Source: Macrostomum lignano (lineage: Eukaryota). From it: a DNA stretch of 64,000 bases. Every line of letters begins with the position of its first letter. The first letter of the stretch is position 1. Of the stretch, positions 1-64,000 are shown one piece after another. Both the position numbers and the translations under genes were made by a program. The notes beneath the pieces are model-generated. The model searched no databases. It was not told where the DNA came from and worked only from the letters and a program-made list of their open reading frames with translations. Where the stretch lies: positions 9,100 through 73,099 of the forward strand of contig NIVC01003865.1 in the NCBI GenBank assembly GCA_002269645.1. The letters are read 5' to 3'.

Positions 1-669
1 TGTAGCTGGCGCCCATCTGTAGCTGGCGCCCATCTGTAGCTGGCGCCCCATCTGTAGCTGGCGTCCTCCCTGTAGCTGGCGTCCATCTGTAGCTGGCGCC
101 CATCTGTAGCTGGCGCCCCATCTGTAGCTGGCGTCCTCCCTGTAGCTGGCGTCCATCTGTAGCTGGCGCCCATCTGTAGCTGGCGCCCATCTGTAGCTGG
201 CGCCCATCTGTAGCTGGCGCCCCATCTGTAGCTGGCGTCCTCCCTGTAGCTGGCGTCCATCTGTAGCTGGCGCCCATCTGTAGCTGGCGCCCATCTGTAG
301 CTGGCGCCCCATCTGTAGCTGGCGCCCCATCTGTAGCTGGCGCCCATCTGTAGCTGGCGCCCCATCTGTAGCTGGCGCCCATCTGTAGCTGGCGCCCCAT
401 CTGTAGCTGGCGCCCATCTGTAGCTGGCGCCCATCTGTAGCTGGCGCCCCATCTGTAGCTGGCGTCCTCCCTGTAGCTGGCGTCCATCTGTAGCTGGCGC
501 CCATCTGTAGCTGGCGCCCATCTGTAGCTGGCGCCCCATCTGTAGCTGGCGCCCCATCTGTAACTGGCGCCCATCTGTAGCTGGCGTCCATCTGTAGCTG
601 GCGCCCATCTGTAGCTGGCGCCCATCTGTAGCTGGCGCCCCATCTGTAGCTGGCGTCCTCTCTGTAGCT
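1..669. repeat. 17-18 bp minisatellite (CTGTAGCTGGCGCCC[C]AT)n, runs off the window start; probably inside an RPIA intron
   Basis: Direct reading; same core as the array at 8212-9217. Confidence 0.97.
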
Positions 670-1129
670 ATTTAAATGTATAGCTTCATTTTTTACATTT
701 TTTACAAATTGTATTAGCTACATATTTAAATGTCGGTGTATCTTGAATTCAGGGTCCTAGCATCAACATGTATATTACAGGGTGTCAACGCTTTTTGTGC
801 CTCTCAAAATGAGTAGAAAATAAGAAAAGTAGGAAGAATTTCGAGATTGTGCAAGGACGGGACACAGAAGTGCAAATAGCATCTTTTCAAGTTATAACTA
901 AAGCCAAGTATTATTAAAATAATTAAAGTAATGTTGATTAAATATTCAGATAATGTAATGCACATTTTCTTTCAATAGGTTCGATTGCGCCACTAGATAA
1001 TTTGGAGAACATACAGAAATACGATTATACGAAAAGATGTACAACAAAATGAAACATTTCCAAACCACTGAAAATAGTAGATGGAAACAATCGTGAAAAG
1101 TTTATATTTATTACACTTGCAGATGTCAC

Positions 1130-1700
1130 TTATATATGTTGGTTTCCAGGCTGGCTAGCCGCCACGCTCGTTTTCTGTAAGCTGCCTCGCCTACTGCATT
1201 TGCGGTGGCCAAGGCAGCCGCTGCAGCAGTAGTCGCGGTTGTTGGGGGTGCGTCGCATGCAGGTAGGTCCTAGGCCTTGCTCAAGTAGAGGGGCGGGCGC
1301 GGGGGTGGCGTTTGCGGCTGTCACTGGTTCTGTCTCGCTGGGTGGGTGACGATTGGTGCAGGCGGTGCGACGGGATCTGCAGCCGCTGCACCAGGTGTCC
1401 CTGTCCGATTCGTTCCAGGTCAGACAGCGCGCCAGCAGTCGGGGCCGCGCGGTGTGACGGGCTGCTCGGTGAACGGCGGCTGGATAGGATGCCGGTTGGC
1501 CGGGTCAGCGCCCTGCGGATTGGAATCGTATGGCACTCCGTCACAACGGGGCGGCGATGACAAGCCCGGCAGTGGGTGGAAGTCCACGGATGTTCTGAGT
1601 TTGGTCTCTTGAAGAAAGACGAACGCAGGGCGCGCGGTGTCTAGCCGGGAGATTAGTTACGTAATGCGGCTGCGAAGGCCGTTGCTGTTAAGTTGTGGAA
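1130..1700 (-). mobile_element. Decayed non-LTR retrotransposon fragment (APE endonuclease N-terminus plus a Cys-rich stretch)
   Basis: Minus strand ~1695-1530 reads QLNSNGLRSRIT*LISRLDTARPAFVFLQETKL, matching the APE start (xNxNGL...LQETKL) with an in-frame stop. Downstream Cys-rich RCLTWNESDRDTWCSGC is of uncertain identity. Confidence 0.55.
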
Positions 1701-1701
1701 A

Positions 1702-1835
1702 CAGGAACTCTTGGTTTGCGGCATTTGTGTCCTGGGGTGTCGTTGGCTTCACCACCCCTGCCAAGGCGCAGGAACTCTTGGTTTGCGGCATTTGTGTCCT
1801 GGGGTGTCGTTGGCTTCACCACCCCTGCCGAGGTG
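1702..1835. repeat. 67-bp tandem duplication (61 bp identical)
   Basis: CAGGAACTCTTGG...CACCCCTGCC at 1702 and 1769. Confidence 0.9.
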
Positions 1836-2349
1836 CAGAACACGATGAAGGTTCTCTGGCCTGGGGGGGGGGGGCGGCGTATATCCGGCGCTTCCTTGGC
1901 TAAAGCTGCAATTCAATATTTAATATTGTGATAAAATGCATTATCATATTGGAGCAGGCATCTAACATAGCAAACGGTAGATATGCTACAAAAGTGAAGC
2001 TCTTTTGCACTATAATATGTAGGAAAATACAAATTATTGTAAGACACTTCTGCATGACACAAATTACATTATCCTTACCCATAGATTCAGTTATTCATAT
2101 ATTTTAATAGTTGAGCTTCTAGATCACTTGATTCAAACAAGTACATAATTTGGTCAAAAACTCTAAGCAAGTAGAATGTGAGGCTAGAATAAAGGTACTA
2201 AAATGTATTTATGTCTCTCATGCAGCCCAGAGCAATGCCTTCGCAGAAGGGCAATGCCAGGCCTCTGAAAAAGGAGATGCAACTCAAAAGACGAATTTGA
2301 TTATTCTGAACCGTCATCTGCCTTGCACCTCTTACACTTTCACCAACAG

Positions 2350-2642
2350 GGTCCGGTAGTGACAGACAATGGCAATTTCCTAATAGACTGGCAGTTCGAT
2401 GCTCAACAGAAATGGGAACAGGTTGATCGGGAACTGCACATGATGCCTGGTGAGCTACTACGAGTATCGAGCCTAAGTAGTAGTAACAGTTTTTCCATAC
2501 CGTTTTTCCTAATTATCTAAATTTGCCAGGTCTAGTCGAGACCGGCCTGTTTATTGGCAAAGCGAGCGCCGTTTATGTTGGCAAGTTTGATGGCGGAGTT
2601 GAGAAACTGCTGCCTCCCGATGGAGACGCTGCTGGAAAATAG
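2350..2642 (+). CDS. RPIA: Ribose-5-phosphate isomerase A, last two exons (2350-2449, 2530-2642); upstream exons not found in the window
   Basis: caacag|GPVVTDNGNFLIDWQFDAQQKWEQVDRELHMMPG|gtgag ... gccag|LVETGLFIGKASAVYVGKFDGGVEKLLPPDGDAAGK*. GPVVTDNGNF and PG(V/L)VETGLF are RpiA signatures; intron phase is consistent. Confidence 0.93.
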
Positions 2643-2877
2643 CCGCTTTTAGGTCTCCTACTACTACTGTTAGTAGGAGAATGAGGTTTTTAAGCTACGT
2701 AATGTATTTTACAAAAAACAATCCAGGAAATTGACTTTTTTGGCTGAATTGAAGTCATTTTTGTAAGCTTCTTAGATCATTAGACCTGTTTGTTCGTCGA
2801 AATGATTGCTGTTATTCTGCGCTAAATTTTTATTCAACTTCGACGGACTGCATAAGGCACTTGCTAGCCTTCCTAGA

Positions 2878-5222
2878 AAAATCGCCCTTTAAATCCCCAG
2901 TGAAGAATCGCCCTCTTAATCCCCAGTGAGGACTCGCTCTCCCAATCCCCAGTGAAGAATCGCCCTCAATCTCCAGTGAAGAATCGCCCTCAATCCCCAG
3001 TGAAGAATCGCCCTCTCAATCCCCAGTGAAGAATCGCCCTCAATCCCCAGTGAAGAATCGCCCTCAATCCCCAGTGAAGAATCGCCCTCAATCCCCAGTG
3101 AAGAATCGCTCTCCCAATCCCCAGTGAAGAATCGCCCTCAATCCCCAGTGAAGAATCGCCCTCAATCCCCAGTGAAGAATCGCCCTCAACCCCAGTGAAG
3201 AATCGCCCTCAATCCCCAGTGAAGAATAGCCCTCAATCCCCAGTGAAGAATCGCCCTCAAATCCCCAGTGAACAATCGCCCCCAAATCCCCAGTGAAGAA
3301 TCGTCCTCAATCCCCAGTGAAGAATCGCCCCCAAATCCCCAGTGAAGAATCGCCCCCAAATCCCCAGTGAAGAATCGCCCTCAATCCCCAGTGAAGAATC
3401 GCTCTCCCAATCCCCAGTGAAGAATCGCCCTCTCAATCCCCTGTGAAGAATCGCCCTCAATCCCCAGTGAAGAATCGCCCTCTCAATCCCCAGTGAAGAA
3501 TCGCCCACTCAATCCCCAGTAAAGAATCGCCCACTCAATCCCCAGTGAAGAATCGCCCACTCAATCCCCAGTAAAGAATCGCCCTCTCAATCCCCAGTGA
3601 AGAATCGCCCACTCAATCCCCAGTGAAGAATCGCCCTCTCAATCCCCAGTGAAGAATCGCCCCTCAATCCCCAGTGAGAATCGCTCTCAATCCCCAGTGA
3701 AGAATCGCCCTCTCAATCCCCAGTGAAGAATCGCCCTCAATCCCCAGTGAGGAATCGCCCCTCAATCCCCAGTGAGGAATCGCTCTCAATCCCCAGTGAA
3801 GAATCGCCCTCTCAATCCCCAGTGAAGAATCGCCCTCTCAATCCCCAGTGAAGAATCGCCCTCTCAATCCCCAGTGAAGAATCGCCCTCTCAATCCCCAG
3901 TGAAGAATCGCCCTCTCAATCCCCAGTGAAGAATCGCCCTCTCAATCCCCAGTGAAGAATCGCTCTCAATCCCCAGTGAAGAATCGCCCTCAATCCCCAG
4001 TAAAGAATCGCCCTCTCAATCCCCAGTGAAGAATCGCTCTCAATCCCCAGTGAAGAATCGCCCTCAATCCCCAGTGAAGAATCGCTCTCCCAATCCCCAG
4101 TGAAGAATCGCCCTCAATCCCCAGTGAAGAATCGCCCTCAATCCCCAGTGAAGAATCGCCCTCAATCCCCAGTGAAGAATCGTCCTCAATCCCCAGTGAA
4201 GAATCGCCCCCAAATCCCCAGTGAAGAATCGCCCCAAATCCCCAGTGAAGAATCGCCCTCTCAATCCCCAGTGAAGAATCGCCCCTCAATCCCCAGTGAG
4301 GAATCGCCCTCTCAATCCCCAGTGAAGAATCGCCCTCTCAATCTCCAGTGAAGAATCGCCCCCTCAATCCCCAGTGAGGAATCGCTCTCAATCCCCAGTG
4401 AAGAATCGCCCTCTCAATCCCCAGTGAAGAATCGCCCTCAATCCCCAGTGAGGAATCGCCCCCTCAATCCCCAGTGAGGAATCGCTCTCAATCCCCAGTG
4501 AAGAATCGCCCTCTCAATCCCCAGTGAAGAATCGCCCTCTCAATCCCCAGTGAAGAATCGCCCCCTCAATCCCCAGTGAGGAATCGCCCTCTCAATCCCC
4601 AGTGAAGAATCGCCCCCTCAATCCCCAGTGAGGAATCGCTCTCAATCCCCAGTGAAGAATCGCTCTCAATCCCCAGTGAAGAATCGCCCTCAATCCCCAG
4701 TGAGGAATCGCTCTCAATCCCCAGTGAAGAATCGCCCTCAATCCCCAGTAAAGAATCGCCCTCTCAATCCCCAGTGAAGAATCGCTCTCAATCCCCAGTG
4801 AAGAATCGCCCTCAAATCCCCAGTGAAGAATCGCCCTCAATCCCCAGTGAAGAATCGCCCTCAATCCCCAGTGAAGAATCGCCCTCAATCCCCAGTGAAG
4901 AATCGTCCTCAATCCCCAGTGAAGAATCGCCCCCAAATCCCCAGTGAAGAATCGCCCCAAATCCCCAGTAAAGAATCGCTCTCAATCCCCAGTAAAGAAT
5001 CGCCCTCTCAATCCCCAGTGAAGAATCGCCCCCAAATCCCCAGTGAAGAATCGCCCTCAATCCCCAGTGAAGAATCGCTCTCCCAATCCCCAGTGAACAA
5101 TCGCCCCCAAATCCCCAGTGAAGAATCGCCCTCAATCCCCAGTGAAGAATCGCTCTCCCAATCCCCAGTGAACAATCGCCCCCAAATCCCCAGTGAAGAA
5201 TCGCCCTCAATCCCCAGTGAAG
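2878..5222. repeat. 23-25 bp minisatellite (AATCCCCAGTGAAGAATCGCCCTC[TC])n, ~2.3 kb
   Basis: Direct reading; source of the repetitive ORFs at 3088-5260. Confidence 0.97.
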
Positions 5223-5698
5223 AAGCAAGTTATGCGGTTCTGTCAAGACTCAATAGGTAATCAATATCTATGATGTGAACGTTGGCTTGTCATGATTGAT
5301 TTAAAGCACCTGTTGTATCAATTTCAATTGTGTCGTTCTGTGCTCAACAATTAATCGTATAGTTGGTATTTTATTTCTGTATCCCCATGCGGACATTTCA
5401 ACTTTTGGACAGGCCGCCATTTATTTTGATCAGTTTGTTTCAAGCGAGCCGCCCGTTTATAAATGTTTAAACTTCTCGTTGCGTTCCATTTTATCGTGTG
5501 CATTCTGCGAAATTCTTGTTGTGTCAAGTCCGTCAGTCTTGTTGAGCTGTCCTAAATAATGCAATTTTCATAAATTTATTGGTGCATTATTTGATCTTAT
5601 TTTTGTTATACTTTTTCCCCACGCTTTCGATTTTGTGTGTAAATATCCATTAATATATAGTTTGTTCGGTCCTTGGAAATTTCTTTGTTGGTATAGGG

Positions 5699-5852
5699 CA
5701 GGGGTAGGCAAACTTATTCGCCTTTGCAGGTCTGATGAGAGGAAAATAGAATAGTTAAGAGAGAATCTAAGAGACGCAAACATAAGCGCTTCGAGTATTG
5801 TGATGTTTCAAAGGAACTAAGGCCTCTGCAGACCAGAGTTTGCCGACCCCTG
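5699..5852. mobile_element. hAT-type MITE, short copy
   Basis: Ends CAGGGGTAGGCAAACT ... AGTTTGCCGACCCCTG; flanking 8-mers do not match, so no TSD is visible. Confidence 0.7.
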
Positions 5853-6234
5853 ATATTTAGGGAAAGAGCTTAAAAGCTGTAGCATTTCTAAAAAGCTAAC
5901 AATATGAAGTTAGGGTCTATCTAATTACGACTATGTAATTAGTAGTGAGGTCCCAGGTATGCTGTTTTTTGTGCCTCGCGGCAGTATTCTCTCTTGTAGT
6001 GTCCGCGCCAATCTTTTAATTATTCTCTCTGCTTCTTTTAAAACGCTTTCTCTTTCATCTTTTCCTGTGACCGTTTGTGCTTGCTTTTGTCTGATTGACA
6101 ATCCGCTTCTTGTGATGCACTTTTCAATAAACTGATCGATCCAGGCCATTTTGATGGACAACTGGTTTAAGACAATGTTTTGTGACCTTCGCCTTCTATA
6201 AGCTGCTTTTATTGCTGCTTCCCTCCCAGCCGCC

Positions 6235-7075
6235 CTCTCAGCCCCTCAGTTGCTGGGCCACCACAGCCCTCCCAGATCCTCAGCTGCTGGGCCAGCCTCC
6301 CAGATCCTCAGCTGCTGGGCCAGCCTCCCAGACCCTCAGCTGCTGGGCCAGCCTCCCAGATCCTCAGCTGCTGGGCCAGCCTCCCAGAACCTCAGCTGCT
6401 GTGCCAGCCTCCCAGTTCCTTAGCTGCTGGGCCAGCCTCCCAGACCCTCAGCTGCTGTGCCAGCCTCCCAGTTCCTCAGCTGCTGTGCCAGCCTCCCAGT
6501 TCCTCAGCTGCTGGGCCAGCCTCCCAGATTCTCGGTCTCTGGGCCAGCCTCCCAGATTCTCAGCTGCTGGGCCAGCCTCCCAGACCCTCAGCTGCTGTGC
6601 CAGCCTCCCAGTTCCTCAGCTGCTGGGCCAGCCTCCCAGATTCTCGGTCTCTGGGCCAGCCTCCCAGATTCTCAGCTGCTGGGCCAGCCTCCCAGACCCT
6701 CAGCTGCTGTGCCAGCCTCCCAGTTCCTCAGCTGCTGTGCCAGCCTCCCAGTTCCTCAGCTGCTGGGCCAGCCTCCCAGATTCTCGGTCTCTGGGCCAGC
6801 CTCCCAGATTCTCAGCTGCTGGGCCAGCCTCCCAGACCCTCAGCTGCTGTGCCAGCCTCCCAGTTCCTCAGCTGCTGTGCCAGCCTCCCAGTTCCTCAGC
6901 TGCTGGGCCAGCCTCCCAGATTCTCGGTCTCTGGGCCAGCCTCCCAGATTCTCGGTCTCTGGGCCAGCCTCCCAGATTCTCAGCTGCTGGGCCAGCCTCC
7001 CAGACCCTCAGCTGCTGGGCCAGCCTCCCAGTTCCTCAGCTGCTGGGCCAGCCTCCCAGATCCTCAGTTGCTCGG
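6235..7075. repeat. 28-bp minisatellite (CAGCTGCTGGGCCAGCCTCCCAGATCCT)n
   Basis: Direct reading; explains the ORFs at 6182-7199. Confidence 0.96.
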
Positions 7076-7671
7076 CCAGCGCCGGCTTCCCAAATCGTCA
7101 GATGATAGTATAAATGATGAAGTCATTATAACCGAAAAATATGAATTAAAATGTTGGGAAACAATTCTGTTTCTCAATAGCAAGCTGTTTCTGACCTGAA
7201 ACTGACAGCTGTGCGCAGCTTTGAAGTTGTATTTAAGATACCTGTACGAGTATGATGGATTTTGTGCAACTGCAGAGGCAAACGGGAAAAATTGTGCGAA
7301 ATTATTGTGTTTTGCAACAAAAATATTTCATGATATCGTTTGTTAACCGGTGAGGGAGAAAAATATAAAAATAGCATTTAACTTCAAAACGGCGCCCGTC
7401 ACAAGTAGAGTCGGTTGGCATTTCATAATAAACATTTTGTAACACTCTGCAATAATCACAGACTTTGTGACCGGTTGAAAAAAATAGTTTTTCTTTCACT
7501 CTTATTTACTATGTTTTACTTATTTTAAAGATGAATTAACCGCACCGCTAACACCATTAAATATTTTTGAAGCAGACGAAGCGACTAGATGAAGACTAGA
7601 TTTGGACTTGAAAGTGGGATCAAAATTTCTAATCTATAGGAATATTAATATCTATGCATATCGATATACTG

Positions 7672-7843
7672 CAGGGGTCGGCAAACTCTGGCTTGCGAAT
7701 CCCGCTTAAGGCTTGTCTCTTAGCTGTCTTCCTCATCTCATCTCTCATCTATTCCCTCTCCATTCCTCTCTCATCTGGCCCGCAGCCATGAGCTGGATTC
7801 TCTATCTGGTCCTTGATGAGGTAAAACAGTTTGCCGACCCCTG
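7672..7843. mobile_element. hAT-type MITE with 8-bp TSD
   Basis: TIRs CAGGGGTCGGCAAACT / AGTTTGCCGACCCCTG; TSD ATATACTG at 7664-7671 and 7844-7851. Confidence 0.9.
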
Positions 7844-8048
7844 ATATACTGTAAGCTAAGATATGTAGCTAATCTATAGCTCGTTTTAGTAGACAGCAGA
7901 TTGAAACATGTATCGAAGTAAGAAGATAGACAGAGGGACAGGATAAGCAGTTGATATGAGAATAGCTTTGTGCTTTACAGACAGCCAACCTTTATGTGCA
8001 ATAAAGGCGCATGCAGTAGCTAAGCATGGGAGAGGTCAGTTGGCTAGT

Positions 8049-10933
8049 TCAGTTGGCCGCTTGTGACTGCTGCTGCTGCTGCTGGTCCAGCTCCTCCTTG
8101 AAGAGCGGGTTGCGCACCTCCATCTCCCCTGTCTGCAATGTTTAATTGCGTCGGTGTTTTAAAAATAAGAGACAGTTTGAATGGAAACTTTGAGGAGGAC
8201 CTCTGTAACTGCCCCACCCTGTAGCTGGCGTCCCCTCTGTAGCTTCCCCACTCTGTAGCTGGTGTCCCCTCTGTAGCTTCCCCACTCTGTAGCTGGCGTC
8301 CCCTCTGTAGCTTCCCCACCCTGTAGCTGGTGTCCCCTCTGTAGCTGGCGTCCCCTCTGTAGCTTCCCCACCCTGTAGCTGGCGTCCCCTCTGTAGCTTC
8401 CCCACCCTGTAGCTGGTGTCCCCTCTGTAGCTGGCGTACCCTCTGTAGCTTCCCCACTCTGTAGCTGGTGTCCCCTCTGTAGCTGGCGTCCCCTCTGTAG
8501 CTTCCCCACCCTGTAGCTGGTGTCCCCTCTGTAGCTGGCGTCCCCTCTGTAGCTTCCCCACTCTGTAGCTGGTGTCCCCTCTGTAGCTTCCCCACTCTGT
8601 AGCTGGCGTCCCCTCTGTAGCTTCCCCACCCTGTAGCTGGTGTCCCCTCTGTAGCTGGCGTCCCCTCTGTAGCTTCCCCACCCTGTAGCTGGCGTCCCCC
8701 TCTGTAGCTTCCCCACTCTGTAGCTGGTGTCCCCTCTGTAGCTTCCCCACTCTGTAGCTGGCGTCCCCTCTGTAGCTTCCCCACCCTGTAGCTGGTGTCC
8801 CCTCTGTAGCTGGCGTCCCCTCTGTAGCTTCCCCACCCTGTAGCTGGCGTCCCCCTCTGTAGCTTCCCCACTCTGTAGCTGGTGTCCCCTCTGTAGCTGG
8901 CGTCCCCTATGTAGCTGGCGTCCCCTTTGTAGCTGCCCCTTCTGTACCTGGCCCTCTGTAGCTGCCCCACTCTGTAGCTGGCGTCCCCTCTGTAGCTGCC
9001 CCACTCTGTAGCTGGCGTCCCCTTTGTAGCTGCCCCTTCTGTACCTGGCCCTCTGTAGCTGCCCCACTCTGTAGCTGGCGTCCCCTCTGTAGCTGCCCCA
9101 CTCTGTAGCTGGCGTCCCCTTTGTAGCTGCCCCCTCTGTATCTGGCTCCCCTCTGTATCTGCCTCCCCTCTGTATCTGGCTCCCCTCTGTATCTGCCTCC
9201 CCTCTGTATCTGGCGCCCCTAACAGATATTCAGGACAGGCGGACAAACTTGTCGACCAGAATTGAGGCGCCGATTTTGAATGTTAAAATATTTACAATCT
9301 TTAATATGATTTTAAAATCTGAATCTCAGAAACGCAGAAGCAAAAATGATCACAGAGAAGACATTACACAACAGCCTAATGCTATGGTTTGTTGTCAAGC
9401 GCTATAATATCGGTAATTAAAAAACAATGATTGAGCAGCTTACCGGGGCCAGGCCGGGACACTCGTACACTGTGAAATCGGCGTCCTCATTTTCCAGGTC
9501 CGAGTCAACGTCTGACCCACCCTGCTTGCTCTGGTCGTTGGATCTGCGAATGAATAAGAGTAGCTAATGCAATTGTGCATTGACGGTGTTCGGGGGAGCT
9601 TTGTAGGGGCCGGTTTCCTAGGGATTGGAGGAGATTCGAAGGGAATAGAGGGGATGTACAGGGAATAGAAGAGATTACAAGGGATTAGATGAAATTTACA
9701 GGGATTAACGGAGATTCGAGGGGATTAAAGAAAATTCGAAGGGAATAAAGGGGATTTACAGGGATTAGAGGTTTTCACAGGGATTGGAGGAAACTCACAG
9801 GGATTAGAAAAGACTCACAAGGATTAGAGGACATTCACAGGGATTGGAGGAGACTCGGGGATTAGAGGACATTCACAGGGATTGGAGGAGACTCAAGGAT
9901 TAGAGGACATTCACAGGGATTGGAGGAGACTCGGGGATTAGAGGACATTCACAGAGATTGGAGGAGACTCAAGGATTAGAGGACATTCACAGGGATTGGA
10001 GGAGACTCAGGAATTAGAGGACATTCACAGGGGTTGGAAGAGACTCAGGGGTTAAAGGACATTCACAGGGATTAGAAGATATTCAAAAGGATTAGAGGAG
10101 CTCACATGGAACAGGGGAGAATCAAAGGGATTAGAAGGGATTTACAGGGATTAGATGAGATATACAGGGATTAGACAAGATTCATAGAAATTTGAGGATA
10201 TTCACAGGGATTAGAGATTCATAAAAATTTTGAGAAGATTGACGGGGACATATGGGACTGCCAGGGGTTAGATACCATTCCTATAGATTAAGAGACGATT
10301 TAGGTACTAGAAAGTGGCAACTATAAAACAAAAAGAAAATGATCAGGTTATGAACAGTATTGAGGTACTTCGTGCACTGTAGTTTAAAGAACAAATCATT
10401 TAAAAACACTCGACCGGATTTTTCTTAAGTAATAAGCTATAAACTAAAGGGCACCGTTCTTTAAGTTCTTGAAGGAAAAGAAGAGCCAAGATGACTCACT
10501 TCTCCTGAGCCATCATCTGCTGCTTCTGATGCTGGTAGTGATACATCTGAGCGCTCAGCGCCAGCTTCCCGTCGCCCGGATGTCCGGAGGAGTTTTTGTG
10601 CTGCTGCGAGGTGAACTCGGAGTTCACAAACTCGTCGTCAGCCTGCTTAGTAACCGCGTTGTACCTGCGTGATGGGTAATTGCAGTTGTGTGTACTGCGA
10701 AGGTACTAATTGGCATTAAATAACAGCAAATACATACGTGATGTACAGACCGATAGATCGACAGACAGACGGACAGGCCGGCAGGCAGACAGGCAGACAG
10801 ACAGACAGACAGACAGACAGACGGACAGACAGACAGACAGGCAGACGGACAGATCGACAGACAGACAGACAGACAGACGGACAGACAGATAGGCAGACGG
10901 ACAGACAGACAGACAGGCAGACGGACAGACAGG

Positions 10934-10983
<50 letters not shown>

Positions 10984-11534
10984 GGTAACATATAGCTCTT
11001 GAACTCACTTGAACCAGCAGACAGCGCAGATAATAATCAATAGCAGGCCCAATCCAGTTGTGGTGCCAACGATGACTGCAGTTGAAATTGTGGACAAATT
11101 TCGATATTTATTTATAAATAATTGGATCAAAATGGCAATCAAATATCCAATTTTGCCTAAATATACTGCGTCACTAGAAAACAATTAGTGTCCAAAGAAG
11201 ACCACAGCAAGACTTACTATAGAAGACGAAGTCGCCGTTGCCGGGATGCCGACGAATCGGTACGTCGTCCGGCCCGAGGCCGTCGGTGCCGTTGCTGCCG
11301 GCCGGGTCGGCCCGGGCGCTCAGCTTCAGACTGGAGTCGGGGTCGCCTACTTTCGGGGTCGCGGGGGTGTGAAATGCTTGAGGTTTTCTGCAGAAAGTTT
11401 AAATTGTTAAAAATGTTTTTACTCACCTGGATTAGCTGAATCGGTGTTGGCGTTACTTCTGGCGGAGAGCTGGTCGACCAGGCTGTCCTCATTTAGTCTT
11501 AGCGAGGCGGCCGCAGACTCAGATGGCGAGGAGG
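8049..11534 (-). CDS. NPDC1: NPDC1/cab-1-like type I membrane protein, shared exons 11534-11427, ~11376(or 11387)-11218, 11075-11009, 10664-10500, 9543-9444, 8132-8049
   Basis: Spliced translation contains a TM segment (DFVFYIIVGTTTGLGLLLIIICAVCWFK), GDGKLALSAQMYHYQHQKQQMMAQEK and ENEDADFTVYECPGLAPTGEMEVRNPLF, which are NPDC1 C-terminal signatures. Phases are consistent except for an ambiguous acceptor at 11376/11387. Confidence 0.92.
8212..9217. repeat. 16-18 bp minisatellite (CTGTAGCTGGCGTCCCCT / CTGTAGCTTCCCCACT) filling the last NPDC1 intron
   Basis: Direct reading. Confidence 0.96.
9620..10260. repeat. Degenerate ~19-20 bp repeat (GGGATTAGAGGACATTCACA-like), NPDC1 intron
   Basis: Recurring GGGATT(A/G)GAGG motif. 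Confidence 0.8.
10742..10983. repeat. (GACA)n microsatellite, NPDC1 intron
   Basis: Direct reading. Confidence 0.97.
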
Positions 11535-11604
11535 CTGCGGGTGACAGGTGGATATAATAAAACTAATTATTGAACTGTTATAATATTCAGTATTATCGAC
11601 ATAT

Positions 11605-14600
11605 TGAGATCTATCCGTGTTAAAATCTCCTACTATGAGATCTATCCATGTCAAAATATCCTACTATGAGATCTATCCATGTCAAAATATCCTACTATGA
11701 GATCTATCCATGCCAAAATCTTCTACTATGAGATCTATCCATGCCAAAATCTCCTACTATGAGATCTATCCATGCCAAAATATCCTACTATGAGATCTAT
11801 CCATGTCAAAATCTCCTACTATGAGATCTATCCATGCCAAAATATCCTACTATGAGATCTATCCATGCCAAAATATCCTACTATGAGATCTATCCATGTC
11901 AAAATCTCCTACTATGAGATCTATCCATGCCAAAATCTCCTACTATGAGATCTATCCATGTCAAAATCTCCTACTATGAGATCTATCCATGCCAAAATCT
12001 CCTACTATGAGATCTATCCATGTCAAAATCTCCTACTATGAGATCTATCCATGCCAAAATATCCTACTATGAGATCTATCCATGCCAAAATATTCTACTA
12101 TGAGATCTATCGATTTCAAAATCACCTACTATGAGATCTATCTATGCCAAAATCTCCTACTATGAGATCTATCCATGTCAAAATCTCCTACTATGAGATC
12201 TATCCATGTCAAAATCTCCTACTATGAGATCTATCCATGCCAAAATCTCCTACTATGAGATCTATCCATGTCAAAATATCCTACTATGAGATCTATCCAT
12301 GCCAAAATATCCTACTATGAGATCTATCCATGCCAAAATATCCTACTATGAGAACTATCCATGCCAAAATCTCCTACTATGAGATCTATCTATGTCAAAA
12401 TTTCCTACTATGAGATCTATCCATGCCAAAATATCCTACTATGAGATCTATCGATTTCAAAATATCCTACTATGAGATCTATCGATTTCAAAATATCCTA
12501 CTATGAGATCTATCGATTTCAAAATATCCTACTATGAGATCTATCGATTTCAAAATCACCTACTATGAGATCTATCTATGTCAAAATCTCCTACTATGAG
12601 ATCTATCGATTTCCAAATCACCTACTATGAGATCTATCCATGTCAAAATCTCCTACTATGAGATCTATCTATGTCAAAATCTCCTACTATGAGATCTATC
12701 CATGTCAAAATTTCCTACTATGAGATCTATCCATGCCAAAATCTCCTACTATGAGATCTATCCATGCCAAAATCTCCTACTATGAGATCTATCCATGTCA
12801 AAATCTCCTACTATGAGAACTATCCATGCCAAAATCTCCTACTATGAGATCTATCCATGCCAAAATATCCTACTATGAGATCTATCCATGTCAAAATCTC
12901 CTACTGTGAGATCTATCCATGCCAAAATATCCTACTATGAGATCTATCCATGTCAAAATCTCCTACTATGAGATCTATCCATGCCAAAATCTCCTACTAT
13001 GAGATCTATCCATGTCAAAATCTCCTACTATGAGATCTATCCTTGCCAAAATCTCCTACTATGAGATCTATCCATGTCAAAATCTCCTACTATGAGATCT
13101 ATCCATGCCAAAATATCCTATTATGAGATCTATCCATGCCAAAATCTCCTACTATGAGATCTATCCATGCCAAAATATCCTACTATGAGAACTATCCATG
13201 CCAAAATCTCCTATTATGAGATCTATCCATGCCAAAATATCCTACTATGAGAACTATCCATGCCAAAATCTCCTACTATGAGATCTATCCATGTCAAAAT
13301 CTCCTACTATGAGAACTATCCATGCCAAAATCTCCTACTATGAGATCTATCCATGCCAAAATCTCCTACTATGAGATCTATCCATGCCAAAATCTCCTAC
13401 TATGAGATCTATCCATGTCAAAATCTCCTACTATGAGATCTATCCATGTCAAAATCTCCTACTATGAGAACTATCCATGCCAAAATATCCTACTATGAGA
13501 TCTATCCATGTCAAAATCTCCTACTATGAGATCTATCTATGTCAAAATCTCCTACTATGAGATCTATCCATGCCAAAATATCCTACTATGAGATCTATCG
13601 ATTTCAAAATATCCTACTATGAGAACTATCCATGCCAAAATCTCCTACTATGAGATCTATCCATGCCAAAATATCCTACTATGAGAACTATCCATGCCAA
13701 AATCTCCTACTATGAGATCTATCCATGTCAAAATCTCCTACTATGAGAACTATCCATGCCAAAATCTCCTACTATGAGATCTATCCATGCCAAAATATCC
13801 TACTATGAGATCTATCCATGCCAAAATCTCCTACTATGAGATCTATCCATGTCAAAATCTCCTACTGTGAGATCTATCCATGCCAAAATATCCTACTATG
13901 AGATCTATCCATGTCAAAATCTCCTACTATGAGATCTATCCTTGCCAAAATCTCCTACTATGAGATCTATCCATGCCAAAATCTCCTACTATGAGATCTA
14001 TCCATGCCAAAATCTCCTACTATGAGATCTATCCATGTCAAAATCTCCTACTATGAGATCTATCCTTGCCAAAATCTCCTACTATGAGATCTATCCATGT
14101 CAAAATCTCCTACTATGAGATCTATCCATGCCAAAATCTCCTACTATGAGATCTATCCATGTCAAAATCTCCTACTATGAGATCTATCGATTTCAAAATA
14201 TCCTACTATGAGATCTATCGATTTCAAAATCACCTACTATGAGATCTATCTATGTCAAAATCTCCTACTATGAGATCTATCGATTTCCAAATCACCTACT
14301 ATGAGATCTATCTATGTCAAAATCTCCTACTATGAGATCTATCGATTTCCAAATCACCTACTATGAGATCTATCTATGTCAAAATCTCCTACTATGAGAT
14401 CTATCCATGCCAAAATCTCCTACTATGAGATCTATCCATGCCAAAATCTCCTACTATGAGATCTATCCATGCCAAAATATCCTACTATGAGATCTATCCA
14501 TGCCAAAATCTCCTACTATGAGATCTATCCATGCCAAAATCTCCTACTATGAGATCTATCCATGCCAAAATCTCCTACTATGAGATCTATCCATGTCAAA

Positions 14601-14810
14601 ATCTCCTACTATGAGATCAATCCATGCCAAAATCTCCTACTATGAGATCTATCCATGCCAAAATATCCTACTATGAGATCTATCGATTTCAAAATCTCCT
14701 ACTATGAGATCTATCGATTTCAAAATCTCCTACTATGAGATCTATCGATTTCAAAATCTCCTACTATGAGATCTATCTATTTCAAAATCTCCTATTTTGA
14801 GAGATATCCA
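11605..14810. repeat. 31-bp minisatellite (CTACTATGAGATCTATCCATG(C/T)CAAAAT(C/A)TC)n, roughly 100 copies, NPDC1 intron
   Basis: Period 31 (e.g. units start at 11661 and 11692). Confidence 0.98.
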
Positions 14811-14963
14811 TGTAAAAGTTCACACCTTTAAGATCTCTAAATTCGATCTTGTACTTGGAGATTTATCAGTTTCAAAACCCTAACCTACAATAGGGCTTAG
14901 AGAAATAAAAGCCCTCTCCCGTGTAAGAAATTGGAGCACTAAACAGTTGCTGGCCACACTCAC

Positions 14964-15027
14964 CATTGACTAGCAGCAGCAGCAATACAACAAGGCTCAG
15001 ATTCGATAAAACTTTTCTAACTCGCAT
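14964..15027 (-). CDS. NPDC1: NPDC1 proximal alternative first coding exon (signal peptide)
   Basis: MRVRKVLSNLSLVVLLLLLVN-G|gtgagt; the phase-1 donor joins the exon at 11534 in frame (VNASSPSES). An acceptor-like TTTTTAAG lies 7 nt upstream of the ATG. Confidence 0.7.
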
Positions 15028-17449
15028 TTGCCTACTTAAAAAAAGATTGGTCAATTGTAATCTGCAAGCTTGCAAAGTAAAGCTGTTTTAATTAGAGTGG
15101 AATTATTGGTTAGAATGGACAGTTGGATTCTAGCGGGTGTCGGAAAAGCATTTAATAGCTCAGCAGCGACAGCAGCAGCAGCAGGTCGCGCACGGTCGCA
15201 AAGCCGAGATCCTGATTCATATTCGAATAATTATTGCTCCTCATCTGAGGATTCCTCTGTCGGGTGTTACTGTCGATTCTCAACAAGCTGAACTGTTAGA
15301 CACAACTATGGGGGGGACAGGAAGGCAACACTAAAGGGGAGCAGTCAACTTTCCCCTAGGGAGAGCGGTACGGCAGCAAATATATAGCGGCACTGCAACA
15401 CTTCCTGTAAGCTGGGGCAAGGGGGAGGAAATCAATCAGTTAGTTAATCGATTTTCGGATCTAGCCAAGAAACCTCTGCAACTCCCCGCCTTCCCCCCAT
15501 TGTTGAACACTGTGCAAGCGAGAGAAGAACAGGAAATGGAAAATATGAGGAAGAAAGCCTCAAAGCCATATCGATTTTCTAACCCAAGCGATTGATTTTT
15601 TGTATGCGGATTAATTTCCTCTACCTAAGAGTCCCCAGTTCGCGGTCCTGCCTTCCCCATACCTGTCCGCCTCTAAATAGTGCTGCTAATCCCTAGTGCG
15701 CGGCGTACGATTCCCCAAAAGTGCTTGACTATTACCAATCGCCAGCAGTGCAGTTTTTTGTTGAAAATAGAGAAAATGAAAAGAAAATGAGAGCAATGTA
15801 TACTAATGCGAATATACTATAAAGTCATAGGCTATTTTGTCCAGTAGTGGCAGTAGTAGGGATAAGACTCAATCGACCACTGCAGCTTTTTCTCATAGAT
15901 TTTTGCTACTACTTATAGTAACTAAATACGTTTCAGCTACCCAAATTGTTGAGCGAAATAAATTTGAAAGGAGAGAAACGAAGGAAATTGTAACCCATTA
16001 TCTGCTAAAAACTTGTTAAAGCCATATGACCCTTGAACACTTAAAACAACTGAGAAATTCCCTTAATTCTCATTTGAGCGCTTAGTCAACAGAGAACTTC
16101 TCCCTTGATTGGTTGGCTACTTGGAGAATTTCCCTCTGAGCAATTGCTCACATGAGAACTTCCCTTTGAGAACTTGGGTCATATGAGAATCCCTATTGAG
16201 CACCCATCTAAAATTTCGAAAATTGGTGTTTTATTCTATTATTTAAGCTATTGGGAAATTCAAATTCAATCGTAGAATGCAACATTTTAGCGAAAACAGC
16301 AAAACCAGATAAAAAATATTAAAGGCATAATTTATTTTATTTTGTCTGCATCCGACTACTTAAGCAGGAGAAGCAAATTAAATAACTAGACAGGATACTG
16401 AACGTTAGCTAACATCCTGGATATTATAAGACAGGATATCCCCTAGACACGAAGTCCAGGACTTGGGTAAGCTAGTCAAGCAAGCCAGCATCTCAATGGA
16501 ATGCAGCCTACTATAAAGAGAATTAATAGAAAAGACAAGCAATTCCAAAGAAACGACTGCAAATATTAATTTTCTTCGAATGTCAAGACACAAAGCTGCG
16601 ATTCTTTTCATTTAAACGCTGTAACAGGCGCGCACTGAGCCAGCTCGAGTAGAGAAGAGAGAGAGAGAGATATACTTGAAAACAAGGGGGCATTGAATAT
16701 ATGCTTTTACTGAGCACTGCTCAAACACAAGCATTTCTCTGCAAACTATTCACCTCTCTCCCTGCCTCATGCCGCCAGATGCCCCTCACCCGTACGCTTC
16801 AACTGTATTCTAGGCAGCTATTTCGCTCACTTTAATAATAATAATAATAAACTGCAGGGCCAACACGTGCAACAAAAGGCACGCACGCGCCGGCACCGGC
16901 TGCACCCTCACCTACCGCTAGCTTCGAGATTTGCGTATGCAGCCCCTCTAATCTATTATCATTATTACTACTACTATTCCATAGCCTCTAGATTGCCGTC
17001 TTGTTAGGGAAAAGGAATTCTAAATATAGACACGAGCGTGGTAACCACCACGAATTTACCGACACAAGGCAGCCGCTAATCCTAGTACTAGTAAATTAGC
17101 CCCATTTTTAGATAGCCCAGGGACTCCAGGGGCGCACTGCCTGTCTGCCTGCCCTACCTGTGCAAAGCCAGGGCCTATAGATATTAGATATAAATTTGTT
17201 TTTATCATATTTGACTTACAAAAAAACACGATCTATTATGACAAATGTAAGCCGAGACAACGAAAAACAGAACAGGATATTTAAGAAGTGTTAGCCCAGG
17301 CCCAAGCTCAAGCATTAGGATCGTGACATGGATTCAAGGCATTTCGAATTTCAACGAAAACACACTAATAACTAGGCTTATAGCCCGCAGTAGCCGTCTG
17401 TTGTTTTTCCATTTCTAGATAAGCTACTTATTATTGACAGAAAAGTAAC

Positions 17450-17760
17450 ACCATAGCGCGGTACTCAAGTCACGCACACATTTAAAAATTGCCTCACAAC
17501 CAGTGCTGGGGCAATCTGCCCATTCCGCTGACTGCTGAGCGCATACAAGCGCGCCAGTACTGTACTCAGGCTCAGGCACGCACTCATGCACACGCTCACG
17601 CAGGGTGTACAGCGGCCCTGACTTTCTGATGCTCAGACATGCACACTCTCTGTGCCCTTTGAGGTTGGCTCTTATCATCCTTATGGCTTTGAATCGCACG
17701 ACAACCTCCTCGGGCCAATTTTTGCGCACGCAAGCCACAGTTGAACCTGGGGTCATAGGC
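17450..17760 (-). mobile_element. Dispersed repeat, probable SINE, copy 1
   Basis: Reverse complement matches 61620-61790 and 39294-39410 (CATGTCTGAG(C/G)ATCAGAAAGTCAG...GTACACCCTG...GAGTGCGTGCC). Confidence 0.75.
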
Positions 17761-18317
17761 GACTAATTTATTGCAATCTCTGCCCTCAATTATCTTGTAT
17801 AAGTGAAATAAGAAATACTATTTTGAACTTCCTTGCTAGGTCTGAGAACCATTATGACCATTTGTAACTATTTCCTATCGTCCAAGCTTTCAAACATGCA
17901 TATGAGCACTAGTCTGTTTGTCTTTTTTTAGGAAGTAGTTTTCTAAAAAAATCAAAGTTTATAAATCTAAAAAATTCCTAATTTTGCTATTAAGGAGTAC
18001 CTATCAGCATGCTAAAGTATGTATTATTCTATTAGGGAGCAACCAAAACATTTGGTAAGGAAAGATTTGATTTTTAAGAAAAGAGTTTTTTTGATAGCTA
18101 TTTCTATTCTTTTTACACACATAATTGAATGCATTTGAATCAACCATTTTTACCACCCTTAAATTTTTACATTAAAATCTATAATGGACAGAAATTTATA
18201 TATAAATTGGGCTTACCCCTAACCTATGTTAAACCTTCCTAGAGTGCAGCTTATGTACTTAAATGGCATACTATAAAAATAATCACTAAGAAGAATTAGG
18301 CAAAAGCTTAGACTTAC

Positions 18318-19555
18318 ATTGTATACAAGTTGTCAGATGTTGGTCTTGTCTTGATTCTTTCGTAGGTGTAGGTGATAAATGATAACCTTCAAGACAAGTG
18401 CCACAACCGATCAAAGTAGATACTGCATCACAGCTGATTACAAATCGATGAAGAGCTTGGCAAGCTGACAATATTGGACAATCACTTAAAAAATTACCAT
18501 GATCCTTTACTTTACTGAGTTGATACTTGCTATCTACAATGGGAATTGAAAAGTATATTTAGACCAAAAATATTACTTGTAAACAATTTAAAAAAACACT
18601 GATTTTGGTTATTTTATGTTTGTTGGAGTTATAAGCCCTAGAATTAGGCATTTAACTTATTGTCTATTATTAAAAAGGTAATAAAAATAAATTATAGTAC
18701 TAGGTTTTATTTTTCAAAATTCTCTTTTTGCTTCTTATTACCAAAGCATTTTAAAATTAATTAACAAGAAGGCATATCTATTCTAATAGATAGGCCCCTA
18801 AGAAAGAGAAAAATGGAAAGGAAGAATTAAGTTTATTCTTTTAAAAAGACTATCTTAATCTTCAAAACAACTAATAACAATTTTAATTATTAGTTATATA
18901 ATAATGAAATTTACCTTCATTAATGGTTTATTAAATGTTACTATGCAATGTGGCATATAAAAATGCTCCAATGGAAATGTCCTAGTTTTGATGTTTAAAT
19001 ATTTTGATGGTATATTACAAAAAAACAATTTTATAAAGATATATTTAAGATATATTAAAGCATTAAAAATAGCATTATATATATAATAACACAATTGGTC
19101 ACCCAATATAGTAAATTTCCAAAAAAAATTGCTCAAGTAGAAATTTAAAAGGTCAATCACATTACTGGTTCTATTCTGCTGCTAGCTATAGAAATTTACT
19201 TTCATAAGCAAAGTTTAAAACTTGATCATTTTAAAGATCTATGTATATACATTTTAAAATATACTTACTTTACTGTTAGTCTGCTTGTGTAAAACTTTAA
19301 ATGAAAGTAATTCAACATCAGGAAACTAGTTCATTACCATAGGAGCATATCAATATATTGAAATTACATTGCATCATACTGTCAAAACTCAAAATAATTT
19401 AATTTAGGACATTCTACTCCAACCAATTGAATAATAATAATAAAAATGCAATCTCACAAATTTTTCTTACCCTCTATTAATTGCTCGGAATGTGCAGTAA
19501 TAGTTAGTACAAATAAGAGTATTACTTTTGTTGTTGGATTGGTAACCAACAACAT
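18318..19555 (-). CDS. NPDC1: NPDC1 distal first exons: signal peptide (19555-19471) and Cys-rich exon (18464-18318)
   Basis: MLLVTNPTTKVILLFVLTITAHSEQLIE-G|gtaaga, then gtcag|(A)CQALHRFVISCDAVSTLIGCGTCLEGYHLSPTPTKESRQDQHLTTCIQ-T|gtaagt. The 147-nt exon is phase 1-1, and its Cys spacing resembles the NPDC1 N-terminal C..L.R..C...CGxCL...C motif. Confidence 0.7.
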
Positions 19556-20936
19556 TGCATTGGGTTGAGATAGGCCTATACTGCTTATTGTACAGACGAA
19601 TCCATAAAATTCTAAAATAAATTTTAGAACTGAATACTTAGTTATTTAAACACAAAAATTTACTCTCGAATCGTCCTTACAAGCGCATTAAAACTATTAT
19701 GAGTTACCCTGATTTTTTTAATGAAATATCAATTTCCCGCGCGCGTGGGCTAAGGAGGTCCAAATTTAAACATGTACGAAAAAATTGTGGAAATAATAAC
19801 TTGTTAAAACAAAAACTGTACATAGTTAAAAACACTTCTCGTTTCCATCACCTAGCCAAAGAAAACAGTTTTATGTAAACAATATAAATATAACAGTCGC
19901 AAACAACTAAACTTTCTGTATTCCTAATCCACGAACACTATTAATTTTCGTGTTAGAGGAGAATCTGCGAAGTTTAGATCGAAAAGTTCAACACTGGAAC
20001 TGAAGTACGTAAAAATTCTCTAGGTAAAACTATAGTCCATCAGTTTCATCTCATTTAAACTGCAATCATGCATAAATTTCCTCTCCGTGAAAATCAATCC
20101 ATTAAAATCCTTTCAGTGAGAAGTGGCAAGAAATTGTTCAGGAAGCAATCTTCTGCAAGATATGCTCGGCAAGCACAATGGACTTCTAAATAATCATAAG
20201 CATAATTTTCCAGCATAATCAATATATATAATTTCATCCCCAACACCAGGGGCATTGCATTTGAACGCAGAACACTTGTCACCGGCCCACCCTTCCAATG
20301 CGCATGCATGATCTCCTCTCTACCAATTGTAAAATCATACCAGCACCCAGGGACACCGAAAAAGCTTGATTAGGATTTGTCTTGAAATTCCGATTGGAAA
20401 AAAAACCCTGCGCGGGAAAACCTCGGAAGGAAAAACTCGCGCGGGAAAACTCGGCGAGAACTTCCTGCGGGAAATTCGATCTCGTGTTCCCGCTGTTCTT
20501 GTTCTTGTAAATTTATATCTTCGATAGTTTACATTTGTACTGTACATGTACATATCTATAAAATGTAGGTATTCAATCATCCAGTCCTTTAATTGCGTTA
20601 CCAAGATTTATTAGGGTCCACATTCTGTATGTATGTCTTTCTGAGATCTGACTTTGCCTCATCAGCCGGGCTGCAAGGAATAGTTTCGTGATAAAAACGT
20701 TTTTTCGTATCTCCGCGGTGTATTTTTCCAGCAAATGGGCTCCCTAAAATACACAATCTTTGAGTTTTACATCCTATCACCAGTAGTCCTTTTGGTACTG
20801 TTTGGATAAAGTTTAATCTGATGCAACACTATATATTCTGAAAAAATGATCTATATATGTATAACATGTACAAGTGACTATTTAATTAATCTATAAAAAT
20901 ACGTTAGAAAAAAGAGAAGTCAGAATAGTATCTTAA

Positions 20937-21785
20937 TGATTTTGTCTCGCATAGAGACGCCTAACCGCAGTCACTCCTGTGAAACTTGTCTCTGCCTGGC
21001 TGAAAGCTTGTAATGAGTGAGTAGGCTGGGTTGGAGGGTAATAGTGGATCGGGAAGGGCCGTGGGTAGCTGTAGGAAGGCAGGCCTATACCTGTACCAAG
21101 GTGCCCGACGGACTCCCTCGGAGTGCCCTCTGAGCGTACAGCCAGCGACCCTATTAAAGCTGGAGTGTGCCAGAACCAGGACTGAGTCTGAGCAGGACGG
21201 GACCGTTGGCACGGTCACAATAGAAATGGCGGGTTGGCGAAGCAAAGGGTGATATAGTCCCGGCGATTAGCCCTCCTGCCGCTTCAAAGATAAGAGACTG
21301 TCTGTTGGCAAGAGTACCCGGGGTTTAGTTGGGGGGGAGGCTCCTTCGGGTTGCCACGGCCGTGGGGGGCGGTCAAATGACCGGCATTGGCTTATCTAAC
21401 CCAGGAGTAGGCACGGGCTTCCCTGAATGGTTCACTCAATCCCCTCTGGCCCCGGGGAGGTTTTTGATATGTACCCGGGGGTGGTGGGCGGTCGGCCCCA
21501 GCATGGTTGCCACGGCTCTAGGCCTTCGGGCCATCCCTAATAGGCTATGGGGCCTTCTAACCTGGTTTTTGGGCACGGGCTCCTGACTGGTTCGTCGAAC
21601 CGCTGTCACTGTCCCCCGGGGAGGTTTGGTTTTTATGTTATTGCCCTGTACAGTCCTCTATAGTCTAATTGGCTTTTAGTGTACATTAGTACACTCCCAA
21701 TCTGGAACCTAAATTATTTCTAGTGGCGTAAGAGCCTTTTTACTTAGGCTGAGGCGCCGGAGTTACTTATCATAGTCATAGTCAT
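20937..21785 (+). mobile_element. ~850-bp non-coding retroposed insertion with a 24-bp TSD and (CATAGT)n tail
   Basis: AGAGAAGTCAGAATAGTATCTTAA at 20913-20936 and 21786-21809; a GC-rich body in AT-rich surroundings; ends CATAGTCATAGTCAT. Confidence 0.8.
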
Positions 21786-21895
21786 AGAGAAGTCAGAATA
21801 GTATCTTAAAAAGTCTACCGTAGTTTGTATTAATATTAACGTGCGCACTGATTTTGTTTTATTTTTTTATCACGAAAACTTTTTAAGCGCCGGAC

Positions 21896-22247
21896 GGGTC
21901 TCCCTAAAACACGCACCGCACCGCCCCGAACCGCTACACATTATAACATTTTTGTCAATGCAGTATTTAATTGTAAAGAAAACTATTTGTTGTACGAGTG
22001 ATGGAATAAATATCTTTATTTATTATTATAAATATCTTTAATTATTATTATAAATATTGTTATTATTTTTTATATTATTGTTTTCATTTTTATTCACGGA
22101 ATTTTATATTTCATAGTAAAAAAACTTAATTTAATAAAAACTTTGAAGCTTAACAGAAAACGCATTTTGAAGTGTCTTCAGTTATAGTCCAATTTGTTTT
22201 AATGTGTAGCGCTGCAGGGCGGTGCGGGGCGTGTTTTAGGGAGACCC
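21896..22247. mobile_element. MULE-like MITE, ~47-bp TIRs, 9-bp TSD
   Basis: GGGTCTCCCTAAAACACGC...GCTACACATT and its inverse at 22201-22247; TSD GCGCCGGAC at 21887-21895 and 22248-22256. Confidence 0.85.
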
Positions 22248-24621
22248 GCGCCGGACAAACGATAACTGGACCTAATGGTTATTACAGTATTAAATATACT
22301 TAAATAAATCTGCATCTCAATTGTCAAGTCTTCAAAAATAAAGTGCTTACACAAGTTTATCGGATGATCTCTCTCAATTGGACTATTTTTTATTTGCTTT
22401 GAAACATCTCAACTAGAAATGAATATATGGTGTTAATTACTGAATCACTGAATTACTGAATAATTACTGAACTGAACAAAAATGATAGTATCAAAGTTGT
22501 TAGTTATAACAAATGGTGTTAATTAAACTGAAAAATATTTTTTTCTTTAGATTTTCGGTACTTGATTATTGCTAATTAGCCATAAATGAATAAAATGCTA
22601 TTGCTTGTCCAGATATACTCAGAGTATCCAAAATAGATAATGAATATTTTATGGTATTTTAAATTTAAATCAATGAACCAGACAGTAATTTTAGACATTT
22701 TATTTATAATATTGTTAAAGAAGTGTTAAGTCTAACCAAACACAATCTTCTCTTATCTTAAATATTAAAAAAATTGTCTATGGACTATGGTGAGAACTTG
22801 CTTGGCATAACTTTGGTTTTTCACTTTAAATTATTTTCTAGATATTTTCAAACTTTTATAATATAATAAGATTTAAACAAAGTAAAGTCACAGAATAAAA
22901 AAGTCAATAAGTCCCATAGTGTTGTATTCCAAAGCAGGAAAGTGAAACAGGTTGCTAAGTTGCCTATCTGTAAATTCCAGAAAATAACCCAGAATGCCAA
23001 GGAATAATAATGCTAGAAAATACCAGAAAATAATATTTAAAGTGAGAGATCAAAGTTATGCTAATAAATTAAGATATTGTAATCAATACTTTCTTCATTT
23101 TTTACTATTATTATAGTTTAGTTTATACTTTTAAAATAATTTATAATTATCTACTAGAAAGAATGCCTAACTAGAGTATTCATTATATTATATACTAGAC
23201 AATTATTTGAGTTTCATAATAAAAAACAAAAATTATAATTTTGTGACAGGCCTTTTGGCTCTGTCTTTCTAAACTCTTAACTATTGATGCTAGTGTTTAT
23301 TAAATATCCTACGAGCTGCCACCAAAGTTGTAACAGGCTAATTATCTTCTACTTTATCAATTTTAATAATCCTACTAAATGCCACCAAGTTGTACAGGTG
23401 TTGTTCCTGTCTGCTAACTAGTTATCTTAATTGCACTTCTATTTTCACTCCTTAACTGTTTCTTAGAATTTCATTTGAATATACTGGTAGCGTTTTATGT
23501 ATTAGTCTGGTAGCGTCTTATGTATTAGTCTGGTAGTGTCTTATGTATGGCCTGAGCAGTCTAGTACTGGTACATGAACTTATCAGATTGTCCTAGTTGG
23601 GCATTCACTAGGATTAGAGGGTCATAGCACAACTCTCGAATTTCCTTTGTATATCTCCCAATCCCTTCTCTTAGCAATTTTCTGAGCACTGTTACTCCCT
23701 CTTTCCTTAAAATAACTAACTCAATAAGATTTCAAAGTTAATCTGAAAATATAGAATGAACCAATGTTATAGCGCACAAATATTTCAAGAGCAAGAAAAT
23801 GTTACTTTTATTTGGGCAAAATTCACTCATATATATACTGTTTAGATAGCTATGTTTATAACAAAAATTATATGTCAATAATATTTTGCATAGTAAAACA
23901 AAACAGTGAGTTTATTTCTTGTTTGTGCGCAAATTCAATGTGACTATTATTAAACTATTTTTACTTGTATAAATTGCGATAATATAACAGCACTATCATT
24001 GTAGATGTTCATTAGGCACATAGAAATACTAAAAACTTATAGGAAGTACAGGCTAGCACAATTTATTAGGCTAATCTAGTAGCAAAACTAGAAATTTTTG
24101 AGAGGGGGCATATTATAAAGGTAAAGACCTAAGGGAGAGGAGCAGAACACCAGAAGAGATGGCTTTGTATTTTGGCAAAAATTATTTTGGTCCTCCCTTT
24201 GATTTTTTTCTGGTCTTTACTTAAGGGAAAAGTGACTGCCTTCCTACCTCTCCTTTAGTTGCTCCACTGGGCTAATCAATTTGTTGTTTGCTATTGATAA
24301 CTTTAGTGTCTAAGGAGTATCTTATAATTAAAGTTTATAGTAGAAGCTAATATTGTAATATTACTTATTTTATACACTTTTGTTGCTACACTTTATATAT
24401 GAGTCATGATAATAAAAATGACTGCCAGTTGATAGACAGCTACAGGTTTTTTTGCCAATAGTCTTTAATTTCTAAGTTTTAAGTTTACTGATTCTATTTT
24501 TAAGCAGAAAGCTATAGGATAAGAATTATTTTATGCTTTAGTGCATAGACTGCCAACAAGGTCAATGACAAGGTAGTAGAAGATTAGTTATTCCCATTTA
24601 TCCCATATTATCCCACTAGGG

Positions 24622-25080
24622 CAGGGCTTGGCAAACTTTGGCCTGTGAAGCTTCTCAATCCGGCCCTCGGGTCCTTTGAAACTTCACAATAGCAATCCGG
24701 CCCACTCAAGTTTGTCTCTCTTCTTATACAGTTCTTTCTCTTTCTCTCGTCTCTTCTCTCTCCCCAGCTCTCCTCTTCTATCTCTCCTCATTTCTCTCTC
24801 CTCTTCTATATCTCCTCATTTCTCTCTCCTCTCTCCCATATCTCATCTCTCCTCTCTGTCTCCCCTCTCCTCGTCCTCTCTCCTCGCTCTCCTCTTTCCC
24901 AGTCTCTTCTCTCCCTCCTCTTCTCTCCCCTCTCTACCTTCTCTACTCTCCCAATTTCTCTCATCTCACCTAGCATCTTTTATCCTTTCTACTTTTCTCT
25001 CTCATTTCCTTTCCATGGCCCGCAGTCATGAGCTGTATTTTCTATCGGGCCCTTGGGGGTAAAAATTTTGCCGACCCCTG
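24622..25080. mobile_element. hAT-type MITE with 8-bp TSD and an internal CT-rich tract
   Basis: CAGGGCTTGGCAAACT ... TTTTGCCGACCCCTG; TSD CACTAGGG on both sides; subterminal sequence shared with the 7672-7843 copy. Confidence 0.9.
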
Positions 25081-25248
25081 CACTAGGGTCTAATGAGACT
25101 TTGAGAGATAGAATATTTTTGATGACTCTATAATCATTGCCAGTCTAATAGAGTAAAATTGCCACTCTTATACGTCACTTTTATTTCAGGACTTATTTGA
25201 CAGGACTAAGTTTAAGCTCTACTTGGTTTTAACAGCCCAGCCAAGCCA

Positions 25249-28200
25249 ATGCTGCCAGTAACATTTCGCTACCGCCGCTATCTTGGCTGGCGCAAGCACT
25301 GGCTATATGGTTTGTTATTAGCGGCATTTATATTTGCAATTGTCTACCTGCTACATGGCGGCGGCTATCGGGACAGGCTGGCAAACCAAAGGGATTGGCC
25401 AACTGTTCAAGCTGCTTTGTCTGCAACACCATGGGAGCTGCCGGACAATGACCAGCTGGTGCTGTCAGGCCCCGGCAGTCGGCACTATCCAGCAACTTTG
25501 AATGCGTCCAAGTCTGGCGTTGCAGAACTGCTGCAGAATCCCATGAAACTCGATGAGCTGCGCTCCAATGTCAGGAAGACGCTCAGCTATCTGAGCCACT
25601 TGGCTAAGCCGTCCGAATTTGATGCCAACGCTGGCAGCTGCATGTGTGGCCGAATTGCCGAGCCGTGCAACTGCTGCGCCAGGCTCACGGCCGGCCGGCT
25701 TCGGCTCGGACAGACTGCCTGCGTGCAGTTCGCCTATCTGGTGCATCGGCAGGCCATGAGAACCCGGCTGTTGCTGGCCGGGTCCATACTGGTATGGGGA
25801 CTGGCTGCTTCTGTGCTGCATCTCGGGGAGAACTGGGTAGCTTAGTCTGAGGATAGGCCTGGAGAATCGGGTAGCTTAGTCTGAGGATAGGCCAGGAGAA
25901 TCGGGTAGCTTAGTCTGAGAATAGGCCTGGAGAATCGGGTAGCTTAGTCTGAGGATAGGCCAGGAGAATCGGGTAGCTTAGTCTGAGGATAGGCCAGGAG
26001 AATCGGGTAGCTTAGTCTGAGGATAGGCCAGGAGAATCGGGTAGCTTAGTCTGAGAATAGGCCAGGAGAATCGGGTAGCTTAGTCTGAGGATAGGCCTGG
26101 AGAATCGGGTAGCTTAGTCTGAGGATAGGCCAGGAGAATCGGGTAGCTTAGTCTGAGAATAGGCCAGGAGAATCGGGTAGCTTAGTCTGAGGATAGGCCT
26201 GGAGAATCGGGTAGCTTAGTCTGAGGATAGGCCAGGAGAATCGGGTAGCTTAGTCTGAGGATAGGCCAGGAGAATCGGGTAGCTTAGTCTGAGGATAGGC
26301 CTGGAGAATCGGGTAGCTTAGTCTGAGGATAGGCCAGGAGAATCGGGTAGCTTGACTTACTTCTTGACTTAGCTGCAGGGTGGTCCGTAGACACAGCGGG
26401 GAGGCGAGGGTCGCCCATTCCGCTAGCCCCTGAAGGCCCGCAGACAGGCAGAGGCGTGGGGCCGGTCAGGGTGGTCCGCCGGTCCGTCCTGCAGCGTGAT
26501 CTTCCGTTGGGAAGAAACTGGCTCGTCTAGTCGCCCGAAGGAACTGGATGAGCCGTGGGATGCTGTCGGGCTGGCAAACCTCGTCAATGGACGGGTTCGG
26601 CCCGAGGTAGCGTAGCCGGTCTCTGTTAAAGAAAGGGCAGTGACAGACAAAGTGCTGAGCATCTTCATTGTCGCACTCGCAAAAGGGGCAAATTTCGCTC
26701 TCGAGGTCGCCTCGGAGGAAGCAGTGCCTGGCGAGGTAGCCATGGCCGGTAAGGGTCATGACAAGGGCTCGAATATCCTTCCGATTCTGGTTCAGAAGGA
26801 TGTTTCTGAGCCTGTGAGACGGGCAAGGAACCGCGGCACGAGATTGCCGGCAGTTTTGGGTGCCCGCCCATCTGTCCCTGTGGAGGGAGTCAGCCCAGTC
26901 GTCGATCTGACGATTGATGACTGTCAAGGGCATAGGGACCAGGGGGCAGGGCCGAAAAAAGAGCCAGAGCCGCCCCTCTTGGCGAGGGTGTCTGCCAGCT
27001 CGTTCCCCGGAAACCCTGCGTGCCCTGGGATCCACTTCAGCCTGACAGTATTGCTTCTGGCCAGGAGGTTGAGCTGCCGGGCGCAGTCGGCGACTGTCCG
27101 GGAGTTCGTTGTGGTGTGGCAAAGGGCCTGTAAGGCCGCTTGGCTGTCGGAGTGGATGACAATAGTCTTTCCTCTCGTAACCTTGGCGTTCAGCTCTGCA
27201 GCGCAAGAGCTGATGGCAAGGACTTCGTTCTGGAAGACTGTGGAGAGTCTACCAGTGTGCTGGGCATGCGTGGCAATTACGCGGCCGTTGATGATGATGC
27301 AGACCCCAAAGCCGGCGCGACCGTCTTTGATGGATCCGTCCGTGTAGCAATGGACCTCCTGGAAATTCCAGTGGTCATTGGCAGCATCCCTAGAGGGGAT
27401 GGTGACCTTGTAGCGCTGAAAGAGGTTGAGAGTGCGGGGTTCGCCGTCAGATAGGACGTGGAGCCCGCCGCTGTCTCTCAAGTCCTTGAGGCAGAGGTCA
27501 GCGTGGGGCAGAAGCTTGCGCTTAGCCATGGCCCTATGGGGCTGGATTCGAATGCCAGCGTCAGCTAGACGGCGGGCAGTCTTAGCCGCTTCCCTGCGGA
27601 CAAAGATGTCCAGCGGAGGAATGTTGAGGAAGGCGTTGAGGCCATCGTAAGGAGCAGACGGAGGGGCGCTCATGATCGTGCGACAAGCGCGCCCTTGCGC
27701 TCTCCTGAGAGCCTCTAGACAGGTCTTTATCTGCAGGGCGCTAGCCCAGATCAGGCCGCCATACGAGATAGCGGGCCTAACCATTGCAGTGTAGATCCAC
27801 CAGAGGCGCTTGGGGTGAGCCCCCAGGTGGTGCCGACAGCCCTGCGCAATTGCGCGAGGACTGCGAAGGCCTTTTTGGCTTTTGTTTGAACGTGGGGAGA
27901 CCAGTTCAGCCTGTGGTCCAGGGTAATACCCAGACATTTAGTCTGCTTGCAGAAGGGGATTTCCCTTCCGTAAAGCGTGAGCGGCCGAATCTGCCACTTG
28001 GTCCTGCTGGTGAACATGATCGCTGCGGTCTTAGTCTCAGAGAGCCTTAAACCACAGCGGTCCGCCCATTGCTCAGCAGCGTAGATGAAGTTCTGAAGAA
28101 GGTCCCTGAGGGTATCAGGGGACGGACCAGATGCCACCGCGGTGACATCGTCCGCATATCCAACTTTCAGAATGGGGTCAGGCCGAACATCCCGGAGGAG

Positions 28201-31200
28201 CTCATCGATGACCATATTCCAGAGAACTGGAGACAGCACCCCACCTTGCGGGCTACCTTTGCAGACGGGGACCGTCCTCTGGTAGCCCAGCAGACTGGCG
28301 GTGGCCGTGCGATGGCTGATCATGTACATGATCCATCTGGTGAGATGTGAGTGCGTTAGCCTCTCACAAAGAGCTCTTCGGAACGCCTCAAAGAGGACGT
28401 TATCGAAGGCGCCAATGATGTCCAGGAAGATCCCCAGAGCAAAGCCACTACCAAGCACGGCCTTCTCGAGTTTATCGACCAGGACGTGCAGCGCGCTTTC
28501 AGTGGAGCGACCCGCCCGAAAAGCGTGCTGGTTCTCGCTGAGAGGTTTGTTCTTCAGCTCAACAGAGAGAAGGCGCCAAAGCACCAGTCTCTCCATCAGC
28601 TTGACCAGGGAGGAGGTCAAGCTGATCGGTCTGAAGGATTTGATAGAATGGTAGTCCGGGCGGCCTGGCTTAGGGATAAAGATCACCTTTGCCTCGGTCC
28701 ATGCCTGCGGGACATAACCAAGCGTGATGCATGCCCGAAGAAGGCTGCAAAGTTTGCGCAGGAAGCCTGGGCATTTAACCGCCTCTCTTAGAAGGGCCGG
28801 TACAATGCCGTCGGGTCCTGGGGCTTTGAAAGGCTTGAAGGAATTTGCCGCTCTCACAATGCGGTCCTCCGTGATGATAGATGCAGCCAGCGCGTGACCT
28901 CCCTCCGAGTGATCCGGAGTGGTCTGGTTAGCTGGCTCGTTAGGGAAAAACGCAGTGAGCATTACATCAAGCGTTTCCCCTGGGTTGTCCGTGGACGTAC
29001 CGTCGGTGCGTTTGACCGAGGAGAGCTTAGACATTTTGTCCAGCGTGAGCGCTTTCACAACTCTGGAGGTGGGGCGTGAGCCCTCTAGCTCCTCACAGTA
29101 TTGTCGCCATTTTTGAGCCTTTGCATTCCTAACCTGCCTTTTAAACTCATGAATTGCTTCATGATAGGCGGTTTGGTCTGCAGGGCTCTTAGTTTTAGTT
29201 GCTCTGCGGTGGAGTCTCTTAGCCCTGCGACGGAGGTTGCCGAGCTCGGGATTCCACCACGGCGCCGATTTTTTCCCTTTATAGGCTTTTAAAGGGCAGG
29301 ACGCCTCAAAGGCGGCGGTTAGCGTCTCTGTCAAAACAGTCGCGCACTCATCCGCCTCTCGGCACGACGTGATCGTGGATGGTTGGCCAGGAGACCGATG
29401 GAATTCCTTCAGGGCGAGCCCGAAGGTTTCCCAATCCGTATTTCTGGCGTTCCGTCTCCACATAACACGAGTTGCGCTACGCGCGGCCATTAGGTTGAAG
29501 GAGATGAACTTGTGATCCGATAGTGAGGACACTGGAAGCACCCGCCACGCCCCAATACTCTGGTAGAGTCTGGGCGTTGCGAGCGTAGCGTCGATCACCT
29601 CCGACCACCGTCCGTTGTCAAAGGTAGGGGTGGACCCAGAGTTGCAGAACTCGAGGGTCGTAGAGGCAACGTAGGCTAGGAGGTCTTCGCCTCTCTGATT
29701 AATGCCAGTGCTGCCCCAGTGAGTGTGGTGGGCGTTGATGTCGCCGGAAACCATGAGCTCGTAGTTTTTGGCAGAGCAGAGCTCTACCAGCGTAGCGAGG
29801 GCTCTGGGGACGACCGCAGCATCGCCTGGTAGGTAAACCGAGGCAATGAGGGTGGTCTTCCCAGGAAGAAGGTCCTCGGATTGGATGACGCAGATGTCCC
29901 TGTTGGACAGGTCCGATCTGAGCCACGCACTGAGCGTTTTGCTCGCAAAGATGCAAGCTCTGGGAGGCTGGTTGGCCTCGCGAGGGTAAGTATAAAAACA
30001 ATTGTAGCCAGCAGGGGCGTTTTGAGGCTTACCTCTGAGAGTCCAGGGTTCCTGGACGAGGATGAGCCCCGGCTTGTCGAGCTCGGCGTAACGCATAAGG
30101 TTGACCGAGGCTGCGACGCAGTGCTGCAGATTAATCTGCAGGCAATGGATTCCCTGGTTGCTGATCATTATCACGCAGTTGGGGAATCGTTGAGCAGGTC
30201 ATCCTCCTCCTTTTCAGTGGTGGGTGACCCGCAGACCTCCATGGGAGTTTCAGCGTCCTCAGCAGTTAGGGTGGCTGTGGAGTCCTCCGCGGACGTGAGC
30301 CCAGCGTGGACGTTACCGTCGCCTCTCCTGCGTGCTTCGGTGCTGTCACTGCCCGTCCCCTCTGCCTCGTCGGTCAGGTCGATGCGGGTGTCGCCAGCCT
30401 CCTGGTGAGTCACAGACTCGAACCAGTCGGTCGGAGCCTCCCCGCTTAGAGTCTGGCCTTCTGGCTGTTGGGGTGGAGCGCGAGAAGCGCGGGCCCGCTC
30501 ACGATGCGCACGAAGGTTCTTGGCCTGGTCCAGCGCGCGCTGGATCAGGCCGGACCTCCGGGTGCTCCTGGCGGGTCTGCGATTGCGATTTCCGGTTTCA
30601 GCAGCGCGAACTGCCTTACCGGGCATAGGATCGGCCGTTTGCCTCGGCTTCTTTGCCGGAGGAGCCTGGGCCCCAGTTCCGGTTTCGGAAGCTTTGGCAT
30701 TCTTGGCTTCATCAGCTTTCCGCTCCTCGCAACGGAGGATGGTCAGCTGAGTCAGACCAATATGAATTGTGGACTTAGGCGGCAAGCGCTTAGCCCAGTC
30801 ATCAGAGAGCCCTAGGATCACCGTAGCCCCCTTCTCCTTGCGGGAAGTGGCGTGGTGTAGGAGCCCGTTGACCTTAAGGTCGGGGTGCAGCTTTAGCAAT
30901 ATTTGCCTAAGCTGATCTCCGGACTTAATGGCACTGCCGGCCGGGATCCAGACGCGAAAGCGCTGGGTCTTCTGTCGTTCGCCCTCGCTGGCGAAGACGA
31001 GCTTGCCGAGCTTCTTGGGCCAGTTCAGCTTTGGCAGAAGCTCGCGTAGATTGCGGCTGCTCTCCTCCGAGCTGCACCAGATGAAGATGCAGCCGTCGGT
31101 CTTGGCAGACTTGACCACGCTCACAGGGCGGCCCGCCAGGAGCTGGTCGATGAGCGCAGCATCGATGGTGCGCCAGGCACTGTCGAGCTCGTCGGCCGTG

Positions 31201-32996
31201 AGGTCCTGCTCTTCCCCGAAGACGATGACCGCCGGTTGGAGCTTGACCTTTGAGGCGTAGTTGGTGGCGGCGGTTCCCGAAGGCCCGGCCGCGCTTGTAG
31301 CAGGTATACTGGGTGGCTCACCAGCGGGGGTTGTATCCTGGGGGGCAGGGGTTGCTGTGGTTCCTTTCGGCCCAACAGCAGCCTCGCCCTCCCTAGGTTC
31401 CCCTCCGCCGGTGGCCGGCCCGCAGTACCCCGTAGTCGCCGTCGCCGCTCGTTGCGGCGTTGGTTGCGGGTGCGTCGGGCTTCAGCGGAGGGCCCGGTTG
31501 CGCGTGCGGGCATGTCACCAGCCGAGCCGGCGGCAAGCCCATCTGCCCCCGGTGGGGCGGCGCTGGTGCCAGAGTCACCGGCCGGAGTTGCCGGGGCCCC
31601 GGCTTCAGCGGGGGTTAAAGAGGCGGATGACGCCATAGCTGAAAGCGGGAAGGAGTGAGCTGAGTCACAAAAGAAAGAGGAAAGAAGAAAAAGAAAAGGA
31701 CCGCTAGCGACCGGACAACCCCCCGGCCTTCCAGCCCATCGGCACGGTCAAACACCTTAGGCATTAGGGGGTACGTTAAGCAGTACCACGGCCTGCAGGC
31801 TGGCAAGCCAGACCCGCATACCCAAATTCGGCCGAAGCCACTGGATGGGTCGCCAGCGTCGGAGCCCAGTCTGTCCAGCAGCCCTAGGGTCTGCCTTGAA
31901 CACACGCGGGGACGAGTACCCTGGGTCGACTTGTGAAACAGCGTGAGGGGGGGGTCTGCGGCTGCCAGCGGCAAATAGCGGGTGCAGACCTCCCTCTCCA
32001 GCCTTGACCTGCTGAAGATAGGGGCAGGCGTGAAGCATCGCAGACCGTAGCCCTTAGGCCTGGTCTGTCTCATACTTCACTGGCGTGCTGAATACACCTT
32101 CGCGTGCAATCGGGTAGCTTAGTCTGAGAATAGGCCAGGAGAATCGGGTAGCTTAGTCTGAGGATAGGCCAGGAGAATCGGGTAGCTTAGTCTGAGGATA
32201 GGCCAGGTTGGTAGATTGAGCACACCTGGTAGATTTGAACACAGGTTGGTAGATTTGAACACAGGCTGGTAGATTTGAACACAGGCTGGTAGATTTGAAC
32301 ACAGGCTGGTAGATTTGAACACAGGTTGGTAGATTTGAACACAGGCTGGTAGATTTGAACACAGGCTGGTAGATTTGAACACAGGCTGGTAGATTTGAAC
32401 ACAGGTTGGTAGATTTGAACACAGGCTGGTAGATTTGAACACAGGCTGGTAGATTTGAACACAGGCTGGTAGATTTGAACACAGGCTGGTAGATTTGAAC
32501 ACAGGCTGGTAGATTTGAACACAGGCTGGTAGATTTGAACACAGGCTGGTAGATTTGAACACAGGCTGGTAGATTTGAACACAGGCTGGTAGATTTGAAC
32601 ACAGGTTGGTAGATTTGAACACAGGTTGGTAGACTTAAACACCCGCCGTCCGCGCAGGTGGATAAGCTGCTGTCCGCCGCCAGCATGCCGTCGGCGCTGT
32701 GCGCAGGCGAGCACCAGCCCCGCCTGGAACTGTGCGCCAGATTTCGCAACGCATCCTACACTGTGCAGATTCACTCCAGGCACAAGACTAGGCTATCTGG
32801 TTGTATTGAACTATTAGTTAATCTGGCGAATATAACTATTTATGCTTATCCGTTGGGCTGTTTCAACGCCCAGGGTCCCAGCGACTCAGCTGCGGAGTCG
32901 GCGGCTGAAAGCGGCAGGAGCGCCAACGCCAAGGTCGGACGGCCCAAACACGCGGCCGCTGGCCACAATTTGCACATGGACAATTGGGTGCCTTGA
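25249..32996 (+). CDS. DUF4773-domain protein with an N-terminal membrane anchor; exons 25249-25791 and 32658-32996 (293 aa)
   Basis: Exon 1 has a hydrophobic segment (HWLYGLLLAAFIFAIVYLL) and CMCG..PCNCCA...QTACVQFAYL. Exon 2 has LCARFRN...LSGCIELLVNL...YPLGCF. The Cys pattern is that of DUF4773; the GT-AG intron is phase 0. Confidence 0.8.
25828..26353. repeat. 34-bp minisatellite (GAGAATCGGGTAGCTTAGTCTGAGGATAGGCC(A/T)G)n, left part; resumes at 32108-32205 after the LINE
   Basis: Direct reading. Confidence 0.96.
26466..30168 (-). CDS. LINE ORF2: APE endonuclease, reverse transcriptase, RNase H and C-terminal Cys/His motif; two -1 frameshifts (~27810, ~26945)
   Basis: LQINLQHC/QEPW/GDINAHH/SDHK (APE); KAPGPDG, FRPISL, QHAFR, FLDIIGAFD, GSPQGGVLSP, YADD (RT); YTDGS, FQNEVLAI, SDSQAAL, WIPGHAGFPGNELADTLAK (RNase H); CPFC..EDAQHFVCHC. 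Confidence 0.95.
30171..31636 (-). CDS. LINE ORF1 (DUF4780-like), with one frameshift between ~31480 and ~31300
   Basis: ATG at 31636; basic RRTRNQRRNERRRR segment; then, in another frame, YASKVK...DGCIFIWC...RFRVWIP...LHPDLKV...GATVILGL...IHIGLTQL, resembling LOA-clade ORF1. Confidence 0.75.
32206..32640. repeat. 20-bp minisatellite (GGTAGATTTGAACACAGG(C/T)T)n ending ~15 nt before the acceptor
   Basis: Direct reading. Confidence 0.96.
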
Positions 32997-33631
32997 GTGC
33001 TCAGCTCATTTTTTGCATACGAGTTGCTTGTCTCTTTTAACCGGATTGGAAAATCAATAAGATTGATAATCGTAAATCTATAGAAAGGTGTTAGCACAGT
33101 AAAAGCTTTCATTTAAAGTTAATGCTCACTTGCCTACTTTCTACTCGGTACTCAGTAGCAAGTAGAGAAAATCGCTATCATTTTTGTCTGCTTGAAGCAA
33201 CTATTAAGCTGTTATTTTTATTAAGTCAGGAACAAAATAGTAGCGAATACTACTGACTTGACAGTAGTGTAAAAGAGTATGCGAATTGTGAGAAAACTAT
33301 AGATATTATTATTAATATTATTCTTATGCATGCTCCACTGTATTAAACATCAGTTAGAGAATTTATTTTCTGAGATAATATTTTAAGTGTTTTGCTTATT
33401 TTATTTTGTCAACTGCTTCTTTGTGCATTTTTCTTTTCTATTTTTTATTTCAAAAACCTCTATGTTGCTAAGCTATCTTTTTTGTCGACCTGTTTTTTCT
33501 GCTACTGCGCAGGTCTATGAAAAATTAACAACTTCTAGTAGCTAAAACCCAAAATAGTGCGACTGTTAACTGTTAACCAACATTCAATTGTTTTTTTTAC
33601 TTTACTGCGAGTCAAACTGCGAATGAAATGA

Positions 33632-34768
33632 CACCCTCTGAAATGGCAGCCTCTCAAATGAAATGGCAGCCCCTCAAATGAAATGGCAGCCCCTCAAATG
33701 AAATAGCAACCCCTCAAATGAAATGGCAGCCCCTCAAATGAAATGGCAGCCCCTCAAATGAAATGGCAGCCCCTCAAATGAAATAGCACCCCTCAAATGA
33801 AATAGCACCCCTCAAATGAAATAGCACCCCTCAAATGAAATGGCACCCCTCAAATGAAATGGCAGCCCCTCAAATGAAATAGCACCCCTCAAATGAAATA
33901 GCACCCCTCAAATGAAATAGCACCCCTCAAATGAAATAGCACCCCTCAAATGAAATGGCAGCCCCTCAAATGAAATAGCAGCCCCTCAAATGAAATGGCA
34001 GCCCCTCAAATGAAATAGCACCCCTCAAATGAAATGGCAGCCCCTCAAATGAAATAGCAGCCCCTCAAATGAAATGGCAGCCCCTCAAATGAAATAGCAC
34101 CCCTCAAATGAAATGGCAGCCCCTCAAATGAAATAGCAGCCCCTCAAATGAAATGACAGCCCCTCAAATGAAATGGCAGCCCCTCAAATGAAATGGCAGC
34201 CCCTCAAATGAAATGGCAGCCCCTCAAATGAAATAGCAGCCCCTCAAATGAAATGGCAGCCCCTCAAATGAAATGGCAGCCCCTCAAATGAAATAGCAGC
34301 CCCTCAAATGAAATGGCAGCCCCTCAAATGAAATAGCAGCCCCTCAAATGAAATGGCAGCCTCTCAAATGAAATGGCAGCCCCTCAAATGAAATGGCAGC
34401 CCCTCAAATGAAATGGCAGCCCCTCAAATGAAATGGCAGCCTCTCAAATGAAATGGCAGCCCCTCAAATGAAATGGCAGCCCCTCAAATGAAATAGCAAC
34501 CCCTCAAATGAAATGGCACCCCTCAAATGAAGTGGCACCCCTCAAATGAAGTGGCACCCCTCAAATGAAATGACAGCCCCTCAAATGAAATGGCAGCCCC
34601 TCAAATGAAATGACAGCCCCTCAAATGAAATGGCAGCCCCTCAAATGAAATGGCAGCCCCTCAAATGAAATGACAGCCCCTCAAATGAAATGGCAGCCCC
34701 TCAAATGAAATGACAGCCCCTCAAATGAAATGGCACCCCTCAGATGAAATGGCACCCCTCAAATGGAG
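33632..34768. repeat. 19-20 bp minisatellite (CCCCTCAAATGAAAT(G/A)GCA[G])n, intergenic
   Basis: Direct reading. Confidence 0.97.
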
Positions 34769-35434
34769 TGGCGCACAAAGGCGCAACCCCCAGTCAAAAC
34801 TGCTAGCTACGAGGTCCTGAACGCCTTCCTATTCGTTACTTCTGCACTTTTCTTTTTAATGATATTCTTTTCAAGCACCCGCAGATAGCAATAACTCTTA
34901 TTATGTAATTTCCTTTCTTCTGCCCAAGTCAATATTTTGAGCAGGCGGGAGTGGCTGGTCTTCTACCTTCCTTCTCAGCTGCAGTCACACCCGATTTGCC
35001 TTTAGGAATTTCTGTCTTCCTCGCACCTGTGCCATTTTTTATTTCCTATTATTTGCTATTTTTTTGACGGATGCTACTTATATACTACTTGTATTCTACT
35101 ATGCAGAACAGCGTTCAACAGACTCGGTATGATTATTTATTACTTCAGTCCACGCAAAGTCACGGAGCTTAAACGGAATAATATTTCATTCACTATATTA
35201 TGACTCTTAAATTGTATGTTGTTTTGCGTTTCGGACCTTTAAATAAGATTGTTTTTTTGCTTTGAGATACTTCTCAAGCACAATTGCGAATTGAAATACC
35301 TTTATATTTGAAATAATAAGAATAATATAAAATAATAGTAAGTTTACATTAGATTGAAACAATGAAATGAAAAACTTAACGCAGCAAACCTGGTAGACTT
35401 CACAGACTTAAATCCCACATTCAGATAGTCAGCC

Positions 35435-35990
35435 TCCGTGATCCCATCAGCCTTCCCACTCTCTGACCCATCAGCCTTCCCACTCTCTGACCCATCAGCC
35501 TTCCCACTCTCTGATCCCACCAGCCTTCCCACTCTCTGATCCCACCAGCCTTCCCACTCTCTGACCCATCAGCCTTCCCACTCTCTGACCCATCAGCCTT
35601 CCCACTCTCTGATCCCACCAGCCTTCCCACTCTCTGATCCTGTCAGCCTCTCTGATCCCGTCAGCCTCTCTGATCCCATCAGCCTCTCTGATCCCATCAG
35701 CCTTCCCACTCTCTGATCCCGTCAGTCTCTCTGATCCCATCAGTCTCTCTGATCCCATCAGCCTTCCCACTCTCTGATCCCATCAGCCTCTCTGATCCCG
35801 TCAGCCTCTCTGACCCCATCAGTCTCTCTGATCCCATCAGCCTCTCTGATCCCATCAGGCTCTCTGATTCCATCAGCCTCTCTGATCCCATCAGGCTCTC
35901 TGATTCCATCAGCCTGTCTGATCCCATCAGTCTCTCTGATCCCGTCAGCCTCTCTGATCCCATCAGGTTCCCCCTCTCTGATCCCATCAG
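35435..35990. repeat. 18/25-bp minisatellite (CTCTCTGATCCCATCAGC[CTTCCCA])n just downstream of the DEF8 stop
   Basis: Direct reading. Confidence 0.93.
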
Positions 35991-36062
35991 TCTTATCAGA
36001 TAGTGGGAAGGATGATGGGATCAATATTCCACTCCCTGATCCAACCACTGGGTCCCAGCCAT

Positions 36063-39000
36063 TCACACGGAGAACTGCCGCTTAGCCTGCAGCCGGAAGA
36101 CTCCGTAATCAGACAGGTGCAACTCGCTACTGGGCGTCACCATTAGCAGCCGCCGCAGCAGCGCCAGCTGGTCAGCCGCGGTCTGGCCCGCTCGGTAGAC
36201 GGCCAGCAGCCTGGGATCGTAGGAGATCGGCCCTCCTGCCAGCTGATTGGCTCGGCGAACCTCCGACTGGCATTGGCAGACTCGACAAGCGCGGATGGTG
36301 TACCGACAGGTCCTGTTGGTTTTTTGCGGCCGGTTTCGGGTGGGGCCCTTTATTGCAGAGCATTCAACTGCATACGGCTATGTAACTGAAACCTTAGTGA
36401 CACCTTACACTTGGTGCAGTCTTGTGCATCAGTCTTTTTCAAACTCTTGTAGATTTATTACAACCTTGCTCATTCATTGCAGCATCTCTGCTTTTTATTG
36501 AATTATTTAATGACACATTGTAACCTTCTTACACATGTTGCAACCTTCTTACACACGATGTAACTTTCTTACACATGATGCAACCTTCTTACACATAATG
36601 TAACCTTCTTACACACGATGTAACCTTCTTACACATAATGTAACCTTACACATGATGCAACCTTCTTACACATGATGCAACATTCTTACACATGATGCAA
36701 CATTCTTACACATGATGCAACCTTCTTCTTACACATGATGCAACCTTCTTACACATGATGCAACCTTTTTAGACATGATGCTTTTTATTGAATTATTTAA
36801 TGACACATTGTAACCTTCTTACACATGTTGCAACCTTCTTACACACGATGTAACTTTCTTACACATGATGCAACCTTCTTACATATAATGTAATCTTCTT
36901 ACACACGATGTAACCTTACACATAATGTAACCTTACACATGATGTTACCTTCTTACACATGATGCAACCTTTTTACACATGATGCAACATTCTTACACAT
37001 GATGCAACCTTCTTCTTATACATGATGCAACCTTCTTCTTACACATAATGCAACCTTCTTACACATGATGCAACCTTCTTCTTACACATGATGCAACCTT
37101 TTTTAGACATGATGCAACATGCAACCTTCTTAGACACAATGCAACCTCATTAAAGGCATTTTGTATCCTTTCTCACACGTTGAAATTTTGCTCTTACATC
37201 GAACGTCTTCAACATACTCTGGAGTCAACCCTTCCCAAGTGAGCACCGCCAAAGCTGACCTGTGGTACAGACTGTCGCAGCCGTGGCAGTGCACAGCCAC
37301 CTGGCTGTACTTGTACACCAGTCGCCGAGTGTCCAGACAGACTGGACACACGCGCGGTGTGCAGCTCAGACAAGCGGCCCTGTGATTGGCTGCGCACTGG
37401 GCGATTCTGATTGGCTGGCTGGTCAGCTGAGCCCAGCGGCCCTGTGCCATGGCCAGCAGCTCGCCGGGCGTGAACTCGCTGACCCTGTCGGCGCTGTCGA
37501 CAGCATCATCGTCGACTGTGGGCTGGGCAAAGTACATGTAGTGCATGGAGCCCGGCACCTGGGATGAGGTGTGGTGTACATGGTTTTGGATTTAATTAGG
37601 GATGCTAAAATTAGTGACTTAATGCGAGCATATCTGGGTTTGGACTACATTAGATTTTCAAAGTTTAGACTTTACAACGCTTCAAATCAATTAATAAAAA
37701 TTAGGTACTAGGATGTGGTACAAGCAAGGTTAAAAAGCATAAATTAATTTATCCTAAAATCATAAAAATCATATTCCAATATACTTAAATTGATTTGTCT
37801 CTATTGTTTAATCTAAAAATTCAGAATTACCCCCAAAACGAAAAATCCTAGTGAAATCAAAAAATACAATTTGTGGGTTAAGTATTATTTCTAATTTAAG
37901 TTCCTACTATTGTATTCCAAAATTCTGATTAAATCCAAAATACCTAATATTTTCAAGCATCTATCGAGGGGTGTCTAAAAAGTAGTGATACTTTTAACTG
38001 TAGCTCTCGTTCTATAGCTTCCTGCGATTTAAAATTTGAACTGATAGATAGAACTGAACTGAATGAACTGATAGTGAAAAATCTCTTCTACAGACTGCTT
38101 TTTGAATTTTTAAAATTGATTCCAGAGAACAAAAGTTATACCCATGAAAGTAACAGTATATGTACCATAAAGTTACACAAATTATAGGCTGAGCTTTATG
38201 AGACCCATGCCGAGTAAGCTTCGATGAATTGTTGATTTCGGCTTGTCCAACCTGTCAGCGATCTCTCTAATGGTCATTCGGGAGTCCTCGTCAAGAAGAT
38301 TCAGAATGGAGTCCGCCAGTACATCAGGTCGATGAACGTATGGCCGCCCCGTCCGATGCTGATCTGCCAAATCAGTCCTTCCCTCGCTAAACTGCTCCAT
38401 CCATCGATAAACTGTCATTTTGCTGACCGCAGAGGATCCGTGCGCAGAGCAAAGTTTTGCGTGAATTGCTGAGTCACTTTGACCAGCGCCCCAAAGAGTG
38501 AAGATGGTACTTTGCTGAGCAACAACTGAGTGCACAGCCATGTGTGTTGTCGAGTATGGGCAATGAAATCAATTGCAAAATGCAAGCTCCTCTGTTTGCA
38601 AGTAAAGTAATGAATTTAATGCTTTATTTTTCTGCGCATGATTCTGTCCATAGACAAATTTCAGTCAGTCACAGTGAGCATCATTTTGCAATTGAGCTTT
38701 GGTATTGCTTAAGCAAGACATTTATCGATGCCTTCTTAATGAATGAGTGCAGAAGTCGACTAGTATAAATTTCGATATAGTTTGTGTAGCTCTATGGTAC
38801 AGGGACTGTTACTTTCGTGGGTATAACTTTTGTTCTCTGGAATCAATTTTAAAAATTCAAAAAGCAGTCTGTAGAATAGATTTCCCGCTATATTAGTTCA
38901 TACAATTTTAAATCACATGCAGCTATAGAACGAGAGCTACGGTTAAAAGTATCACTACTTTTTGGACACCCTCGTAACTTTTCATTTCACGAGCTAAAGT

Positions 39001-42000
39001 CGATTGGCTGCGACATGTCGGGAGCACGAGAATTTCCCGCGACATTTTTCCCGCCGAGGTTTGCCCGCAAATGTTTTTTCCTGCAGCGCATTTGGCCAGC
39101 TAGAAGATTCTGTCTGCATTGCCACCCGCCAATGCTTAGTATTGCGTAAGTCTTAATAAAGAGATTTATGGAAGAAAGCGACATTGCATAGGCTTGAATT
39201 AATATTTGCTCACCGATGTACCCCTGCGTGTATAGAGCATTGCGGGCAAACCTCAGCGAGAAAAAATACTCGGCGGGCAATTCTCATGGACCCGTACATG
39301 TCTGAGGATCAGAAAGTCAGGACCGCTGTACACCCTGGGTGAGCGTGTGTATGAGTGCGTGCCAGCGTACAGTATTGGCACGCTCGAATGTGCTCAGGAG
39401 CATGTTTGGGCCCAACCTAGGGATTCACCCGGCCGTTTCTATAGGCAACACACACATGTAAGTCGCTATTGGACGGAATAGTAGTCACGTGACTGCTCTC
39501 AGCCAATAGCGACTTACATGTGTGTGTTGCCAATAGAAACGGCCGAGTGATTCCCAAGGTTGCGCATGTATGCAGTCAAGAGTCGGTGGATCATGGGCAG
39601 AATTGCCGCAGCGCTGGTTGAGCGGGACGATGTCGCCGAAGACGTTGCGCCAGGGTATCTGCAGGCCCTCTCGTAAAATTAAAATTGTAATTCTTGTCCC
39701 AATCTGCACTTGAAACATTCCAAGCCAGTCTGAGCTCCGCAATTTTTTCCCATTTCCCTTCCCCGAGACTCGCCTCATCCGCCAGACGGTCCCGCATGTC
39801 CGGGCACAGCCAGCTCGCCAGCAGCGACTGTCGGGCCCTGACCCGAGCGTCAATCACATCGCCGAGCTTCAGTAGGAACGGCGCCTTCGTCCAGGCGGCC
39901 AAATCGGGGTCGCCGCGGTCGCCGAGTCGCAGCGCCAGGCGGTCCTGGGAGGCGCGCAGCAGGCCGAGGGCGCGTCGGCAGACGGGGACCGGGGTGCAGT
40001 CGCCCGAGGCCAGCAGTCTCGATGGCAGCACGGCCCGATCGTTCCAATGGCAGAGCGAGCAGCAGCGCTGGCCGTAGTAGTGGCAGTAGCGAGCGGCACC
40101 GCTGTATGACGTCATCTCGGCGCCGCACTGGCCGCAGTGAGTTGCGCCCCGGATCTTCGATGCCCAGCTGCTGGACAGAAGCCGCTGGAACACGGGATGC
40201 GTGCGACTTTCTTTCAAATATATTTGCACCTGGCAAAGTCCTTTGATCCCACGAATCCCAATATGGACTATGGAGTACAATTCTGATCCCATAATGCACG
40301 GACCCGACCATTCTCCTCGGCATTTATCCTCAATAAATAATTATCTGGTGATCGGCTCGCAATGATCAGACTAGTATTCCCCATGATAATCTAATCCGTC
40401 CTCATCGGGTGCAGGTCGTTTCGGTGAGTCAGTTCGATCGGTGACAGTCAGTTCGATCGGTGACAGTCAGTTCGATCGGTGACAGTCAGTTCGATCGGTG
40501 ACAGTCAGTTCGATCGGTGACAGTCAGTTCGATCGGTGACAGTCAGTTCGATCGGTGACAGTCAGTTCGATCGGTGACAGTCAGTTCGGTGACAAGTCAT
40601 TTCGGTGACAAGTCAGTTCGGTGACAGTCAGTTCGGTGACAGTCAGTTCGGTGACAGTCAGTTCGGTGACAGTCATTTCGGTGACAAGTCAGTTCGGTGA
40701 CAGTCAGTTCGGTGACAGTCAGTTCGGTGACAAGTCAGTTCGGTGACAGTCATTTCGGTGACAGTCATTTCGGTGACAGTCAGTTCGGTGACAGTCAGTT
40801 CGGTGACAAGTCAGTTCGGTAACAAGTCAGTTCGGTGACAAGTCAGTTCGGTGACAGTCAGTTCGGTGACAAGTCAGTTCGGTGACAAGTCAGTTCGGTG
40901 ACAAGTCATTTTGGTTACAAGTCAATTTGGTTACAAGTCAGTTCGGTGACAAGTCAGTTCGGTGACAAGTCAGTTCGGTGACAAATCAGTTCGGTGACAA
41001 GTCAGTTCGGTGACAAGTCAGTTCGGTGACAGTCAGTTCAGTGACAAGTCAGTTCGGTGACAAGTCATTTCGGTGACAAGTCATTTCGGTGACAAGTCAG
41101 TTCGGTGACAGTCAGTTCGGTGACAAGTCAGTTCGGTGACAAGTCAGTTCGGTGACAAGTCAGTTCGGTGACAAGTCAGTTCGGTGACAAGTCAGTTCGG
41201 TGACAAGTCAATTCGGTGACAAGTCAGTTCAGTGACAAGTCAGTTCGGTGACAGTCAGTTCGGTGACAGTCAGTTCGGTGACAGTCAGTTCGGTGACAAG
41301 TCAGTTCGGTGACAAGTCAGTTCGGTGACAAGTCAGTTCGGTGACAAGTCAGTTCAGTGACAAGTCAGTTCGGTGACAAGTCAGTTCGGTGACAAGTCAG
41401 TTCGGTGACAAGTCAGTTCGGTGACAAGTCAGTTCAGTGACAAGTCAGTTCAGTGACAAGTCAGTTCGGTGACAAGTCAGTTCGGTGACAAGTCAGTTCA
41501 GTGACAAGTCATTTTGGTTACGTTGCTCGTATTCTGTTTGCCATCGAACCAGCTGAAATCCTTTCTTCATCAGGACAAAAAGTCTGAGAACTTGTACGAG
41601 CTAACTAGGCCTTAGAAGCTTCATCCACTACCAGCAATAATAGCACAGATGGAGATGTAAGTGATGATAAAACGATAAAACAAATACATAGCTTACCGGC
41701 GGTCCCCAGTCCAGCTTGGCTTCTCCACTGTCCACCATCGCCACCGGGCAGCTGTGCACCCGGTTCTTACCGGCGCCAGAGGACGCACCCTGTTCCAGCA
41801 GGCAGGCCCGGTGAAGGCCCAGGCCGCACAGTCTGCACCGGTAGTGCTGAGGCCTGCCGCCTGCAGTGCCACCAGCAGCCCGGCCAGTGGCGGCCAGCAC
41901 CAGCCAGCTCTGCAGCGACAGCAGCCGCTTCGCGCACTGTTCGCACCGGTCGCTGCATGCGATTTCGGCAGAAGTACCGGCCGGTCTGTTGCTGGTGGTG

Positions 42001-42071
42001 GTGGTGGTTAGACTTAGCCGGCCTGCTGTCACCGGTTGAAGGCTGTGGCCGCGAAATACGAAGCAGGTCAT
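36063..42071 (-). CDS. DEF8: DEF8-like protein (C1 domain plus Rubicon-homology/zf-RING_9 domain); exons 42071-41697, 40229-39774, 39658-39518, 37522-37260, 36312-36063
   Basis: C1: GHSLQP...CEQCAKRL...YRCRLCGLGLHRAC...C. RH domain: CGQCG...RYCHYYGQRCCSLCHWNDRAVLPSRLL and CLSC..RVCPVC...CHGCDSLYHRTC....CRVC. Exon phases are consistent; the start codon and the middle exon boundaries are less certain. Confidence 0.8.
36515..37130. repeat. ~20-bp minisatellite (CAACCTTCTTACACATGATG)n containing a 290-bp block duplication
   Basis: Unique flank CTTTTTATTGAATTATTTAATGACACATTG occurs at 36491 and again at 36781. Confidence 0.93.
37965..38974 (-). mobile_element. Internally deleted mariner element with ~200-bp TIRs, retaining the N-terminal HTH ORF (38541-38182, 119 aa)
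   Basis: CGAGGGGTGTCTAAAAAGTAGTGATAC... versus ...GTATCACTACTTTTTGGACACCCTCG|TA. The ORF reads IHAKLCSAHG...VSKMTVYRWMEQFSEGR..L.DQHRTGRP...DSRMTIREIADRL..PKSTIHRSL (mariner bipartite HTH); no DD34D domain. Confidence 0.9.
39020..39293. mobile_element. MULE-like MITE with ~50-bp TIRs and a degenerate 9-bp TSD; related remnant at ~20349-20489
   Basis: GAGAATTTCCCGC...GAGGTTTGCCCGCAAATG is inverted at 39238-39285; flanks CGACATGTC / GTACATGTC. Confidence 0.65.
39294..39410 (+). mobile_element. Dispersed repeat, probable SINE, truncated copy 2
   Basis: GTACATGTCTGAGGATCAGAAAGTCAG... is shared with 61621 onward. Confidence 0.75.
39414..39561. mobile_element. 148-bp palindromic (foldback) element: 59-bp arms and a 30-bp spacer containing AGTCACGTGACT
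   Basis: AACCTAGGGATTCACCCGGCCGTTTCTATAGGCAACACACACATGTAAGTCGCTATTGG is inverted with about 4 mismatches; no clear TSD. Confidence 0.85.
40425..41520. repeat. 15/16/19-bp minisatellite (CAGTTCGGTGACA[A]GT)n, DEF8 intron
   Basis: Direct reading. Confidence 0.96.
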
Positions 42072-43098
42072 TACAGATTTATTTGACTATTGATTAACCG
42101 ATAGTAAAAGTTGCAGGTTTTATTCTTTCTGAAATGGCTATCGCGCGTGTCTTCCAGTCTTCTTTTGCCCTCGCTTCACCCTTGTTAATTCAGTTTGTTC
42201 TGTTCTGTCTCTCTCTCCCTCTCTCCTGTCTTCCTAGCCTCCCTTTTCTTTTCTTCTTGTGGAATAGCATTGGCTGCGGTTACGTAATCTCCCTTGACTC
42301 ACCTTGCCCCAAAGGCAAGTCGGAATTCTGGCCTTATTATTGGAGCCTGCACAGGGAGGGGGGGCAGTGTACAAATGTTGTGCGAGTCCCCGATATGACG
42401 TGATATAGCTATATGGAGTGGGAATGAGTCATATTATCAAAGAAATATAGGCTTGCTTTCTACTGTGGAATTACGCGATCGAGCTAATATTATACAGCTG
42501 TAATTTTAAGCACAAGTAATTTTATACGTAGAAGTAAAAAGAAAGATGATGGCTCGATCGATCTTTTCTAAGTTGCACACGCGAAATTTGTACGCGTGTG
42601 TCAAAATTGCTATGTCATAAATAATTGGGGGATATGCATCCAACCGTCCATAAATCTCTCTATACCTTATACTGTTTGGTTTGCTTGCATATATATATGA
42701 TAAAATAAGTCCTGATCACAATAAATGTTTCTCTCAATGTTTTTGAGATAAAAACAATTGCTGAGCAGGCAGTTCAACAGTTTCTTGCGATGATATAGCA
42801 CAATTGTCTATAGTCTATACTTTCAGTACGTGTTAAACAATGTAATTAAAGCCAAAGGCTGATAAGAAATTCCATATTTAAATTCTTTCTTTATTCCTTA
42901 TTTATATGGGCAAGAAACAGCAGGTGCACTTATAGTTGTTGAACATGCAGAAGCCTAATATTTTATGTTTAGTGCTTAAGAATAAGGTTTTCATGGGCTC
43001 ATCATATTATTATTGGTGGTAGCATGGGCAAGTCAGGTGGTGGGAATGATGGAAAGCGCGTTTGGACACCGACCGCATTGGATAGTATTGCGTGCAAA

Positions 43099-46000
43099 GG
43101 GGATGTCAACTTAAGCACCAGAATGGAGCCCGAAGTTCAGCTCCGGACCAAACCGACTGCAATCGATAACTTGTCGGCCTAGACGACTAGAATCGCCGAG
43201 ACATCCCATCCGGCTCCCTTCCTTGGGGTCCCAGGGGATAAAGGGGATAAAATGGGGATCTCATGTCAACTTAAGCACCAGAATGGAGCCCGAAGTTCAG
43301 CTCCGGACCAAACCGACTGCAATCGATAACTTGTCGGCCTAGACGACTAGAATCGCCGAGACATCCCATCCGGCTCCCTTCCTTGGGGTCCCAGGGGATA
43401 AAGGGGATAAAATGGGGATCTCATGTCAACTTAAGGCTCTGGAATGGAGCCCGAAGTTCAGCTGCGGACCAAACCGACTGCAATCGATAACTTGTCGGCC
43501 TAGACGACTAGAATCGCCGAGACATCCCATCCGGCTCCCTTCCTTGGGGTCCCAGGGGATAAAGGGGATAAAATGGGGATCTCATGTCAACTTAAGCACC
43601 AGAATGGAGCCCGAAGTTCAGCTCCGGACCAAACCGACTGCAATCGATAACTTGTCGGCCTAGACGACTAGAATCGCCGAGACATCCCATCCGGCTCCCT
43701 TCCTTGGGGTCCCAGGGGATAAAGGGGATAAAATGGGGATCTCATGTCAACTTAAGGCTCTGGAATGGAGCCCGAAGTTCAGCTGCGGACCAAACCGACT
43801 GCAATCGATAACTTGTCGGCCCAGACGACTAGAATCGCCGAGACATCCCATCCGGCTCCCTTCCTTGGGGTCCCAGGGGATAAAGGGGATAAAATGGGGA
43901 TCTCATGTCAACTTAAGGCTCTGGAATGGAGCCCGAAGTTCAGCTCCGGACCAAACCGACTGCAATCGATAACTTGTCGGCCCAGACGACTAGAATCGCC
44001 GAGACATCCCATCCGGCTCCCTTCCTTGGGGTCCCAGGGGATAAAGGGGATAAAATGGGGATCTCATGTCAACTTAAGGCTCTGGAATGGAGCCCGAAGT
44101 TCAGCTGCGGACCAAACCGACTGCAATCGATAACTTGTCGGCCCAGACGACTAGAATCGCCGAGACATCCCATCCGGCTCCCTTCCTTGGGGTCCCAGGG
44201 GATAAAGGGGATAAAATGGGGATCTCATGTCAACTTAAGCACCAGAATGGAGCCCGAAGTTCAGCTCCGGACCAAACCGACTGCAATCGATAACTTGTCG
44301 GCCTAGACGACTAGAATCGCCGAGACATCCCATCCGGCTCCCTTCCTTGGGGTCCCAGGGGATAAAGGGGATAAAATGGGGATCTCATGTCAACTTAAGG
44401 CTCTGGAATGGAGCCCGAAGTTCAGCTGCGGACCAAACCGACTGCAATCGATAACTTGTCGGCCTAGACGACTAGAATCGCCGAGACATCCCATCCGGCT
44501 CCCTTCCTTGGGGTCCCAGGGGATAAAGGGGATAAAATGGGGATCTCATGTCAACTTAAGCACCAGAATGGAGCCCGAAGTTCAGCTCCGGACCAAACCG
44601 ACTGCAATCGATAACTTGTCGGCCTAGACGACTAGAATCGCCGAGACATCCCATCCGGCTCCCTTCCTTGGGGTCCCAGGGGATAAAGGGGATAAAATGG
44701 GGATCTCATGTCAACTTAAGGCTCTGGAATGGAGCCCGAAGTTCAGCTGCGGACCAAACCGACTGCAATCGATAACTTGTCGGCCCAGACGACTAGAATC
44801 GCCGAGACATCCCATCCGGCTCCCTTCCTTGGGGTCCCAGGGGATAAAGGGGATAAAATGGGGATCTCATGTCAACTTAAGGCTCTGGAATGGAGCCCGA
44901 AGTTCAGCTCCGGACCAAACCGACTGCAATCGATAACTTGTCGGCCCAGACGACTAGAATCGCCGAGACATCCCATCCGGCTCCCTTCCTTGGGGTCCCA
45001 GGGGATAAAGGGGATAAAATGGGGATCTCATGTCAACTTAAGGCTCTGGAATGGAGCCCGAAGTTCAGCTGCGGACCAAACCGACTGCAATCGATAACTT
45101 GTCGGCCCAGACGACTAGAATCGCCGAGACATCCCATCCGGCTCCCTTCCTTGGGGTCCCAGGGGATAAAGGGGATAAAATGGGGATCTCATGTCAACTT
45201 AAGGCTCTGGAATGGAGCCCGAAGTTCAGCTGCGGACCAAACCGACTGCAATCGATAACTTGTCGGCCCAGACGACTAGAATCGCAGAGACATCCGCTGT
45301 GCCACTATGTTCCGCTATGTGCTGCTTTGCTGCCATTAAGCAGGACTAATATGTTAACGAGAGGTACAAACCGTATCAGTGGCTGCCGTCAGCCGGCTTC
45401 AGTGAGCCCAGCCGATTAGACGTTGTTATCGAGACCTCGATGGCAAAGTACAACCGGGCGCATCCAGGTTTTGAATCATTTAAACAGCTTCCACCGTCAT
45501 GGACAGGGCTATTGTTGTTCGAATTCGGTCAGAATTTCATGCGCCGAGTGTTCTTGTCCAACGAACTGGACGAAATTGAGCAGCTGCACTTCAACTGTGA
45601 TCTGAAGCGTGTTCCCCTGCTAACACAAGGGCATGGATTGCTGTCAACCCGCTGGATCCAAAAAGCTCGGGGTTCCCCCAATTCACACAGAGAATTTGTC
45701 AGAGGTTTCGGTGGGTCCGTATCAACTAAATCAAGCCGATGATTACATTCAAAACATTCGTGTCAAGGAGGTTCTCGGTAGCTACGAAGGTGACTCCTGG
45801 AGAGACTTTGAGTCGCTCACATCCGAACTTCCGAGCCACCTGAAGTGTTGGAAGTTTCGGCAAGAGACGCCGCTAGAAAACTGGAGCAACCTATTCGGTC
45901 GGTGGCATCCGTCTTGATTTTTCTAGCTGTCGTTTTCTCGCGCCATACTCGTAATTCGAAATCCTACCGCGTGATTCTTAGAGTGTGTGACAGCAGCAGA

Positions 46001-46589
46001 CAATCGCTTTGGTTTTAGAGATCCAGGATTGCAACTTCTTCATGGCTACTACTCATCAGCAAAAGCTGGAAGTAGGACTGCAGGCCGCCATTGTCATGTA
46101 ATGGCAGTGCTCAAACTCCTGGGCTGCTACGCTTACCACCAAGATAGCTATCGAAGGTCTGGTGCCAGCCTTCGCTTTGTTGATTCCGCTCTTCCACGCA
46201 GCCTTGTTGCCAGACTTTATGCCAGAGAAAATGCTTTACCACAGCAGCGGAAGCCTACTGAGCAACAGTCTAGCGGCCAGCAAGAGGAGTTTCAGTCAGC
46301 CCAAGGAAGGGAGCCGGATGGGATGTCTCGGCGATTCTAGTCGTCTGGGCCGACAAGTTATCGATTGCAGTCGGTTTGGTCCGCAGCTGAACTTCGGGCT
46401 CCATTCCAGAGCCTTAAGTTGGCATGAGATCCCCATTTTATCCCCTTTATCCCCTGGGACCCCAAGGAAGGGAGCCGGATGGGATGTCTCGGCGATTCTA
46501 GTCGTCTGGGCCGACAAGTTATCGATTGCAGTCGGTTTGGTCCGGAGCTGAACTTCGGGCTCCATTCTGGTGCTTAAGTTGACATCCCC
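43099..46589 (+). mobile_element. Foldback DNA transposon relic: TIRs composed of 160/161-bp tandem repeats (left ~13.7 units, right ~1.8 units) around a decayed transposase
   Basis: Begins GGGGATGTCAACTTAAGCACCAGAATGG and ends CCATTCTGGTGCTTAAGTTGACATCCCC; 46300-46589 is the reverse complement of the satellite. Confidence 0.85.
45350..46140 (+). pseudogene. Decayed C-terminal part of a DDE_Tnp_4 (PIF/Harbinger/ISL2EU-like) transposase with a SWIM-like motif
   Basis: Across frameshifts: LSTRW..., FPQFTQENLSEVSVGPYQLNQADDYIQ, LHGYYSSAKAGSRTAGRHCHVMAVLKLLG. This resembles the FPxLxxxxL..GxYQLxQA..Y and GYYCxCKxGxRTxGxCxHVxxVLxxLG pattern as I recall it; not verified by search. Confidence 0.55.
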
Positions 46590-46709
46590 TTTTGAAATTT
46601 GCACGAACTATACGAGGCCGTATATAATAGACCCTCATATAGTGGTAAGTGGTTCCAGTTTTGCCTGTTCAAAATGTATTCTTAGTCTTATTATTAAGGC
46701 TTAAAGTCA

Positions 46710-46830
46710 TGGCAGATACCAGCAGATACTGGTAGATACCATGCAGTAGATATGGCAGATACATGGCAGATACCAGCAGAGACCAGCAGAGACCAGCAGA
46801 GACCAGCAGATACCAGCAGATACCAGCAGA
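46710..46830. repeat. 10-bp repeat (AGA(T/G)ACCAGC)n at the 5' junction of a LINE fragment
   Basis: Direct reading. Confidence 0.9.
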
Positions 46831-46834
46831 GCCA

Positions 46835-47320
46835 TTGTAATGTCGCTGTGCAGAATTGCAAAAATTACTAAGCTGAGTAGCACCACCCTCAGAATGCTGT
46901 ACAGGGCATACGGAGAAAGCGCTCTCACCTATGGAGCGCCAATCCTGAGCCAAATTTGTGCGACTAACCAAATCAAATTGCAGAAAATTCAAAACCTGGC
47001 TCTCCGTATCTGCTATGGTGTGCCATCCTACATCAGCATCGAATACCTGCACAAGCTGGCAGGTATGCCGATGCTCGCAGACAGGGTCAAGCAGCTGGGG
47101 GTGGCTTGGCTGCTCTAGATGAGGGCAGCCAAGCTCCACAGCTTCCACATTGAGCCGGAAGCCCCTCGGGCTCCGGGCCGAACCCCCGTCCTCAATGTCC
47201 TCTGGGATGCCATGAGGCGTCGGGATAGAAACAGGGGATTCCCACCCCAGGGTTAGGCTGGCCACCAGCCTCCCAAACCGGAAGTGACCACGCTCTGAAA
47301 CGCAATTAATAAAACTAAAC
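46835..47320 (+). mobile_element. 5'-truncated non-LTR retrotransposon 3' end (Jockey/I-like post-RT region)
   Basis: LRMLYRAYGESALTYGAPI...NQIKLQKIQNLALRICYGVPSYISIEYLHKLAGMPMLADRV, the typical LINE thumb/C-terminal pattern, with an in-frame stop at 47118. Confidence 0.75.
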
Positions 47321-48179
47321 TTGCTGCCTGAGACAGAGATCGGCTGATCTGATCAGACACTAGGACTGATTAGGTAATCTCAAGTCTCCCTGCGCTCGTT
47401 TTTTTATACTGCTCAAACTGTGTTTTTATCCAACTGCTTTTACAAATATTCCTAATCGCTATTTTACACCTTTACTGCTAAATTCAAATATGCGCTATTG
47501 CATCTTTAATCTCTATTTTTTACTTTAATGTCTTGCTTTTATTCTCAATAGGCCTTCAAATATCTAGCACGTATTTTTTAGATGTCCTGTTTTTATTAGA
47601 TCCCTTCTTTGTGCGGGATTTCCCTCCCCTCTTTTTTATCCCCAAATGCGTGCAAAATAGTGCAAAATATTGAAAAATTAGTTTTATATATGTATTTTTA
47701 TTTCAATATTCGTATAAATATTCAAATCGAAATCTGTAAATATTTTTAATTTTTTCGATCAAATACAAAATATAACTGCGGCAGAGTTCTTCGGAACGGA
47801 ACTGACCCGCGCCGGTTTCGACGGCACTTCGTTTTAACAACAAGGCCTAAAGTCGCATCGCAACGCAAAAATTTGTGAAATGGAGAATCTATACTAGCTT
47901 CACATAACCCTATTGTAAGTTACATTTATTAAATCTATTAGTAGAAGAACATTAAAAAAATTAAGCAAAGTTTTGATTCACTGAGCAAGGAAAAATTTCA
48001 AAGAATAATTTTCCAAGAAACTAAATATTTTATACAAACTTTGCGGCAGATTGCGATATAACTAACTACAAGTAGTGAAAAACTAAAAGTTATAGAACTA
48101 ACAGACTAGCTATTAGCTAGTAAGGAGGCATCTAAGAAAACTAATTGACAAAGAAATCAAATTTCTATAATTCGCTCTT

Positions 48180-51100
48180 ATGGATCTCTTAAAACAAGAA
48201 ATACTACAACGCAAAAGAAAGCTCGAGGAGCTTAAAGTTCTGGTAAGATATATTTATTTTCTTTTTTAAATGTAATGTTTGTATTTCTATTTTAATCAAT
48301 ATCTCAGCTTGCATCGCTGCCAAATTTTGTTTCAAAGTCATGCACAACAGTGCTGCTAGGGACTCAGGGATCCTCTGATATAGACATAATACCTTTTGTT
48401 GCTTTTTGTAAGCCTAACTCTATCTCTACTCTATGGAACAACATAGTCAGACCAAATAAGTAAGCACCACTTCTTGATAAATTAAAGGGTAAAAAATGCA
48501 CAAAAGTTTGTTAATAAATGAAAGATCAGATCTTCCACTTTTTAACAACTAAATTTTTTAATTCTTTTTTTACTAAATTAATTTTTTTACTAAGAGCCAT
48601 ATTGCGGATTGTGTTACATGTATGCCAGAAAGTATTTGGCTATCTAGTAAAGTGTATGCTAGTAAATTAAACCAATTAATTGTTCTAGTAAATTGTATGC
48701 CACTAAAAATTGTGTGATTAACAAGCACATAACCAATCAAACAAGCATTAAATGGCAAATAATAATTGTGCTGCAGAAAAACAAAATGTACATCATTTAA
48801 AAATGGAAATAATTAGTAAAACAAAAAAGTATACTTTTTATTAGTAACTATGGAAAAGCTAATTATATTATTTTTAAAAATAATTTATTGTCAATAAATT
48901 TAAAATTAACCTTATTACTGCATACAATTGTTTAGCGTAATTTATGCAATTATGACACATATTTCAATGCTTTTGTATACTGTGCCATAAGCTTCAACAA
49001 ATGTAGTTTAGAATTGTACGCCAATGATTGTGCCAGAAAGTTGTCTTTCCTCTTTGCATTTGTACGCCAGATATACACCAGTTAAAAGCATTTATTCTGG
49101 CATATACTATACATTTCGCAATATGGACTAAGAGTAACACTTAATCTTAAAGTGTGGCTGCAATTATATATGTAAGTACTGAAAAATAAATAACTTTTTT
49201 GATATACATTGGCTATACTTTGTCATAAGTTAAACATTAGCCTTACTAAAGCCAGGGGTATGGAAGCAGCAAGCCCTCCACTAGCTTTACTAAAGCCAGT
49301 GACATTTGTAGTGACATTCCCTACTTAACAAGGCAACAAATAAACTAAATATAGTCCAATAAGTTTCTTAGTTATTAATATTTAGGATAAATACAAAAAT
49401 ACATAAACAATATTTAACACAATACCCATTGTCCCATGTTGAAGACAATAAAGAAGGCTAGTGGGGGGACTAGCCACCCCTATACTCCTGGCTTTAGTAT
49501 GGCTAGTGGGGAGGCTTGCCACCCCTATACCCTTGGCTTTGTAAGGCTATATAATGTTAACTCATAACAAAGCGTAGCTAGTATATATCAAAAAAATTAT
49601 TTCTTTTTCAGTAGCTACATATATAATTGCAGCTGCACTTTAAGATTTAGTGTTTCTCTTAAAAATTTATTTAAATTTTTTTTAATTTAAAATAAAAAAA
49701 CTGCAACAACTTGGAATTTTAAACTTTTTACGCAATCACAAGGCAATTAACATATCCACAAAGCCACAATTTACTTATGAGAGATCCCTACAGAACACAC
49801 ACATTTTATATAAATGATTATATACATGGCAGCTATGCCTATAAGCTCCAATATTATAAACAGGGATACCCACCATGTCTCTAAATGTGAATCCATTCAA
49901 TATTAACAAGTTTCATTGACATGGCAGCTACATCTCTAATAGTGACTAGGTCCATACTTATAGACATATCCCTAGTCACTATTAAAGACATGGCCACTGT
50001 CTATAAGTTTCTGCATTATAGACACAGCCACTGTGTCTCTAAGTCTAGTGTAAAAATCTATACTATAGGTGAAAATAGAGATACTGCACTTACTGCTTGT
50101 TGCATTAGTTGTGTGCTTTTTAATCACGCAATATTTAGTGGCATACAATTTACTAGAATACTTGATTTGTATAATTTATTGGCACACATTGTATTAAATA
50201 GCCAAATACTTTCCAGCGTACATGTACCATATCTATAATACGGGACAAAGTGACTATTTAGCAAGGGTAGTGGTATTTGCTATTGACGAAGTGACCAGGT
50301 TTAGAGGTTTTACTGATTGGTCAGTTGACAAAATGACCAAGATCAATGGCTTACCACTTACCAGTTGTCAAAATGAAACAAATTTAGAATTACATTTACT
50401 CAATTGCAAATGCACTAAGCATTATTTCAAAAGTCTTCATATGTAAATTTTAATGTTAATATTTACTAACAAATTGTTTAGCTATTTTTTTATTTCCTTT
50501 AATTTCTTTAAAAAATACCATTTCCTTTGCTGTAATTTATTGTAATTCAAGTATAAATTCAAATGTATGTATGTATTAGTGCAATTTGAAATTAATTAAT
50601 AGCTGTTTCACTGCAGTGGTTCATTCATGATGTGAGAGTAAGAGTTGATTTAATAGAACAATTCTTGGCATAGATACAGCCATGAACATATCATATGTAC
50701 AAGTGTACACAATACTGCATTGCATAATATATGTATATGTACAGTTGACAAATGCACAGTTGACAAAGTGACCACCATTTTAAAGTGTTGCAATTGTCAA
50801 TTGATGAAGTGGCCACTTTTTGAGATTCACTGATTGGCCAGTTGATGAAGTGACCTGAGAGCAATGGCTCCCCAGTTGACGAAATGCCAGTTGACAATTT
50901 GACTAGGATCCTTTTGATATAGGGCCTAGCCCAAAGGCAAGATTTAGAACAAGTCAAGAGTCGAGTACTTGTGCAAGTGTTATGGCCCATAAATGAAGGG
51001 AAAGAATTAGGGATAGTTGTGCTCTAAGGGAAAGGAAAAGAGATTAGAGGCATAACAATTGAGCATTAAGAATCAAGTTAATAAAATATAAATTTTGGGA

Positions 51101-51870
51101 TATTGATTTCCACAAACTTGGAAGGATAGGGTTGGCATTTGGTCTAAATAAGAGCATTTTACTGGAAAAGAAGTAAAGCTGCAGGCCTATTGGTTGAGGG
51201 CTGCTATAGAGAATAGGGCTGCTGTTGCACCGGAATGCGCTAGTGGCACATGTTCAATCCTTTTTTGGGCAATATGAGCTCCTACTGCCTAATAATGATC
51301 TAAATTTAGTCCTATTTTTAATCAATTTGAAAATAGCTTTAATAGCTTTGCAATAGATCATTGTCCATAAGTAAGGATTAGCTAATTGTTCAGGTTATAT
51401 GAGTAAAGTACAGATAGTCAACTTCAACACTAATGCACGCTCACTATCCAACCCATAGGAGGGCGGCAAGAAGTACTTTCGCCGGGCCGATCTGGCCAAA
51501 AAAGAGGAGGCCGCCTACATCGCCAAGCACAGCGGCAGCGGCTCTGCTGCCGGCTGCAGCGCTTCCAGTGTCAATGGTGCCGCTGGCGGCGGCACATCCG
51601 GCGAGCAGCAGAAGGCGGACAGCAGCGGCAGCTCAGTCAACCAGATCAGCCTGCGCGAGGTTCGGCGCCGACTGCGCGAGAGAAACCAGCCTATTCGATT
51701 GTTTGGCGAGACCGACGAGCTGGTCAGGGCCCGGCTGAAGCTGCTGGAGTCCGAGGACACCGAGGATAAGGGCCTGCGCAACGACCTGCAGGCCGCTATG
51801 GAAAAGGTCGGGACAGACGCCAAGTCAGACAGACAGACACTAAAATAGACAGACAGACAGACAGACAGTA

Positions 51871-51919
<49 letters not shown>

Positions 51920-51940
51920 GTCACACAGATAGACAGTCAC

Positions 51941-52011
<71 letters not shown>

Positions 52012-53968
52012 GTCACACAGATAGACAGTCACACAGACAGACAGACAGACAGACAGACATATTGCCAATATGAAGGGTCTCGATAGGTCCCCAATTACGG
52101 TGACCAAGTCAGCGTGAATTTTAGTCGCGCTCTGGCCAAGTTGCGAAACCCATAGAGATGTAAAAATGCCATCGGTCGGCCTGAAAGACGTCATTATAAA
52201 CGATGGAAAAACCGCTAATACAATTTGACATACAAAAACAGACACTAAGATACTAAATATTTATCCTAGAAGGATTCGACCTAGAATTATGTAACAGTCA
52301 CAGACAGCCTGTTTGGTCACAGACAGCCATTGCTTCTAAATAATGTTTAGCTTGCACTTTATCTCCACCAATACAAATCTTAACTGTACAGGCCGATGCC
52401 AACTACATCCGCGAGCTGATGGACAAGGAGCACGGCAGTCTGGACGTTCAAACCAAGGACGCCATTCTAGACGACGAGGAGAAACGCGAATTAGCCGCTA
52501 AACTGGCCGACCCAAAACTGCACGAGTTCGAACAGATGGACGGAGTGCTGCGCTGTTTCAAGCACATCCTGTGCACCTGGGGCAGCAGGCTGAACTCCCG
52601 GTCGGCTGAGGAGAAGCAGAGCAACAGGTACAGTTGCCGACTAGAAGTGCTTTTCAGTTGTAGAATTTGAGTCTCTAGTTGCTATGGAAACAGTTACAGG
52701 AGATTTCAGTTCCAGAATTGGAGTTTCCAGTTCCAGAATTGAATATTCCGGTTTCAGAATTGGATATTCCAGTTTCAGAATTGGAGTTTCCAGTTTCAGA
52801 ATTGGAGTTTCCAGTTTCAGAATTGGAGTTTCCAGTTCCAGAATTGAATATTCCGGTTTCAGAATTGGATATTCCAGTTTCAGAATTGGAGTTTCCAGTT
52901 TCAGAATTGGAGTTTCCAGTTTCAGAATTGGAGTTTCCAGTTCCAGAATTGAATATTCCGGTTTCAGAATCGGAGATTCCAGTTCCGGAATTGGAGATTC
53001 TGGTTTCAGAATTGGAGTTTCCAGTTCCAGAATCGGAGATTCTGGTTTCAGAATTGGAGTTTCCAGTTCCAGAATTGGAGTTTCCAGTTCCAGAATTGGA
53101 GATTCCAGTTCCAGAATTGGAGTTTCCAGTTTCAGAATTGGAGTTTCCAGTTCCAGAATTGAATATTCCGGTTTCAGAATTGGAGTTTCCAGTTCCAGAA
53201 TTGGAGATTCCAGTTCCAGAATTGGAGTTTCCAGTTTCAGAATTGGAGTTTCCAGTTCCAGAATTGAATATTCCGGTTTCAGAATTGGAGTTTCCAGTTC
53301 CAGAATTGAATATTCCGGTTTCAGAATTGGAGTTTCCAGTTCCAGAATTGAATATTCCGGTTTCAGAATTGGAGTTTCCAGTTCCAGAATTGAATATTCC
53401 GGTTTCAGAATTGGAGTTTCCAGTTCCAGAATTGAATATTCCGGTTTCAGACACGGAGATTCCGGTTCCAGAATCGGAGATTCCGGTTCAGTAAAAGAGA
53501 TCAGTTGCATGGTATCTTTCATTGTTTGCTACGCTCGTACTATAAAAACTGTCCATATCCAGGGGCCGACTAGAGAGCGCCAAGTACACCCAAACGGTGG
53601 AGTACATCCAGCCGCTATTCAAAGCGCTCAAGGACCACAAGATGACCTACGATATTGCTGACAGCTTGGCCCGCATCGTGCAGAATCTCCTGACAAAGAA
53701 TTACATCGAGGCCAACGCCGCCTACATGGAGCTGGCCATCGGGAACGCGCCCTGGCCTCTGGGCGTCACCAACCACGGAATTCATTCTCGCCCAGCTCAG
53801 GCCGGCATTCACGCTAAAAATGTTGCCCACGTGCTCAACGACGAGACGCAGCGCAAGTACATTCAGAGCATCAAGCGGCTGATGTCGCTGGCGCAGGAGT
53901 TTTTCCCCACCGATCCGCACAAATGCGTCAATTATATGGGGCCGAATATGCCCAGCTACCGGCTCTGA
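48180..53968 (+). CDS. PRPF18: Pre-mRNA splicing factor 18; exons 48180-48242, 51459-51806, 52392-52627, 53563-53968 (350 aa)
   Basis: MDLLKQEILQRKRK; KKYFRRADLAKKEE; EVRRRLRERNQPIRLFGET (PRP4-like motif); GLRNDLQAA; AYMELAIGNAPWPLGVT..GIH; VAHVLNDETQRKYIQSIKRL. All introns are GT-AG and in frame. Confidence 0.97.
49129..49661. mobile_element. AT-rich MITE with ~170-bp degenerate TIRs, TA at both ends (PRPF18 intron 1)
   Basis: TAAGAGTAACACTTAATCTTAAAGTG... versus ...CACTTTAAGATTTAGTGTTTCTCTTA. Confidence 0.65.
51822..52058. repeat. (GACA)n microsatellite beginning ~15 nt into PRPF18 intron 2
   Basis: Direct reading. Confidence 0.96.
52700..53490. repeat. 21-bp minisatellite (TCAGAATTGGAGTTTCCAGTT)n filling PRPF18 intron 3
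   Basis: The period is a multiple of 3, giving four long artefactual ORFs. Confidence 0.96.
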
Positions 53969-54573
53969 TGCGTATTGGACAAAGACTAGTGGGATTGTGA
54001 TTGGAGACACTTATGGCTTAGATTGGACAAATACTACTAATGTTGAGATTGAAGAAAGACAAGTGTGATTCAGATTGGACAAAGACTAGTGGGATTAAAA
54101 TTGGACAAAGACTAGTGAGGTTGAGATTGGATAAAGACTAGTAAGGTTGAGATTGGATAAAAATTGGATAAGGAACTAGTGGGATTCAGATTGGACAAAG
54201 ACTAATCGGGTTTAGGGTTGAGATTGGACAAGGACTAGTTGGATTGAAATTCAACAAAGACTAGTGGAACTGAGATTGAACAAAAACTTCCAAATTAATA
54301 GATTAACAAAAATTATGGCTGATCTAATATACTTTAAGGTTCAATATATTTAACATCACCCTTAAATCTGGCAGTGTACTCGTACCTGTAATGCACACCA
54401 AAAATCGTTTCATAGCGTGTACTTGTTCTCACTGCCAATGTATATACTCGTACAAATACAGTCAAAATTCTTGTATGTACTTTCAAATGTGTTTGTTTAT
54501 CTTGATGATGTTTGTTTTTTAACACCGCGAGAAACAGCGCATCCTGCTAAGACTGTCTCACTTCCTCAGCTAC

Positions 54574-57500
54574 TCAAACAAATGAATTCTCTTGCAGCGT
54601 CGTCACGGGATCGGGCTGAGATTTCCCTCCTGCTGTAGCTGCTTCCACTGGTTCCACTGTGGAACTTTCAGTTCGTAAAATCAGCAGGCTTATGGGTGCG
54701 CCTGTTAGCTGTGGGATAGAGTGAGGGAGTGTAGGATAGAGTGAGGGAGTGTGGGATAGAGTGAGGGAGTGTGGGATAGAGTGAGGGAGTGTGGGATAGA
54801 GTGAGGGAGTGTGGGATAGAGTGAGGGAGTGTGGGATAGAGTGAGGGAGCGTGGGATAGAGTGAGGGAGTGTGGGATAGAGTGAGGGAGTGTGGGATAGA
54901 GGGAGTGTGGGATAGAGTGAGGGAGTGTGGGATAGAGGGAGTGTGGGATAGAGTGAGGGAGTGTGGGATAGAGTGAGGGAGTGTGGGATAGAGTGAGGGA
55001 GTGTGGGATAGAGTAAGGGAGTGTGGGATAGAGTGAGAGAGTGCCGGACAGAGTGAGGGAGTGTGGGATAGAGTGAGGGAGTATCGGACAGAGTGAGGGA
55101 GTGTGGGATAGAGTGAGGGAGTGTAGAATAGAGTGAGGGAGTGTCGGACAGAGTGAGGGAGTGTGGGATAAAGTGAGGGAGTGTGGGATAGAGTGAGGGA
55201 GTGTGGGATAGAGTGAGGGAGTGTGGGATAGAGTGAGGGAGTGTGGGATAGAGTGAGGGAGTGTGGGATAGAGCGAGGGAGTGTGTGATAAAGTGAGGGA
55301 GTGTCGGACAGAGTGAGGGAGTGTGGGATAGAGTGAGGGAGTGTGGGATAGAGTGAGGGAGTATCGGACAGAGTGAGGGAGTGTGGGATAGAGTGAAGGA
55401 GTGTGGGATGGATATACTATCCAACCTGGCCAATCGTGTCGGCCTCCCATCTGTCCGGGCAGGCGCCGGTGTCCAGGCCATTGAGCTCCAGGACGCGGTC
55501 GCCTTGCCGAAGTCGGCCGTCTCGATGCGCCGGACTGCCGGGCGTCAAGCTGTGGACGAACAGGCCGAGTGGGGACCGCCTGGGGTGGGATGTGCGTTGG
55601 ATAGTGAGGTAGATAGAAAAACAGGCAGCCGATAGTGAGGTAGATAGGAAAACAGGCAGCCGATAGTGAGGTAGATAGGAAACATGCAGCCAGCCGATAG
55701 TGAGTTAGACAGGGAAACAGGCAGCCGATAGTGAGGTAGACAGGAAACAGGCAGCCGATAGTGAGGTAGACAGGGAAACAGCCAGCCGATAGTGAGGTAG
55801 ACAGGGAAACAGCCAGCCGATAGTGAGGTAGACAGGGAAACAGCCAGCCGATAGTGAGGTAGACAGGAAACAGGCAGCCGATAGTGAGGTAGACAGGGAA
55901 ACAGCCAGCCGATAGTGAGGTAGACAGGAAACAGGCAGCCGATAGTGAGGTAGACAGGAAACAGGCAGCCGATAGTGAGGTAAACGGGGAAACAGGCAGC
56001 CGATAGTGAGGTAAACGGGGAAACAGGCAGCCGATAGTGAGGTAAACGGGGAAACGCACCTCCTGCACACCAGTCGGATCCCGAGTCTGCTTGATCCCTG
56101 ACTGGGAGCAATTCGAATTCTCAATAACAGCGGCCGCCGCCGCCTCCCATTGGCTGCCGATGCCAGAGCGCGGTTTCGCTGGGCTGCTAGAAGTTCGATC
56201 GAGTAGCTACCGTTGTTGCTGACGTTTGACGCGGCGCAGACGTGGCGCAAGATCGCAATGTCGCACTGGGAGGCGGCTGCGCCAGAGCTCAGCGCCTGTC
56301 TAGCCTCGCCATGAGTGGCCCGGGTCAGGTCGTTATCGTTCACCTTTTGTTAGTTAAAGTGCAAAATTAACTGGTTATCACCTACTTCTATATTCAGTAG
56401 CAAGTAAAGAAAACTATAACTATCTTTTGTAAGAAAGGTGAATTGAAAAGGCAGATGCGTTTGGTTTGTATCGAACTGGCAGTCACGTGACAAGTGTTGC
56501 TATCAGTTCAGGAGTAGTGTACGTTGGTTAGGCAGGCAATGTACATATATGCAAGCGGCGCGAAGATGCGGGCAATAAAAATGGGCGGGGGAGACAGATA
56601 AGCGCGCCAAATTACAAAGGAATAAATTGTGAGTGAGGGAAAAAGTGATTGTACTACTATGTTGAAAGTAGCTTAAATAGCGTATGTGCTGGGAATTGTG
56701 CAGCGCATACAACATAATAAAGTTACATAAGATTCTCAAAAGTGCAGGTGACTAGTAATTGTTTTTCAAACCTGTAGAATGACGTCACCAGATCGCAGTC
56801 GATCGTCTCTGTCGGCCAGACCGCCTGGCATGATCTTCTGAATGAGAACGCAGCCCTGACAGGGGGGTTATAATAGCATATATATTATCTTCCTAATTGT
56901 CAATACTACATTGTTTATTTTTTGCAATGAAACTTCACTCAATACTGATTGTAAGAACATTGCAAACCAGTGAGGTATCGCAGCCTCCGATGAAGCTGAT
57001 TCCCAGACTCCCAGTGCCGCGCTGCAGTTGAACAATGGCCGCGATGCTCGTGTATGAGTTGGTGTCCGACTCGTCCTCTCCGTAATCGTTTAGCAGGGCA
57101 TTGCTGTTAGTAGAGACATTTTCAAGCAGCCGATCCGTGCGCTGAGCTGGAAGATTTGAGGGGCATGAAAAATGGCCAACATTGTGTCATTGCCTCAGGT
57201 GAGAAGAATGTACATAAGTGCCCGTCGGCTCATTCTCCCAGCCATAAACTTATCTATTTGCTCATTCTGCCAGTCATAAACCTTTCTATCTGCTCATTCT
57301 GCCAGTCATACACCTGTCTATCTGCTCATTCTGCCAGTCATACACCTGTCTATCTGCTCATTCTCCCAGTCATACACCTGTCTATCTGCTCATTCTCCCA
57401 GTCATACACCTGTCTATCTGCTCATTCTGCCAGTCATACACCTGTCTATCTGCTCATTCTGCCAGTCATACACTTGTCTATCTGCTCATTCTGCCAGTCA

Positions 57501-59547
57501 TAAACCTTTCTATCTGCTCATTCTCCCAGCCATAAACCTGTCTATCTGCTCATTCATACACCAGTCTATCTGTTCATTCTCTCATTCATACAACAGTCTA
57601 TCTGCTTGTTCTTACATTCATACACCAGTCTATCTGCTTGTTTTTACATTCATACACCTGTCTATCTGCTTGTTTTTACATTCATACACCAGTCTATCTG
57701 CTTGTTTTTACATTCATACACCTGTCTATCTGCTTGTTCTTACATTCATACACCTGTCTATCTGCTTGTTCTTACATTCATACACCTGTCTATCTGTTCA
57801 TTCTCCCAATGTATTCATTCAGCCTATAGTGAGGCACAGCCCATCTCCCAGTTCTGACTCACCAGTTGAAGAAGACGGTCCCTGCAGCTCATGGCGATCC
57901 TGAATGGCGCACGCTGCTGCAAGTCGCCCCTTGCAGCGTCTGAAATATGATTTTTTAGCTATTGCCTGCGTCTTGATTGACAATTTTTAAGTTCTAGATT
58001 CTTAGAATCAACATAATCTCGATTTTTAGAAACACAATACATAATCTCTAGATTCTTAGAAATAACCAAATCTCCAGATTCTTAGCTTCGTAGAAAAGAC
58101 CAATCTCTAGATCTCTAGATTTCTAGAAATAGCCGAATCTCTAGATTTCTAGAAATAGCCTAATCTCTAGATTTCTAAAAATAGCCGAATCTCTAGATTT
58201 CTAGAAATAGCCTAATCTCTAGATTTCTAAAAATAGCCGAATCTCTAGATTTCTAGAAATAGCCTAATCTCTAGATTTCTAGAACTAGCCTAATCTCTAG
58301 ATTTCTAGAAATAGCCGAATCTCTAGATTTCTAGAACTAGCCTAATCTCTAGATTTCTAGAAATAGCCTAATCTCTAGATTTCTAGAAATAGCCTAATCT
58401 CTAGATTTCTAGAACTAGCCTAATCTCTAGATTTCTAGAAATAGCCTAATCTCTAGATTTCTAGAAATAGCCTAATCTCTAGATTTCTAGAACTAGCCTA
58501 ATCTCTAGATTTCTAGAACTAGCCTAATCTCTAGATTTCTAGAACTAGCCGAATCTCTAGATTTCTAGAACTAGCCTAATCTCTAGATTTCTAGAAATAG
58601 CCTAATCTCTAGATTTCTAGAAATAGCCTAATCTCTAGATTTCTAGAAATAGCCGAATCTCTAGATTTCTAAAAATAGCCGAATCTCTAGATTTCTAGAA
58701 ATAGCCGAATCTCTAGATTTCTAAAAATAGCCGAATCTCTAGATTTCTAAAAATAGCCGAATCTCTAGATTTCTAAAAATAGCCGAATCTCTAGATTTCT
58801 AAAAATAGCCGAATCTCTAGATTTCTAGAAATAGCCGAATCTCTAGATTTCTAGAAATAGTCTAATCTCTAGATTTCTAAAAATAGCCGAATCTCTAGAT
58901 TTCTAGAAATAGCCGAATCTCTAGATTTCTAAAAATAGCCGAATCTCTAGATTTCTAAAAATAGCCGAATCTCTAGATTTCTAAAAATAGTCTAATCTCT
59001 AGATTTCTAAAAATAGCCGAATCTCTAGATTTCTAAAAATAGCCGAATCTCTAGATTTCTAAAAATAGCCTAATCTCTAGATTTCTAGAAGTAGCCTAAT
59101 CTCTAGATTTCTAGAACTAGCCAAATCTCTAGATTTCTAGAAATAGCCTAATCTCTAGATTTCTAGAACTAGCCTAATCTCTAGATTTCTAGAACTAGCC
59201 AAATCTCTAGATTTCTAGAAATAGCCTAATCTCTAGATTTCTAAAAATAGCCTAATCTCTAGATTTCTAGAAGTAGCCTAATCTCTAGATTTCTAGAAAT
59301 AGCCTAATCTCTAGATTCTTAGAAATAGCATAATCTCTAGATTTATAGAAATAGCCTAATCTCTAGATTTCTAGAAATAGCCTAATCTCTAGATTTCTAG
59401 AATTAGTTGAATCTCTAGATTCTTAGAAATAGTCTATAATCTCTTAGATTCTTAGAAAGTCGTCCTAACTCACCTGCAGTGTCCCGCTGTACCAGGTGCA
59501 ACCTCTAGCGATCTGTCCATCAGCCTGCATTGGGGCAGAGAACGGAA
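54574..59547 (-). CDS. LNX: LNX-like PDZ protein; exons (59547/59524-59474), 57939-57863, 57146-56968, 56855-56772, 56343-56060, 55579-55426, 54708-54574; 5' end not identified
   Basis: PDZ1: SLGISFIGGCDTSL|GCVLIQKIMPGGLADRDDRLRSGDVILQ|VNDNDLTRATHGEARQAL. PDZ2: RLGIRLVCRR|RSPLGLFVHSLTPGSPAHRDGRLRQGDRVLELNG...ISLLILR. An upstream RCKG recalls LNX 'CKGASHYG'. The two most upstream exons are tentative. Confidence 0.75.
54711..55408. repeat. 20-bp minisatellite (GTGGGATAGAGTGAGGGAGT)n forming nearly the whole last LNX intron
   Basis: Direct reading. Confidence 0.96.
55598..56052. repeat. 30-31 bp minisatellite (GATAGTGAGGTAGACAGG[G]AAACAG(G/C)CAGCC)n, LNX intron
   Basis: Direct reading. Confidence 0.95.
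57225..57810. repeat. ~32-bp minisatellite (CTGTCTATCTGCTCATTCTGCCAGTCATACAC and a derived variant), LNX intron
   Basis: Direct reading; two sequence variants occupy the left and right halves. Confidence 0.93.
58020..59460. repeat. 26-bp minisatellite (CTCTAGATTTCTAGAAATAGCC(T/G)AAT)n with an internal dyad
   Basis: Direct reading. Confidence 0.96.
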
Positions 59548-60036
59548 CTGTTTAAGCCTGTACTAAATTGGCTAGTACAGGCGCACCATAAACTACCTTA
59601 TCTAGAAGCAGGCGCCGTTGAAAAGTCAGTAACTGTTATGCAAAGACGCAACGCTTGACTGCATTTATTATTAAAAGCCAGTCAAAAAACACTGCACACC
59701 CAGTGGTTCCCCTCTCTTTCCAGACGCCTGCCTGAAAATCGTCTTCAGGGTGGTTTCCATTGACACGGCGCATGACCAGCAGATGGGTTTCTGGTTTCTT
59801 CTCCACTTTCAATTTTTGGCCACTATTCAACTTCTGTTCAGATCTGCTTCTTCTGGTTCAGAGGCGTGTCCTCCTGGTCTGTCTGTCTGTCTGTCTGTCT
59901 GCGTGTCTGTCTGACAGAAACAAACTGGCAGCAGCTGATGCAGGCTGCATGATAACAGAAGCCGGAGTGTTGCAAGCCAAGGAGACCGTTGACGAAAGCC
60001 TGGGATCCCCTGGAGGCGCCAACCTCTTCCTAAACC

Positions 60037-60510
60037 AATGGTCGGCAGTTTTTTTTACCTCAAGGGCCAGATGAAGAATTCAGCTCATTTCTGAGGGCCA
60101 GATAAGAAAGGAAATGCGAGAGAGTAGAAGATTAGAGATAAGAGAGAGGCAAGAGATGGGATCAGAGAAGAGAGAAGAGGTGAGAGAAGGGAGAGGAAAG
60201 AAGAGAGGAGAGGAGAAAAGATGAGAGGAGAGTGGAGGGTAGATAGATGAGAGAAGATGGGAGAGAGGAGAGAGAAGAGTGCAGAGAGGAGAGCGGAGGG
60301 GAGATAGAAGAGAGAAGATGAGAGAGGAGGAGAGGAGAGGAGAGAGAAGAATGAAGAGGAGAAAGAGGAGAGTGAGTAGAGAAGAGATGAGAGAAGATAA
60401 AGAGGGAAGAGGAAGAGATCTGAGAAGAGACAAAACCTTGAGCGGGCGGATTGCTATTTGTGAAGTTTCAATTTTCAGAGGACTCGAAGGCCGGATGTTT
60501 TATTGCATAG
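60037..60510 (-). mobile_element. hAT-type MITE copy in inverse orientation, degenerate ends, internal GA-rich tract
   Basis: TTTTACCTCAAGGGCCAGAT at 60054 and CTTGAGCGGGCGGATTGCTATTTGTGAAGTTTCA at 60437 are reverse complements of internal parts of the 7672 and 24622 copies. Confidence 0.75.
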
Positions 60511-61039
60511 CAACTATTTAAAGACTTGTGCTTTAAAAATGTAACAAAAATTGAAAACCAGTTCATATTTGTTAGAATGAGGCGTTAAAACGTGATCTGG
60601 CTGGGTAAGAAAAGGTTGGCGCTGTCCCAGATGCTCGCTCTGAAGTCTCCCTGGCTCCGGGATGTACCGGCGGGGAATGGGGTCTGACAGTCTGACAGCT
60701 TGAGCGATGAAGACCGGGCCCTGTGCAGACCCATGTTCGTTCCTGCTAAACTTTTTCTGTGGCTCCAACAGCCACTGCTGCTTCTGCGCCTGCCCTGGCC
60801 GCTCTGTTGGCATGCATTCGGTGTCTGCAGGATGTGTTTTGACTTGCATTGGTATCCACTACAATACCTCAGCAATATCTTGGATCCTGGCCCCAGAGTG
60901 ACTGCTGGATTAAAAATTGCCCTTTGTTGTAGAAATGCGACTGACATTCAAATTCAGGCCAGTGCTTAAATTGTTCAATAATTTCTCCTAGAAAGTTATT
61001 CATTTTTTAAGATGAGGCATGATATTTAGGGGGCAAGAG

Positions 61040-61800
61040 CATCTCATCGGCTAGCACCTGACTCCCGCGCATGCAACCCTCAGTTCGATTCTGTGCGTGT
61101 GAAGTGTACATGCCTGAGAGTGTACATGCCTGCAGAGAGTGTACATGCCTGAGAGTGTACATGCCTGAGAGTGTACATGCCTGAGAGTGTACATGCCTGA
61201 GAGTACATGCCTGAGAGTGTACATGCCTGAGAGTGTACATGCCTGAGAGTGTACATGCCTGCAGAGAGTGTACATGCCTGAGAGTGTACATGCCTGAGAG
61301 TGTACATGCCTGAGAGTGTACATGCCTGAGAGTGTACATGCCTGAGAGTGTACATGCCTGAGAGTGTACATGCCTGAGAGTGTACATGCCTGAGAGTGTA
61401 CATGCCTGAGAGTGTACATGCCTGAGAGTGTACATGCCTGAGAGTGTACATGCCTGAGAGTGCACATGCCTGAGAGTGTACATGCCTGAGAGTGTACATG
61501 CCTGAGAGTGTACATGCCTGAGAGTGTACATGCCTGAGAGTGTACATGCCTGAGAGTGTACATGCCTGAGACTGTACATGCCTGAGAGTGTACATGCCTG
61601 AGACTGTACATGCCTGAGAGTGTACATGCCTGAGAGTGTACATGTCTGAGGATCAGAAAGTCAGTGCCGCTGTACACCCTGTGTGAGCGTGGGCATGAGT
61701 GCGTGCCTGAGTACAGTATTGGCGCGCTTGTATGTGCTCAGCAGTCAGTGGAATGAGCAGAGTTGCCGTCAGCGCTGGCTGTGGCATGTTGTGGACCATG
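61040..61800 (+). mobile_element. Probable tRNA-derived SINE, copy 3, with an internal 16-bp satellite expansion (61103-61640)
   Basis: Head GGCTAGCACCTGACTCCCGCGC...AGTTCGATTC carries a B-box-like GTTCGATTC; (GAGAGTGTACATGCCT)n grades directly into the family body GAGAGTGTACATGTCTGAGGATCAG. Confidence 0.55.
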
Positions 61801-62974
61801 CTGGCGAAGGCGTTGCACTAGGGTGCCGTCAACTGTCTGATATAAGTATGTGTATATGATTTACCCGTATGCTCTCTAGAAGAAGAAATAGAGAGTAGCG
61901 TCCTTCTACTGCAGTTGTCTCTGCCTCTATAGTTGTAAGCTTTCGAATTTAAAATGCTGACTGCATGGTAAGTGAGGGTCTTACACTGAAGTATTATTGC
62001 GATGCCCAATACAGGTACTCACCCTGTGGGACTCAGCACTAAAGCGTTCCGGGATTGCCTTGACTCCATTGACTAGAATAAGCTTGCGAGTGGCAAGTTG
62101 GAAATTTCATTACAAAACACCGGTAGGTTCGCAAGAAATAGTCTCTATGTTTTGTTCAATACAGTCGGTAGCCTCATCAGTCTTGCAGCATCTTCCTCTG
62201 TCTGCTGGCCTTTCTGCAGCTTCAACTGTGATTGGCTGGAGAAAAAGTTCGCGAAGGTTCTTGCCGGAATCGTTGGCTCCCGCTGTCTGGTTTGAGTTTA
62301 GTTTTACTCTTAGTGGATTACATGTTTTGGTTTGGTAGTTCGCTACCACCAGGTTTCCTGATATTCCCTAATCCTAGCAAAAGAGATAAAAACAGACTGC
62401 TGAAATCCAAAGAGAATTATTAATTTGAAAGGTGTTAAAAAAAGATCCAAACAAGCAAGCATGCAATGTGTATTTAAAGTATTAGTTTCTAGGTTGCAAT
62501 TGTAATTAGGCTCATCATTGGTGACACCATGGGCCTCGTTGATTAGAACAAGGCGCGCCATAGGTCATACCGCTCTCAATGTATGACCTATACAAAAGAG
62601 ATCTGATATTGCGAGCGATCCTTTTCATGGAATATTCACTGGCTAAAAAGAACTTCAGTTTGTCTAATTTGAATGCTTGGAGCTGTGCTCCAAACCATAG
62701 TGTCTAAATAGAATATCGTCTTGTCTAAAAAGAACTGTTGTTTTGTTGAAATTGAACGAGAAAAGTTGTACTCGTAATATCATAATATTAGAATAATTGG
62801 TCATACAGGCAAAAGTTTATGTGCGGTCTCATGGCATCTATGATCTATGGTGTGTTTAGACCAACACACGATGCCATAGACCATAGAAATCAAGAATTCC
62901 CTGTCGTCAAGGAATAGAGACAATCCTGACTATGCGAGGAATATCACATTCTAGGAATCTATGCTGAAGTACTC

Positions 62975-63130
62975 GTAGTCATGCCAGACACCGTCGAAGG
63001 CACCCTTGACGTCAAAGAAGCTGGAAATGGTGTAATTCTTGAGCTGGAGCATTTTCAGAACATCGTCTATGAGCCGTAAAATGTAGTCGAATGTACAGTG
63101 GTCTTGCCTGAACACGCATTGGCTCAAACC
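62975..63130 (-). mobile_element. Decayed reverse-transcriptase fragment of a LINE
   Basis: QCVFRQDHCTFDYILRLIDDVLKMLQLKNYTISSFFDVKGAFDGVWHD matches the QxGFR...T.D....L.DD.....FxDVxxAFDxVWH RT motif. Confidence 0.8.
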
Positions 63131-63679
63131 TCTGTGCAGTCATGTGACCCTTCCCAGAGCCCAACTGCTCTATACTTGCGGAGAAACTCCTAAACTCCCT
63201 GTCCATCCCCGGCACCAACATTTCCCAAGCCTGAACTACTACTAGTAGGCTATAAGCATATCTGCTCTGCTACATTGTCAATAGCACTCAGTCAGTTAGT
63301 GACTCCATGGTGAGGGCCGCGGCACGAATTATATATTTTTTAAATAAATGACCTCAATAAATAAGAGATATTAAATTCGAGCTCTGCGGAATGATGCTTC
63401 TGCATAAAAAAATAACCATATATATTTGTCTTTAGTTCGATTCTTGATTTTTAAAATGTTGACAAAAAATTCATGTATAAACAGATGCAGGAATGCATAC
63501 AGTCAATTGGATCACACGATTGATATCAAAAATAGAAAATATTTTTTTCGAGGTATACGAGTACAAATGACCACGGAGAATAAGCTTTCAACTTCAGGTT
63601 TCTACATTGATTTATACAATACGGAAGTATGAGACTGAGCGAGTGTAGTTCGGATTTGATCGATTTGCCATTGTATTGA

Positions 63680-63930
63680 TTGATCGATCAATCAGCCAGT
63701 CAGCCAGTCTATCAATCAATCAATCAATCAGCTAATAAATAAATTAGACAATAAATGAATTAATTAATCAGCCAATCAATCAATCAGCCAATCAATTAAC
63801 CAATCAGCCAATCATAAAAATCAATCAATCAATCAATCAATCAGTCAGTCAACCCTGCAAATCTAAACACCAATAGATGAATCAATCGATCAAACAATAA
63901 ATAAAATAATCGAATCCCATCAATCAATCA
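63680..63930. repeat. Degenerate (CAAT)n/(CAGC)n microsatellite
   Basis: Direct reading. Confidence 0.85.
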
Positions 63931-64000
63931 AAAGTCAAGCGCCCCGTCACCGCCAAGGCTGCCCACCGGAGACGCATCTGCCATTATCATAGGTTGAGTT

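Follow-up and report, generated by a model that had tools for sequence, protein, structure and literature searches.

A small foldback-type transposon nested in an intronic repeat probably underlies an open, GTAAGT-ending frame in a DEF8-like gene

Can a palindromic element supply a 5' splice site to a host gene while its own arms fold over that site? The question is raised by a 64-kb window (the whole stretch of DNA analysed, 64,000 nucleotides) in which a DEF8-like gene on the minus strand carries, between two exons for its Rubicon-homology (RH) domain, an open frame that ends inside one arm of a palindrome. The original prediction read this frame as a coding exon whose donor the palindrome provides. 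The gene is laid out as follows, with slashes within sequences marking splice boundaries.

41697-42071, minus strand: exon A (C1-like zinc finger), donor CCG/GTAAGC
39774-40229, minus strand: exon B, 152 codons, N-terminal zinc-finger half of the RH domain (Pfam RH_dom positions 1-56)
39518-39658, minus strand: putative exon C, 141 nt, 47 codons, an open frame drawn from repeat R, a target-site duplication copy and the inserted element
37260-37558, minus strand: exon D, C-terminal half of the RH domain, acceptor cccag/GTGCCG, 3' end presumably CAG/GTCAGC
37559-39773, minus strand: intron between exons B and D under the reading preferred below, 2215 nt, boundaries GAG/GCGAGT ... cccag/GTG, phase 0

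The gene had been described as DEF8-like, and its domains bear this out: a C1-like zinc finger precedes an RH domain encoded by two exons, the order seen in DEF8/RH-domain proteins and in the M. lignano DEF8-like gene, which is the closest relative found. The spliced model matches Pfam RH_dom with E = 6e-17 and C1_1 with E = 7e-4, the latter below the Pfam cut-off, and exon B reaches 78 bits with a custom RH profile. Set against the DEF8 family, however, the gene is very divergent, and profiles miss the middle of its RH domain. A word-indexed protein search with the spliced model returned no match, the exon-B ORF, searched exhaustively with phmmer, recovered only distant RH-domain proteins (best E = 7e-9 among 1.84 billion representatives, a match that spans the zinc finger only), and BLASTP of the protein against M. 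lignano aligned the zinc-finger part only, at 49% identity. Its domain architecture is DEF8-like but does not amount to orthology with vertebrate DEF8.

The putative exon begins at tgcag/ATACCC (39659/39658) and runs for 47 codons, IPWRNVFGDIVPLNQRCGNSAHDPPTLDCIHAQPWESLGRFYWQHTH, to CAT/GTAAGT at 39518/39517. It contains no stop, is in phase 0 at both ends and joins in frame the acceptor at 37522, as first proposed, and also the better-supported acceptor at 37558. The claim that no good in-phase donor precedes the palindromic one likewise holds, AAC/GTCTTC and ATC/GTCCCG being weak and GCC/GTTTCT out of phase. The strong GC3 bias attributed to the exon is present in its first 18 codons (17/18; local p about 0.005), but the other 29 show no bias; such periodicity is confined to about 20 regions of the 64 kb, most of them true coding segments. 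Insertion of the palindrome into a pre-existing longer exon was considered and rejected: once the insertion is taken out, the frame continues as far as a TGA at ~39310, shows no GC3 bias and meets no consensus in-phase donor. A tandem duplication relating exons C and D, both of whose peptides contain VP..., was ruled out, the two having no DNA similarity.

The palindrome and its surroundings comprise the following features.

39410-39565, no strand: palindrome, 156 bp, 63-nt arms, 92% complementary, 5 mismatches
39410-39472, no strand: palindrome arm 1, plus strand reading CATGTAAGT at 39455-39463
39473-39502, no strand: 30-nt spacer, itself an imperfect palindrome, with centre GTCACGTGAC at 39484-39493
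39503-39565, no strand: palindrome arm 2, minus strand reading CAT/GTAAGT at 39520-39512, the originally predicted donor
39401-39574, no strand: inserted element, 174 bp, MITE/foldback-like, missing from both other R copies
39393-39400, plus strand: target-site duplication, left copy CTCAGGAG, from the R comparison
39575-39582, plus strand: target-site duplication, right copy GTCAAGAG, from the R comparison
39294-39400, plus strand: dispersed repeat R, left part, 89.7% identity to 61638-61744
39583-39655, plus strand: dispersed repeat R, right part, aligned with 61745-~61830, weak match to 17497-17523
61638-61830, plus strand: uninterrupted R copy (empty site), from alignment
17497-17644, minus strand: second uninterrupted R copy (empty site), from alignment

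A palindrome is thus present where one had been reported, but not at the reported 148 bp with 59-nt arms, since the arms reach 4 nt further on each side. CATGTAAGT occurs at exactly two sites in the 64 kb, one per strand, and both lie within the palindrome. CAT/GTAAGT is found in both arms, so a consensus donor does exist on both strands, as had been noted, because the element is a palindrome; the GTAAGT in each arm most likely follows incidentally from the sequence and symmetry of the element. The estimate of some 15 element-derived codons also stands for the part within the arm (codons 33-47, QPWES...HTH), and the count extends to codons 29-47 when the whole insertion is included.

Comparison with repeat R reveals how this arrangement arose. 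R is present in three copies in the window, its left part at 39 kb also being 85% identical to 17532-17644 on the opposite strand, and only the 39-kb copy is interrupted. Removal of 39401-39582 restores colinearity with the copies at 61.6 kb and 17.5 kb, at the junction gctcagGag/tcGgtgga (here the slash marks the join). The uninterrupted copies carry CTCAGCAG once, and at 39 kb CTCAGGAG and GTCAAGAG flank the insertion; these two 8-mers agree at 6/8 positions, with an estimated p of about 0.004 for an adjacent 8-mer. The two paralogous empty sites and the 8-bp target-site duplication confirm the prediction of a discrete inserted element. R is older than the palindromic insertion, which landed inside it. 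The right part of R, read on the minus strand, provides codons 1-26 of the putative exon. The body of that exon is therefore a copy of a dispersed repeat, and at 61.7 kb this repeat is non-coding: in the exon C frame it has a TAG where the 39-kb copy has TGG, together with net indels of 7, 2 and 1 nt.

The palindrome behaves as a MITE/foldback DNA transposon because it is central to a 174-bp insertion flanked by an 8-bp target-site duplication. Small MITE/foldback elements are likewise non-coding and consist for nearly their whole length of an inverted repeat, and both the long complementary arms and the two uninterrupted R copies agree with this description. The element has no coding capacity, its only ORFs being 40-46-aa artefacts that run through the arms. 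As judged from its one copy in the 64-kb window, it is most likely a small non-autonomous DNA transposon of this type. Neither the palindrome arm nor R matched exactly anywhere in metagenome and prokaryote genome collections, a result without bearing on copy number because such collections should not contain this genome. The hAT superfamily prefers targets that yield an 8-bp duplication of the form nTnnnnAn, and CTCAGCAG fits, with T at position 2 and A at position 7. The nesting within another repeat inside an intron, with empty paralogous sites, is a further likeness. Unlike MITE families and hAT elements, however, the insertion is represented by a single copy in the window with no autonomous partner identified, and its outermost 9 nt (CATGTTTGG and ATGTATGCA) are not inverted complements and do not contain the usual hAT terminal motif. 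We therefore regard the element as possibly hAT-like, by its target-site duplication only, with ends that are not hAT-like. At least four other inverted-repeat elements are present in the window (37969-38971, 39012-39302, 21895-22248 and 49129-49661), so such insertions are commonplace there.

The suggestion that the arms fold over the donor in pre-mRNA agrees with structure prediction. A 201-nt segment is predicted to fold with -124.2 kcal/mol, against -54.2 +/- 4.4 for shuffled sequences (z = -15.8; 0/200 shuffles as good). Each donor nucleotide within the stem has a predicted probability of being unpaired of at most 0.0014, below 0.2%. Opening the donor is predicted to cost 22.3 kcal/mol, compared with 5.4 for the region of the GC donor at the end of exon B, and the U1:donor duplex is computed to yield about -5.2 kcal/mol. 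With an opening cost of this size against so modest a U1 duplex, the hairpin that had been proposed as a splicing switch would bury the donor and speaks against its efficient use. Rfam lends no support to a miRNA precursor or another known structured RNA family: all miRNA-hairpin matches fall far below threshold, and no family matches, the best generic hairpin scoring 32.6 bits against a gathering score of 70.

We compared the junction between the two halves of the RH domain with that of the M. lignano gene, in which one phase-0 intron separates ...RRLGLAKL from LPEHRLHF... (CTG/GTGAGC ... cgcag/CTGCCG) and no small exon lies between these segments. At the equivalent place the window gene has GAG/GCGAGT ... 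cccag/GTGCCG, also in phase 0. Exon B ends ...RDRLADE at GAG/GCGAGT (39774/39773), close to where its GC3 signal stops (about 39780), and exon D starts VPGSMHYMYF at 37558, its acceptor matching the M. lignano acceptor in position and phase. Joining exon B directly to exon D restores the Cys-to-His spacing of the family: the conserved His then lies 16 residues after the conserved Cys, compared with 17-18 in relatives, and exon C would add 47. The homology of the junction consists in intron position, phase and spacing, with no significant local alignment there, and this weakness counts against direct joining. Other intron positions differ between the two genes, and the Ku-domain gene present upstream of the M. 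lignano gene has no counterpart in the 64-kb window.

The peptide of exon C has no counterpart in the M. lignano gene or in the aligned DEF8-like/RH-domain relatives, no protein that contains it was found in the protein collections searched, and neither Pfam nor a purpose-built RH-domain profile matches the frame. Pfam scores do not discriminate between splice models: RH_dom gives 62.6 bits when exon C is left out and 61.0-61.4 when it is included, and four alternative models differ by less than 2 bits. The claim that 39658-39518 is a coding exon of the gene is thus not supported, in view of its R-derived body, the TAG and frameshifts of the 61.7-kb copy and the missing M. lignano peptide; judged from sequence, the segment is unlikely to be a constitutive exon of the RH-domain gene.

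These observations favour, as the probable explanation, a small MITE/foldback transposon lying in an older repeat within a long intron of the DEF8-like gene, with exon B spliced to exon D. R would already have resided in a long intron of a C1- and RH-domain gene of a macrostomid-like flatworm when the 174-bp non-autonomous transposon inserted into it and left its 8-bp duplication. In the main mRNA, exon B (donor 39774/39773) would be joined directly to exon D at 37558, and R, the palindrome and the neighbouring transposon remnants (the inverted-repeat element at 39012-39302 and a mariner-like remnant at 37969-38971) would be removed together as one 2.2-kb intron. The arms would pair in the pre-mRNA into a stem of ~63 bp that hides GTAAGT from U1 snRNP, leaving at most a weak cryptic donor in a generic intronic dsRNA. 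Several points count against this explanation. It requires a GC-AG intron, a rare class; functional GC donors typically match the extended consensus apart from +2, and the exon B donor presumably belongs among them, its context matching the consensus except for C at +2. It also gives no account of the GC3 bias in the first 18 codons, and the 141 nt are open, in frame and end at a perfect GTAAGT.

The same features lend some plausibility to the original model of transposon-derived exonization, which we nonetheless consider unlikely. Under this model some or all DEF8-like mRNAs contain a 141-nt cassette, R providing the acceptor and the first 26 codons and the palindromic insertion 19 codons and the GTAAGT donor, with the hairpin tuning the frequency of inclusion. 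The frame is open, a multiple of three and in frame with the phase-0 end of exon B and with both exon D acceptors; the donor at its end is perfect, and the codon style of its first 18 codons resembles that of exons B and D. The pre-insertion frame has no consensus in-phase donor, so the insertion could have created the exon, and there is ample precedent for splice sites donated by transposons (PMC5395267, PMC12779559). Against this, 47 residues without any counterpart among RH-domain relatives would enter a conserved helical linker, the last 29 codons are unbiased, the paralogous R copy is non-coding, purine-rich sequence (GAGAGGGCCTGCAG) lies directly upstream of the acceptor AG, the donor sits in a stem that is costly to open, and the peptide was not found among the transcript-derived proteins of the collections searched. 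The broader proposal, in which this frame is one case of a palindromic family that carries a 5' splice site in both arms and drives hairpin-gated, orientation-independent exonization, strikes us as improbable.

A decaying or non-functional gene copy is about as improbable. On this view the gene would be a divergent paralogue whose exon-B donor had changed from GT to GC and whose intron was filling with transposons, and splice motifs in that intron would be of no consequence. The strong divergence of the gene, with a best match restricted to the zinc finger, would fit such a history, as would the sub-threshold C1 match, the failure to find its product in protein collections and a window that does not contain the Ku-domain gene; but exons A, B and D are open and strongly GC3-biased, the zinc-binding Cys/His pattern is kept and the context of the GC donor is otherwise perfect. 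Somewhat less probable still is a real micro-exon formed by the 54-nt GC3-rich segment (39658-~39605), with a donor outside a purely intronic palindrome, for example the non-canonical CG/GCAATT in phase 1 at ~39606 joined to the phase-1 acceptor cccacag/TC at 37516. The GC3 bias is confined to those 18 codons and the pairing keeps the frame (...LNQRC-V-DDDAV...), but this donor is a poor match without G at +5, the join loses VPGSMHYMYFAQPT, the counterpart of the conserved (R)QHFV motif in alignments of the family, and the segment belongs to repeat R and has no homology support. We give least credence to the element as a transposon-borne regulatory module at the DNA level, for which one can cite an E-box at the palindrome centre that we take to be the TFEB/MITF 'CLEAR' consensus (GTCACGTGAC, present only twice in the 64 kb with an expectation of about 0, the other site being promoter-like, some 140 bp upstream of where an ORF begins at 56343, and sharing the 13-mer GCAGTCACGTGAC), two ATTGG/CCAAT boxes per arm and the role of vertebrate DEF8 as a lysosome-positioning factor, but which amounts to motif resemblance only, as any palindrome with a CG-containing centre can resemble an E-box.

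Comparison with characterized systems places the locus among several kinds of structured or transposon-borne splice site. Local stems sequester the 5' splice sites of MAPT exon 10 and, through TSL2, of SMN2 exon 7; known stems of this regulatory kind have a length of 6-10 bp and marginal stability, and so can be tuned. The donor motif here likewise lies inside a stem, with a predicted accessibility of essentially zero, but with 63 bp and an opening cost of ~22 kcal/mol at the donor, this stem would act more as a block than as a switch. Exonization of transposons is known from Alu elements. Splice sites carried by transposons have also been described for maize Ds/Ds1 (PMC5395267) and for the inverted terminal repeats of Tc1, and one study speculates that spliceosomal sites evolved in the inverted repeats of Tc1 and further transposons (PMC12779559). 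These cases share with the present one a transposon-borne consensus 5' splice site in frame with host exons, but there use of the site was demonstrated by cDNA, whereas here the site is known from genomic sequence alone. SOS splicing, in which AKAP17A, CAAP1 and RTCB are pathway factors, acts on exonic DNA transposons of C. elegans and human upon pairing of the inverted terminal repeats; intronic Tc1 copies did not serve as substrates (PMC12779559). The hairpin predicted here is of the same kind and would be the trigger structure if the element were exonic, but the element is most likely intronic. Intronic inverted repeats such as inverted Alu pairs form dsRNA that can serve as an ADAR/Dicer substrate (PMC526178); the duplex predicted here is a similarly long, nearly perfect intramolecular pairing within pre-mRNA, but arises within one element instead of between two.

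If the preferred reading is true, the locus is routine, another small DNA transposon nested in an intronic repeat, and cautions that repeats can by chance assemble open, in-frame, GC3-rich stretches that end at a perfect GTAAGT. If RNA were to reveal that the cassette is used, the gene would provide a clear case from nature of two nested transposons combining into one exon, with the donor in a 63-bp stem. Such an exon would be informative about the gating of exon birth by RNA structure and relevant to a recent proposal that DNA transposons have splice sites in their inverted repeats (PMC12779559).

The original prediction placed the splice donor of a DEF8 coding exon inside a palindromic element, and its observation of a palindrome, an open frame and a donor is confirmed. 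On the minus strand, a tgcag|ATACCC acceptor (39659/39658) is followed by an open frame of 47 codons that closes at CAT|GTAAGT (39518/39517), a motif located within one palindrome arm. We refer to this proposed 141-nt exon, 39658-39518, as exon C. The palindrome is real and the sequence-level statements made about it are all correct, except that its arms are slightly longer than proposed. The two occurrences of CATGTAAGT in the 64 kb, one on each strand, fall within the palindrome. RNA folding of 201 nt around the palindrome gave -124.2 kcal/mol, versus -54.2 +/- 4.4 kcal/mol for dinucleotide shuffles of the region (z = -15.8; 0/200 as good).

Palindrome and insertion features
39401-39574: inserted element, 174 bp extra relative to uninterrupted copies of repeat R
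39410-39472 and 39503-39565: palindrome arms, 63 nt each, 92% complementary
Between the arms: 30-nt spacer, centred on GTCACGTGAC
39393-39400: left flank of the insertion, CTCAGGAG
39575-39582: right flank of the insertion, GTCAAGAG

A BLAST comparison of the intron with the window revealed that the sequence adjoining the palindrome (39294-39400) recurs at 61638-61744 (89.7%) and, on the opposite strand, at 17532-17644 (85%), defining an older dispersed repeat, R. The R copies at 61.6 and 17.5 kb run on beyond the point at which the 39-kb copy breaks off, the continuation of both matches the sequence across the far side of the palindrome, and deleting 39401-39582 renders the three copies colinear over the junction. 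Uninterrupted copies show CTCAGCAG a single time, and the CTCAGGAG and GTCAAGAG flanks can be read as an 8-bp target-site duplication (TSD) that has kept 6/8 positions (p about 0.004, our own estimate). The two palindrome arms diverge by 8%, which is comparable to the TSD mismatch. hAT transposons prefer nTnnnnAn target sites, which the 8-bp target fits, but the outermost 9 nt at either end of the element are not inverted complements. The R family spans at least 190 bp and has three copies in the 64 kb (39294-39655, 61638-61830 and 17497-17644); the 61.6-kb copy directly adjoins the minisatellite at 61103-61650, the 16-mer unit of which is similar to the beginning of R.

The host gene lies on the minus strand from 42071 to ~37260 and has three clear coding segments, each strongly biased towards G/C in the third codon position (GC3).

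Coding segments of the host gene
42071-41697, minus strand: exon A, C1-like zinc finger
40229-39774, minus strand: exon B, N-terminal zinc-finger half of the Rubicon-homology (RH) domain
37558-~37260, minus strand: exon D, C-terminal half of the RH domain

An architecture of C1 plus RH domain marks the gene as DEF8-like, though its sequence is highly divergent: no match came from a word-indexed protein search, and an exhaustive phmmer search of 1.84 billion representatives reached a best E of 7e-9, in the zinc finger only. The best match comes from Macrostomum lignano (UniRef A0A1I8HKG1; NCBI PAA63649/PAA68019), whose DEF8-like gene was mapped onto its genomic locus (L002). There, a phase-0 intron (CTG|GTGAGC ... 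cgcag|CTGCCG) separates ...RRLGLAKL from LPEHRLHF..., with no small exon inside it. In the window, exon B ends in phase 0 (...RDRLADE GAG|GCGAGT, 39774/39773) and exon D starts in phase 0 (cccag|GTGCCG at 37558, VPGSMHYMYF...). GAG|GCGAGT (39767-39776, minus strand) matches the M. lignano CTG|GTGAGC in position and phase, fits the extended consensus except for C at +2, and coincides with the end of the exon B GC3 signal; it is likely the GC donor of a candidate GC-AG intron. The preferred direct join of B to D requires an intron of this rare class, the protein alignment with M. lignano across this junction does not reach statistical significance by itself, and another intron position differs between the window and M. 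lignano genes. The orthologous M. lignano intron (L002 11758-12544) is almost wholly a CT-rich (CTCCCT)n-like microsatellite, and the two deposited protein models differ in that an internal acceptor, tcag|GACCTG, skips LPEHRLHFLNNHNMYSYQ.

We consider it probable that a small non-autonomous DNA transposon inserted into a repeat within a long intron, that it would be spliced away along with that intron, and that its GTAAGT motifs would be incidental. The alternative originally advanced, that exon C is a genuine TE-built cassette exon, seems unlikely. Its frame is open, frame-preserving and closes at a perfect donor, and 17/18 of codons 1-18 end in G/C (hypergeometric p about 0.005, taking three phases into account), a periodicity present in only about 20 window regions, mostly real coding segments; this unexplained bias keeps the exonization reading alive. 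However, the final 29 codons have no GC3 bias, the 14 nt preceding the acceptor AG at 39659 are purine-rich, and codons 1-26 correspond to R, 26-28 to a TSD copy and 29-47 to the inserted element, so the whole of exon C is repeat-made. R is not itself coding sequence, since a TGG of the 39-kb copy is replaced by TAG in the 61.7-kb copy, which also differs by indels of 7, 2 and 1 nt. The M. lignano gene has one phase-0 intron there and no exon C counterpart. Joining B to D puts a conserved His 16 residues past a conserved Cys (17-18 in relatives), a spacing that exon C inclusion would lengthen by 47. Pfam RH_dom scores 62.6 bits without exon C versus 61.0-61.4 with it, a gap of under 2 bits that does not discriminate between splice models, and a custom RH profile built from 15 RH-domain proteins detects exons B and D and nothing in the exon-C frame.

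The claim that the arms fold over the donor is borne out by prediction. In a 401-nt context, the predicted probability of being unpaired is <= 0.0014 for every nucleotide of CAU|GUAAGU, and making the donor 9-mer single-stranded is predicted to cost 22.3 kcal/mol, versus 5.4 for the exon B GC-donor region; predicted pairing of the U1 5' end with the palindrome donor is about -5.2 kcal/mol. With the arms folded over it, the donor should see little use, if any, and it would be accessible only briefly during transcription, until the second arm, 45-110 nt downstream, has been made. A stem this long would be a block, not the tunable splicing switch envisaged. The original interpretation is therefore partly supported: the element and hairpin hold up, and the exon-donor use does not.

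It is improbable in our estimate that this DEF8-like copy is decaying. Enumeration of GT and GC dinucleotides after acceptor 39658 yielded no further consensus-like in-phase donor, as had been claimed. A micro-exon with another donor is very improbable. A DNA-level regulatory role for the element's E-box and CCAAT motifs is highly doubtful. GTCACGTGAC, which equals the TFEB/MITF 'CLEAR' E-box consensus, has a chance expectation of about 0 occurrences, and the 13-mer GCAGTCACGTGAC of the palindrome centre recurs once, at 56479-56491, a promoter-like location that lies about 140 bp upstream of where a minus-strand ORF (55705-56343) starts.

Foldback-type insertions are ordinary in this genome, since the window contains at least four further inverted-repeat elements, two of which share the palindrome's intron.

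Other elements of the window
37969-38971, palindrome's intron: mariner/Tc1-like remnant, ~1 kb, 218-bp inverted ends, 82% identical, no catalytic domain left
38182-38541, minus strand: ORF of this remnant, 119 aa, matching HTH_32, HTH_23 and Mos1-type HTH_48
39012-39302, palindrome's intron: foldback/MITE-like element, ~290 bp, arms ~60 bp
21895-22248: foldback/MITE-like element, arms ~54 bp
49129-49661: foldback/MITE-like element, arms ~176 bp
26924-31636, minus strand: near-intact non-LTR retrotransposon (ORF1-like segment, endonuclease, reverse transcriptase, RNase H)
25249-25845, plus strand: ORF, 198 aa, weak DUF4773 match (E = 8e-5, below Pfam cut-off)
1-669, 2876-5224, 11605-14812, 33639-34765, 40418-41515, 43103-45295 and 58111-59458: examples of minisatellites/tandem repeats

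The three foldback/MITE-like elements are related neither mutually nor to the palindrome. A single frame change near 27750-27940 interrupts the retrotransposon, and the best named matches of its ORF are from M. lignano (63-73% identity). Together with the best match of the DEF8-like gene, this places the window in a macrostomid-like flatworm. The ORF at 25249-25845 may be a neighbouring host gene. Minisatellites with units of 16-34 bp, together with a tandem repeat of 161 bp, are extraordinarily dense in the window, and several of these arrays fall within introns of the DEF8-like gene.

TE-borne splice sites, with TEs exonized or spliced out, have long been known from Alu exonization and maize Ds/Ds1 (PMC5395267), and intronic intramolecular inverted repeats are classical ADAR substrates (PMC526178). 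In SOS splicing, shown for C. elegans and human cells, DNA transposons lying in exons are excised from mRNA in response to pairing of their inverted repeats; two Tc1 copies located in introns did not serve as substrates, and spliceosomal sites have been speculated to have evolved within transposon inverted repeats (PMC12779559). The single new twist in the original idea is that a palindrome supplies a donor in either orientation, which follows trivially from its symmetry. Here it rests on one copy and a candidate donor.
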